From: Scyliorhinus canicula | Lineage: Eukaryota | Direction of reading: 5' to 3' | Assembly (NCBI RefSeq): GCF_902713615.1 | Contig: NC_052171.1 | Location: 23,968,324-24,032,323, forward strand | Length of the DNA stretch: 64,000 nt | Shown here: positions 1 to 64,000 of the stretch, piece after piece | Numbering within the stretch: position 1 is the first letter of the stretch | Layout: each line of letters starts with the position of its first letter | The notes under the pieces: generated by a model | The model's database searches: none | Told to the model about the DNA's origin: nothing | The model's input: the letters and a program-made list of their open reading frames with translations, nothing else | Position numbers and translations under genes: made by a program

Positions 1-340
1 TCCCCCTCACCCCCACATCCCCCTCACCCCCACATCCCCCTCACCCCCACATCCCCCTCACCCCCACATCCCCCTCACCCCAATCCCACATCCCCCTCAC
101 CCCAATCCCACATCCCCCTCACCCCAATCCCACATCCCCCTCACCCCAATCCCACATCCCCCTCACCCCAATCCCACATCCCCCTCACCCCAATCCCACA
201 TCCCCCTCACCCCAATCCCACATCCGCCTCACCCCAATCCCACATCCCCCTCACCCCAATCCCACATCCCCCTCACCCCAACCCCACATCCCCCTCACCC
301 CCACATCCCCCTCACCCCCACATCCCCCTCACCCCAATCC
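1..340. repeat. C-rich minisatellite, 17-bp and 22-bp unit variants (TCCCCCTCACCCCCACA / TCCCCCTCACCCCAATCCCACA)
   Basis: Directly visible tandem units running off the left edge. The opposite strand has regular G4-5 runs. Confidence 0.95.
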
Positions 341-469
341 CGGGGTGGGGGAGTGTGGGGGTGCCTAAAAGGAACACAATGTCAATTGTAAATAATATCC
401 GCTTCAGTCATCTCCTGTACAGTGCAAACATGTAAACTTCACTAAAAATATTGTTTTAAAAGAAGATTA

Positions 470-860
470 TAAGAGCAGGGAGGTCATGTTGGGGCTGTAC
501 AGGACTTTGGTGAGGCCACAGCTGGAGTAGTGTGTTCAGTTCTGGTCACCGCACTATAGGGAGGAGGTGATTGCCTGGACGGGGTACAGAGGAGATTCAC
601 CAGGACGTTGCCTGGGATGGAGCGTGTCAGCTGTGAAGAGAGGCTGGAGCAGAGAAGGCCGGGAGGGGACCTGATTGAGGTGGATAAGATGATGAGGGAC
701 ATGGGAAGGGTGGATAGAAAGCAACTCTTCCCCTTCGTTGAAGGGTCAATAACAGGGGGGCATCATTTTGAGGTGAAAGGCAGGAGGTTTTGAGGGGTTT
801 TGAGGGGATGTTTGTTTTCACCCAGAGAGCAGTGGCAGTCTGCAACGCACTGGTGAAGCA
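470..860 (+). mobile_element. CR1-type LINE 3' fragment (RT C-terminus)
   Basis: Degenerate translation LVRPQLE..VQFWSP.Y....LE.VQRRFTR.LPG...GDLIEV.K.M, typical of the CR1 ORF2 end. Confidence 0.85.
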
Positions 861-1578
861 CTGGACGGAAACTGTGCACACCAGCTTCACATTTATGACA
901 GAATGCAATCTTGATCCAATGGCAAGGAAACAGTCCGATTGGAGGTTTTGTTCAGCTGCAGCCTCTGTCCAGGTGGCACATCTTCCTCACGTTCCTCTGT
1001 TTTGGAGGACATGCTCGCCAGGGCCCCGTCTGCTGATTATTTCTTGGGTTCCTAACAGGGCTTCACAGTAGCCAAAAGCAACCCAGGACATAAAGAATCC
1101 AACATAAAGATCGACTCCTGCTTACTCAGGTTTCACAGTGAGGACCAGGAGGTGGACTGGAATCTCAACAAATATATATCCCCTGAGAATAAACTAGCAA
1201 CAAAGTCTGCAAAGGAATATAGATAGTTTAACTGAGTGGGCAAGGGCCTGGCAATGGAGTACAATATTGGTAAATGTGAGGTAATCCAATTTGTTAGGAA
1301 TAACAGCAAAGTGGTAAAAAGTTGCAGCATGCTGCTGTGCAGAGGGACCTGGGTGTCCTTGTGCATGAATCAAAAAAGTTGGTTTGCAGATGCAGCAGGT
1401 AATTAAGAAGGCAAATGGAATTCTGTCCTTCATTGCTAGATGGATTAAGTTTAAAAACAGGGAGGTTATGTTGCTGGTGAGGCCACACCTGTGTACAGTT
1501 TTGGCCTCCTTCCTTCAGAAAGGATGTACTGGCACTGGAGGGGGTGCAGAGGAGATTCACTAGGTTGATTCTGGAGTT

Positions 1579-1818
1579 CAGTAAGAAGTCTTACAACACC
1601 AGGTTAAATTCCAACAGGTTTGTTTCAAACACGAGCTTTCGGCGCACTGCTCCTTCCTCAGGTGAATGGAGAGGTATCAACATACCTCTCCATTCACCTG
1701 AGGAAGGAGCTGCGCTCCGAAAGCTCGTGTTTGAAACAAACCTGTTGGACATTAACCTGGTGTTGTAAGACTTCTTACCGTACTCACCCCAGTCCAACGC
1801 CGGCATATCCACATCATC
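1579..1818. mobile_element. Penelope-like terminal-repeat insertion forming a palindrome with 97-bp arms, carrying a hammerhead-type motif
   Basis: Arms 1581-1677 and 1682-1778 with a 4-nt loop. 12-bp target-site duplication GATTCTGGAGTT at 1567-1578 and 1819-1830. CTGAGGA-A-GGAGC-tgc-GCTCC-GAAA at 1698-1722. Confidence 0.75.
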
Positions 1819-1848
1819 GATTCTGGAGTTGAGAGGATTGGCGTACTT

Positions 1849-2110
1849 TGTGAGGGCCACGAAGAATCTAGCACAAGTTGAAGGATAGAAAGAAATAACA
1901 TTTATTTACAATAACATATTTATCAATAGCAGTAGCAGCAACTCCCTTGCTGCTCACTCCTCTTTAGCTGGTTCCAAACTGGCCAGCTTTATTTATGCAG
2001 GGGATCTGCTAATGATTTCTCCGCCCCCCTCAATGGGGAACCTCATACTCCCAAAGGATTGTGGGATTACCATTAGTCCCCAACTAGCGGTAAGCAGGCA
2101 GGTTATAACA
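1849..2110 (-). mobile_element. Short solo-LTR-like insertion
   Basis: TG...CA termini. AATAAA motifs on the minus strand. Interrupts a CR1 fragment. No clean TSD found. Confidence 0.5.
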
Positions 2111-2746
2111 GCATCTGAGAAGAGACTGAGTAGACTGGGACTATACTCATTGGAAGAATGAGGCAGATCTTACAGAAACATAAAATTACGAAGGAAATAA
2201 ATTGGATAGAAGCAGGGAGGTTGTTTCCATTGGCGGGTGAAACAAGAACTATGTGGCATCGCCTCAAAATAGTGGGGAGCAGATTTAGGACTGAGTTGAG
2301 GAGGAACTTTTTCAGCCAAAGGATTGTGAACCTGTGGAATTCCTGCCCAGTGAAGCAATTGAGGCTACCTCGTCAAGGCAAAGATAGATAGATTTTTGAA
2401 CAGTAAAGGAATTAAGGGTTAGGGCGGGAAAGTGGAGCTGAGCCCACAATAAGATCACCTTAGTGAATGGCGGAGCAGGCTCGAGGGGCCAAATGGCCTA
2501 CTCCTGCTCCAAGTTCTCATGTTCTTATAAAAAAAATGGATTGGTAGGACTCCGAGGAAGGGGTGTTGCTTTTGAAAATATAAATGCACAACATTCACTG
2601 GTTCACTCTTTACAAACCCTGCAAATTACATCTTCAAAATCTTCAATAGATTTGTCAGACAATTTCCCTTTATACCATAAGCCACCAAATCAGCTGGAAC
2701 TACTAACCTACTCCCTAAGGCTGTGGAGTGTCGGCAGAAATGCATT

Positions 2747-3063
2747 GAACATAGAACATAGAACAGTACAGGCCCTTCGGCCCTCGATGTTGTGCCGAGC
2801 AATGATCACCCTACTTAAACCCACGTAACCCGTATCCCAACAATCCCCCCATTAACCTTACACTACGGGCAATTTAGCATGGCCAATCCACCTAACCCGC
2901 ACATCTTTGGACTGTGGGAGGAAACCGGAGCACCCGGAGGAAACCCACGGACACACGGGGAGGACGTGCAGACTCCACACAGACAGTGACCCAGCCGGGA
3001 ATCGAACCTGGGACCCTGGAGCTGTGAAGCATTGATGCTAACCACCATGCTACCGTGAGGCCC
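2747..3063 (-). mobile_element. tRNA-derived V-SINE (HE1-like)
   Basis: tRNA-like A/B-box head (GGTTCGATTCCC), V-domain GGGTTTCCTCCGGGTGCTCCGGTTTCCTCCCACAGTCC, CR1-like tail ending in (TTCTATG)n. Confidence 0.9.
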
Positions 3064-3599
3064 CTAATTGATTTTGATCTTTCAGAATTTGTGAGATTCA
3101 AAAGCTTCCACGTGAATTATAAGTTAACAAACATAACACCGATATTCCAGAAATGAGAGAGAGAGAAAATGGGTTACTATAGTCTAATATCAATAATGGA
3201 CAAATGCTGGAATCTATCATTAGAGATGCAACAACATGAGTTTATTTTCTCTTTTATTTTGGACTGAGTTTTGACCCTCCCCTCCCAAGATTTACTGCTC
3301 TCTTTAGAAGCTCAGTTAGGGATATATTAATACAGCTAGTGAAATTTGACCACAAAGGACATTGCCCCCCAACCTGATCAGATTCTCAGGCAAAAGCCCA
3401 TAGGTTTATCCATTCTAACCAGTTACTGGATAGTCACCAAGGGGGGAGGGTCTCGAGTCATTGATCTGCTTCTGCCCCCAGGATATTGGAATCTGTCATT
3501 CGCCTCCCACACGAGCTATGGTTCTACTCATCTCGTGTTTGAAGCATGTGCACTTAAACGTAGATGTCTCTAGTGAAACCTTTCATTCCTGTTACTCAC

Positions 3600-3719
3600 A
3601 AGCACTCTGCCAGTCAGTGACTGAGCTGATATCATTCGCTGCGCCCATTCCTGCACTGCGAAATTCAGACTGACATCCTTTACTTTCGAAGTTTGCCTGG
3701 CATTCAGTTCTTCAATCTC
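3600..3719 (-). CDS. Slo-family (KCNMA1/KCNU1-like) K+ channel alpha subunit, coding exon 3 (end of S0-S1 linker, start of S1)
   Basis: ttccag|GAG...CTT|gtgagt, 120 nt, phase 0/0. EIEELNARQTSKVKDVSLNFAVQEWAQRMISAQSLTGRVL matches Slo1 [20 protein letters not shown]. As recalled, KCNMA1 also has an intron after GRVL. Confidence 0.88.
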
Positions 3720-4056
3720 CTGGAACACATTGAGGGTCAACAAGTTCGGCAAAGTGATCATCAATCTAAATTGTTCTTGTTTTCGTCAGACTGCGCTTTA
3801 TTGGGAGAGTTGCCTTGGTTTGCGAGGTTACTGTGCTGAGGGCTCCACCAATCCCCACAGACGAACATCTCGGGCTGATTCTCCCTTTGGGGGACTAAGT
3901 CCCCACACCGGCATGAAAACGGTGGTCTTTTACGGCAGGAAAACTGGCGGAAAACGGCCACTCTGCTCCTGGGGGTGGGGGATTGGAACCAGGCACCGTA
4001 GAGCTACCGGCTCTAGCTGCCGATACAGCCCAGAGCATTGCTCTGTGTACTCTGCT

Positions 4057-4305
4057 TTCATTGTCTGTGCGGAGTCTGCACGTTCTCCCCGTGTCTGCGT
4101 GGGTCTCCTCCGGGTGCTCCGGTTTCCTCCCACAGTCCAAAGACGTGCATGTTAGGTGGGTTGGCCGTGATAAATTGCCCTTATTGACCAAAAAGGTCAG
4201 GAGGGGTTATTAAATTACGGGAATAGGGTGGAAGTGAGGGCTTAAGTGGGTCGGTGCGGACTTGATGGGCCGAATGGCCTCCTTCTGCACTGTATGTTCT
4301 ATGTA
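4057..4305 (+). mobile_element. 5'-truncated V-SINE nested in a GC-rich Harbinger-type MITE remnant (~3870-4470)
   Basis: V-domain and tail present. Flanks resemble the MITE family at 14881, 16140 and 40567. Confidence 0.75.
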
Positions 4306-4629
4306 TTGCCTCGTCCGTGGCCTGCAGCGGCTGCACCCTGCTTCATGGCGAACCGCAAAAATAGTCCCCCCTTCGGTCGGCTCGCACGCCCCAGGCCGCC
4401 CCCCCCCCGCACAGTGCCCCCAGCCCCAAATAAAGCCCCCCCTGCCGGCGGATTAGCCCTCCCCTGACTGTGGCTAAATTTCCCCTTAATTGGAAAAAAA
4501 AAGAATCTAGATTTTCAACCAAAAAATAATTTTTTTAAAACTTATTGGGATTTCGAAGTATCCCAATAAGGGGGAGCTGGGGTTGTCAATTCTAGTTGGC
4601 AGTATTCGTGGAGTTAACTGTTTCCAAAA

Positions 4630-5175
4630 AAGGCCGCACTCAGAATATTGCAATTCTGGTCACCACACTACCACAACGATGTGGATGCTTTGGAGAGGGT
4701 GCAGTGGAAGTTTACCAGGCCTCCTGGTCTGGAGGGTGTTAGCTATGTGGAGAGGCTGAATGGACTCGGACTGTTTTCATTAGAAAGGCGGGGGTTGTGG
4801 GTGCGACCTGATAGAGGTCTACAAGATTATGAGGGGCATGGATAGAGTGGATGGGCAGGCACTCTTTCCCAGGGTGGAGGGGTCAGTCACCAGGGGGCAT
4901 AGTTTAAGGTCCGTGGGGCAAAGTTTAGAGGAGATGTGCGAGGCAGGTTTTTTACGCAGAGGGTGGTGAGTGACTGGAACGTGTTGCCAGGGGAGGCTGT
5001 GGAAGCAGATACATTAACGGCGTTCAAAAGGCATCTCGACAAACACATGGATAGGATGGGTATGGGGGGATACGGCACATGGAAGGGCTGAGGGTTTCGG
5101 CCAAGAGTGGTATCATGACCAGTACAGGTTTAGAGGGCCGAAGGGCCTGTTTCTGTGCTGTATTGTTCTTTGTTC
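4630..5175 (+). mobile_element. CR1-type LINE 3' end (HER1-like)
   Basis: QFWSPHY..DVDALERVQ motif. The 3' tail GAGGGCCGAAGGGCCTGTT..TGTGCTGTA is shared with the SINEs. Confidence 0.85.
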
Positions 5176-5318
5176 TGAAATACAATTGATCTTTTTAGAA
5201 TTATGCAACATTTCTTACAAAACAGCAGGGATATGCTGGGTTTGTGAAAGTTGCTCAATAAACCCAAATTCTTTCTTTGTTGCCTCTAAGCGCAGCAGCT
5301 TGATGTGATGGGAGATAC

Positions 5319-5432
5319 CTCGTCTGACAAGCCTTTTCTCAATTGGTCCAGGACAACATGGCTGATCTTGTGCCTTCCACTGATGGTGATTTCATGAGTC
5401 TGTAACATGCTTTTCTTCCTCATGTTCATCCA
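5319..5432 (-). CDS. Slo-family channel, candidate coding exon 2 (S0-S1 linker)
   Basis: Polypyrimidine tract + gaacag|TGG...GAG|gtatct. 114 nt, open, phase 0/0, joining exons 1 and 3 in frame (WMNMRKKSMLQTHEITISGRHKISHVVLDQLRKGLSDE). No recognisable homology and a weakish donor. Confidence 0.6.
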
Positions 5433-5632
5433 CTGTTCAAAGGCAAAGAAAGGGAGAAATTAATGCAAGGTACAGTCAGCTGGCTTGGAGAGTTAACTGA
5501 GGATATAGTCATCAGAAAACAGTCATTGAGCTCCTGCCACGGAAGGCCAGGAAATTCATTTAAATATAGGATAATATCATTAAGCAAGCCCTCCTGCTGG
5601 GACTTCCCTTCCGCCCCTCCCTCACTAAGTAG

Positions 5633-6950
5633 TCATGGGTCACGCTGGCACGATTTACTGCAGCTGTATAAAAACGAGAACTTGCCAACCTTGCCTCCGA
5701 AGCCGATATCTGAGGTGAGCTCACAGGTCACCATTACCCTCCAGGGTGTCAGTGGCAGAGGGAGCCACAGAGAGGACGAGGGGGATCCAGATAGGTTCAA
5801 CCTGCTGCCAGGGGGGAGGTTCAGTATTGGCATCTCGGGGCTGGGATCGCTCAAGCCTTCGAAGCCCCTCATTCTCCTGAACTCCAGCGAGTGTGGCCCT
5901 AACCGCCTCAGTCTCTCAAGTCTGGGCCTTGCCCACATGGCGGATCTGCCCAAGGTGCAGAGTGTCATCGACTGCTGCATCCACAGGCTTCTGCCTTCCC
6001 CTCCTGGGTGGAAGGCTCTGTACTGAGCTCGTGCCAATCCCGTGGGCCCCTGGGCTCCACCATGCGACAGAGGGGCAGCTGGACTGAGAACCGGACGCAC
6101 CACCGTCCTCTGGCACTGACACGTGTGGATTCCCACTCGTGCTTGCACCATGTGGCAGCACGGTAGCATGGTGGTTAGCATAAATGCTTCACAGCTCCAG
6201 GGTCCCAGGTTCGATTCCCGGCTGGGTCACTGTCTGTGTGGAGTCTGCACGTCCTCCCCGTGTCTGCGTGGGTTTCCTCCGGGTGCTCCGGTTTCCTCCC
6301 ACAGTCCAAAGATGTGCGGGTTAGGTGGATTGGCCATGCTAAATTGCCCGTAGTGTCCTAAAAAGTAAGGTTAAGGGGGGGGGGGGGGTTGTTGAGTTAC
6401 GGGTATGGGGTGGATACGTGGGTTTGAGTAGGGTGATCATGGCTCGGCACAACATTGAGGGCCGAAGGGCCTGTTCTGTGCTGTACTGTTCTATCTCTAT
6501 CTATGTGGTTGAAGCCCTGCACCATGGAGCTCATGTCCTCAGCCATGGACCACGTAGCGGACGGACATCCCCTGCCGTGGAGTGCACATCCTGCTCCAAG
6601 ACCTCCACCGTGGATGCCACCCTCACAATGTTGTCCTTGTGCTAGACTGACGGCACCATCTCTTTGGAACAGAAGTTGATCGAGCTTCTCCAGTCACCCA
6701 GCAATCCGAGGAGGGATGCAGTCAACCCTTCCTGATGCTCACGACTCTGCCTTTCCAGCTCCAGCAGCTCTGGATTGACCACATCCAAGGGCATGTCATC
6801 GGCCTGGGGCTCAGGAGAGTCCTGGGCTCCAGCATCCCTCTGAAGGCCGAATTCCTGGGACGTCCCTGCCTCCGCAGGATCGCCAGCTGCGAGCCTGCCA
6901 CCGAGGTGTGAGTATATGCACCTTTCACAGGATCCATGTTTCTCGGCCTC
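5633..6950 (-). mobile_element. Degenerate PIF/Harbinger-associated Myb/SANT-like ORF remnant, interrupted by a V-SINE
   Basis: Translation fragments (ELLELERQSREHQEG...) resemble the remnant at 13700-14820. Confidence 0.45.
6154..6505 (+). mobile_element. V-SINE (HE1-like), full length
   Basis: tRNA head, V-domain, poly-G linker, CR1-like tail. Confidence 0.9.
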
Positions 6951-6954
6951 GTAG

Positions 6955-7571
6955 ACTCTTAAGTGGTTGGACTTGCACCAGATGCCCACCACCACCTCGA
7001 GAGTCACTGTGGAGTAATTTCCCACTCATTTTGTACCTACGGGATACCAGAGATATTAGTCACGGATAACGGGACCCCGTTCACGAATGAGGATGTCCCG
7101 TACCACCCGTCCTCAATTAGTTTGGCAGAGCGAGCGGTTCAAATATTTAAATGAGGCACGGGGAAACAGACCACGGGCTCCCTGGATGCAAGACTGGCGG
7201 GGTTTCTGTTCCATTACCCATGCCTCATGACACATTGACCGGAATCTCCAAACTCTCCTGAGCCTGACATTCCCGGGTTTTGCGGAAAGCTAGAATCAAA
7301 ACGGGACAGTCAGAAGAAATATCACGACACCGGACACCTATATATGTCCAGAAATTCACCTATTGGCTCACTGGGAGAAATGGGGCCCATATCGTACAAG
7401 GACAGAACCCAAGGAAGGACCGTGCAGAAACATGTGCACCACCTCAATGTAAATATCTTAGAGTTTCTGTACGTAGTCCTGGAAATATGCTCACATGTGC
7501 CACACATAGTTAGGAACATTCACATACTACATTATTTCTTGGTACAAACACATTTTTTTTTAAAGGGGGTA
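6955..7571 (+). mobile_element. Ty3/Gypsy integrase remnant with polypurine tract
   Basis: GIPEILVTDNGTPFT...PYHPSS..LAERAVQIFK is an rve integrase core. PPT TTTTAAAGGGGG at ~7557-7570. The LTR-like TGTAATAACC resumes at 7985 after a nested solo LTR. Confidence 0.8.
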
Positions 7572-7975
7572 TGTCATAATATACACATCAGTGTATAATG
7601 GTGCAGGGACACACACTGACTGACACACTGCAAGACCAATCAGCACACACAACACAGCAGCCAAGCACCAGTTAGGGCACGCTCACTATAAAGCCAGAGG
7701 GCACTAGTTTTCCCGCTCACTCGGGATGCAGCCTCTGAGACAGACAGAGCCCACAGTCAGTAGCACAAACATCTACCATGTGCTGGCAGTATAGGCTGGT
7801 CAGGTTAGGCAAAAGTCTTCAGTCAACCTAACATAGTGTCAACCCACAGTGCATGTATGTTTAACAGCTCTTAGTTAAATAAAATAGAGTTGTACTATTA
7901 CAAGTGTTGGTAGCCTGTCTATGTTACTGCTAAGGTAGACGCAGTCTCCACAGATCCAGAGTACCCAACACATCA
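7572..7975 (+). mobile_element. Solo LTR inserted in the PPT of a Gypsy remnant
   Basis: TG...CA ends. TATAAA at ~7687, AATAAA at ~7878. Flanks GGGTA / GGGGA form a near-perfect 5-bp TSD. Confidence 0.75.
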
Positions 7976-8206
7976 GGGGAGGGGTGTAATAACCCTCACG
8001 AGGCCCACGGGATCGATCTGCCTGTGGAACTGGTGAAGTATGAGATTCCCCGCCAGCAGACCCGCCCAGTTGAAGCTCCTAATTAACCTGTATACAAGCC
8101 GGCCTGGACAGGGACAGGGATGTTAGCAGTTCCGACTGGAACCAATACTGTGTTTATATGCCGCCGTCGACAACACGGCCTCCAGAATCTTTATAGTAGA
8201 ATCTTT

Positions 8207-8535
8207 GGGCCTCACGGTAGCATAGTGGTTAGCATCAATGCTTCACAGCTCCAGGGTCCCAGGTTCGATTCCCGGCTGGGTCTCTGTCTGTGTGGAGTCT
8301 GCACGTCCTCCCCGTGTGTGCGTGGGTTTCCTCCGGGTGCTCCGGTTTCCTCCCACAGTCCAAAGATGTGCAGGTTAGGTGGATTGGCCATGCTAAATTG
8401 CCCGTAGTGTAAGGTTAATTGGGGGATTGTTGGGTTACGGGTATACGGGTTACGTGGGTTTAAGTAGGGTGATCATTGCTCGGCACAACATCGAGGGCCG
8501 AAGGGCCTGTTCTGTGCTGTATTATTGTTCTATAT
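8207..8535 (+). mobile_element. V-SINE (HE1-like)
   Basis: Near-identical to the copies at 2747 and 11941. Confidence 0.9.
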
Positions 8536-8636
8536 CTAGTCTCCACTGGTACACTTGTGTAAGCTAAACAAGGTGATATAAATTCAGAACTTTGCTTTTC
8601 CTTCATTCAGCAAACACCACATAATTCACACTTTAC

Positions 8637-8876
8637 CAAAGTCCTTTCGCCCTGATATATTTGAAGCAGAACCATCCATGAGTAGCGCAGGCCTCGATAT
8701 AACAGAATGAAGAGCATGCCTCCGAGGAATACTGTAAAGGAGGACCCTATAGCGCCCCACCACATGTCCTGGCTCATGATCCGACAGTTACGACTTGGCT
8801 TCCTGATGTCATTTCTGCTATCACCGAAAACCAGGTTGCTGATCAGATCAGTATTGTTGTTTCTGTGACTTGACAT
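8637..8876 (-). CDS. Slo-family (KCNMA1/KCNU1-like) K+ channel alpha subunit, first coding exon (N-terminus + S0 helix)
   Basis: First in-frame ATG at 8876 (in-frame TGA upstream at 8939-8937), donor TTG|gtaaag, 80 codons. QDMWWGAIGSSFTVFLGGMLFILLYRGLRYSW aligns with Slo1 S0 [32 protein letters not shown]. Likely acceptor for the exon (tgtcag|) at 8995. Confidence 0.88.
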
Positions 8877-9099
8877 GACAGTATCACCTTCCCTATCTAA
8901 ATTCACACTGTCGTACTGCCCTGACTCAGCCACTCCTCAGACCAATTGATGTTATCAATGATCCCCATTGTGAGTCACTCTTAGAATCATGGAATCTGAC
9001 AGCACAGATAAAGAAACCATTTGACCCGGGCCCTGTCTGTGCCTGCTCCTTGGTGCAGCACCCAACATTTTCCCAAGAACTCTGTCAACTCAAATACAA

Positions 9100-9432
9100 G
9101 CACACTGGTTAGCACAGTTGCTTCACAGCTCCAGGGTCCCAGGTTCGATTCCCGGGTTGGGTCACTGCCTGTGCGGAGTCCCACGTCCTCCCCGTGTCTG
9201 CGTGGGTTTCCTCCGGGTGCTCCGGTTTCCTCCCACAGTCCAAAGATGTGCAGGTCAGGTGGATTGGCCATGATAAGTTGCCCCTTAGTGACCAAACAGG
9301 TGAGTTGGGGTTACTGGGTTACGGAGATCGGGTGGAGGCGTGAGCTTAAGTAGGGTGCTCTTTCCAAGGGCCGGTGCAGACTCGAGGGGCCGAATGGCCT
9401 CTTTGTGCAGTGTAAATTCTATGATATCTATG
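9100..9432 (+). mobile_element. V-SINE (HE1-like)
   Basis: tRNA head, V-domain, tail. Confidence 0.85.
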
Positions 9433-9833
9433 AAGTCCACATGTCTTTCAGATGGTCCCCCCTGGTCTGACCAACTCTCTGTGTGAATTTGTTTTCCTTA
9501 TTTCTCCTCTTGTTCTTTTGAAACCCACGAGCTGTGGTGACAGACGTGGATGTGCACGTACAGCCCTTTCTGTCCCTACACCCTCCTCAACATGGTCTAT
9601 GTGTATCATGTCATACTGGCACAGCCAGTTTCAAGGTCACTGAATTGTTACTGTGCAGAAGGAGTCCATTCAGCCCATCGTTTCTGCGCCTGCTCTCCAA
9701 ATGAGCATTGTGGCTTTGTCCCATTTCCCTGCCTTTTCCCTGTAACCGTTGCATATTTGTTTCTACTCAAATTAATCACCTGTTAAATGCCTCGATTAAA
9801 CCTAACTCCATTACACAGAAATATCAGGCAGAG

Positions 9834-9864
<31 letters not shown>

Positions 9865-10442
9865 CAGCTTCTTCTTTCAGGGTCTAGAAGCTTCTGCCTT
9901 CAGACAGCAGGCAACAGGGCAGAGAGAGAGAGCTGCTTACACCTTGAGGGTCCTGGGGCTTCACATTTCCTCTGCTCAACTTCAAGGTATGCCTGCATTA
10001 ACTATCCATGGACCAAAATTGATACAAACAAAATAAAAGAAATAAGAAAAGGGGATAGACAGGAAGGACCCGTACACTATTCCTATGTTCCAGTCTTGGC
10101 AATGTAGAGTCACGCTGAGAAGTGTGGCCGACACACAGCAGACACAGTCACAGATACAGTGACAGCACATGCTCATAGATACCGTCCACTCACCAGACGC
10201 AGATGAATTTAACCCCTTGACTTCAGACATCCAATAAACTTAGAGACACACTCAAACAGCACACTCTTCATCTGATACACTCAATCTAATTCAATGATTT
10301 TAGTAAAGGAAAATATCAATAGTGGAATTGGAGTATAAATTGTATAATGTGATCAGTCAAACACTATCCGAATCAGGCAGGGTGAGTTACACAATATTCC
10401 TGCTCCAAGGTGACTCGTCAGTATTCATGTGGCATTCTAAAT

Positions 10443-22637: not shown

Positions 22638-22982
22638 GAGGCGATTCCAGACCGGCCGGGTTTCTCCAACATGTTCTGTTTTTGTTTCAGATTTTCAGTA
22701 TCTGCCGTGTTTTGCTTTTATTATACCAGCATTGGCTCAATGGGCATATTGGGTTCCTTCGCTGCTGCAACGTCTGTGATTCGGCTTCAAAGAAAAGAAA
22801 GAACTTGCATTTATGTAACTCTTTCCAACCTCACAGACTAAACAATTAAACAGACTGATCGCTCCTTCCCAAACTCCAAGAAATTCCAACTGATGAGAGT
22901 TTTGGGATAGTGTCTTGGGGTCTGGATCATTGAAATTCCCATATTGTTCTTCACACTGGGATTATTATTCCCTGGCCTACAG

Positions 22983-23132
22983 GTTGGTTCTCCAACAGCA
23001 TTTGCAGACCAGGAAGTGGACACCAGGTGTCGAGAGGCTGCAAGGAGATACGGACACACTCTGTACATACCCAGTGGGGCACTCTGGGGGGCAGCAGATA
23101 TCCAGAAAATGGCCAACAGAGGGACGTTGAAG
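22983..23132 (+). CDS. ASPDH: ASPDH coding exon 4
   Basis: ctacag|GTT...AAG|gtgagc, 150 nt. VGSPTAFAD...SGALWGAADIQKM. Confidence 0.95.
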
Positions 23133-23479
23133 GTGAGCAGTCATGGGCTATGCAAACTAGGCCGTGCTACTCAATAGGGTCAAAGAAGAGTTGATTTTCT
23201 TCATTCCTGTCTTACTGGACATGTATGGTTCCTGAGTACTCCAAGCAGCGGTCTCACTGGGGCAGAAGTTACAAAAGAATAACTGAGTGAGTTGAGAAAG
23301 GAGACGATAATTTGAACAGGGAGGGTTGGAGTAACAGAAATGTGAAAAGGTGGAGAGCTGGATGGGAAACTGTGAGGCAGGGTTGGAAGTTGAAGCCTGG
23401 CCTCCAGTCATCTTGGACCCTCTTGCCACTGAACCGAGACCTTGCTGGTGAGCAATGGTCATCCCACGTTAAAAAAAAA

Positions 23480-23830
23480 AAACTCACATACGGGCATCTT
23501 CCACTTCTTCAATGAAGTTCGGAACCTGGAGCATTATGACCCTTGGCTCACTCTAGCCCAGAACCAGTGCGCCACAATCCTGAGTGTGTATGCCCCAATA
23601 CTGGAAACTACAGACCGGTCCAAAGAGGAATTTTACTCCCGCCTCAAACAATCCTTGACAAGAGTGTCAACGAGCGACAAGCTGATCCTCCTTGTCTGCA
23701 CCAGAGTTGGGAAGGAGACAGACCTCTGGGAGGTGTAATCGGCAGAGAGGAGCTAGAGAAATCCAACACTAACGGTAGCCTGCTCCTCCCAAAATGCCTC
23801 GAACAGAGCCTTGTCATAACCAACACCGGA
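23480..23830 (+). mobile_element. RTE-like LINE endonuclease remnant
   Basis: ILSVYAP...KEEFY..L......DKLILL..RVG....GVIG.....NG.LLL..C....LVITNT. Confidence 0.7.
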
Positions 23831-24431
23831 GCTTAGTTAGCAAGGAGGTGAAAGGTTATCTGGGAGTCTCCAGGAATTTGGGGTTGAGTCTACAGTCGGA
23901 TCAGCCTTGATCTTAATGAATAGCAGAACAGGCTCCAGGGGCCGAGTGGCCTCTCCCGCTGCTAATTCGTATGTTCATGGGCGCGATTATCCGACCTCTC
24001 ACTCGAGCGAAGCGAGGCCGGTGAATAGCGGGAAAGGCCGAAAATGAGAACCGCACCAGGCACCATACAGTTTGCGATGCAACTGGCCCGTTCCCCTCGG
24101 CGAAATTGGGATCGCACCGTAGCTTGGCGAGAAACCAATTATCACCACTTAAGCCCCATTTCCATACAATTAACGGGAGAGACCCCATATCCAACGGCCT
24201 CCTTTCATTCAGTGGCCTCCCCATCCAGTGGTCAAGCTGGCGTCGATTCGAACTCCTTTTGAAAAACGTGAACCTGATTAAAAGGGCTTGTGTGGGGAGT
24301 CGAGGAGGGGAGTAGCCATCTCTGCTCAGATGAGGGGTACATTGATAGATGATAGGTGCAAGAGGTCTGATTGGGCAGGACTGAGTGGTCAAGGGGACCT
24401 CCTGGTAGTTGACCTTTGCCCTTTCCCACAG

Positions 24432-24658
24432 GCCCTGAAGGTGACAATGAGCAAACATCCGGACAGCTTCATGCTGCAGGGATACATGCAAGAGCTGAAA
24501 GAAAGGACAAAGGGCCAGCGGACGGTGCTGTACGATGGGCCAGTGAGGAACCTGTGCCCTCTTGCACCGAACAATGTCAACACCATGGCAGCTGCAGCTT
24601 TGGCCGGGCACAACCTGGGCTTTGAGCGGGTGCAGGGCTGCCTGGTAGCTGACCCCAG
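24432..24658 (+). CDS. ASPDH: ASPDH coding exon 5
   Basis: ccacag|GCC...AG|gtaggt, 227 nt. ALKVTMSKHPDSF...TVLYDGPVRNLCPLAPNNVNTMAAAALA...LGF..V.G.LVADP. Confidence 0.95.
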
Positions 24659-25371
24659 GTAGGTACTGCTTCCCGGTTCTTAAAGGCTCAGAGAGACTTG
24701 GGAGCCAAGGTAACCTTTCAATCTGATTGAGATCCATTACCAAAGAAGATAATAGGATTCACGCCATTACAGTCCGGAAGCATTATTAAGAACTGTTATT
24801 AGCAATAATTAAGACATACTTAGTCAGCAAACCTGGCAAGAATACCAGTGAATCCATACATTTGAGATTTTCCGCTGCCTGTTTAGTCCTGAACTGTCTC
24901 TCATGGTCATGACTCATTTTTTAAAAAATCTTTCAATCCCTTATCTTCCTTGTCAATTGCTTCAGTTAAACAGATCCTGACTGAACTGTAAACCAGATCC
25001 TCAGGCTGAAGACAGTTAGAGAAATTCATGAACTATCAAAGATTAATCTGACTTTTCTATTAGCCAGAGTCACAGTCCTTTCAAAACGTGCGAACGCCTG
25101 AGGTATTTTCTGCATACAGATGTGTTTGTCTGATCATTATGAAGGCCTGGCCATCATAAAGTTAACACAAAACAACAACAGTAGGTACATTTGATGCCTT
25201 TAACATAGGAAAGACACGACACGGTGTTAACAGACAACACTGGCATTGAGTTGCATCAGGGGATATTGGAAGAGGTAATCTTGATCGTGGATTGTTAAAG
25301 GAATGTAGAGATGCTGAGAGGTTTAGGGAGGGAATTCCAGATCTTTGAGGCCAGCAGGCAGTAGAAGGAAC

Positions 25372-25520
25372 ATTTGAATGAAATGAAATGAAATGAAAAT
25401 TGCTTATTGTCACGAGTAGGCTTCAATGAAGTTACTGTGAAAAGCCCCTAGTCGCCACATTCCGGCGCCTGTCCGGGGAGGCTGGTACGGGAATCGAACC
25501 GTGCTGCTGGCCTGCTTGAT
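25372..25520 (-). mobile_element. Short tRNA-derived SINE with (CATTT)n tail
   Basis: B-box GGTTCGATTCCC on the minus strand and an (AAATG)n tail. Confidence 0.6.
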
Positions 25521-25732
25521 AATGCTGGACTGCAAGAAATCAGAGATTTGCGCATTTCTAGAGCAGTGGCCAATGACATTCAGTGATTACAAGGACCTGG
25601 GCGTGTAAGAATATGAACGGCAGAGATTTGGATGAACACAAGATTATGGAGGGTGAAAGATGGGATGCTGGTCAGGAATCATCAAGGCAGGTGCTAACAA
25701 TGTGGATGAGCACTCTGACAGCTGGTTAACTG

Positions 25733-26680
25733 AACTGGATCGAGTGCTCAAGGTATAGAGTGACCAGAACTGGATCGAGTGATCAAGGTGCAGTGTGACC
25801 AGAACTGGATCCAGTGTTCAAGGTATAGAATGACCAGAACTGGATCGAGTGATCAAGGTGCAGTGTGACCAGAACTGGATCCAGTGTTCAAGGTATAGAG
25901 TGACCAGAACTGGATCCAGTGTTCAAGGTATAGAGTGACCAGAACTGGATCCAGTGTTCAAGGTATAGAGTGACCAGAACTGGATCCAGTGTTCAAGGTA
26001 TAGAGTGACCAGAACTGGATCCAGTGTTCAAGGTGCAGTGTGACCAGAACTGGATCCAGTGTTCAAGGTGCAGTGTGACCAGAACTGGATCCAGTGTTCA
26101 AGGTATAGAGTGACCAGAACTGGATCCAGTGTTCAAGGTGCAGTGTGACCAGAACTGGATCCAGTGTTCAAGGTGCAGTGTGACCAGAACTGGATCCAGT
26201 GTTCAAGGTGCAGTGTGACCAGAACTGGATCCAGTGTTCAAGGTACAGAGTCACCAGAACTGGATCCAGTGTTCAAGGTGCAGTGTGACCAGAACTGGAT
26301 CCAGTGTTCAAGGTGCAGTGTGACCAGAACTGGATCCAGTGTTCAAGGTGCAGTGTGACCAGAACTGGATCCAGTGTTCAAGGTGCAGTGTGACCAGAAC
26401 TGGATCCAGTGTTCAAGGTACAGAGTCACCAGAACTGGATCCAGTGATCAAGGTGCAGTGTGACCAGAACTGGATCCAGTGTTCAAGGTACAGAGTCACC
26501 AGAACTGGATCCAGTGATCAAGGTGCAGTGTGACCAGAACTGGATCCAGTGATCAAGGTGCAGTGTGACCAGAACTGGATCCAGTGATCAAGGTGCAGTG
26601 TGACCAGAACTGGATCCAGTGTTCAAGGTATAGAGTGACCAGAACTGGATCCAGTGCTCAAGGTGCAGTGTGACCAGAGC
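25733..26680. repeat. 35-bp minisatellite TGACCAGAACTGGATCCAGTGTTCAAGGTGCAGTG, ~27 copies
   Basis: Direct tandem units with two variants (GTATAGAG / GTGCAGTG). Ends about 80 bp before ASPDH exon 6. Confidence 0.95.
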
Positions 26681-26760
26681 TGATGCCTTTACTCAAGGTA
26701 TTTTCAAATCTCCTTTTGAATGAGATCTTTAATAATTTGGAATTTCTCCTGACCCTGCAG

Positions 26761-26918
26761 TCTATTGAACTTTCACGTTGTGGATATCGAAGTTACAGGT
26801 CCAGTGAACAAGTCCGCAGGGCATGAATTCACAGTGAAGACTAGCCGGAGGAATCCAGCTCCCCCAGGGGAAGTGACAGGCATGGCAACATATACTTCAT
26901 TCTGGAGCAGCGTGCTCA
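26761..26918 (+). CDS. ASPDH: ASPDH coding exon 6
   Basis: ctgcag|T...A|gtaagt, 158 nt. FHVVDIEVTGP...RRNPAPPGEVTGMATYTSFWSSVL matches human HVVDVELSGP...RENPAEPGAVTGSAT. Confidence 0.95.
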
Positions 26919-26979
26919 GTAAGTACAAGATTGGTCCTCATTCTCATCGCTTTGACTAATGCGTGGTCAAGTTTCCATA

Positions 26980-27215
26980 CATAGAACATAGAACAGTACA
27001 GCACAGAACAGGCCCTTCGGCCCTCGATGTTGTGCCGAGCCATGATCACCCTACTCAAACCCACGTATCCACCCTATACCCGGAACCCAACAACCCCCTC
27101 CCCCCTTTAACCTTACTTTTTAGGACACTACGGGCAATTTAGCATGGCCAATCCACCTAACCCGCATATCTTTGGACTGTGGGAGGAAACCGGAGCACCC
27201 GGAGGAAACCCACAT
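26980..27215 (-). mobile_element. V-SINE, 5' truncated
   Basis: (ATAGAAC)n tail and partial V-domain. Confidence 0.85.
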
Positions 27216-27844
27216 ACCTTTATCATTAGCCTATGCAAGATCTGAGGTGACAAAGAAAACGGAGCAAGTTGCATTTATATAGCACCCACTCAACCTCAAA
27301 AACATATCAAAGTGTCTAGCAGACAATGAACTTTCTGATGTGCAATGAGTGTTTTATTTAAGCAAATGTGACAGATAACTGGAATTTAGACAGCAGTTTC
27401 CCTGTGTTAGGTTCGGGAACCTGAATCAAATTCATACGGAATTTTCAATTTATTCTTTATTGGAGCAAAACTAATTGACAAGCTGTGGGGAAAGAACTGG
27501 GACTAAATTAAACAGCTCATTCACCCGCCCAACACAGGCATGACTGGACTAATGGCCTATTTCATTGATGCAAGATTTTGTGATTTTACAAGGCAGCTCA
27601 CAGGTGGATCAGCAAGCAAGATTCAACACAAAACTACAAGAAAGATGTTAGAACTGGCGTCCAGAATGTAACACAGTGATAGTTCCAGTCAGGGAGCTTT
27701 CGCTCCGGCTAGCTTGCTTATTAAATCCCTGCTACATTTCTGGGTGTGTTACTAACAAGAAACTGCTGACTTCCTTATTGAAACACATTCAGCTTCCTTA
27801 ACCCACCACCCAACTCCACGTCAGGAATCTGCTCCACCCAATTA

Positions 27845-28187
27845 GAATTAGAGAATGTACAGTGCAGAAGGGGGCCATTCAGCCCATCAAGCCAGCACCG
27901 GCCCTTGGAAAGAGCACCCTACCCAAGCCCACACCTCCACCCTATCCCCGTAACCCAGCAATCCCATCTAACCTTTTTTGGACACTAAGGGCAATCCAGC
28001 ATGACCAATCCACCTAACCTGTACATCTTTGGACTGTGGGAGGAAACCGGAGCACCCGGAGGAAACCCACGCAGACACGGGGAGAACGTGCAGACTCCGC
28101 ACAGACAGTGACCCAAGCCGGGAATCGAATCTGGGACCCTGGAGCTGTGAAGCAACAGTGCTAACCACTGTGCTACTGTGCTGCCCG
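27845..28187 (-). mobile_element. V-SINE (HE1-like)
   Basis: tRNA head, V-domain, tail. Confidence 0.88.
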
Positions 28188-29300
28188 TTCTCAATTCTCA
28201 GCAACAACATTTCCTCTTCTCAAGTTATTGTCTGGAGTAGCAAAGGGGATTCAGCAATAAAGGCAGTCCAGCAGAATGAGGAGCTGGATTTTAACCCGTG
28301 CACAATAATTAAGAGTAAGGGATTTATTTGCCCTGAGATCAATGCTGGCTCCATGGGATAGTTTTAAACAGCCTCTGCTGCCCTCTCCTGGAGCTGTGTT
28401 GAGGCCACTCAACTCAAGGTTTTGCATGCTGGGAAGTTTTTGGCAAGTCTGTGAAAACGGCAGATATTCAATAAAAATTGTGCACGGAATAATTTTTATG
28501 CATTGATGGCGAAAGTAGTAATCTCTGAGTCGAATCAGGGGGGCCAGCTTTTTACCCAGACAGGTTCAGAATCCAAGTTCCACGTACACCTCCGGCTCAG
28601 TGAAGCCGTTAAACAAAGTTGCTGAAAGGCTGGGGTCACCATGGTAACACATTGGGGATGGTTTTCCAGCCGCCTTACGCCCACCGCAAATCCCACTATG
28701 CCGGGAGAATAGCGGGAAAGACCCGAAACGGGATCTGCGCCTGGCACCGAATAGTGCGCGATGCTGCCAGCCGGCTGCAGCTGATCACACCTTCACTGTC
28801 CATGAACCAATCAGCGTATTAAAAGCAGCATGAAGCAGGATTACTGGCCAAGATTCTTTATTCAGAATCCACCCCGCTGGAATCGAGAATGTGGCAGGGG
28901 CTCAGCCAATGGGAACCGTTGCCTTTTGTTGGAAAATTCCACCCAGCATCTCAATAAAAATCTCCTCGTAAAACCTCTCTGAATTAATTCTCCAGCAAAG
29001 CCATCACTGGGTGATTTGACGAACAACAAGGCATCTGTTTGGATCGAAGTGTAATCATTAACTGAGGGTAACTTCGCTTGCTGTAGTCAGCTGACCTCTG
29101 CCATGAGGCACTAACTGGGAGCAGCCATGACACATTCATTTCCCAATAGACTACAAGAAGCACAGTACCCATGGGCTCATTACAGCACGTCTCCAAGTCC
29201 AAGGAGATGGCAGGCTGCAAGTTGCAGTCAAAGGATTACTTGCTTTGATCAATTTGTTGAATAACTAATATTTTCCATCCCCTCGCTGCCCTTTTCCTAG

Positions 29301-29338
29301 ATTGTAAAGGTCACGGAGGAAGACTCTTTCTGTGCTGA
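29301..29338 (+). CDS. ASPDH: ASPDH last coding exon
   Basis: ttcctag|AT TGT AAA GGT CAC GGA GGA AGA CTC TTT CTG TGC TGA (CKGHGGRLFLC*). Total CDS 858 nt = 285 aa, and all phases are consistent. Confidence 0.92.
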
Positions 29339-29417
29339 CGAGTCATCAGTTCATGTGTCCTGAAGGAATTGGGCCGTCGGTCAGACCCTCGGAAGAATGG
29401 TCATTTTGTAACACATG

Positions 29418-29423
29418 AATAAA
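29418..29423 (+). terminator. ASPDH polyadenylation signal AATAAA
   Basis: 80 nt after the stop codon, followed by a GT-rich element (TGTGTGTT). Confidence 0.75.
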
Positions 29424-29779
29424 GTGCAGTTTCAAACCGTTTCCCACTGTGTGTTCGCTGAGATTTGTGACACTGGAGGAGGGTGTGTTTCTCGGCCTGG
29501 GTTAGCAGTACACCCTCAAACAAGGAATTGGTCCTGGAAGCAGCATGGAGATACTGATACAAGTCGCAGCTTCACCGCTTGTTTGGCTGAGTGAGGAGGG
29601 GAATGGGTTCCAGGGATGGGAAGAGAAGCTCTGACTTCTTTGGAGTTGGGGTAGCATTGATGATCCTCCTGGTTCCACAGGAACATTACTATTTACCTGT
29701 CATTGATGGCCACATCTACTTTCTGCCTAACATGTTTCAGGTTTCATCCTTGAACACATGGTACTTTTGGCACTTGTGA

Positions 29780-30590
29780 AATTTTCATTCAGGAACCAGC
29801 GCTCTGTTCAGGAAGAGGAAACGGTGCAAAGTCTTTCAGCTTCAAAAACGCCCCACACAGAATAAATTCCTGACAGGCAGATTTCAGGTTAATGTCTATT
29901 CTGAAGTGGACTTCAGTAATCATTAACACAAGGTCAGTAAGAACCCAGTCAAGCCCATGGAAGCGAGAGTGATATATAGCATTTCCAAAAGTGTGACAGA
30001 AGAATTCACCAGTCTTGAAGTGTCCATAATTGGACTGTGCTGAAACGACACTGGATAAATGGGAGACTTGATTGAGAGCACGAAGGCAATAAGAAGATGG
30101 ATCAGTAGATAGACAACTGATCCACTGAGCAGAATGCAAGGATAAGCTACAAAGCAGCACTCAGCTGCTAAACACACTGGCTCCACATCATTCCCTGCTT
30201 GATGAGAGAGACTTTGAAACACAGCAAAGGACACAACAGTTAGAGGAAGAAGTGAGGAGACATGTTATATCAGTAAATGTGATATACGTCTGACTGAGAT
30301 TGTGCAAGGGAACGTGTCAATGTTCAGGTTATTTGAGCATGTAAGTGGATGGGTCACAGTAATCAGGAAGGAATGGTGGTGAGTGCCTGGAACGTGCTGT
30401 CGGGGGAGGTAGGGGAAGCAGATACCATCGCGGTGTTTAAGAGGCATTTTGACAAATATGTGAATAGGATGGGAATAGAGAGATACGGACCCCAGAAGTG
30501 CAGAAGGTTTTAGGTTAGACAGACATTGTGATTGGTGCAGGCTTGGAGGGCCGAAGGGCCAGTTCCTGTGCTGTACTGTTCTTTGTATAA
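29780..30590. mobile_element. Degenerate LINE fragments (minus-strand RT remnant, then a plus-strand CR1 3' end)
   Basis: CR1 tail GGAGGGCCGAAGGGCC..TCCTGTGCTGTACTG at ~30545-30580. Upstream fragments are RT-like but decayed. Confidence 0.55.
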
Positions 30591-30864
30591 TCTTTGAATG
30601 AGGGGATATTCAAGTACGTAAATCAGGATTGTAGTGTACGGGTATCTGGCATAGGATGGGTTAATGTGAGACTGGGAAACAATACTGTGTGATGTAAAGA
30701 GGCACATAACCTGAGACTAGAGTTAATTGTGAGCTAAACAGAAACTTGTGTAGAAGCAAGCACGGAGTTAGCTATATCTTGTGTATATGTGCATAGTTGT
30801 GTGTTCTCACTTCAGTGTTCAACATAATTAGGAATCTGTGAGGTCTACTGAACATGCAAACAAA

Positions 30865-31500
30865 TGTTATGGACCAGGGTTTAGAGAAGCCCAAAGTGTA
30901 TCATGGAGTTCACCTGAGCCACACTTTTAATAGATTGTGGTGTGGGGAGCACACGGCCCACTCTACCCAGGTGTGGTAGAAGAGAAATGCAGAAGTATTT
31001 TTTAAAAACAAAACAATGTTTATTCTATGGACTCAAGTTAACCTTTTTAAAAACATACAGTGAACATCTTAGTAACCATCAAATCAAATACAACCCCCAA
31101 AGAATACAACACTAAGTAATCCTTAATAACTTCCCAAACAACATCCAGACGACAAAAGAAACACCTTTTAAGAGAAGCACATCAGGTTTACATTCACCAC
31201 TGAGAACATTTATCATTCTTAATTCACCAAATGATCAAGAGATAGTCTTTTCATGGCAGAGAGATCAACAGTACACCTGCTCTGTCTGGCTTCAGCTCCA
31301 ACACTGAAAACAAAACTCAAACACACCCTGCCGCAAACAGCCTAAAACAAAAGTAAAAAGCTGATAGACAGCCCAGCTCCACCCACTCTCTGACATCACT
31401 GCAGTAGTAAACACCCATTTCTTAAAGGTACTCTCACTACAGATATTTATATACACATCCATTTATAAACACCCATTTCTTAAAGGTGTCTCACATGACA
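30865..31500 (-). mobile_element. Solo LTR (Gypsy-like)
   Basis: Termini TGTTATG...CATGACA. 4-bp TSD CAAA. TATAAA and AATAAA on the minus strand. Internal duplication of TAAACACCCATTTCTTAAAGGT. Confidence 0.75.
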
Positions 31501-31897
31501 CAAAAAGAAGAATGAATGTGAAAGACCATCCTGCTCCGGTCCAAAATCTACAGGGAGCAGCTCCACATTCAGAGACTCCACAGTAAAAACAGACAAGAGA
31601 CAGACTGGGGGTAAAATGGAGTTAGAGGCCCTGCCCCAATCGAAGAACCACAATATAGATATGCATTCACCTCACCCACCAAATGCAGATATCACAAGAG
31701 AGACACGGAGACCATACTCCGAGGATAGCGGAATTGTTTGACAATCAGAAAGGGTACATTGGCTTGCGTTCACATGAAGGAGAATTAAAAGATTGCTTTT
31801 AAAGTTGAATTCTGGGTGGAAAGGTACAGGGCGAACAGCAGGTACTTAATGTGGAGGTTTGAAAATCATTCAGCAGTCAGGACGGTGAACCACAATC

Positions 31898-31993
31898 GAA
31901 AGAGAAAATGCTGGAAAATCTCAGCAGGTCTGGCAGCATCTGTAGGGAGAGAAAAGAGCGAACGTTTCAAGTCCGATGACTCTTTGTCAAAGC
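31898..31993 (-). mobile_element. Penelope-like terminal fragment with degenerate hammerhead-type motif
   Basis: Minus strand TTTGACAAAGAGTCATCGGACTTGAAACGTT...CAGATGCTGCCAGACCTGCTGAGATTTTCCAGC. Flanked by a ~14-bp duplication CGGTGAAC(C)ACAATC. Confidence 0.65.
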
Positions 31994-32077
31994 CGGTGAA
32001 CACAATCCCCTATCTCAGTGAGGATGCAGCACAGACTGATCGCTGTACCCATCCCACCTCAATCTGACCCATTCCCT

Positions 32078-32896
32078 TGTAGCCATCCAAGATGGCCGCC
32101 TGCAAAGAACCATGGGAATTATGGCCAACCCGGGACTCAGACAGATACAGAGCCTACGTGCATCTGAAACACAGGCAACCAGACCTGATCGAAACTCCCG
32201 CTCATTTGCATTTCAATGGCCTATTTTCCCAGGACAATAGAACTGCAATCAAGCAGCCGGTACAGCCACAGACTGATCGGCACCATTCCCCTTACTCAGA
32301 AGCCCAACTGCCAAGGTCAATGACCGCTAAGGACCCGCCCAGCCACCAAGGCACCCGCCCCTTTATTGGCCGAAATTGAAGACAGTAATCGGAGCCCTGT
32401 CGAACTATTGGGTCCAAGATCAAGGACCGCCCCAAAGAGCGCGAAATCCCAGAGAGATAAAAGAGGACACAGCCATGTGTTCTGTCTCTTTTGGATCCAG
32501 CCTGTGCCAACCCAATCGTAGCAGGAACAGCCAGCCAAGTTCAAGACCAACGATCGCTACTTGACGGATGAGCCCAGCAGAGACAGAGCTACTTTCTGCG
32601 AACCAGCCAAGTGAAATCCAGATAAAGGCCTTATCCATCTGCACAGTGCCGGTCGCCCTGAAGTTAAGTATAGGTTATTGTAGATGGTAGGTGCAGTTTA
32701 ACTCGTAGTAAATATTGTGTTTGCATGTCGACATAACTCTTGTGTATGTAAATAAACCATTTTTTGAACTAACTGGTTGTGTGGTCATTTGATCGATATA
32801 AGGGAAGGCTTGTGGTTCACTAAGATAAATAGAAATACCCACAGTATTGGCGATGCTGTTGGGTGGGACCGAAAAACACCACCATTATTGGCAACA
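32078..32896 (+). mobile_element. Solo LTR
   Basis: Termini TGTAGCCA...TGGCAACA (7/8 inverted). 4-bp TSD CCCT. Internal ATTGG boxes, GC box, GATAAAA, AATAAA at ~32752. Confidence 0.8.
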
Positions 32897-33067
32897 CCCT
32901 TTCCTATAGACAAGGTACCAGCATCCTAGTGCTGGCACTCACTAGTCAAGTGGCAGGGACACCAGGATTTGAAGATGCTGCAAGCAACCCAGAGATGGAG
33001 AAACTTACATTTCATATTGGTTCATGTTGCTCAATGGAACAGTAGATGGATCAGAGGTATCATTGTT

Positions 33068-33345
33068 TGGGTGGCACAGTGGTTAGCACTGCTGCCTCAC
33101 AGTGCCAGGGACCCGGGTTCAATTCCAACCTCGTGTTAGTGTCTGTGTGGAGTCTGCATGTTCTCCCCGTGTCTGCGCGGGTTTCCTCCGGGTGCTCCAC
33201 TTTCCTCCCACAGTCCAATGATGTGCAGGTTCGTTGGGGTTACGGAGATAGGGTGGGAGAATAGGCTTGGGTAAGGTGCTCTTTCAGAGGGTGGGTGCAG
33301 ACTCGATACGCCGAATGGCCACCTTCTGAACTGTAGATAATGATT
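33068..33345 (+). mobile_element. V-SINE, older copy
   Basis: tRNA head and V-domain. Confidence 0.8.
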
Positions 33346-33349
33346 ATAT

Positions 33350-34480
33350 GATAAATGCCCAAATGAGGATGATCCACAATTTATTAGAAAGGTTTATAAG
33401 CTTATCTTAGATAAAAGTGCAGGATTTATCTTATTGGGTGGGGATTTTAATTGTATTATAATCTCTCAACATCATCAAATTCCTGCTCCAAGTTGAGAAC
33501 ATCTTTGAGAAGTCTATGACAGCTTAGTTAACAGACTGAGTAGATAAGGACTAGGAGCAGGAGTGGGCAATTCAGCCCCTGGAGCTCACTCCGCCAGAGT
33601 GGCTGAACCTGGAGGAACCCACAACATGCCAACTTCCATTAACAGCACTGCCATCTATTAGCATAAGGGACTGCAGAGTGAGTGAATGGACTGTCAATAA
33701 TCTGACTACGATTGGGTCATACCGCCATGCATGTTGAGGGCTTTGAGAAATGGTCTGAATATTGTCTCTCCCTCCTTCACCATCTATTTCAGCAGATCAG
33801 AGAGGAGTTTGGCTGTACAAATACTGATCTTTTAAGATACCTTCAGATATGACATTTTCTTTTGAAACGTGAAGACCTAACCAAAGTAAGAAGTCTATCT
33901 CCAATAGAGTCATTCTCTGTAAATATCGAACAAGGTGTCGCTGGGGAATAGTAATATCCTGTATTAATCAGACGTTGCTGCCTAGAAATTCCTTATGCAT
34001 CAAAAGGAAATGGGAGGTTGAACTGCAACAGGAGATACCGGTGGAATTGAATTTATTCTGGGGCCCGTCTTGGGACCTACTCAAATACCTGGAGGGAATA
34101 TAAATGGAAGCTCACTACTAGGTATTTAAGAACACTACATATTACTGTAGTAGTGGTTGGGGAGGCTGTGAGGAACCAGTTGACCATTACTTACACACAT
34201 TCTGGTCATGCCCAAAGTATTGGGGTAAGATATTCAAAACATTGGCTGAGGTATTCCACATGGACATCCCACAGAGCCCCCCCCCCCCCCCCCCCCAATT
34301 GGGTACAGTTCCAGAAGGGATGGAAGAGACCATTGCTATCTTTTACAAGTTTTGCTTATAGCTACCATGCAGGGTAATCGCCTTCAATTGGCTGAAACCC
34401 ACATGTCCAACCTATGAACCTTGGCGATTCAAAGTCAAAGGGTCATTTGAGTTGAAAAGAATCACGCATGCGTTACACTT
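33350..34480 (+). mobile_element. Highly decayed L1-clade LINE remnant
   Basis: LGGDFNC endonuclease motif at ~33435 and a TYTHTFWSCPK zinc-knuckle remnant at ~34190. Confidence 0.5.
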
Positions 34481-34819
34481 TACTCAGCAAAAAATTCTTT
34501 CAAAGCTGGATCCCAGTAATGGGAATAGTGTTGACATGAACGAAACCACAGAGAGCACTCCCCACCCTCTCCCAACACCACTCATTATATATATTTTATT
34601 TGTCCCCTCCTTGTTTGCTGTGATTTCCCAAGTATTTCCTGCAGTCATTTTCCACAGGAACTCTCTGCAAGGAAGCAACTTTTATACAGACCAATTATCA
34701 TCATCAAATCCTTGTTTATCTTCTCTAAACTAAAAGTGCCTTTGTAATATTGTGCATTTTCTATCTCTGTCAACAGCACTGATGATTAATGTGATACGCA
34801 ATTCTAACTCTTTTACCAT

Positions 34820-34825
34820 TTTAAT
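34820..34825 (-). terminator. Candidate ARID5 polyadenylation signal ATTAAA
   Basis: About 630 nt after the stop in an AT-rich 3' UTR. An alternative AATAAA lies at 34595-34600. Confidence 0.4.
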
Positions 34826-35453
34826 CATTTGTCTCTGTGTTGTGAGAAAACAAAAACAATGTTCAACAAAAAAATCTCAACAAGTATCTTTGATTCCAGA
34901 CATTTTGACATTATATTTTGTGAGGGTTATTTACACAGAAGCTGCTGAAATTGGTCCATGAGGCCACTTTCTGACTAGTTCCTTTACCCTTGGGTGTCAA
35001 AGGTCTCTGCCTCCCAAGTTCTCGGCCAATTAAAGTCCCTTAAATACTTCTGCACGATGAAAGCAGCTTTTTTCCTATCTCCGCACAGTTGAAGGTGAGA
35101 GGGTCAGAAACAAGGTACTGCAAAGTAAAATAATGGCTCCACCAGCCAAACATGGCACAATTGGTCCAATTTACATTTTCAAAACTTTCGCAAACTTCTG
35201 ATGAGCACCGGGATTTTGGGATCCTGCCCAGAGTACAAACTACATGAGGCCCACGGGCTGTGGCGTTGAGGTTTAGGGGAGGCTTCAGCTCCACCCATTA
35301 AAGTCTGCATTAGTCTGTTCCTCCCTCTGAACCCATTCCTCACAAACCCTGCTCCGGCTCACAATGCAAGTCCTTGAGTCTCTTCAACCAGAGGAATGAC
35401 AGCCATTGGGAGAGTGGTAGAGGAAACCTGTCATCACACCAGAGCTCAAGTAG

Positions 35454-37250
35454 CTATAGTTTGTGACCAGCATTGAAAGAGGTCAGGTGTGGAGAGGAGT
35501 ACAGTCTGTGACGAAGAAGATTCTCATAGGATGAGCCCGCAGCCAAATGCTTGTACAGATCTAAAGGATACCCGGGGGAGCTCAGCACCTGCCCATGAAT
35601 GGCTGGGACCATGAAAGAATTTACAGTGAATGAGGGCATGTATGGTGAGTAGAGGGTCGGACTCTTCACGTGGCTCAAGTGATGCCCATAGCTGGCTGGG
35701 AAACATGTCCTCACTCCCTCGTAGAAGGCGGGATCCTGAGGCCTCAGTGTTGTTGGCAGCCAGGTAGGAACATCAGGTAACGAGGACTTTTGGTCCTTAC
35801 CATCACTAATCCTCTGGCTGTCCTTGCCATCCAGATCTTTGGCAATGAGTAGAGGGGAGACAATGCGGAGTTTCTTCCCATAGGCTGCATCCAGCTCCTT
35901 CTGGCTTCTCTGTGTGGGCTGGGAAAGTAGGCAGCTGGGGGGCCCACTCTTGACATTTGTCGGCAACACGGTGCTCTTTGCCCGCTTGGCTGGAACTCGC
36001 CGCGGGAGGGCGACACTGATGGGGGGGACCCAGCATGCTTTGGGATGGCTGTCAGAGGAAGAGGAGGCCTGGCCAGTAAATGAACTCTTCCTCAGTGGTA
36101 AGGAGCTGCTCTTGGTCTCTGTGACCCAGGACACCTGGGTCTGGTGTGTATTGACTGCGCTGGTTCGAGGGAGGCTAAGGTCTGTTGGTTGATCGTTCGA
36201 AGCGAGTGTCCTCCCATAGTGCCTTGTCAACTTGTGTGCATCAGGTGTCAGGGTGGGGACTGCAGTGCTGCTCAGCTCTCTGAAGCTTCTCTGATTGGTG
36301 CAGCAATCAAAAGGACTCCCTTTGTTGGGGTAATGGAAAAAGGGCTTCACCAGTCCGTGCATGTATGGGCTGCAACAAAAATTCCCAAAGCCCTGAGGGG
36401 CGTGGGAATGCTCAACCGCTCTTCCTTTTGGATCCCTTTCTTCCGGTGCCTTCTGGCCATCAAATGGGGTGACCCGGTCCAAGGAGTAGACGTGGTAATT
36501 GGCTGGGGTGCTGCCGAAGGGCCACTCCAAGTGGTAATCCAAGTGGCCCTGTCGCGGGGGTTGAATGTGATGAATGACAGTCGGTCTGTGAATGCTCACC
36601 TCTGGAGTGGAGCCAGAGGCAGGAGGTGAGTGCTGGACCTCACTGCTCTGTACTGACTTGGCCCCAGCAGGGGTCGAGGCGATGCCAACAGTGTTAAAGC
36701 TGAGGGATGTTGCGTCGTTGCCTTGAGCAAGGAATTTCTTTTTGGCCAAAGGGGACATTATTTCTTGGTCTCTTTTGGAGCGAAGCATGGACAGACGACT
36801 TTTATCCACCTCATGCGACAACTGTGCTGGACACTCATCCTTACTGGCCATCGATGCTTGGGGTTGGTGAGAAGCATCTCTGTCATCTTCGCAAACAGCA
36901 GTGTCCCCCCCAGACATCTCTTCCGACAGGCCCATGGCCAAATCAGCAGTGACGCAGTGTCCATTATGACCCACAACCTTGTTGCCCATCAGTGCCTTGG
37001 AGACTGCTTCTGATGAAGGGCCATTAGCATCCCGGACCTCCTCGGATATCCCATTCTCGCTGGCCCTCGTCACGTCTTGCATTGGGGACTTGGTCCCACA
37101 GCTATTCTGGAGTGAGAGTCCATTTAGTGGCTGCTCTTTAGAGTCTTCACTCCCAGTTGTAGTGTTTCTTGGGTTTGGGGACTCTTTGTCCAAAGATATT
37201 TGTTCCGTCTTATCCTTTCCTACATCTTCAGAAAGCACTTGAGGAAGTAT
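35454..37250 (-). CDS. ARID5-family transcription factor, large terminal exon
   Basis: actcag|ATA, 1797 nt to TAG. ARID5 C-terminal motifs IMSPLAKKKFLAQ, QPTDLSLP, HPKACWV, GKKLRIVSPL, YENLLRHRL, terminal HKL*. Confidence 0.92.
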   Translation of the reverse strand: MLPQVLSEDVGKDKTEQISLDKESPNPRNTTTGSEDSKEQPLNGLSLQNSCGTKSPMQDVTRASENGISEEVRDANGPSSEAVSKALMGNKVVGHNGHCVTADLAMGLSEEMSGGDTAVCEDDRDASHQPQASMASKDECPAQLSHEVDKSRLSMLRSKRDQEIMSPLAKKKFLAQGNDATSLSFNTVGIASTPAGAKSVQSSEVQHSPPASGSTPEVSIHRPTVIHHIQPPRQGHLDYHLEWPFGSTPANYHVYSLDRVTPFDGQKAPEERDPKGRAVEHSHAPQGFGNFCCSPYMHGLVKPFFHYPNKGSPFDCCTNQRSFRELSSTAVPTLTPDAHKLTRHYGRTLASNDQPTDLSLPRTSAVNTHQTQVSWVTETKSSSLPLRKSSFTGQASSSSDSHPKACWVPPISVALPRRVPAKRAKSTVLPTNVKSGPPSCLLSQPTQRSQKELDAAYGKKLRIVSPLLIAKDLDGKDSQRISDGKDQKSSLPDVPTWLPTTLRPQDPAFYEGVRTCFPASYGHHLSHVKSPTLYSPYMPSFTVNSFMVPAIHGQVLSSPGYPLDLYKHLAAGSSYENLLRHRLYSSPHLTSFNAGHKL

Positions 37251-38319
37251 CTGAGTGGGAGACACAAGGATTAATCCTTTAGCACAAGGGTAAGGAACAG
37301 CTGATAAAACAAGGTAAAGGTGAAAGTCAACATAGCTGAGAAGCAACTTTCATGTGTAGAACAAGAAGGAAGATGATGCTATTTCTACAAAGAAAGTTAA
37401 TTCACCTCAGATAATATTTATGGCCTAGAAACAGGCCATTCTGCTGAATAGGTCCATGCTGATGTTGATGCTCCATATGAGCTTCCTCCCAAAATAATAC
37501 TAATCGTAGGAACATAAGACTTAGGGTTGGCCATTTGGCCCTTCAAGTCTGCTCTCCCATTCAAAAAGATCAGGGTTGACCTGGTGGTGGTCTGAACTCC
37601 ACTTTCCTGTCTGTCCCCCCCAACTCTCAACTTCCTCATCTAATCAGAAGTCTAACTCTGCTGCCTTGAAAAAAAATCAATGATCTGGGTCTTAAATGGT
37701 CGACTTCTTATTCTTCAACTGTGTCCTAGCTCTAGTTCCCCCCCAGAAGTGGAAACATTCTCCTGGTATCAAATTCCCTCAGGATCTTCTATGTTTCAAT
37801 AAGACCCCCTCTCATTCTTTCTAAACTCCAGTGGATCTTTGCCCAGAAGATAAGCCCCTCATCCCAGGAATGAGTGGAGTGAACATTATCTGAATCTTTT
37901 GTTTCAGCTCACTGACCTTCACAGATGCTGCTGGACGCTGAGATTTTCCAGGTTTGATTTTGTTTCAGATTTCCGGCATCTGCAGAATTTTGGTTTTCTA
38001 TAGATTCGGAGCTTACTTAATTTAGATTAGGCAAGGCTGAAGTGATGAGCTAGGTTTGTTTAACAGCCTAATGAAGCAGGAATATTTGTTTAATTTGCAA
38101 TCATAATACCTTTGAGTTTCAACGTAGTGATTGAAACTGAGAAACAGAAAACAGGTTGTCAGATTCTAGGTTTAGGTATGCTTGACTTGATAGAATTAGA
38201 CATAGGGCACAATTTAACCATCGCCTTACCATGGGCACAGATCTGGGTGCGCTGGTTAAATAGCAGGAAAAGCCAAAATCGAGATTCACGCCTGGTACTA
38301 TCCAACTTGTCATCTAACC

Positions 38320-38673
38320 GGGGCAGCAGGGTAGCATGGTGGTTAGCATAAATGCTTCACAGCTCCAGGGTCCCAGGTTCGATTCCCGGCTGGGTCACTG
38401 TCTGTGCGGAGTCTGCACGTCCTCCCCCTGTGTGCGTGGGTTTCCTCCGGGTGCTCCGGTTTCCTCCCACAGTCCAAAGATGTGCGGGTTAGGTGGATTG
38501 GCCGTGCTAAATTGCCCGTAGTGTCCTAATAAAAAGTAAGGTTGGGGGGGGGGGTTGTTGGGTTACGGGTATAGGGTGGATATGTGGCTTTGAGTAGGGT
38601 GATCATGGCTCGGCACAACATTGAGGGCCGAAGGGCCTGTTCTGTGCTGTACTGTTCTATGTTCTATGTTCTA
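38320..38673 (+). mobile_element. V-SINE (HE1-like), full length
   Basis: tRNA head, V-domain, (TTCTATG)n tail. TCTAACCGG is duplicated on both sides. Confidence 0.9.
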
Positions 38674-40190
38674 ACCGGCCCCGCTCCCGGTGGCGAGTTC
38701 CAGATCTCGTCCAAATATGGCGCGCATATTGTTAACCCTCATTTGCATTAATTTCCATCTGATTAGCGAGATTGATGTTGAATGCAACGGCCTCCTGGGA
38801 ATTAACCGGCTCCCAACGAGATATCACGCGGGTGCCGTTTAGTACTTCTTTTTAAAAACGTGAAGGTGGAGCAGTGGCTGCTGAGGGGAGCTGAGGAATC
38901 ATTTCCATTTTCTGGCTCAAGGGGACCGGAGCTGCTGCCCCAGTGCTCGGCCAGGGGGTGGGGGGGCAGGGAATTGGGCTTGGTCGGGGGCCTGAAGCTT
39001 TCCAGGTCAGGCGTCACCCCTGGGCTGGGGGGGGGGGGGGGGGGGGGAGGGGGGGGGGGGGGGGGAGGGGGGGGGGGAGGAGGAGGGGGGGGGAGGGTTT
39101 TTTTCATCTGTGAGGCCTTCAAGCCATCTTTGAATATTGTAGAGAACCATAAGAGGGGCAACTACAGCTGCTGTCTGTCTGTCCCACCAAACACTTCCAG
39201 GGCAGAGCCCTGTTCCTGGTTCTATGCTGAAGGTCACTTTGACTCCCTTTGACTGTGAGCGGCCTCAAGCTTCACAGCTGAAGGCTATTGCTCATGAGAA
39301 ATTGGCGAGAGCACATCACAGCTCTCAAATGGCTTCTCATGGGTGCATGTGCCGTGTCTCGGCCGATGATTATTGCATCGCATTTCAATCAGACGTTGAA
39401 CCCAGAAGAGTCTGCCTGACCTCGTGAATCGTTAGCACCACAGAGGCAGCAGCCAACAATCAAACACTATAGAGCAGGGCTTCAGCACTGGGAAGTCCTT
39501 GCGACCATAGGGTAAGTACGGATCAGAAGAGGCCACTCGATCACAGTCTCCCTAATGTTCCCGGCAGGTATCTGGGGTCTAGGGGCTCCTGCTGTGGCCC
39601 GGGCCGAGTGTGCAGAGCAAGGTTTTCCAGCACAACTGGCTCGCTGGATGGCACTCTGAGAGAATGCGGGACACGAAAGGGTGGGGAAGGCTTGAGGGAC
39701 GTGAGGGTCCCTTACTGATTGTCAGTATCTCTCCATCTCCAATTCCTTACAGATATAATAATACAGCTGGTTATTGTCAGTTCTGCAGAGGCTGCCCTCG
39801 GTGTGCTGGTGGCAGCCCAGGCAGTCAGATGCCAGAGAAGGCAGCGGGGTCAACTCAGGCTGCAGGTGGCACCCAATGTGCACACCCTGAAGACCCTGCC
39901 GCCCATCAGACCAAGGAGGAACCCAGAGGAGGACACCAGCGACAGCTTGAGGCATTGTTGGTCATTCGAGGATATGAAGGGCAGCCTATGTCTCAGGATA
40001 CTCCGTCTCAACAAAGAGACAGTTCTCGCAAACTTGGTACCCCGTGGAGGAGGAGGACACCCGCTCTCAGTGGTTGTGAAGGACACCGAAGCCCAGAACT
40101 TCTATGCAACCGGTTCATTCCAGGGCTCCAGCAGGGACCTGTGCATCATTTCCCAAGACAGGTTCATCCGTCGCTCATGCTGTCATTGAG
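38674..40190 (+). mobile_element. PIF/Harbinger transposon remnant with transposase fragment (~39950-40190)
   Basis: LRLNKETV...LSV.VK....NFYATGSFQ....DLC.ISQ resembles the HARBI1/Harbinger transposase N-terminus. Segment 39105-39260 is shared, inverted, with 15690-15845. Confidence 0.7.
39026..39097 (+). repeat. Poly-G / GGA tract
   Basis: About 70 nt, nearly pure G. Confidence 0.9.
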
Positions 40191-40566
40191 CGGTGCATTG
40201 GAAAGGACCAAACACAACACAACACAAGTGCTATAAAATATGGGCCACAATCTCACTGTCGAGAAACACCACGCCAATCACACCCTAAATTACACTTTGC
40301 TCCCATTAAATTGTGCCCATGGACTGTCTGCAGTAAAAGGGCAAATCGATAGAAAATCAGTCGCAGAAGATGATCAAAGAATTAAATGTGACACAACCTA
40401 TTCGTAGCCCGAAGGGGCAAGGGTCAAGCGTTCTCTGGATCGCTGGCCTATGATGATGAAAGATTGCACAAACTCAGGATGTTAGTACCTGAAAGTTAGG
40501 TTGAGGAGTAATTTGATCCACATTTCAGCTCTTCAGGGGGACAGATGGGAAAGATGGAGAGAAAGT

Positions 40567-41268
40567 GGGTGGGATTTTCCAACCTCCCCCGGGTCGGAGA
40601 ATCGCCGGGGGGGGGGGGGTGAATCCTGCCCCTGCCGGCTGCCGAATTCTCTGGCACCAGAGATTTGGCGGGGGCTGAAATCGCGCCGCGCCGGTCGGTG
40701 GTCGCTGACAGCGTCCCCCCCCCCCCCCCCCCGGCGATTCTCCGGCTCGCGATGGGCCTAGTGGCTGCCTGTTTACAGCCGGTCCTGCCGGCGTAAATTA
40801 GAGTAGGTACTTACCGGCGGGACCTGGCTCCGCGGGCAGCCTTCGGGGGAATCTGGACCCGGGAGGTCACCCCATGGTGGCCTGACCCACGATCGGGAGC
40901 CACCGATCTGCGGGCGGGCCTGTGCCATGGGGGCACTCTATTCCTCGGCATCAGCTGCTGTGGACCTCTGTGATGGCCGACACGGAGATGAACACCCTTG
41001 CGCATGCGCTGGCATGATGCCAGCCCACGCTGGCATTCCCACACATGCGCCAACTCGTGTCGGCCGGCAGAGGCCCTTCAGCGTCGGTTGGCATGGCGCC
41101 AAGCCCCTTTCGCGCCGGCCCACACGGCGCAAACCACGCCGGCGCCAGCCTAGCCCCTGAAGGTGCGGAGAATTACGCACCTTCGGGGAGGCCCAATGCC
41201 GGAGTGGTTCACACCTCTCCTTCGCACCGGAGTTGCCCGGTCCCACCGAGTCCCGCAGAATCCCGTCC
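40567..41268. mobile_element. CpG-rich Harbinger-type MITE
   Basis: Termini GGGTGGGATTTTCC / GCAGAATCCCGTCC. 3-bp TSD AGT. Confidence 0.78.
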
Positions 41269-41429
41269 AGTGTTTCTGCTGTCTGTGAAATCTAGACCTC
41301 GAGAGAAGAGTCTGAGAATGACAGTAAGATAAATAACACAGAGGGTGGTCCCAGTTGGGAACTCTATCTGGCATTGATAGATTGTTGTTATGTAGAGATA
41401 TGGGATATGGGGCAATGGTGGGGATATCC

Positions 41430-41975
41430 GGGGTGGGATTCTCCGACCCCCCCTCCGCCGGGTCGGAGAATCCCCGAGGGGGCGGCGCAAATCCTACCCC
41501 GACGCCGGCTGCCGTATTGTCCGCCGCCGGCTTTCGGGCGGGGGCAGGATTCACGCCACATTGGCAGCGCCCCTCCCCCCCGGCAATTCCCCGGGCCCCA
41601 ATGGGCCGAGCGGCCCTCTGTTTTTGGCCAGTCCCGCCGCCGTGAATCCTGTACCGGTTCATGTACCGGCCGGACCTGGCAGGTAAATCGGCAGGACCGG
41701 TCCTCGTGGGGGGGGGGGGATCCGACCCCAGGGGATGCCCCAACAGTGGGGGCACTTCTTCCTTCTGCGCCGGCCCTTGTCAGGCTCTGCCACAGCAGGC
41801 ACAGAGACGAGAACCCCCCCGCCATGCGCAAAAATACGGTGGCCGCTCTGCGCATGCACGGAACCACGCCGGCCCTTCCCCGCCGGCTGGAGCGGCGCCA
41901 TCACCTCCGGGGTCCACCTAGTGCGGAGAATTTTGCATTTTCGGGGGCTGTTGACGTCACAGTGGTTGGCACCGG
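41430..41975. mobile_element. Harbinger-type MITE, one end truncated
   Basis: Starts GGGGTGGGATTCTCCGACCC. Body similar to 40567-41268 and 12280-12770. Confidence 0.7.
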
Positions 41976-42147
41976 TTGATATTGGATAGTCATGTCAGGT
42001 TCAAAATAAAGCCCATTTCTTAATCTCGTGCTACCTGCAGAGTAGCCACAGCACCTCTCATGTTACATTGTTACAAATAGAGACTGGAGATAAAGAAGCA
42101 TTGTCAACGGTCCAGGTTGGTGGAGTTAGCTAACCCCATTAACATAC

Positions 42148-42334
42148 CCCATTAGGCTCGTTGCTCTGTTGCGTGCTGTCTTTTGGCCGTTTACGTTTGC
42201 TTCTTTCTTTCTCTCCAATACTGGATCCTTTCCCCTCTTTGTTTCGAATGACATTGTACTGTTTCCGAGGCTTGAAGGCTGGCAGTGGCTTGTTCTCCTC
42301 TCCCTTCATGTGACGTTCGTACGGTAAGACCAAT
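42148..42334 (-). CDS. ARID5-family exon (end of ARID domain, basic NLS-like stretch)
   Basis: tggcag|A TTG...GGG|gtatgt, 187 nt. LVLPYERHMKGEENKPLPAFKPRKQY...RSKRKRPK. Confidence 0.93.
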
Positions 42335-42681
42335 CTGCCAGAGAGAGAGGAAGGAGGGTCAGAGCAGGTTTCCACTATGTGCCGTTTGCCCTGTGTCACT
42401 CCCTCTGCCTACTGGGCCAAGGACTGGAATGCAGATCTCTACCCCCTGGGTGTAAAAAATCCAGTTAATTTTTCCCTCAGCCAGCACCATGAATAAAAAT
42501 CTGACTGTTCATTCTTACACTTGGGGTTTGAGATCTCGATGTGCGACTCGGTTTTTCAACGTAATGGCTGGGAAATTACCAATTGGCTATCAAAGCACCT
42601 GGATATTTCAGAGTCAATACAGCTTCACTGATGGGACAGCATAGAAGGATCTTAAACTCTAAATCATGCTGTAAGACATAG

Positions 42682-43135
42682 AAAGCTCCCTCTACACTGT
42701 CCCCATCAAACACTCCCAGGACAGGTACAGCACGGGGTTAGATACTGAGTAAAGCTCCCTCTACACTGTCCCCAAACACTCCCAGGACAGGTGCAACACG
42801 GGGTTAGATACAGAGTAAAGCTCCCTCTACACTGTCCCCATCAAACACTCCCAGGACAGGTACAGCACAGGGTTAGATACAGAGTAAAGCTCCCTCTAAA
42901 CTGTCCCCATCAAACACTCCCAGGGCAGGTACAGCACGGGGTTAGACACAGAGTAAAGCTCCCTCTACACTGTCCCCATCAAACACTCCCAGGACAGGTA
43001 CAGCACAGGGTCAGATACAGAGTAAAGCTCCCTCTACACTGTCCCCATCAAACACTCCCAGGACAGGTACAGCACGGGGTTAGATACAGAGTAAAGCTCC
43101 CTCTACACTGTCCCCAAACACTCCCAGGACAGGTA
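42682..43135. repeat. 69-bp minisatellite AAAGCTCCCTCTACACTGTCCCCATCAAACACTCCCAGGACAGGTACAGCACGGGGTTAGATACAGAGT, ~6.5 copies
   Basis: Direct tandem units. A degenerate inverted monomer lies at ~47075-47145. Confidence 0.93.
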
Positions 43136-43383
43136 TCCTGCAATCCAAATAGACCCCAATTTTGGAATTTGATTGGTTGGTTGATGGGAGAGGGTACTGG
43201 GATGTGACCACTCTGTTCTGGAATTGTACAATTTAAAAGGTGGACTGTCTGATAGCAGTCGGGACTCTGAAAATACATTGACAAGGAATAATTGATGTAA
43301 GCCTGAAATTCAAATGCCGTCGCTCAGTAGTTAAGAGACACCTTCAAGTGCCTTCATCTGCTGCAAGGGTCAGTGCCACCTAC

Positions 43384-43481
43384 CTCTCGTAGTGGCGTCG
43401 GGTACATGTGGCAGCACTGGTACTCCCAGGGTTTCCACCCAGCTCGTCGTAGATGTTCTTCCAGAGGCGGCTGGTTGTAAC
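43384..43481 (-). CDS. ARID5-family exon (ARID domain core)
   Basis: ctgcag|GTT...AG|gtaggt, 98 nt. VTTSRLWKNIYDELGGNPGSTSAATCTRRHYER. Confidence 0.95.
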
Positions 43482-43714
43482 CTGCAGGTAGAAAGCACAC
43501 AGGTCCAATTGTCCCTCATGATTATAGTCCAGAGCTCACAATGAGCACCCAGTGAATCCAAATAGCAGTGCTCCAGGTTGGGAAAAATAGCACCCTGTAG
43601 AAAGTATAGAAGCTGCTCAATCGCTGCGCAAACTCACACCCTTGAGGGAAAGAAATCTATCATCTCCTCTCGGGCTTCTGTCGACACATGAATGAAATCC
43701 CAGCTACAGTTCAT

Positions 43715-44290
43715 AGGGTGACACTCTCATCTGATGTGTTTAAATCCCACTGGAGAGAGACTTGAATGGATAATTCAGGCCAATGCTCTTGCTCTCTCCC
43801 TTTGTGCAGCTGAGGGAGTGCTGCACTGTCGGAGGATGCAATGTTAAACCGAGGCCCACATTGGCCTGCAGGGGCACATGGAAAAGACTCCACGGCCACT
43901 CTTTGAAGCAGAGCAGAGGTCCTGCCTAATATTTAACCTTCATCCAACATGAGCGGCAAGGTGGCACAGTGGGTTAGCCCTGCTGCCTCACTACGCTGAG
44001 GCCCCAGGTCCCAGCTGGGTCACTGTCCGTGTGGAGTTTGCACATTCTCCCCGTGTCTGCGTGTGTTTTGCCCCCACAACCCAAAGGTGTGCAGGGTAGG
44101 TGGATTGGCCGCGCTAAATTGCCCCTTAATTGGAAAAAATAATTGGGTAATCTAAATTTAACAAAAAAACAACTTTCATCCAACATCACCAAAACAGATG
44201 ATCTCCTTCTCATCATTTGCCGTTTAGATCACTTTATCATCCCGCACAAATTGGCTGCCTAGTTTCCTGCATTGTAATTGTGACCGCGTT
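43715..44290 (+). mobile_element. Deu-domain SINE (SacSINE/AmnSINE-like) with nested short V-SINE (43953-44165)
   Basis: TGAGGGAGTGCTGCACTGTCGGAGG..TGTTAAACCGAGGCCC resembles the Deu domain. Confidence 0.6.
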
Positions 44291-46499
44291 CAGGCCCAAG
44301 GCTCATCCAGTTCACCTTCTGTCGTCCTGGTAGGTGTACAATACGACAATAATGGAGTTGTTCACTAACAAATTCAACTAAAGAGATTCAGTCTAGCTGT
44401 AGTCAGGACAATCTCCAGCCAAACAAATCTTCTAATAATAATTATCTAATCGGTAAAGCACAAATAATTATTGTATCTGGTGCAATCGGTCACAGATTTT
44501 TATATCACTAATCCTCTTCGATAAGCAAACAAATTCTTCATCAGAAGATTAAAGTAGAAAATTCTTGTTTCCAATATTAGTGGTGATAGGTTGACCCCAT
44601 TGATGTAGTATCCCTGCCTTAATAGTTTAGCAGAGGCTTTAACCTACCTATTTTTATCAGCTTGTGTCAATGCGTACTTCCTGTTACAATGCTGATCTGC
44701 ACTCACTGTTTCTCAGTAACACTTTCATTTCAATATCTGACTTTTAGAAGGGGGGATTCCCCCACTTGTGTGACAATAGTGGGCAGCCGCCATTCAGGGG
44801 TTCTAGTCAGCTAACACTGTAGGTGCTCCACACTCAGCTCCACCATCCACACCCTGGTGAGTCTCCTTTGCTCTGCATCATCCCATTCGTTTCAGCTTCC
44901 TGAAAGTTCTTTCTCCACTTTTACAACGTTCGATGACCAGATCTTATCCTCAGATCACTGTTTGCCTCCTTCATGCTTTTCTCCCTCTTAGTTACGCGCA
45001 GGACTTCACCCAGAACCCCTCGTCAAACATCGTGAACCACGCTGTGACACGTTTACTGAATATCGGCAGCGACAATTCCCAGACTCCAGGGAGGGAGCCA
45101 GTGCTGGTTTGTCCTCTGTGGAGGAGTTTGCTTCAGTCTGAGCATGCTGTCTTCAAACTGTATCGACCCTGCTGAGGTTACACCTGGAGTCTGCAAACAA
45201 TTCTCATCTCACTATTTGAAAAGGGAGAATATATTATCACAAGGTGCAGAGAAACAAGAACCCATCCCTTTCTTACCCCAAAGAACTTCAAAGTCAATGA
45301 AGATTTTTTGAAGTGTTGTCACTGATGAAATGTCAGAAATGGGTCAGCCAATTCACACATAGTAAGATCCCAAAAACAATTAGATAATGTCCAAATCATC
45401 TGCTTCACTGGCATTGGTTGCAAAATATTATGGTGATGTTCACAATATAGACCAGTTGGATATAAGAAAGTTGTGTTGCCATGTATAGGTGCTCACTTTT
45501 TAAATTAAGGGCAGGGCAACAGAATGGGTAGTGGAGCGGGAAATCTTTTCACTAGAGGTCTGTGGCAGTGTGGAATAGATTGGCGGCACTGGGGTGGATC
45601 AAAGAACCATAATGGGCTTTGTGCAACTCTACACCAGATTCTGGTCAACAGATTGGATCCAGGGTGATCAGGAAAGTACCAACGGATGACTATGATTAGG
45701 AAGGCTAGATGGACCAAAAGGTGCCTGAAGTACTATTTGTAACAGTTAGAGTATCTTCTCACTTCATGTCTTCATCATACATCATTTGATGAGTAACAGA
45801 TTATCTGAAAAGCTAAAGAACAACTTAGATTTTGAACTCAATTGCCTGTCACTGACAAAGAATGCTTTTTATTTTGTTTTATTCGTTCATGGGCGTCGCT
45901 GGCTGGGCCAGCATTTATTGCCCATCCCCGAGGGTATTTACGAGTCAATCACATTGCTGTGGGTCACAGGTAGGCCGACTAAGTAAGGGCAACAGATTTC
46001 CTTCCTTAACATGACAGACCACCGTCCCTTTCTTATACATGGGTTGCGCAGAGGATGTCTTTGCTCTCACAAGTGAGTGATATGGGACCCATATTGAGGC
46101 TCAGCCCAATGAGAGAGAACAGTCTTTTGGCTGACAAAGGAATAATACAAACTACAGAATCTAGCTGATCCAAAGGGGAGTTTTACATGAACCAGGTGGG
46201 TCTTTACAACAATCAACAATGGTTTGATTTAGGTTTTTAATTCCAGATTTTTATTGAATTCAAATTTCACCACCTGCAATGGTGAAATTTGAACCTGGGT
46301 CCCCAGAGCATTAGATTGGGTTTCTGGATTACTAATCTAGCGTCAATACCAGTAGGTCACTTCCTCTCCTCATAGTGCAAATACAGATCAGCTAGCGGAT
46401 CGTGTGTGCCCTTCATGAGCCATCTCGGTGAGCTATCTCATGCTGATGTCTTTATCCAATCCCCTTTGTATCGCACTGCTTTCGACTGACTGTCACCTC

Positions 46500-46665
46500 T
46501 ATAGAACAGTACAGCACAGAACAGGCCCTTCGGCCCTCGATGTTGTGCCGAGCAATGATCACCCTACTTAAACACACGTAACCCGTATACCCGTAACCCA
46601 ACAATCCCCCCATTAACCTTACACTACGGGCAATTTAGCATGGCCAATCCACCTAACCCGCACAT
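46500..46665 (-). mobile_element. V-SINE 3' half
   Basis: Tail and linker identical to other copies. Confidence 0.85.
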
Positions 46666-48849
46666 TCTGCCCCTTGCCTCAGAGGCCTCGGAAATACCTG
46701 CACACCTCGCCACTCACTTGGTAAATTACTTTTCCCATAGAAATCAGTCGGAAATGTCTGTTTCAGACTCTTTACGGTGTTAAAACCTTTTCTTCCAGTT
46801 CACAGTGACAAGGAAACAAGCAATCCTGACGCTGATTGACAATACTTTAGACTGCAGCATCAATCCGCATTTAGATACCAAGGGACCACAGAATTCGGTG
46901 TCAGCATCAGACTAGCTGATCATTCAAGCAGTAAAAAAGGTTGTGATGTTCCTCCTGGGGCAGAAGAGGACAGAATAGAGATTGCTGAAGGTTTTTGAGT
47001 GGTTGGCCATTTCATTCTCTGATGTTGAGTCCACTGACAGTCTGAATGGATCTGTTCACATGGATCAGTGTGTCGTCCGTGCTGTACCTACCCTTGGAGT
47101 GTTTGACGTCACACTGTAGAGGGAATCTGACTTTGTATCTTACATGTGATGTTCCTTCCCAGGGACTTGCTATTAATGAAATGTGCAAAATATATCACAC
47201 CCCCCCCCCCTCCCCCCACCAACCACGACACCCCTAAAAGGGAAAACACAGGGATCTACCCACGCACCAGAAGCACAAACATGCGGGTGCAAATAGAACA
47301 GTTCCAGCTTCTTGTGTCTCACATCAGAAAGTAGAGAGAAAGAGCCAGAGCCAGAGCCTGATGATGTGCTCCCCACTCTCCCGAAATGCTGCTGACAGCA
47401 GTTTCTTATTTATATCCTCTGCTCAACGCAGATGGAGCAGCTGCTAAAAATTGTGCTTTTGCTGCAAATCTTACAGTGATCACCTGCCGAGGGAGGGAGA
47501 CCAAGGAGACAGCAGTGACATTGTCCCCAGCTGTCATCGTGCTGCTCAGAAGATGCTACAGCTGTAAAATGTCAGAGAGGAAAGAGAAGATAATGGACTT
47601 TCTAAACTGGGACTGGGGTGGATCATCCAGACCATAGCTTCCTGGATACTGAGTGGGTGCCTGTTTAGTACATCCCTCCCCATACACAAGGAATCTGATG
47701 CACAGATAGGAATAGAGGCCAAGAGGTTGACAGCCACTGCCTGAAGAACACTGACAGATCCCTCTGAAAGGCACAGCCGCTGGTCCCAAACAAAGGGATC
47801 TTCTCCTCTCTATTTCCCACAGAGGTGCACGTAGAATAATTTGAATTGAAAGTAAACAGGTTTCACAAACAATTGGGCTGATATAAGCCATAGACTGACC
47901 AAGAGGGGTGGGTGCAGAATCCCGGGACTGCGAAGGCACTTCTCCCCTGGGAGCTGAACAGCCTTCAGGCTGAATGGAGAGAAGACTGGGTCCTGCCAAA
48001 TCAGAGTCTGGTTTACTAACAGATAGATTCACGTGAGTACTGTTGTTTCAGAACAGGCAGGAGCTGATTGCTGCCAGCTCTGGAGTCCGACATCCCATTT
48101 CCTCTGCTCGGCAAGCTGAATACTTCAAGAGATAGATATATTGCTACAATGCCAAAAAATACCTCAATAAAATGTTTATTAAAAAAAAAGAGAAGATTGC
48201 TGACAACATTGATGCCTCTTGGCAATTCTGAGCTGAGGAATCCTGGGAACAAGAGCTTGGATGTGTACCCATGACCTGGAGTTGAAAGGCCAAGGTTCAA
48301 TCTCTAACTGGAATGCAGAGATTTAGATCCAGCTGCATTCAAAGCCAGTTTAGTGAGAGGAGAGTTGGACCAATCAAGACTGACTGGTGAAAGGAGGCCT
48401 TTGTGGCCCTGTGTTTTTCTTAGATGGGAACTCAATTCCTGGAGGGACAGGGCAGAGCTGAAACCCATTACTTCAGTTTCTAATTCAAAGAGTTCAGAAC
48501 ATTCTTTCCAATATGTCGTCCACACAGGTCAAGGTTGCCAATTCTGATTGAACATCTGCCAGGAGATTTGGTCACATGGCTAAATGCCGCCATGCTGGTC
48601 ACCTGACACATCTGTCCTGGAGATGCACCTCCCACTTTCCGCACCAATTAGAAATGGTAAGATTTCCCTTTGGCCACATAGATAATTCTCAAGAGTCCAT
48701 CAAATTGTCTTGCTCGCTTCCCCCACTATTTTTATGACTAAAGCAAAATGGCCAATGATTTTTCACCAAGCAATGCCCTGGAGATTAATCTTCAAGTCCT
48801 GGAGACTCCAAAGAAATCCTGGAGGATTGTCAATCTTAATGCAAAGGGA

Positions 48850-49335
48850 GTAAAAGAAAGGCAACTTGAAAGTTCCGAGGAACAAAGGGACCTTGGTGTG
48901 TTGTCCATAGATCTCTGAAGGCAGAAGGGCAGGTTAATAGGGTGGTGGAAAAGGCATGTGGGACACTCGTTTTTATCAATCAGGGCATAGATTACAAAAG
49001 CAGGGAGGCCATGATGGAGCCATATAGCACTTTGGTGAAGCCACAGCTGGAGCACTGTGTGCAATTCTGGTCACCACATTACAGGAAGGATGTGATTGCA
49101 CTGGAGGGGGTGTAGAGGATATTCACCAGGATGTTGCCTGGGTTGGAACATTTAAGTTATGAAGAGAGGTTGGATAGGGTTGTTTTCTCTAGAGCAGAGA
49201 AGACTGAAGGGTGACCTGATCGAAGTGGACAAGATTATGAGGGGCATGGACAGGATGGATAGGGAGCAGATGTTTCCCTTAGTTGAAGTTAAGAGGGGAC
49301 ACAAGTTCAAGGTGAGGCGCAGAAGGTTTAGCGGT
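48850..49335 (+). mobile_element. CR1-type LINE 3' fragment
   Basis: EQRDLGV...LVKPQLEHCVQFWSPHYRKDV..LE.V...GLFSLEQRRLKGDLIEV. Confidence 0.85.
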
Positions 49336-49619
49336 GAATTTGGCAGTTAAAATACTGATTTTCCCAAGCTGAATCCTTCTTTTCCTTTGCATGATGTCCC
49401 GCAGAATATTTGTATCCTGCCCATTGCCCTTTGTCCATAATCGTTCTGCTCTGTTGACCTGGAATGTCTCTCAACATAATGTATCCTGGTCGGTTCTGCC
49501 ATATACATATCGATAGATAGAGAAATACAGCACAGAACAGGCCCTTCGGCCCACGATGTTGCGCCAAACTTTTGTCCTAGGTTAATCATAGAATTTTCTG
49601 CTGGCAAGATCTTCTGGTC

Positions 49620-49880
49620 TCACTAAAGTGCAGAAGGATGCCATTCGGCCCTTCGAGTCTGCACCGACCCTCTGAAAGAGCACCCCACCCAGGACCATTC
49701 CCCCTCCCTCTTCCTTCAACTCCGTAACCCCACCTAACCTTTGGACTGTGGGAGGAAACCGGAGCACCCAGAGGAAACCCACGCGGACAGGTGGAGATGG
49801 TGCAAACTCCACACAGCGTCACCCAAATCGAACCCTGGCGCGGTGATGCAGCAGTGCTAACCACTGTGTCACTATGCCGC
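49620..49880 (-). mobile_element. V-SINE, older copy
   Basis: V-domain and tRNA head. Confidence 0.8.
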
Positions 49881-50039
49881 TCTAATACTGATTGCATTTC
49901 AAAATCAAACATTTCCCCACATGCCATGCCATCACAACTGGTCAGGGTCAGTCTCTTATTGAAATGCCGTGATTGGATTCAAAGAAAGGAAAATGCAATG
50001 GAGCATTACAATTGAACATTCCCTCATCATATACGTGCC

Positions 50040-51750
50040 AAACAGCAGAGCAGCGTGTAGTGATCTCACAATTAACGGATCAGATCTGAGCTCTGCAGTC
50101 CTACCACATCCAGTTGTGGGTGGTGGTGGAGATCATTAAACAACTAACAGGAGGAGGCTCCATGAATATCCCCACCTTCAATGATGGAAGCCCAGCACAC
50201 CAGTGCAAAGGCCAATACACTTGCAACTATCTTCAACCAAACATCTCACGGGGATGATCCATTTCGGCCTCCTCCAGATGTCACCAGCACAGATGCCAGC
50301 ATTCAGCCAATTCAATCTGCCCCACGCGGTATCAAGAAACAACTGAAGGCACTGGATACTGCCAAGGCTATGGGCCCTGATACCATTCTGGCAAAAATAC
50401 TAAACACCTGAGCTGCAGAACGAGCTCTTAGCCAAGTTGTTCGGGTACAATTACAGTTACAGAATTCTACCCAGCAACATGGAGAATTGCCCAGGCATGT
50501 CCTATATATAAAAGGCAGGACAAATTCAACCTGACCAATTCCTACTCCATCAGTCTCCTCTCGATGAGCAGTGAAGTGATGGGCGGGATCCTCAGCAGTA
50601 ATATCAGGCAGCACTTACTCAGTAATATCCCGCTCACTGATGCTCAGTTCTGGTTCTGCCACAGCCACTTGGCTGCTGATTGCATTACCGCCATTGGTCC
50701 AAACATGAACAAATGAATGAAACAGGTGATATGAGTGTGCCCTTGACATCAAGGCAGCATTTGATTGTGTATGTCATCAAGGAGCCCTAGCAAAAAAGGA
50801 GTCAATGGAAATAAGGGAGAAAACTGTCCACTGGTTACCTAACGCAAAGCAAGATGGTTGTGGTGGTTGAAAGTCAATCATTTTAGCCCCAGGAGTTCCT
50901 CAGAGTAGTGCCCTTGGCCCAAACGTCTTCAGCTGCTTCACCAATGACCTTCCTTCACCATTTAAAAAAAATTTTAGATTACCCAATTATTTTTTCCAAT
51001 TAAGGGGCAATTTAGTGTGGCCAATCCACCTACTCTGCACATTTTTGGGTTGTGGGGGCGAAACCCACGCAGACACGGGGAGAATGTGCAAACTCCACAC
51101 GGACAGTGACCCAGAGCCGGGATCGAACCTGGGACCTCAGCGCCGTGAGGCAGCTGTGCTAACCACTAGGCCACCGTGCTGCCCTGACCTTCCTTCATCA
51201 TAAGGTCAGAAGTGGGGATGTTTGCTGGTAATTGCACAATGTTCAGCACCATTTGTAATATGTCAGATAATGCAGCACTATGTGTCCATATGCAGCAAGA
51301 CCTGGAGAATATTCGGGCTTGGTCTGACAAGTGGCAAGTTACATTTGTGCCATATAAGTGCCAGGCAATGACTATCTCCAGCACGAGAGAATCTAATCAT
51401 CTACCCTTGACATCCTGGAGGTTAGCATTGACCAGAAACTGGACTAAACTAGCCACAAAACACTGTGGCTATAAGGGCAGGTCAGAGGCTGAGAGTTTTG
51501 CAGCGAGCAACTCACCTCCTGACTCTCCAAAGCCTGTCCACCATCTACAAGGCACAAGTCAGGAGTGTGATGGAATACTCTCCACTTGCCTGGATGAGTG
51601 CAGCTCCAACAACACTCAAGATGCTCAACACCATCCAGGACAAAGCAGCCCCGCTTGACTGGATTGCCATCCATGAACTTAAGCATTTACTCTCTTCACC
51701 ACTGATACAGCCAGCAGCCGTGTGTGCCAACTACAAGATGGAGCCATTCA
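50040..51750 (+). mobile_element. Non-LTR retrotransposon RT remnant (CR1/L2-group), interrupted by a SINE
   Basis: KAMGPD.I, PISLLS, ALDIKAAFD, GVPQ.S.LGP..F..F.NDLP, MFA, QQDL..I..W...WQV.F, YKAQVRSVMEY. Confidence 0.8.
50962..51184 (-). mobile_element. Short V-SINE with TSD
   Basis: Flanked by TGACCTTCCTTCA(C/T)CAT at 50945 and 51185. Confidence 0.9.
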
Positions 51751-52674
51751 CCAAACATTCGCCAACAGTATCCCCCACCCCCACCCCAAACCATATGGTT
51801 GGCAGAGGTTCAAGAATGCAGCTCACAGCCACATTCTCAAGGGCAATTGCGGATGGGAAATGGCACCCACATCATGTTTTAAAAAATATAAAAGCCTTCC
51901 TTCCTCATGAGATCTAAGCAGAGAGGGGAAAAGGAAATCAGAAAGATATTTCAAGAACCTGAACATTTCTTCTCTGGCCCCTCAAGTGATCATTAATCAC
52001 TTAAATGTTTCCTGCCATTTAACAAAAAAGGTGCATTCCATGAGGGTCACATTCATGGGTAAACTGTCGTACCTAAATTATTTTTGGCATGGGTGCCAAA
52101 GGATTTAACAGCATTGTAACGATTATTCCTCCACTTGCAACTGGACAAGTCCATTTCCAATTCCCCCCTCCACGTATCTCTACTCTTTACTGTCAACTAC
52201 AGAACGTCTGATCCAGGCAGTTATCCCTTGCATCCCAAGGAGCATTCACAGGAGCATTATCAGATCAAACTTGGCACTGAGCCACATTAACCAATATTAG
52301 GACAGACTGTCAAATGCTTGGTCTACGAATGTATTTTAATGAGCGTCTTAAAGATGGTGAGAGTCCCAGTGAGACAGAGAGGTTTGTGTAAGGAGTTACA
52401 AGGTTAGGGTTTGAGCCTCGGTAGCTGAAGCCTCAGCTGCAATGTCGAATGAAGGAAATCGGGAATGCGTGAGATGTTGATTCAACTCTACTTCGGTTTT
52501 ACCACAAAATCTTTAAAGACAGTGGATTTCAAGGTTTGACTGATGCTTATCTTGTCTTTGGGAGGTTAAGTATCAGCTGTCCAACAGGTTGACAAGATTA
52601 ACAAGGCAAAACCAGCAATCGATATTTTAATGGGATTGCAGATGGACAGTGGCCTCATCTTTACCCAGTGGAAG

Positions 52675-53018
52675 ATAGAACAGTACAGCACAGAACAGGC
52701 CCTTCGGCCCTCAATGTTGTGCCGAGCCCTGATCACCCTACTCAAACCCCACGTATCCACCCTATACCCGTAACCCAACAACCCCCCCCCCCCCCCCCTT
52801 ACTTTTATTAGGACACTACGGGCAATTTAGCATGGCCAATCCACCTAACCCGCACATCTTTGGACTGTGGGAGGAAACCGGAGCACCCGGAGGAAACCCA
52901 CGCACACAGGGGGAGGACGTGCAGACTCCGCACAGACAGTGACCCAGCCGGGAATCGAACCTGGGACGCTGGAGCTGTGAAGCATTTATGCTAACCACCA
53001 TGCTACCCTGCTGCCCCC
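52675..53018 (-). mobile_element. V-SINE (HE1-like), ~40 bp downstream of an ARID5 splice donor
   Basis: Full head, V-domain, tail. Confidence 0.9.
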
Positions 53019-53059
53019 AGATAATCCTGAATTGGTGCTGAATAGAAAGATTTACTTAC

Positions 53060-53112
53060 TGCTTCGTAACCACCCAGCTTCTCGACTGCTTTGTACAGCG
53101 TCAATAGGTTAA
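53060..53112 (-). CDS. ARID5-family exon (ARID domain)
   Basis: ttacag|TT...GCA|gtaagt, 53 nt. (V)NLLTLYKAVEKLGGYEA. Confidence 0.93.
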
Positions 53113-53419
53113 CTGTAAAGAGAAAAAGATTCACAATGTCAGCAAGATTCAAAACGTCCAATCTGGTGAATTGCAAAATGATGAAAAGTCACGCAGTTCA
53201 CCTTGTATCGTCCATGCAGCAGGAGTTTACAGAAATTCTGGGACAATTTATAATCTGATTTAGACCTGGCCCTCCAGGAGAACTCTCGGTCCCTCCTATC
53301 CGTTCTCACAAGCCTGGCCTTCAATTCCAGGCCCACATCAGTGGGACATGGAATATTAATTGTAATTCAGAGCAATGGGGATGGATAATAAATTCCACCG
53401 GTAAGATCAAATATCAGCC

Positions 53420-53850
53420 TTGGCTCTGGGTGGCATTCTTTCCTCTGAGTCGACGGATGTGAATTCAAGGCCTCCTCTCAAGTGATTTAAACCCATAACC
53501 TATGCTAACACTCCCTGAGCAGCACTGAGGGAGTGCTGCACAGTTTGAGGTGTCTTCTTTTGGATGAGATGTCAAACTAAGGGCCCTGGCTCCCATCTCA
53601 ATAGAAGAAAGATCACACGATACTATTCATAGAAGAACATTCTTTGTGCCCTGAACAATGTTCATCCCCAAACCAACATTCAAAACAGATAATTATCAGA
53701 TTCTATTATGGAATCTTGCTGTGCGCAAATGGGCTTCTGTGTTTCCTATCTTGCAATAGGACCTACACTTCAAAAGTACTACATTGGGTGTAAAGTGTTA
53801 TGGGTTGTCCTGAGGTTGGGAAAGGTGCTGAATAAATGCAAATCTTTTTA
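53420..53850 (+). mobile_element. Deu-domain SINE, degenerate
   Basis: CACTGAGGGAGTGCTGCACAGTTTGAGGTGTCTTCTTTTGGATGAGATGTCAAAC, with an L2-like 3' tail (...ATAAATGCAAATCTTTT). Confidence 0.6.
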
Positions 53851-54009
53851 CTTTTTCATTGGGTTTGTGATGGAAGCATTGTCCGTCCAATGCAGAGAGA
53901 TATATCTCAATCTGCGACGCTGCCCTATCTTCTCAGCATCTGGACTGACAGGCAGCTCCTGCAAATCCAGTGGCTTCCAACCATTACTCAAAGGATGGAT
54001 GAAACTCAC

Positions 54010-54199
54010 CTTGCTTAAACCCCAAGTGCGGGATTCTCTCGATGGGAGTGCCCCTCTCCTTCATAAACTTGTACAGATCAACAAGGAAGTTCTGCTGCCC
54101 CAAGTCGCTGGGCGCCAGATCCTTCACCTCGAGGATCTCTCCATCCATTCCACTGTCCTCTACCAGTGCAGTGGGAAATTCTTTCAATTCGCATTGCAT
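54010..54199 (-). CDS. ARID5-family exon (start of ARID domain)
   Basis: ttccag|ATG...G|gtgagt, 190 nt. QQNFLVDLYKFMKERGTPIERIPHLGFKQ. The five exons total 2325 nt in frame. The true start may lie in an upstream exon. Confidence 0.93.
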
Positions 54200-56287
54200 C
54201 TGGAACGGGAAAAGAGCAGAAGGGATGAGCTGAGCCAGTTCTCATCGGCAGAGTGTTGCAACACCAAGGGCAGATAGAGGATAAAGAATATAATCTCAAA
54301 TCAGCTGATTACATGTGGAAGAGCGGATACTGGAGAGTTACAGACATTTTGAATACGAGCTGCACCTCACCACATGGATGATCAGTTCCATGTATCTGTG
54401 CAGTCAATCTCCATTCTGATTAGCTGTTATTCGGTGACTGAACGGATGAGGGGGAACCAGATACCAGGGACACTCAATGGAGCGAGAGGGAAGATCTTCA
54501 CTGGTTGTCAATGGAAGCCAAAAGCTGGATTTTGTGCAGCACCCACTTCCACTCTTGACCTTCAACCCAATGGGCATCATGGAAGTCAGGATACTCACCC
54601 TGCCACATGGTGGGGAGTTATGGCGAAGGGAATGAGATTTATCAAGGCAGTCTGTAATGCTGTGATATTTGAACAAAGAACTTGGCAGTATTGTGTAACT
54701 GGCTGTTGAAGGAATAAACACTGTGCTTTTCTCAAGCTCAAAGACAACAAGGAAATGAACAGAAACAGTTTCCATTTACCACGTCTTATCCATTAAACGC
54801 CTTGGTTTCCGAGTTTTTAAATCATCATAGCATCAAATATTACCTCAAAAGTCAAGGCGACCACTGAAACTGCCTGGTCTTTCACATTACGTGTTCTTGA
54901 ATTCCGAAGTTACACTTTGTGGTGAAAAACAAACATGTCTTTCACGCGTGTGATTACAGGAAATGTAACTGCTAGGCAGTAAGTACCTCAGCCTGGAGAT
55001 CTGGTGATTATCCAAGTCAGCAGTGATAATGCCTGAAGCAGCAAGATCTCGTCCGTTACAATAGATAGTCCTCAAAAACCTTCCTTCCAGTCTGGGCTCT
55101 ACATTAGAATCAGAAAGATAGTGAAAAGACTGTGTTCAGCTTTTTTATTCTTCTTTATTTCTCAAGCACAGTTAGAGATGAGCAATAAATGTTGCCTAGT
55201 CAGTGATACCTGCATCCCATGAATGAATAAAACAAAAACATTTTTGAGTTGCTTCCTTTGGGAAAATCATGAAGAGAACACCAGACGATGTATCCATCAG
55301 TCACAGCTTTCAGGTGCAGTCCCATTTCCAATTTCAGTCAGTTAATCCCAAACCTTCAATGACATTGGAAAATCTACCACATTGACTGAAAACCCTCCCT
55401 CCCCATCACCCAAATTGATTCCAAACTAATCCCACTGCCTTGCTCTCCCCACTGCCCTGTACCTTTCTCTGCACAAGTTGGTTTCTGGGCTTCAAGTAAT
55501 TATCCACTTATCCTTCAATAGTTGCAATGGTCTCTGCCTAAACACCGTTTGTGGCTAAGCATTCATTTGCCAACTCGGGGTAAAGAAATTTCTTCTAACT
55601 TTTCCTCACTCTCAGTGACAATCTTAAAAAACCCTCTTGAATGACTCCCAAACAGAAGAAAGCTTGCATTCACTGGATATTGAATGCCCCAAGAATGTGT
55701 CTCCTCCAAACCCTGTAAATTAATCACATCTCTTCACTCCAACTTGACCCGTCCCCTGCCCGACTTCAATTCAAGCTTTATTCAGTGTCCTCCAAACTCT
55801 CCCCCAATCTCATTTCAGTTTTATCCCATCTCTGCCACACACACACACATAAATTCACTCCAGTTTAACCCTGTTTTCTCCATGTTCCCTCCCCAACCAA
55901 TCTCTGAAACAGGAGGGCAGGAAGAGATCAGTGAACCCTCAAACGGAGGAAGGGGGTGTGGAAGGTCTCCATAGTGTTGTCCTGAAACCCCAGCTCTCCC
56001 ATACCCGAGTGGGTCCAGTTTCCCCGTTCACTGTGTCAGCTCAAATGTTCACCCAGTTACAAAGAACAGCAAAACGGAGGAGCCCAGGAAAAGAAGACGT
56101 GCATTTCACCGTCTCGGGATAATCTAAAACCTTTCAGTCAGTTAAGGAATTTTAACATGTTGTCACCGCTGTCACTCAGGCTAATGAAGCAGCCAATTAA
56201 AGAGTCTGTTTATTGGAACAGGAATGTTAATCTTCACAAATATAGGGTGGAAATTTGTCTGGAGACCCATTTGATCTTCACAGATAT

Positions 56288-56632
56288 TAGAACATAGAAC
56301 AGTACAGCACAGAACAGGCCCTTCGGCCCTCGATGTTGTGCCGAGCAATGATCACCTTACTCAAACCCACGTATCCACCCTATACCCGTAACCCAACAAC
56401 CCCCCCCCCACCTTACTTTTTTTTAGGACACTACGGGCAATTTAGCATGGCCAATCCACCTAACCCGCACATCTTTGGACTGTGGGAGGAAACCGGAGCA
56501 CCCGGAGGAAACCCACGCACACACGGGGAGGACGTGCAGACTCCGCACAGACAGTGACCCAGCCAGGAATCGAACCTGGGACCCTGGAGCTGTGAAGCAT
56601 TTATGCTAACCACCATGCTACCCTGCTGCCCC
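56288..56632 (-). mobile_element. V-SINE (HE1-like)
   Basis: Full head, V-domain, tail. Confidence 0.9.
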
Positions 56633-57724
56633 ACGGTATTGGGTCGCGTTATTCCGGATCAAGACTAACTTTTTTGTACAAGAACAGGTAGGATGCAGGA
56701 CCCTTCACTGCCACATTGCTTTCTACCCTCCCAACAGCCAACAAACAAAAACTCATTCCTACCCCTGATGCTTTGGCAGATATACATCCTTCCTCCCCTA
56801 CCTACTGCAAGAGACAAATATTGAGACAGACACCTCACAAACAGCAAGAACCACAAAGAGACACAGGCACATTCAACACATCTGTTCACAGACAATTATC
56901 TCACCGTTGCTTTGTCAAATACATACTGTAGAATTTCCCTTTATTAGTCATTTCCTCTTTGGAAAATGAAAGATAAAAGTACAGAAATACAACGGTGCTA
57001 GTTTCTAAACACACTGCACATTTTCTGCATCATTTAAGGTCATCATAACTTTTTAAACTCAAGTATTCAAAATCACAGCTGTCACTTAACCAACATGCGG
57101 CCTTGTTGAAAGCATGGCTCATTGATTAGAAATGATAACTGTTTAGCCTCTCAGCACATCTCCTTCTGATCAGAATGTACCTGACTGGTCTCCAAACCTG
57201 CACACAGTATTACTCAATTCTCAATACCGACTTCTTTATATTTCCCTCAGCAGTGTTGCATCTGGTAATGATTAATGATTCAGCCCGTTTATCTGCTGAG
57301 ACAACTATTGAGAAGGTCATCTCAGACTTCCTGCTGAAGTACAACTGAAGATTACAATTTCTGTCTGCTCCTTCAATAACCCCCCCTCCCTCACCGTCAA
57401 TTCGCGGACCTCACAATATGTATTCTCTTTCACCGTCGGAATTGCAGCACAAAAACAGGATATTCCTTCCGACTGGTCAGATGCTCTACACAAGCCTTCA
57501 TGGCCGCAATTTTCCGGCCATTGGGAGCACACCCCTGTCTGCGGGTTTCCTGACGTCGTGGGGTAGCTTCGATGGGAGATCTCACTGACAAGCAGCGGGT
57601 GTACAGAATTCCACCGCCAGCAAACGGCGCAGCGCCAAGAAACACGCGACTGGGGCATTGGTGAACCAGCCCCATGTCACCCCAATTTCACTTCTCTGAC
57701 TTTTCCCCAGCTCTGTAACCTTTC

Positions 57725-57954
57725 GGGCAGCACGGTGGCTCAGTGGGTTAGCCCTGCAGCCTCACGGCACCGAGGTCCCAGGTTCGATCCCGACTCCGGG
57801 TCACTGTCCGTGTGGAGTTTGCACATTCTCCCCGTGTCTGCGTGGGCTTCGCCCCCACAACCCAAAAGATGTGCCGGGTAGGTGGATTGGCCACGCTAAA
57901 TTGCCCCTTAATTTTAAAAAAATGAATCAGGTACACTAAATTTCTAAAAAAAAA
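57725..57954 (+). mobile_element. Short V-SINE with poly-A tail and 16-bp TSD
   Basis: AGCTCTGTAACCTTTC at 57709-57724 and 57955-57970. Confidence 0.92.
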
Positions 57955-60900
57955 AGCTCTGTAACCTTTCCTCTTCAAATCCCCTTTGTAAGTTATGGTT
58001 GAATCACCTTCAACACTTCCTGGCAAGCAGTCAATTCCAGATGTGTAAAAAAATTAATCTCCCCTCTAGTCCTTTTGCCAATTAGCTTAAATCTGTACCT
58101 TCTGGTTATAAACCCACCCACCAGTACCAACAGTTCCTCTTTATTTACCTGATTTAAAACTCTGCCTGATTGTGAATGTCCCTCAATAATGTCTCCTTCT
58201 CCAGCACTGAAAATCTACTCTACACCCTCTCAAAAAACCTGAACATCATTTCAAAAAGAGTCATGGCTTGAATTGAGCAAAATTCCCCAGCAGAAGTCTA
58301 ACCAATGATTTATCAGAGGTGATCTGGTTACGTTCATGTTTATGAGAGCTTGCTGTGCATTAATTGACTGCTGTTTCAAAACATTGCAACACTTGACTAC
58401 ACTTCAAAGGGGTCTTTATTTACTACATTGCACTTTGGGATAATCTGCAGTGGTGACAGGAGCTGGAGAAATGCAAAATCATTCTTTCTTTCTTGAATAT
58501 ATTCATTCGTCACCCACCATAATGTCAGCAACAAGTCTTAATTCAAGTTCCATTTCCTCTGCTTAGTCCGCTCGCACGCTCCATAATGACTCCTCAGCGT
58601 GATGTGAAATATTGTGGAAAATCAGTTCTATTCCTGACACAGCAGACCTAAAAATAAGTGAGGAGCAACAAGCTTCTTCCGTCATCAACTTTCTCTCAGC
58701 TGCTTATGTTGGCACGATTCTGCTGTACGAGCCCACTGCAATTATTTGAATTTTGTACATCAGAACACTTGGCGTTGGAGGATGTCATCAGAAAGTAAAG
58801 GGTCTGTTCAGAGTCAGAACGGGAACCTGCCCCAAAGAAGGAAGGTCAAGGCCACCAGGAAGGAGGTCAATGAGCATCTCACATGCACTTCAGGAACAAG
58901 AGGAGGCCATGAATCAGATGAGAGTTCATCTCCATTTTTCTGTTTCTGTTTTATATTCCTCCATACTCTCGCCCAGAAGAAACGTGTCTGTCTTAAAAGC
59001 TCTTTTTTGGGTGGAGAGTTCCAGATTTATCTGTTGTCCTTGCGAGCAATAGTAATGATGAGACAGAGTGTCTCAGCTTGTGTGAAACAGACGCCTGCGA
59101 TGGCGCATATACTTCATAATCTGAAGGTCTTTCAGATAAGATTAAACCAGGTATCGGACAAACACCCAGAATGAAGAGTAAAGAGTTCTCCACAGTATAT
59201 TGGCCCTTATGAATCCTCAATCATCATTTCAAAGTCCGCTTATCTGATCATTGAGCTCATTGCTGTTTGTGGGATCTGCCTGTGCACAAATTGCCTATAT
59301 TACAACAGCACAACACTTCAGAAGTAATGTGCTGAAACTGAAGTGTTTGGGGATGCTCAGAAGATGTGGATGTGAGCTCGCACAAATGGGTGCGCGCACA
59401 TTTTCCTGATCGGCTCACAACAGCAAAAACTTGCCTCTCATGCCTTCGACAAAGAAATGCTCCAAAGTGGAATGAGACGAAAGTGAAATTAACATCGAGC
59501 CAAAGGAGCAGTGTCCAAAAGCGTGGCTAAACAGGTGGCCTTTAAGGAGGGTCGGCAGAGAGGTGAAGAAGCAGAGAACTTCAGGGAGAGATTCCCAAAG
59601 CCACTGTGATGAATGCTTTCAAGTAGGAGCTGGACCTGCTTCTCTGGGATGGAGATCACCTTGTGCAAAAGAGGAGACAGAGCAGCAATGATTGGGGCCA
59701 GAGTGTGGTCTGAAGACAAGTTTCATCTAAAAGACAAGAATCTGCTTTTGCCAAATTGGCCTGGTTTTGATTCGGTGTCTTGCCTCTCTCAGCAGATCAC
59801 GTGGTTTTGGTTGGGGTATGGTGACTGTCTCTGGATGGACCACAGAGTATTTTCCTGTTCGTCATTGTAACGCATCTGTGGCAATTGCACAAAGGTCTGA
59901 TTTTTAAATTCTGTCACATTTTATTTCCATCTCATTTCCAAACATTGAAGTGACTTCCAGCAGCTCAGAAACCCTCAGTGAAATGGTCCAGAGACAATGC
60001 AGGCTGTGGCCAGGCTATGGTCAAAACAATACCCCATTCTTGTTCTTTCTCCCCGTTGATGAAATCAGGTCCCATCCTCTTTCCTCAGAGAAGGAAAGAT
60101 GAGGGAGCAGCCCGTCCTGCTCGGAACCTCATTCACTGAGCAACTTGTATTTATAGAACACCCTTAAACACTGCACCGTGTCCCAAGCTACTTCACATGA
60201 GTATCACTGAACAATGTTTGGACACCAAGGCACATGAAGAGATATCTAGGACAGGTGACAAAATACATGGTCAAGGAAGCAGCATTTAGGAATCATCTTA
60301 AATGGAGAATGAGAAGTGGAGAAGTGTAGGGAGGGAATTTCAGAACTTAGTGCCGTGGTAGGAGTGAGTTGAATCTGAGATGCTCAAGAGGTCGGAATTG
60401 GAGGAGCGTAGAAATCTCAGAGGGTTTTAGGGTTAGAGACGGTATCAGAGATAGTGAGGGGAGTGACCACAGAGGGATTTAATCAGGGTAAGGAGACCCA
60501 ATGCCTCAACGGGGTGAATGGATCGGCCATTGCGGGGTAAGTCCTGGGTTCAGAGCCTGATGCTGCCCTCAAAAAACTCCATTCAATTGGGGAAAGGAAT
60601 CCAGGACAGAGGGAGCAGGGTCCTTACTAATGATCTCAACGTCTCACGAGGGGCAGGGGCAGAAATGACAAAGAGGTCTGCAAGCAGGGTTAGACACTTC
60701 CCATTCACCATGATGGCCATGAACAGGTAGCATTGAATCCTGCAATGCCCCATAGAATTAAACAGTGCACAATCAGTAATTTATGGACCAACACAGAACC
60801 TCTTGGAAACAAAGCAGGCCAACTAACCACAGTGTCTTAACTCAAGCAGTTATTTCTAACTCAGTAACTTCTGACCGTTTCCCATCTCCCAGCAGATCAG

Positions 60901-61409
60901 TACTTCCCCTAATCATATCAACATAATTGATGGGTGTTCATTCTCAAATACTGAAACCGCCTGGGGTTTTTTCCTATTCCCTGTAGTGTCTGATGTAAAC
61001 ATTACCAAAACACTTTTCACCAGAATTGTATTACAGCGAAATGACCACACTTTCTATAAAAACACATGCACATCGAAATAAAAATCCCACTGTGGCTACT
61101 GAGTCACATGCTGGCCCAACCTGTTTCCTGTGTGTGTCTTTACAACAATGTTGGCACGGTGCAGTGCATTACAGACATGCTTTGGGACTGAGATGAGAAA
61201 GCGGGAAATGAGGGGCCCACATGGTGATGCCACCCTCCCTCCCCATTCCATTCACTCTCCACTTGCCATTCTATAAGATTAGGAAATTGTGGTGGGCCTC
61301 CCACTGCTCACAGCAGGTAGCCAGAGAGAGGAGGCGAGGAGATCCTCCACAATGTACCTGGGTATCGGGATTGGTAACTGAATGTAATTGCAGACGGTGA
61401 TATGTCACA

Positions 61410-61720
61410 GTATCATAGAATTTACAGTGCAGAAGGAGGCCATTCGGCCCATCGAGTCTGCACCGGCCCTTGGAAAGAGCACCCTATTTGAGCCCATGCT
61501 GCCACCAAACCTTTTGGACACTAAGGGCAACATCATGGCGAATCTACCTAACCTGCACATCTTTAGACTGTGGGAGGAAACCGGAGCACCCGGAGGAAAC
61601 CCACGCAGACACGGGGAGAACGTGCAAGCTCCGCACTGACAGTGACCCAAGCCGGGAACCGAACCTGAAACCCTGGAGCTGTGAAGCAAATGTGCTAACC
61701 ACTGTGCAACCGTGGTGCCC
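61410..61720 (-). mobile_element. V-SINE
   Basis: V-domain, head, tail. Confidence 0.85.
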
Positions 61721-62167
61721 CGAGCTACACCAGTCATTCTCTCAACAAAATCTCAGTCACTGCGGTGTCTCACAGCCCCCCTCTCCCCACCCCAAGCATT
61801 GGTTAATTTGGGCGCTAGCTAAACCAAGTGTTGCATGATACCACCTGGGTGCCAGCTGCAAGCAACTAACCAGCTCCACAACAGCACATATATACTTCAA
61901 CACACTCTCAGGCAGCATCAAGCACTTCATCAGCTCTGGTCCAGGGGCAGACTGAGAACACCCAATCCTGCCAACTGCGGACTGGCACAACCCTGCCCAC
62001 ACCACATCCACAGCAAAGAGCATGTTTAAAACAGCGATCACAAAGTTGGGAACTCTTTCACACTTCACTTCAATGGCAGCTGAGACTCGGAGATGTTCAC
62101 AAGACTCAGGCAGACTGACATTGAGTGAAGTTACACATTTCCAGTGCCCTTCGCGACAGTGACTTAC

Positions 62168-62480
62168 TTGCAAAGGTTGCCGGAGATCAGAGCCCCGGAA
62201 TACATCCAGCCAACTGCAGAAACAGTGAAGCACTTTACATTAACTCTGCCTTGGCAACAGGCAGCAATGGTGCACTTTGCTGAGTTGGGCAGTGAATAGT
62301 GACACTTACCCACCCTCTGCCAGAATCCCTTTCACTGTCCACAATTCCTCTCTGCTTCACGCTGCTCATTTCAACACCAAACTCCGCCAAATGGGAACTT
62401 TCTGACAGTCAGCTCCGCCCTCCCACCCCCAGCTCATTGGCCCCAGCCGCTTGTGGGGCCCACCCCTTAAAAGGGTCTGT
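62168..62480 (-). promoter_or_regulatory. Candidate ARID5 promoter / first exon(s)
   Basis: Two consensus donors (TGG|gtaagt at 62310, CAA|gtaagt at 62168). An ATG at 62369 gives 20 codons ending in phase 0. Also a GC box (CCGCCC), CACCC, CCAAT (rc ATTGG) and a kB-like GGGAACTTTC at 62393. Confidence 0.4.
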
Positions 62481-63039
62481 CGCGCACTGCTGCAAAGAGC
62501 TCACACCGCAATGCTGGAGCAGCACGTTCAGCAGTCTGCACTGACAGCATGCTGCCTCTCGCCCCTAGCCCACATCCAGGTGGACTGAAGGAGAGAGAGA
62601 CCTGCACAAACTCAGGGCAATCCATAATGCTTTCCTGCCACTCATGTGTGGTCACTGGCCAGGCATGCAGCCCATTGACACACAGCAAGATCCCACAAAC
62701 AGCCACCAGATAATAACCCAGTCGGTTTTAGTGCTGTTCATTGAGGTATAAACAGTGATCACAACACTGGCCAGAGCTTCCTCCTCTGCTCCGGAATGGT
62801 GCATGGAACCTCTGCCATGATCCCAAGGGGGCAGACTAGAAAGTTGCCATGCTTCCCGCCAGCAGAGATGGCCCACAATTGGACTTCTGGTCTGCCACTG
62901 TCAATGAGAGCTCCCCGCTGACCGAATGGCTGCAAAAGTCAGGCCTTTGGCCCAAGTCTGTTCCCCAGCTATGTGGCTGCAAGCACAGAGAACCGAAAAA
63001 CCCTCATCAAAAATGGGGGGGGGGGTGTCATGGTGGAGG

Positions 63040-63515
63040 GGAAAGTTCACAGTCTGATACCGTTGACCTCAGTGTTGAGTCCAGAAGGCGGTAACGCGCC
63101 CAATCGGAAGATGAGGTGTCAGACTTCACACTGGAACATTGCAGCAGGCCAAGAACAGACACGTGGGCGTGTGAGCAGCATGGCAAGTCCAAATGGGAAG
63201 TGACAGGAAGATTGGGGTCGTGCTTGTGGACTGAGCAAAGTGTTCCACAAAGCGGTCACCAGTCTGAGTTTAGTCTCTCCAGTGTAAACCGGACCTCATC
63301 GGCAGCAGCAAAGACAGTGGGCCAAATTGAAGGAGGTGCAGGCGAGACGCTGAAAGGAATATTTGGGCCCATGGACAGTGAGAAGTGAGTAGGTAAAGAG
63401 ACAGCTTTTGCACCTTTTGTGATTGCATGGGACGGTGCCGTGGGAAGGGGATGAAGGGTTGGGGCATTGGAAGTGTAGACCAAGGTGTCAAGGAAGGATT
63501 GGTCCATGCAGAATG
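63040..63515 (-). mobile_element. Penelope-like element GIY-YIG endonuclease remnant
   Basis: Minus strand FTCTSFNLAHCLCC...VYTGETKLRL and HLIFRLGAL.PSGLNTE match the PLE C-terminal endonuclease. Confidence 0.7.
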
Positions 63516-63527
63516 GACCAGACAGAG

Positions 63528-64000
63528 AGTCAGTACTGAGGGAGTGCTGCACTGTCAGAGGGTCAGTACTGAGGGAGTGCCGCACTGTCAGAGGGTCAGT
63601 ACTGAGGGAGTGCCGCACTGTCAGAGGGTCAGTACTGAGGGAGTGCCGCACTGTCAGAGGGTCAGTACTGAGGGAGTGCCGCACTGTCAGAGGGTCAGTA
63701 ATGAGGGAGCGCCGCACTGTCAGAGGGTCAGTAATGAGGGAGCGCCGCACTGTCAGAGGGTCAGTAATGAGGGAGCGCCGCACTGTCAGAGGGTCAGTAA
63801 TGAGGGAGCGCCGCACTGTCAGAGGGTCAGTAATGAGGGAGCGCCGCACTGTCAGAGGGTCAGTGCTGAGGGAGTGCTGCACTGTCAGAGGGTCAGTGCT
63901 GAGGGAGTGCTGCACTGTCAGAGGGTCAGTGCTGAGGGAGTGCTGCACTGTCAGACGGTCAGTACTAAGGGAGTGCTGCACTGTCAGAGGGTCAGTACTG
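63528..64000. repeat. 33-bp minisatellite GTCAGTACTGAGGGAGTGCCGCACTGTCAGAGG, >=14 copies, runs off the right edge
   Basis: Direct tandem units. The core matches the Deu-SINE segments at ~43810 and ~53525. Confidence 0.95.

What the first reader, a model, noticed from the sequence alone, without database searches (positions are those of the whole stretch)
3600..8995. Divergent Slo/BK-family potassium channel gene that is neither a typical Slo1 nor a typical Slo3
Seen: three in-frame minus-strand exons encode an S0 helix (MWWGAIGSSFTVFLGGMLFILLYRGLRYSW) and the pre-S1 motif EWAQRMISAQSLTGRVL. Known: vertebrate KCNMA1 is very conserved here ([34 protein letters not shown]) and is a very large gene. 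This copy is clearly diverged and has compact introns (1.6-3.2 kb), yet its pre-S1 motif is closer to Slo1 than to mammalian Slo3 as I recall it. Inference: an additional Slo1-related paralogue retained in cartilaginous fish, or a slowly evolving ancestral KCNU1. BK channels are central to skate electroreceptor tuning, so an extra family member could matter physiologically.
Basis: partly seen in the sequence, partly recalled or inferred. Interest (0 to 1): 0.85.

Follow-up and report, generated by a model that had tools for sequence, protein, structure and literature searches.

The report
Catshark second Slo channel gene start
The three exons are the real start of an intact, already annotated catshark potassium-channel gene, an old sister of the BK channel gene found in all sharks and rays, most likely the shark form of the sperm channel Slo3 (KCNU1) rather than a new channel type.

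Summary
Spliced, the three minus-strand exons (8876-8637, 5432-5319, 3719-3600) equal the first 158 residues of RefSeq XP_038641558.1, a 1285-aa Scyliorhinus canicula protein named "calcium-activated potassium channel subunit alpha-1-like".

The gene spans 122.6 kb and is intact; all but the first 5.3 kb lies beyond the window start. One orthologue each turned up in 16 elasmobranch species, and an elephant-shark fragment carries the same S0 helix. The proteins are about 50% identical to true KCNMA1. KCNMA1 is a separate gene in Mobula and Heptranchias, and in catshark according to the literature.

The family keeps the voltage-sensor charges, the GYG filter and every side-chain Ca2+ ligand type (D367E, E535, D895, D897, N449Q). 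The poly-Asp bowl is broken (QEDRDDPD) and M513K and S600K/R are fixed.

Best reading (0.75): the slowly evolving chondrichthyan KCNU1/Slo3 orthologue, as Vicens et al. 2017 reported for elephant shark.

I could not fetch any bony-vertebrate KCNU1 sequence, so the deciding tree was not built. A third 2R copy (about 0.13) is not excluded. The scan noted this same stretch once before (s1-236597). Interest is modest.

The parts
8637..8876 (-). Coding exon 1 (80 aa): extracellular N-terminus with a conserved Cys (..KPSRNCRIMSQD), the S0 helix (MWWGAIGSSFTVFLGGMLFILLY) and the start of the S0-S1 linker. Donor GTAAAG at 8636.
   Evidence: identical to P0238 residues 1-80. (S0 vs human Slo1, E = 5e-5). 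(70% identity to Hemiscyllium P0001). (S0 and the pre-S0 motif are conserved in sharks and rays).
5433..8636 (-). Intron 1 (3204 bp), carrying SINE-like repeat copies.
5319..5432 (-). Coding exon 2 (38 aa, WMNMRKK...GLSDE): the fast-evolving middle of the cytosolic S0-S1 linker. RefSeq isoform X2 (P0022) starts at a Met inside it.
   Evidence: (only 24-28% identity to rays in this stretch). (a homologous exon is present in the sawfish locus L001:1485-1592).
3720..5318 (-). Intron 2 (1599 bp).
3600..3719 (-). Coding exon 3 (40 aa, EIEELNARQTSK...VQEWAQRMISAQSLTGRVL): the conserved end of the linker up to the S1 boundary. Donor GTGAGT at 3599. The S1 exon (VMMVFLLSFGSLF...) lies beyond the window start.
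   Evidence: E142 aligns with Slo1 D99. (conserved across the family). (sawfish exon at L001:10811-10984, with S1 in a separate exon at 12684-12767).

Best explanation
The window holds the first three coding exons of an intact 122.6-kb gene of the small-spotted catshark (RefSeq XP_038641558.1, 1285 aa). It encodes the pore-forming subunit of a Slo-type, seven-helix K+ channel: S0, a voltage sensor, a GYG pore and two RCK domains forming a gating ring. The exons encode the extracellular N-terminus, the S0 helix and a long three-exon cytosolic S0-S1 linker. The gene belongs to a family found in sharks and rays, with an S0 fragment in a chimaera. This family is an old paralogue of KCNMA1. It is most probably the chondrichthyan orthologue of KCNU1 (Slo3), which has diverged far less from the BK-like ancestor than bony-vertebrate Slo3. 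Inferred, not shown: it forms a voltage-gated K+ channel that can still bind Ca2+ at both gating-ring sites, with altered affinity or coupling because basic residues are fixed beside the sites. Its Mg2+ site is not maintained.
For: Identity of the gene:
- The spliced exons equal the P0238 N-terminus.
- The gene range and Pfam domains (Ion_trans, Ion_trans_2, Slo-like_RCK, BK_channel_a, Slowpoke_C) are.

The family:
- Thirteen elasmobranch species appear; Amblyraja, Leucoraja and Chiloscyllium punctatum are added.
- An elephant-shark fragment (P0007, A0A4W3HFW5) carries the family S0 motif DMWWGAIGSS rather than the KCNMA1 motif [10 protein letters not shown].

Separate from KCNMA1:
- Identity to KCNMA1 is about 50%.
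- Mobula and Heptranchias have both genes.
- Catshark kcnma1 is XM_038783287.1.
- In the tree the family is monophyletic (100/100) and follows the species tree, and elasmobranch KCNMA1 groups with bony-vertebrate KCNMA1 (100/100).

Function:
- Searches show D153, R167, D186, R207, R210, R213 and E219 invariant, and GYG in 13 of 15 species.
- D895 and D897 are kept in 14 of 15. E535 is kept, and D367E and N449Q are fixed.
- The ligand list comes from bioRxiv 10.1101/2022.12.15.520511.

KCNU1 reading:
- Published models keep only kcnma1 and kcnu1 after the 2R duplications (PMC8518378).
- Vicens et al. found exactly one non-Slo1 gene in elephant shark and placed it in the Slo3 clade (PMC5337896).
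- The uninterrupted poly-Asp run is lost (QEDRDDPD).
Against: - No bony-vertebrate KCNU1 sequence could be retrieved, so orthology was never tested by a tree.
- My tree has no outgroup and cannot be rooted.
- The family is more like human Slo1 than human Slo3 everywhere tested. For the gating ring the scores are 809 vs 520 bits, and the same ranking holds by region.
- The two Ca-bowl Asp ligands are kept, whereas Vicens used absence of the bowl as a Slo3 criterion.
- The usual KCNU1 neighbours (ZNF703, UNC5D) are not seen. The 55 kb upstream holds ASPDH and an ARID5-like gene instead.
- RefSeq did not call it kcnu1.
- The link between P0007 and Vicens' elephant-shark proteins (XP_007882802, XP_007882895) is inferred.
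- There are no expression data.
Confidence: 0.75

Rival explanations
1. A third ohnologue of the Slo1 type from the two vertebrate genome duplications, kept only in cartilaginous fishes and lost in bony vertebrates. KCNU1 would then be either lost in chondrichthyans or still unnoticed there.
For: It looks BK-like rather than Slo3-like: the Ca-bowl ligands are kept and scores are higher to Slo1 than to Slo3. The local neighbourhood (ASPDH, ARID5-like) is not the ZNF703/UNC5D one reported for KCNU1. RefSeq did not assign KCNU1 orthology.
Against: It needs reciprocal losses or an overlooked third gene. Vicens et al. found only Slo1 plus one Slo3-type gene in elephant shark. High similarity to Slo1 is expected for a slowly evolving KCNU1, because KCNMA1 hardly changes and mammalian Slo3 evolves fast. 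A 55-kb view of synteny is too small to count.
Confidence: 0.13
2. A duplicate of KCNMA1 made on the chondrichthyan stem, after the split from bony vertebrates, which then diverged quickly.
For: The unrooted tree has the same topology whether the root lies on the family branch or on the bony-vertebrate KCNMA1 stem. The family evolves about eight times faster than KCNMA1, so a long branch is expected in either case.
Against: The stem separating the family from KCNMA1 is 1.37 changes per site, against 0.06 between shark and bony KCNMA1. The family has Pro and Tyr in LRLLQLPEILQY where every KCNMA1 has FSEILQF. From memory these are the invertebrate Slo states, which would require reversions. Vicens' rooted tree put the elephant-shark copy with Slo3.
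Confidence: 0.07
3. A decaying or mis-assembled gene copy: a pseudogene, or chance ORFs in repeat-rich DNA.
For: The region is full of SINE-like repeats. Several orthologue models are truncated or marked low quality.
Against: The 1285-aa reading frame carries all domains. One orthologue was found per elasmobranch species, and the orthologues follow the species tree. Gating charges and the pore are invariant. Splice sites are canonical.
Confidence: 0.02

Closest known systems
KCNU1 / Slo3 (KCa5.1), including the elephant-shark Slo3 of Vicens et al. 2017 (PMC5337896)
   Same: It is the second Slo1-type gene of a jawed vertebrate. It has the same S0 + 6TM + two-RCK build. The uninterrupted poly-Asp bowl is lost. 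It evolves much faster than KCNMA1. The family has GFG instead of GYG in two stingrays, as I recall for mammalian Slo3 (from memory).
   Different: It keeps both Ca-bowl Asp ligands and the RCK1 carboxylates. It is much closer to Slo1 than human Slo3 is (809 vs 520 bits for the gating ring). It has a long acidic/lysine-rich tandem-repeat tail. ZNF703 and UNC5D are not in view. Tissue expression and pH gating are unknown.
KCNMA1 / Slo1 / BK alpha subunit
   Same: The overall architecture is the same. About 50% of residues are identical. S0 is recognisable (MWW...GG), as is the pre-S1 motif (W A . . MISAQ.LTGRVL). All voltage-sensor charges, GYG and the Ca2+ ligand chemistry are kept.
   Different: It is a separate gene from KCNMA1 in Mobula and Heptranchias, and in catshark according to the literature. 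The S0-S1 linker is longer. D894E, D896R, M513K, S600K/R, N449Q and D367E are fixed. The Mg2+ site (N172, E374, E399) is not kept in rays. The gene spans 123 kb rather than several hundred kb. Its rate of change is about eightfold higher. From memory, not tested here: the KCNMA1 linker lies in one exon, against three exons here.

Membership tests
Slo-family K+ channel alpha subunit (Slo1/Slo3 type) | An extra N-terminal S0 helix ahead of a 6-TM voltage-gated K+ channel core with a GYG filter | tested here: met
   S0 matches human Slo1 residues 19-53. S1-S6 and TVGYGD align end to end with human Slo1. The gating charges are invariant.
Slo-family K+ channel alpha subunit (Slo1/Slo3 type) | A cytosolic gating ring of two RCK domains plus the Slowpoke C-terminal domain | tested here: met
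   Pfam PF22614 (twice), PF03493 and PF21014 hit the product. Residues 404-1094 of the Hemiscyllium orthologue (P0001) align with the Slo1 gating ring 3mt5 at 809 bits.
KCNMA1 (Slo1, BK) orthologue | Falls inside the gnathostome KCNMA1 group and is the only such gene in the species | tested here: not met
   The family is a separate group (100/100), and elasmobranch KCNMA1 sits with bony KCNMA1. Mobula and Heptranchias have both genes. Catshark kcnma1 is XM_038783287.1.
KCNMA1 (Slo1, BK) orthologue | Canonical calcium bowl QDDDDDPD and RCK1 site D367/M513 | tested here: not met
   The bowl reads QEDRDDPD, and D367E and M513K are fixed in all 15 family members. All 11 KCNMA1 rows keep the canonical residues.
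KCNU1 (Slo3) orthologue | Groups with KCNU1 of bony vertebrates in a tree rooted with Slo1 or invertebrate Slo | not testable with these tools
   Three homology searches and the one representative search returned only this family and KCNMA1. KCNMA1 isoforms fill every top-120 list. The only KCNU1 seen is PDB 4hpf, as a score.
KCNU1 (Slo3) orthologue | Lacks the Slo1 calcium bowl (criterion b of Vicens et al.) | tested here: inconclusive
   The poly-Asp run is interrupted (E-D-R-D-D), but the two ligand residues D895 and D897 are kept in 14 of 15 species.
KCNU1 (Slo3) orthologue | Lies between UNC5D and ZNF703 (criterion c of Vicens et al.) | tested here: inconclusive
   Only 55 kb upstream and 10 kb downstream could be seen. 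These hold ASPDH and an ARID5-like gene and neither marker. In human the gaps to these markers are roughly a megabase (from memory), so absence here says little.
KCNU1 (Slo3) orthologue | Testis-predominant expression and activation by alkaline pH | not testable with these tools
   The supplements of the catshark tissue atlas are not held as text. No electrophysiology exists.

The most novel reading that the evidence does not exclude
The family is not KCNU1 but a third Slo1-type gene from the early vertebrate genome duplications, kept only in cartilaginous fishes. It would be a BK-like, Ca2+-binding channel with its own N-terminus and repeat tail. This would overturn the published model that only kcnma1 and kcnu1 survived 2R.
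Probability: 0.13. Interest if true: 0.6.

Novelty: new member of a known kind. Interest (0 to 1): 0.3.

Why it matters
If this is the shark KCNU1, it is a little-changed form of the sperm channel Slo3. Every side-chain Ca2+ ligand is still there, while the neighbouring residues have been remodelled and then held fixed in every shark and ray examined.

That would date the loss of Ca2+ sensing and the rise of pH gating in Slo3 to the bony-vertebrate line. It would also give a natural intermediate to express and record.

In practice, RefSeq labels the whole family "KCNMA1-like", which hides it from surveys of KCNU1 and of BK genes in elasmobranch sensory organs. It does not change what is known about electroreceptor tuning, which rests on the canonical kcnma1.

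Tried and rejected
1. Fetching KCNU1 sequences for a tree failed in four ways:
- a whole-protein search;
- a search scored on S0-linker to S4 only;
- a 601-aa piece chosen so that full-length KCNMA1 fell outside the length window;
- the exon-1 representative search.
All returned only the family and KCNMA1. One low-identity hit (P0357, Brachyhypopomus) looked like a candidate but has a full QDDDDDPD bowl and is a KCNMA1 copy.

2. Getting elephant-shark Slo3 fragments failed. No elephant-shark protein was listed. P0007 has no contig on record.

3. Synteny beyond the window gave little. The 10-kb flanks around the catshark, Hemiscyllium and Pristis genes show only ASPDH or nothing.

4. Tissue expression could not be checked. 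The catshark atlas supplements are not held.

5. Reading invertebrate Slo or human Slo3 residues from PDB alignments failed, because human Slo1 always fills the five alignments shown. The ancestral-state argument therefore rests on memory.

6. The ESM Atlas look-up gave names only.

7. A search for an S1 exon in 1-3599 found none.

8. One literature search was too broad to be useful.
Full report
**What is in the sequence**

On the minus strand three open stretches carry canonical splice signals. Exon 1 runs from the first ATG at 8876 to 8637 and is followed by GTAAAG. Exon 2 runs 5432-5319, after ...TTGAACAG and before GTATCT. Exon 3 runs 3719-3600, after ...TGTTCCAG and before GTGAGT. All junctions are phase 0.

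The introns are 3204 and 1599 bp and hold SINE-like repeats.

Exon 1 alone matches the S0 helix of human Slo1 in the PDB (E = 5e-5, Slo1 residues 19-53). Exon 3 matches Slo1 residues 86-115, the stretch that runs into S1. No S1 exon lies between position 1 and 3599, so the gene continues off the window start.

**Which gene it is**

A search of exon 1 against protein-cluster representatives found a 1296-aa shark protein (P0001, Hemiscyllium) at 70% identity. From it I reached the catshark proteins P0022 and P0238, which are RefSeq XP_038641559.1 and XP_038641558.1 of Scyliorhinus canicula. Both are named "calcium-activated potassium channel subunit alpha-1-like", isoforms X2 and X1.

The 158 residues spliced from the window are identical to the start of P0238, which goes on with VMMVFLLSFGSLF..., that is S1. 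The window is therefore catshark DNA.

The gene spans 122.6 kb on a 24.9-Mb record of GCA_902713615.2. Its product carries Ion_trans, Ion_trans_2, two Slo-like_RCK, BK_channel_a and Slowpoke_C domains. It is neither broken nor truncated.

**The family**

Homology searches listed one such protein each for 13 species: Hemiscyllium, Chiloscyllium plagiosum, Stegostoma, Heterodontus, two Scyliorhinus, Carcharodon, Cetorhinus, Mustelus, Heptranchias, Narcine, Pristis, Hemitrygon and Mobula. Cluster look-ups added Amblyraja, Leucoraja and Chiloscyllium punctatum.

Below these the lists jump straight to true KCNMA1 at about 50% identity.

An elephant-shark protein fragment (P0007, UniRef A0A4W3HFW5) has the family's S0 (DMWWGAIGSS...) and not the KCNMA1 form ([10 protein letters not shown]). 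The gene therefore probably predates the chimaera-elasmobranch split.

In the sawfish locus L001 the exon 2 and exon 3 homologues and a separate S1 exon are all present. The split N-terminal architecture is thus shared by sharks and rays.

**Relation to KCNMA1**

Mobula and Heptranchias have a true KCNMA1 as well (P0279, P0304). [quoted passage not shown]

I built a maximum-likelihood tree of 15 family members and 11 KCNMA1 sequences on 1043 columns:
- The family is one group (100/100), and its internal order follows the species tree.
- The two elasmobranch KCNMA1 sequences sit with bony-vertebrate KCNMA1 (100/100).
- The connecting branch is 1.37 changes per site, against about 0.06 between shark and bony KCNMA1.
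- Paths inside the family are roughly eight times longer than the matching KCNMA1 paths.

The tree has no outgroup. It rules out a duplication after the shark-ray split, but not one on the chondrichthyan stem.

**Is it KCNU1?**

The literature recognises two Slo1-type genes in jawed vertebrates, kcnma1 and kcnu1, with the other two 2R copies lost (PMC8518378). Vicens et al. 2017 found Slo3 in birds, reptiles, gar, herring, salmon and elephant shark (PMC5337896). They used three criteria: tree position, absence of the poly-Asp bowl, and synteny with ZNF703 and UNC5D. In elephant shark they reported Slo1 plus one further gene, assembled from two fragments and placed with Slo3.

The simplest reading is that the family here is that gene. 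It would carry the RefSeq label "KCNMA1-like" because its best hit is the near-invariant KCNMA1 rather than the fast-evolving mammalian Slo3.

I could not test this directly.

The only KCNU1 datum is the human Slo3 gating ring in the PDB. It scores 520 bits, against 809 for the Slo1 ring. That ranking is expected under either reading.

Local synteny does not help either. ASPDH lies head to head about 8.3 kb upstream. An ARID5-like gene follows, known only from earlier first-reader notes and not tested here; its large exon (35454-37346) gave no Pfam hit. Nothing lies within 10 kb downstream.

**How it probably works**

I aligned the protein to human Slo1 structures with the standard numbering and tabulated the key positions across the family.
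- The voltage-sensor residues D153, R167, D186, R207, R210, R213 and E219 never vary.
- The filter is GYG, except GFG in the two stingrays.
- According to a BK preprint, Ca2+ in the RCK1 site is held by the side chains of D367 and E535 and by three backbone carbonyls. In the bowl it is held by the side chains of D895 and D897, two backbone carbonyls, and N449 of the neighbouring subunit.
- Here E535, D895 and D897 are kept (the bowl is degraded only in Mobula). D367 is always Glu and N449 is always Gln, so every ligand keeps its chemistry.
- Around the sites, D894E, D896R, M513K and S600K/R are fixed in all members, and Q889 is His or Tyr.
- The Mg2+ site residues N172, E374 and E399 drift, especially in rays.

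I infer a voltage-gated K+ channel that still binds Ca2+, with changed affinity or coupling. This is inference from residues, not a measurement.

**The N-terminal region itself**

The pre-S0 motif with its Cys and the S0 helix are well conserved between sharks and rays. Exon 2 is barely conserved (24-28% identity). Exon 3 is conserved again.

From S0 to S1 the family has 24 more residues than gar KCNMA1 in the alignment.

**Verdict**

It is not a discovery of a new channel type. The gene is an annotated, unstudied member of a chondrichthyan-wide family, most likely KCNU1 (0.75).

The alternatives are a third 2R copy (0.13), a chondrichthyan-stem KCNMA1 duplicate (0.07) or a pseudogene (0.02).

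The point worth keeping is that this copy retains the Ca2+ ligands that bony-vertebrate Slo3 is reported to lack.

Noticed in passing
window about 17100-24700 (+): An ASPDH gene (285-aa product with NAD_binding_3 and Asp_DH_C) lies head to head with the Slo gene. Its start is about 8.3 kb from the Slo start codon. The C-terminal domain exon is at 24288-24659.
   Followed up: partly
window 35454-37346 (-): A 630-aa open exon with no Pfam hit. Earlier notes call it the large last exon of an ARID5-like gene and a possible third ARID5 paralogue. Typing it against ARID5A and ARID5B would tell which paralogon the Slo gene sits in.
   Followed up: no
window 3572-3599 (-), just after the exon 3 donor: The first intron codons read VSNRNERFH and then a stop. 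The bamboo-shark gene models (P0001, P0019) read the homologous VSNKNEKFHLRH... through in frame for about 23 residues before S1. This may be a conserved donor-proximal element or an alternative 5' splice site used in other sharks.
   Followed up: no
P0238 residues about 1215-1285, and the tails of P0021, P0023-P0028 and P0030: The C-terminal tail is a tandem repeat of about 15 residues. It is acidic and lysine-rich in sharks (..SGEEITAGKSNEEEK..) and runs to well over twenty copies in Cetorhinus. Rays have a Pro/Thr-rich unit instead (..PGAQPVATTPG..). Copy number and sequence change quickly between species.
   Followed up: no
P0030 (Hemitrygon), P0031 (Mobula): The two stingrays have GFG instead of GYG in the selectivity filter. 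Mobula also has a degraded calcium bowl (D894G, D897G). This suggests further loss of BK-like features within rays.
   Followed up: partly
window 2860-3050, 3930-4190, 6120-6360, 8210-8410, 9020-9300, 12080-12440, 28030-28200, 61400-61840: Many copies, in both orientations, of one SINE-like element. It is recognisable by the recurring frame ..NPPN.HIFGLWEETGAPGGNPR.HGE.VQTPHRQ.. and fills the introns and flanks.
   Followed up: no
P0022 (isoform X2): The second RefSeq isoform starts at a Met inside exon 2 and so lacks S0. It may be an annotation by-product or an S0-less variant.
   Followed up: no

What the first reader, a model, noticed from the sequence alone, without database searches (positions are those of the whole stretch)
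35454..54199. ARID5 gene with mixed ARID5A/ARID5B character: possible third ARID5 paralogue
Seen: the ARID domain has ARID5A-type residues (PHLGFKQ, YKAVEKLG, RLWKN, LVLPY.RH.KGE, PRKQY). The tail has QPTDLSLP (36174-36188), which I recall from ARID5B, and GGNPGS is also 5B-type. The usual INLW is VNLL. Known: human ARID5A (2q11) and ARID5B (10q21) do not neighbour ASPDH (19q13). Inference: either an ancestral-type ARID5A or a separate ohnologue lost in mammals. I recall a fish gene named arid6 that should be compared.
Basis: partly seen in the sequence, partly recalled or inferred. Interest (0 to 1): 0.7.

Follow-up and report, generated by a model that had tools for sequence, protein, structure and literature searches.

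The report
Catshark ARID5A gene, misnamed ARID5B-like
This is the small-spotted catshark's ordinary ARID5A gene (a nucleic-acid-binding regulator), which keeps some old family features that bony vertebrates lost; it is not a new third ARID5 gene, although sharks do carry a different third one elsewhere.

Summary
A five-exon, 774-aa ARID5-type gene lies on the minus strand at 54199-35454 in Scyliorhinus canicula. All splice sites are canonical, and one junction appears in transcript-like contigs from two studies.

In maximum-likelihood trees the shark, ray and chimaera proteins form one clade. That clade is sister to bony-vertebrate ARID5A (99/92 on the ARID domain, 100/98 on 389 conserved columns), and ARID5B is the next branch out. 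The clade's internal branching follows the species tree.

The tail shares KACWV, KKLRxVSP and LRHRL motifs with ARID5A only. The "ARID5B-like" traits (PTDLSLP, GGNPGS, V in VNL) are ancestral states. They also occur in paddlefish ARID5A, in a long ARID5B-like clade, or (GGNPGS only) in invertebrates.

Fish arid6 is a separate, more distant clade. Chondrichthyans have three ARID5 loci: this ARID5A-type gene, true ARID5B, and a long ARID5B-like gene (catshark copy P0309, on another chromosome). No second ARID5A-type gene was seen in any chondrichthyan.

Immediate synteny differs. Elasmobranchs have ASPDH downstream, whereas gar, paddlefish and milkfish have COX5B. Wider synteny could not be tested directly.

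Verdict: a mis-named ARID5A orthologue, and ordinary. The scan's notes cover this stretch only; it was not found before on other DNA.

The parts
54010..54199 (-). Coding exon 1: start ATG and the beginning of the ARID domain, ending ...PHLGFKQ (phase 1 donor)
   Evidence: Pfam ARID hit on this piece, E 3e-4. Homologous exon found in gar, milkfish, skate and paddlefish loci.
53060..53112 (-). Coding exon 2 (VNLLTLYKAVEKLGGYEA)
   Evidence: AG/GT sites; matches P0002.
43384..43481 (-). Coding exon 3 (RLWKN...GGNPGS...RRHYE)
   Evidence: 85-86% amino-acid match to the same exon in gar and skate.
42148..42334 (-). Coding exon 4: end of the ARID domain (LVLPYERHMKGE, PRKQY) and a basic linker. Met122 here is the start of the annotated ARID-less isoform X2.
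   Evidence: The junction to exon 5 is seen in contigs of runs X1 and X2.
35454..37250 (-). Coding exon 5: 598-aa tail plus stop. Motifs: SPLAKKK (36755-36735), PTDLSLP (36191-36168), KACWV (36041-36027), KKLRIVSP (35876-35853), LYKHL and LRHRL (35558-35502).
   Evidence: No Pfam family on this piece.
38288..38840 (.). Highly repeated SINE-like element inside intron 4; not part of the gene product
   Evidence: Enormous read and contig depth only here. The same pseudo-ORF recurs many times in the window.
40400..42000 (.). GC-rich stretch in intron 4. It is made of copies of a dispersed repeat and is not shown to be a promoter island.
   Evidence: GC 0.60. 70-72% matches to 12300-12750 and shorter 71-85% matches to 16140-16470.
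17130..26956 (+). Neighbouring ASPDH gene (exons at about 17130-17330, 20119-20292, 20814-20945, 22911-23174, 24282-24659, 26753-26956), tail-to-tail with the ARID gene
   Evidence: tblastn matches to the skate ASPDH gene in L004. The same arrangement is annotated in S. torazame and Leucoraja.
8610..8936 (-). First coding exon (S0 segment) of a Slo-family potassium-channel gene, head-to-head with ASPDH
   Evidence: phmmer hits to BK channel alpha chains, E 2.5e-5. An earlier scan note, s1-236513, reads it as Slo3/KCNU1-like; this was not re-tested here.

Best explanation
The gene is the catshark orthologue of ARID5A, annotated under the misleading name 'ARID5B-like'.

It encodes an N-terminal ARID (AT-rich interaction) nucleic-acid-binding domain at about aa 35-135. 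A long tail follows, with no recognised domain fold. That tail carries short conserved motifs.

By inference from mammalian ARID5A, the ARID domain binds AT-rich DNA and structured RNA, and the tail motifs recruit partners. This function was not tested here.

The 'mixed 5A/5B' look is retention of ancestral ARID5 states that bony-vertebrate ARID5A later lost: the PxDLS-like PTDLSLP motif, Asn in GGNPGS, and Val in VNL.

The ASPDH neighbour reflects a local rearrangement. It arose either in the elasmobranch lineage or in the bony-vertebrate lineage, on the ancestral chromosome that also gave human 2q11.
For: - ARID-domain search: after sharks, rays and chimaera, all of the best 120 hits are bony-vertebrate ARID5A.
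- ARID-domain tree (99 rows): chondrichthyan clade 100/95, joined to bony ARID5A at 99/92, then to ARID5B at 97/86. Branching inside the clade follows the species tree: chimaera, then rays plus sharks.
- Tree on 389 conserved full-length columns: chondrichthyans plus ARID5A 100/98. Placing them outside 5A+5B gives p-AU 0.04.
- Motifs: KACWV is in 12/14 chondrichthyan and 16/28 ARID5A proteins, and in 0/16 ARID5B. KKLRxVSP is likewise absent from ARID5B; LRHRL nearly so (1/16). PTDLSLP is also in paddlefish ARID5A and in long ARID5B-like proteins, so it is ancestral.
- Diagnostic columns: the chondrichthyan state equals 5A in 9, equals 5B in 1, neither in 1.
- Architecture: the ARID domain starts near residue 35, as in ARID5A; in ARID5B it starts near residue 320.
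- Other chondrichthyan genes already fill the other family slots. True ARID5B is present (P0417, P0414, P0422, P0320, P0129). The long ARID5B-like gene is present, including catshark P0309 on a 244-Mb chromosome, against 24.9 Mb for this gene.
- Milkfish has ARID5A-COX5B-SLD5/GINS4 in a row. This joins a 2q11 marker to an 8p11 marker. 2p/8p is treated as one arm of a fourfold paralogon (PMC2211742). ARID5A's 2q11 is assigned to that arm from my own knowledge. A Slo neighbour of KCNU1 (8p11) type would therefore be compatible.
Against: - Immediate synteny does not match. ASPDH is downstream in catsharks and skate. COX5B is downstream in gar, milkfish and paddlefish. No COX5B or GINS4 is in the window.
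- Raw ARID-core identity barely separates the two families: 75-79% to ARID5A and 74-75% to ARID5B.
- AU tests do not formally reject grouping with ARID5B: p 0.22 on the domain and 0.07 on the blocks.
- A tree cannot exclude a sister paralogue with reciprocal loss.
- The Slo neighbour's identity as KCNU1-like rests on another agent's note.
Confidence: 0.85

Rival explanations
1. Hidden paralogy. The chondrichthyan gene is a sister paralogue of ARID5A. It arose before the split of cartilaginous and bony vertebrates. Each lineage then kept a different copy.
For: The immediate neighbours differ: ASPDH against COX5B. The stem branches are long on both sides: 0.37 for the chondrichthyan clade and 0.19 for bony ARID5A.
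Against: - It needs an extra duplication after the 5A/5B split, plus two reciprocal losses.
- No lineage holds both copies: none among the 120 listed of 1233 ARID hits, nor among 150 representatives.
- The clade sits exactly where an orthologue should.
- The other family lineages are already accounted for.
Confidence: 0.09
2. As the NCBI name suggests, it is a truncated duplicate of ARID5B that is specific to cartilaginous fishes.
For: It carries the PTDLSLP and GGNPGS states seen in ARID5B. AU tests do not reject grouping with ARID5B at the 0.05 level. Tail hits to ARID5B reach 28% identity over 72-75% of the query.
Against: - The best trees join it to ARID5A with 99/92 and 100/98 support.
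- Holding it with ARID5B costs 8.5 and 20.5 log-likelihood units.
- It lacks the roughly 320-aa N-terminal arm of ARID5B.
- Its tail motifs are found in ARID5A, not in ARID5B (LRHRL in 1/16).
- The shared ARID5B traits are ancestral states.
Confidence: 0.04
3. It is the shark orthologue of fish arid6, or of the long ARID5B-like gene.
For: None beyond family membership.
Against: - arid6 forms its own clade (96/84) and is only 58-65% identical in the ARID core. It has none of the tail motifs.
- The catshark has its own long ARID5B-like gene, P0309, on another chromosome.
Confidence: 0.01

Closest known systems
ARID5A of bony vertebrates (human 2q11.2; gar P0029, paddlefish P0120, coelacanth P0126)
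   Same: - ARID domain near the N-terminus, 75-79% identical in the core.
- Same exon pattern: small ARID exons followed by one large terminal exon.
- Shared tail motifs: SPLAKKK, KACWV, KKLRxVSP, LRHRL.
- Sister position in the trees.
   Different: - The tail is longer: 774 aa against about 590 aa in mammals.
- It keeps PTDLSLP, GGNPGS and VNL.
- The downstream neighbour is ASPDH, not COX5B.
ARID5B (human 10q21.2; S. torazame P0417, stingray P0129/P0422)
   Same: ARID core 74-75% identical. It shares SPLAKKK, PTDLSLP, GGNPGS and a LYxHL motif near the C-terminus.
   Different: ARID5B has a roughly 320-aa N-terminal arm and is about 1200 aa long. It lacks KACWV and KKLRxVSP. It forms a separate clade that includes its own chondrichthyan members.
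Fish arid6 (Paramormyrops P0178, Polymixia P0198; lungfish P0191, axolotl P0196, caecilian P0206)
   Same: Short N-terminus before the ARID domain, and a similar overall length.
   Different: It is a distinct clade with long branches. The ARID core is only 58-65% identical. It has none of the ARID5A or ARID5B tail motifs. In Paramormyrops it lies next to a drebrin-like gene.
Long 'ARID5B-like' gene of cartilaginous and ray-finned fishes (catshark P0309, Callorhinchus P0173, alligator gar P0201)
   Same: ARID5-type domain; PTDLSLP in the chondrichthyan members and GGNPGS in most.
   Different: It is about 1200 aa long, with the ARID domain near residue 350. The core is 63-69% identical. It forms a separate clade. 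In the catshark it lies on a different chromosome.

Membership tests
ARID5A orthology group | ARID/BRIGHT domain of ARID5 type close to the N-terminus | tested here: met
   Pfam ARID matches on the exon 1 and exon 3 pieces. PF01388 is on record for the orthologue P0002. The domain lies at aa 25-150 of 772.
ARID5A orthology group | Groups with ARID5A rather than other ARID5 lineages in a tree, at the position expected from the species tree | tested here: met
   99/92 on the domain tree and 100/98 on 389 columns. Alternative placements cost about 20 log-likelihood units, with p-AU 0.07 and 0.04.
ARID5A orthology group | ARID5A-specific tail motifs (KACWV, KKLRxVSP, LRHRL) | tested here: met
   All three are present at aa 580, 635 and 755. 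KACWV and KKLRxVSP are absent, and LRHRL nearly so (1/16), from ARID5B. All three are absent from the long ARID5B-like and arid6 proteins.
ARID5A orthology group | Only ARID5A-type gene in its genome (one-to-one) | tested here: inconclusive
   No second chondrichthyan ARID5A-type protein was seen among the listed hits. However, only the best 120 or 150 hits were shown, and the genome itself could not be searched.
ARID5A orthology group | Conserved synteny with the ARID5A locus | tested here: inconclusive
   The immediate neighbour test is not met: ASPDH here, COX5B in gar, milkfish and paddlefish. Wider linkage is only inferred, from milkfish ARID5A-COX5B-GINS4 and the 2p/8p paralogon arm.
ARID5A orthology group | Binds AT-rich DNA and stem-loop RNA (for example Il6 mRNA stabilisation in mammals) | not testable with these tools
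ARID5B | Long N-terminal arm before the ARID domain, total length about 1200 aa | tested here: not met
   The ARID domain starts at aa 35 or so in a 774-aa protein. In ARID5B proteins it starts at about 260-360.
ARID5B | Falls in the ARID5B clade | tested here: not met
   The ARID5B clade (100/99) excludes it and holds its own stingray member.
arid6 | Falls in the arid6 clade | tested here: not met
   The arid6 clade (96/84) lies apart. Names come, the tree.

The most novel reading that the evidence does not exclude
The chondrichthyan gene is not the one-to-one orthologue of ARID5A. Instead it is an ancient sister copy, kept only in cartilaginous fishes beside ASPDH and a second Slo channel gene. 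The copy beside COX5B was kept only in bony vertebrates. On this reading the ARID5 family once had one more member than is recognised.
Probability: 0.08. Interest if true: 0.4.

Novelty: already known. Interest (0 to 1): 0.2.

Why it matters
The main value is for annotation. The same gene is called "ARID5B-like" in sharks and "ARID5A-like" in rays, which would mislead comparative work on ARID5A. ARID5A is an immune regulator of mRNA stability in mammals.

The shark protein also shows what the ancestral ARID5A tail looked like. It had a PxDLS-type motif that tetrapod and teleost ARID5A have lost.

The wider family picture is a modest contribution to vertebrate gene-family history. It comprises four old lineages: ARID5A, ARID5B, a long ARID5B-like gene, and arid6. 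The last two are absent from mammals.

Tried and rejected
- **Failed look-ups.** Encoding-contig look-ups found nothing for P0001, P0023 and P0173, because only the longest isoform is on record.
- **Scan notes.** They held nothing on COX5B or other ARID genes in this genome, and places outside the window cannot be asked for.
- **COX5B and GINS4 in the window.** tblastn of pieces from gar, milkfish and paddlefish found nothing.
- **ASPDH in bony fishes.** Its location could not be looked up. No ASPDH exon is long enough to pass the protein search's length filter, and spliced proteins cannot be given by reference.
- **AU test on the ARID domain alone.** It lacks power (p 0.22).
- **Drebrin-like genes beside arid6 and the long ARID5B-like gene.** Comparing the flanks held for them gave no cross matches, so it is not shown that they are the same gene.
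- **Papers on arid6.** They only list it among expressed genes; none treats its evolution.
- **Slo1 against Slo3.** The one Slo exon tested (8610-8936) cannot tell them apart.
- **GC-rich stretch in intron 4.** I considered it as an internal promoter island. It is made of dispersed repeat copies.
Full report
**What is there**

The window comes from Scyliorhinus canicula. The large terminal ORF is 100% identical to the NCBI protein [quoted passage not shown] of that species (P0001).

I rebuilt the gene on the minus strand from the sequence. It has five coding exons: 54199-54010, 53112-53060, 43481-43384, 42334-42148 and 37250-35454. All introns have AG/GT ends, and the product is 774 aa. P0001 is an exact suffix of this product. 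The cloudy-catshark orthologue P0002 (772 aa) is 732/772 identical.

Contigs from two public runs of two studies join 42148 directly to 37250, with GT..AG on the minus strand. The spliced form therefore exists, although those runs are only guessed to be RNA.

QPTDLSLP lies at 36191-36168.

**Which ARID5 gene it is**

A search with the ARID region returned sharks, rays and chimaera first. NCBI names the sharks "5B-like", the rays "5A-like", and the chimaera protein is unnamed. After them came only bony-vertebrate ARID5A, at 75-83% identity.

A search of 1.8 billion cluster representatives gave 150 family members. I named thirty of them through cluster look-ups.

A careful maximum-likelihood tree of the ARID domain (99 rows) shows:
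- a chondrichthyan clade (100/95) that is sister to bony-vertebrate ARID5A (joint node 99/92);
- ARID5B (100/99) as the next branch (97/86);
- three further groups: arid6, a long "ARID5B-like" clade, and invertebrate ARID5 proteins.

Inside the chondrichthyan clade the order is chimaera, then rays plus sharks. Inside ARID5A it is lobe-finned against ray-finned. Orthologues would show exactly this pattern.

Using 389 conserved columns of the full-length proteins, the chondrichthyan plus ARID5A grouping has 100/98 support. Forcing the clade to ARID5B costs 20.5 log-likelihood units (p-AU 0.07). Forcing it outside 5A+5B costs 20.6 units (p-AU 0.04). On the domain alone the AU test has little power (p 0.22).

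Raw ARID-core identity hardly separates the two families: 75-79% to ARID5A against 74-75% to ARID5B. This explains the inconsistent automatic names.

**The "mixed character"**

- KACWV occurs in 12/14 chondrichthyan and 16/28 ARID5A proteins, and in no ARID5B, long ARID5B-like, arid6 or invertebrate protein.
- KKLRxVSP and LRHRL behave in the same way.
- GGNPGS also occurs in the long ARID5B-like proteins and in invertebrates.
- VNL also occurs in paddlefish and chimaera.

These three traits are therefore old family states that the shark gene kept.

Among columns where ARID5A and ARID5B are each nearly fixed but differ, the chondrichthyan state equals ARID5A in 9, ARID5B in 1, and neither in 1.

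The ARID domain begins near residue 35, as in ARID5A. In ARID5B it begins near residue 320.

**How many ARID5 genes sharks have**

The last protein search used the chimaera long ARID5B-like protein. It shows that the catshark has its own long copy (P0309, 1223 aa). That copy lies on a 244-Mb chromosome, whereas the window's gene lies on a 24.9-Mb one.

Several chondrichthyans also have a true ARID5B: S. torazame P0417, Leucoraja P0414, Hypanus P0422 and P0129, and Callorhinchus P0320. The catshark's own ARID5B was not listed separately. It is probably merged into the S. torazame cluster, but I did not verify this.

Cartilaginous fishes therefore have three ARID5 loci, and the window holds the ARID5A-type one. 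No second ARID5A-type protein from any chondrichthyan appeared.

**arid6**

The proteins named arid6 (Polymixia, Paramormyrops, Brienomyrus) cluster with unnamed or misnamed lungfish, axolotl and caecilian proteins. Together they form their own long-branched clade (96/84).

They are 58-65% identical to the window's ARID core and carry none of the tail motifs. The window's gene is not arid6.

**Synteny**

The gene is tail-to-tail with ASPDH in the window, in S. torazame and in the little skate. This adjacency is therefore shared by sharks and skates.

In gar, milkfish and paddlefish the gene in that position is COX5B. COX5B lies about 1 Mb from ARID5A on human 2q11 (my own knowledge). No COX5B or GINS4 sequence is in the window.

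Two points weaken this as evidence for a separate paralogue.
- **Milkfish order.** It is ARID5A-COX5B-SLD5/GINS4. GINS4 is an 8p11 gene in human (my own knowledge).
- **Paralogon arm.** 2p/8p is treated as a single arm of the fourfold NK-linked paralogon: 2p/8p, 4p, 5q and 10q (PMC2211742). That ARID5A's 2q11 belongs to this arm is my own assignment. ARID5B lies on the 10q arm.

The Slo-family gene beyond ASPDH was read by an earlier agent of this scan as Slo3/KCNU1-like (note s1-236513). Human KCNU1 is at 8p11 and KCNMA1 at 10q22. If that reading holds, the shark block fits the ARID5A arm. I did not re-test that identity, so this step is inference.

arid6 in Paramormyrops lies beside a 737-aa gene with a Cofilin_ADF domain, which looks like drebrin. 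The long ARID5B-like gene in a knifefish lies between a RAP80/UIMC1-type gene and another Cofilin_ADF gene. In chimaera it lies beside a gene with Sema and B4GALT-type domains. These are hints of a 5q35-type region, based on Pfam labels only.

**Why hidden paralogy is unlikely**

The tree puts the shark clade inside the ARID5A/ARID5B pair, on the ARID5A side. A separate paralogue in that position would need one more duplication after the 5A/5B split and before the shark/bony-vertebrate split. It would then also need reciprocal loss in both lineages. No genome sampled holds both copies.

I give orthology 0.85, hidden paralogy about 0.09, and an ARID5B-derived copy about 0.04.

**How it probably works**

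All of this is inferred, not tested. The ARID domain is highly conserved, 85-96% identical within elasmobranchs and 84% to chimaera. It should bind AT-rich DNA and, as shown for mammalian ARID5A, structured RNA.

The 640-aa tail has no Pfam domain. It keeps short islands that are likely docking sites. PTDLSLP fits the PxDLS pattern known for CtBP co-repressor binding; that link is my speculation.

The annotated isoform X2 starts at Met122 in exon 4. It would lack most of the ARID domain.

**Verdict**

This is a real, intact and apparently expressed gene that is already annotated. It is best read as ARID5A with an ancestral-type tail. The "third paralogue" idea is not supported for this gene. 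Fishes do have other ARID5 lineages that mammals lack, but elsewhere in the genome. Interest is low.

Noticed in passing
outside the window: proteins P0309, P0173, P0168, P0201, P0204, P0250, P0192; locus L005 10001-17479; locus L007 10001-64525: There is a distinct long 'ARID5B-like' lineage of about 1200 aa, with the ARID domain near residue 350. It is present in sharks, rays, chimaera, gars, sturgeons and paddlefish, and some teleosts. A lamprey protein (P0170) lies nearby. The lineage is separate from true ARID5B and absent from the tetrapods sampled. In a knifefish it lies between a RAP80/UIMC1-type gene and a drebrin-like gene.
   Followed up: partly
outside the window: proteins P0178, P0198, P0191, P0196, P0206; locus L002 10001-13289: The arid6 clade is not restricted to teleosts. 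Lungfish, axolotl and caecilian proteins (unnamed, or called ARID5A-like) fall in it. In Paramormyrops it lies just downstream of a drebrin-like gene. arid6 and the long ARID5B-like gene may therefore flank the same gene, but this was not shown.
   Followed up: partly
window 61030-61140: This stretch is single-copy in the window. It lies about 6.8 kb upstream of the ATG exon. It is 75% identical over 110 bases to a stretch at the matching distance and orientation upstream of the skate orthologue (L004 3451-3560). It is a candidate conserved regulatory element.
   Followed up: partly
window 38288-38840, with many other copies (e.g. 6120-6350, 8087-8404, 12082-12525, 52816-53001, 56434-56658): A very abundant SINE-like repeat. 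It has an open pseudo-frame and very high depth in transcript-like contigs and RNA reads. It also gives matches in the skate locus.
   Followed up: no
window 40400-42000, 12300-12750, 16140-16470: A GC-rich dispersed repeat (GC about 0.60). It creates long spurious ORFs on both strands inside intron 4 of the ARID gene and near ASPDH.
   Followed up: partly
window 63259-64000 and 1-432: Tandem repeats at both window ends give long repetitive ORFs: a repeat with an LSTDPLTVQHS-type unit at the high end, and a proline/histidine-rich one at the low end.
   Followed up: no
protein P0099: A Muscovy duck entry named CNNM4 carries an ARID5A-type domain. It is probably a fused gene model, and it fits CNNM4 and ARID5A being close neighbours in birds as in human.
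   Followed up: no
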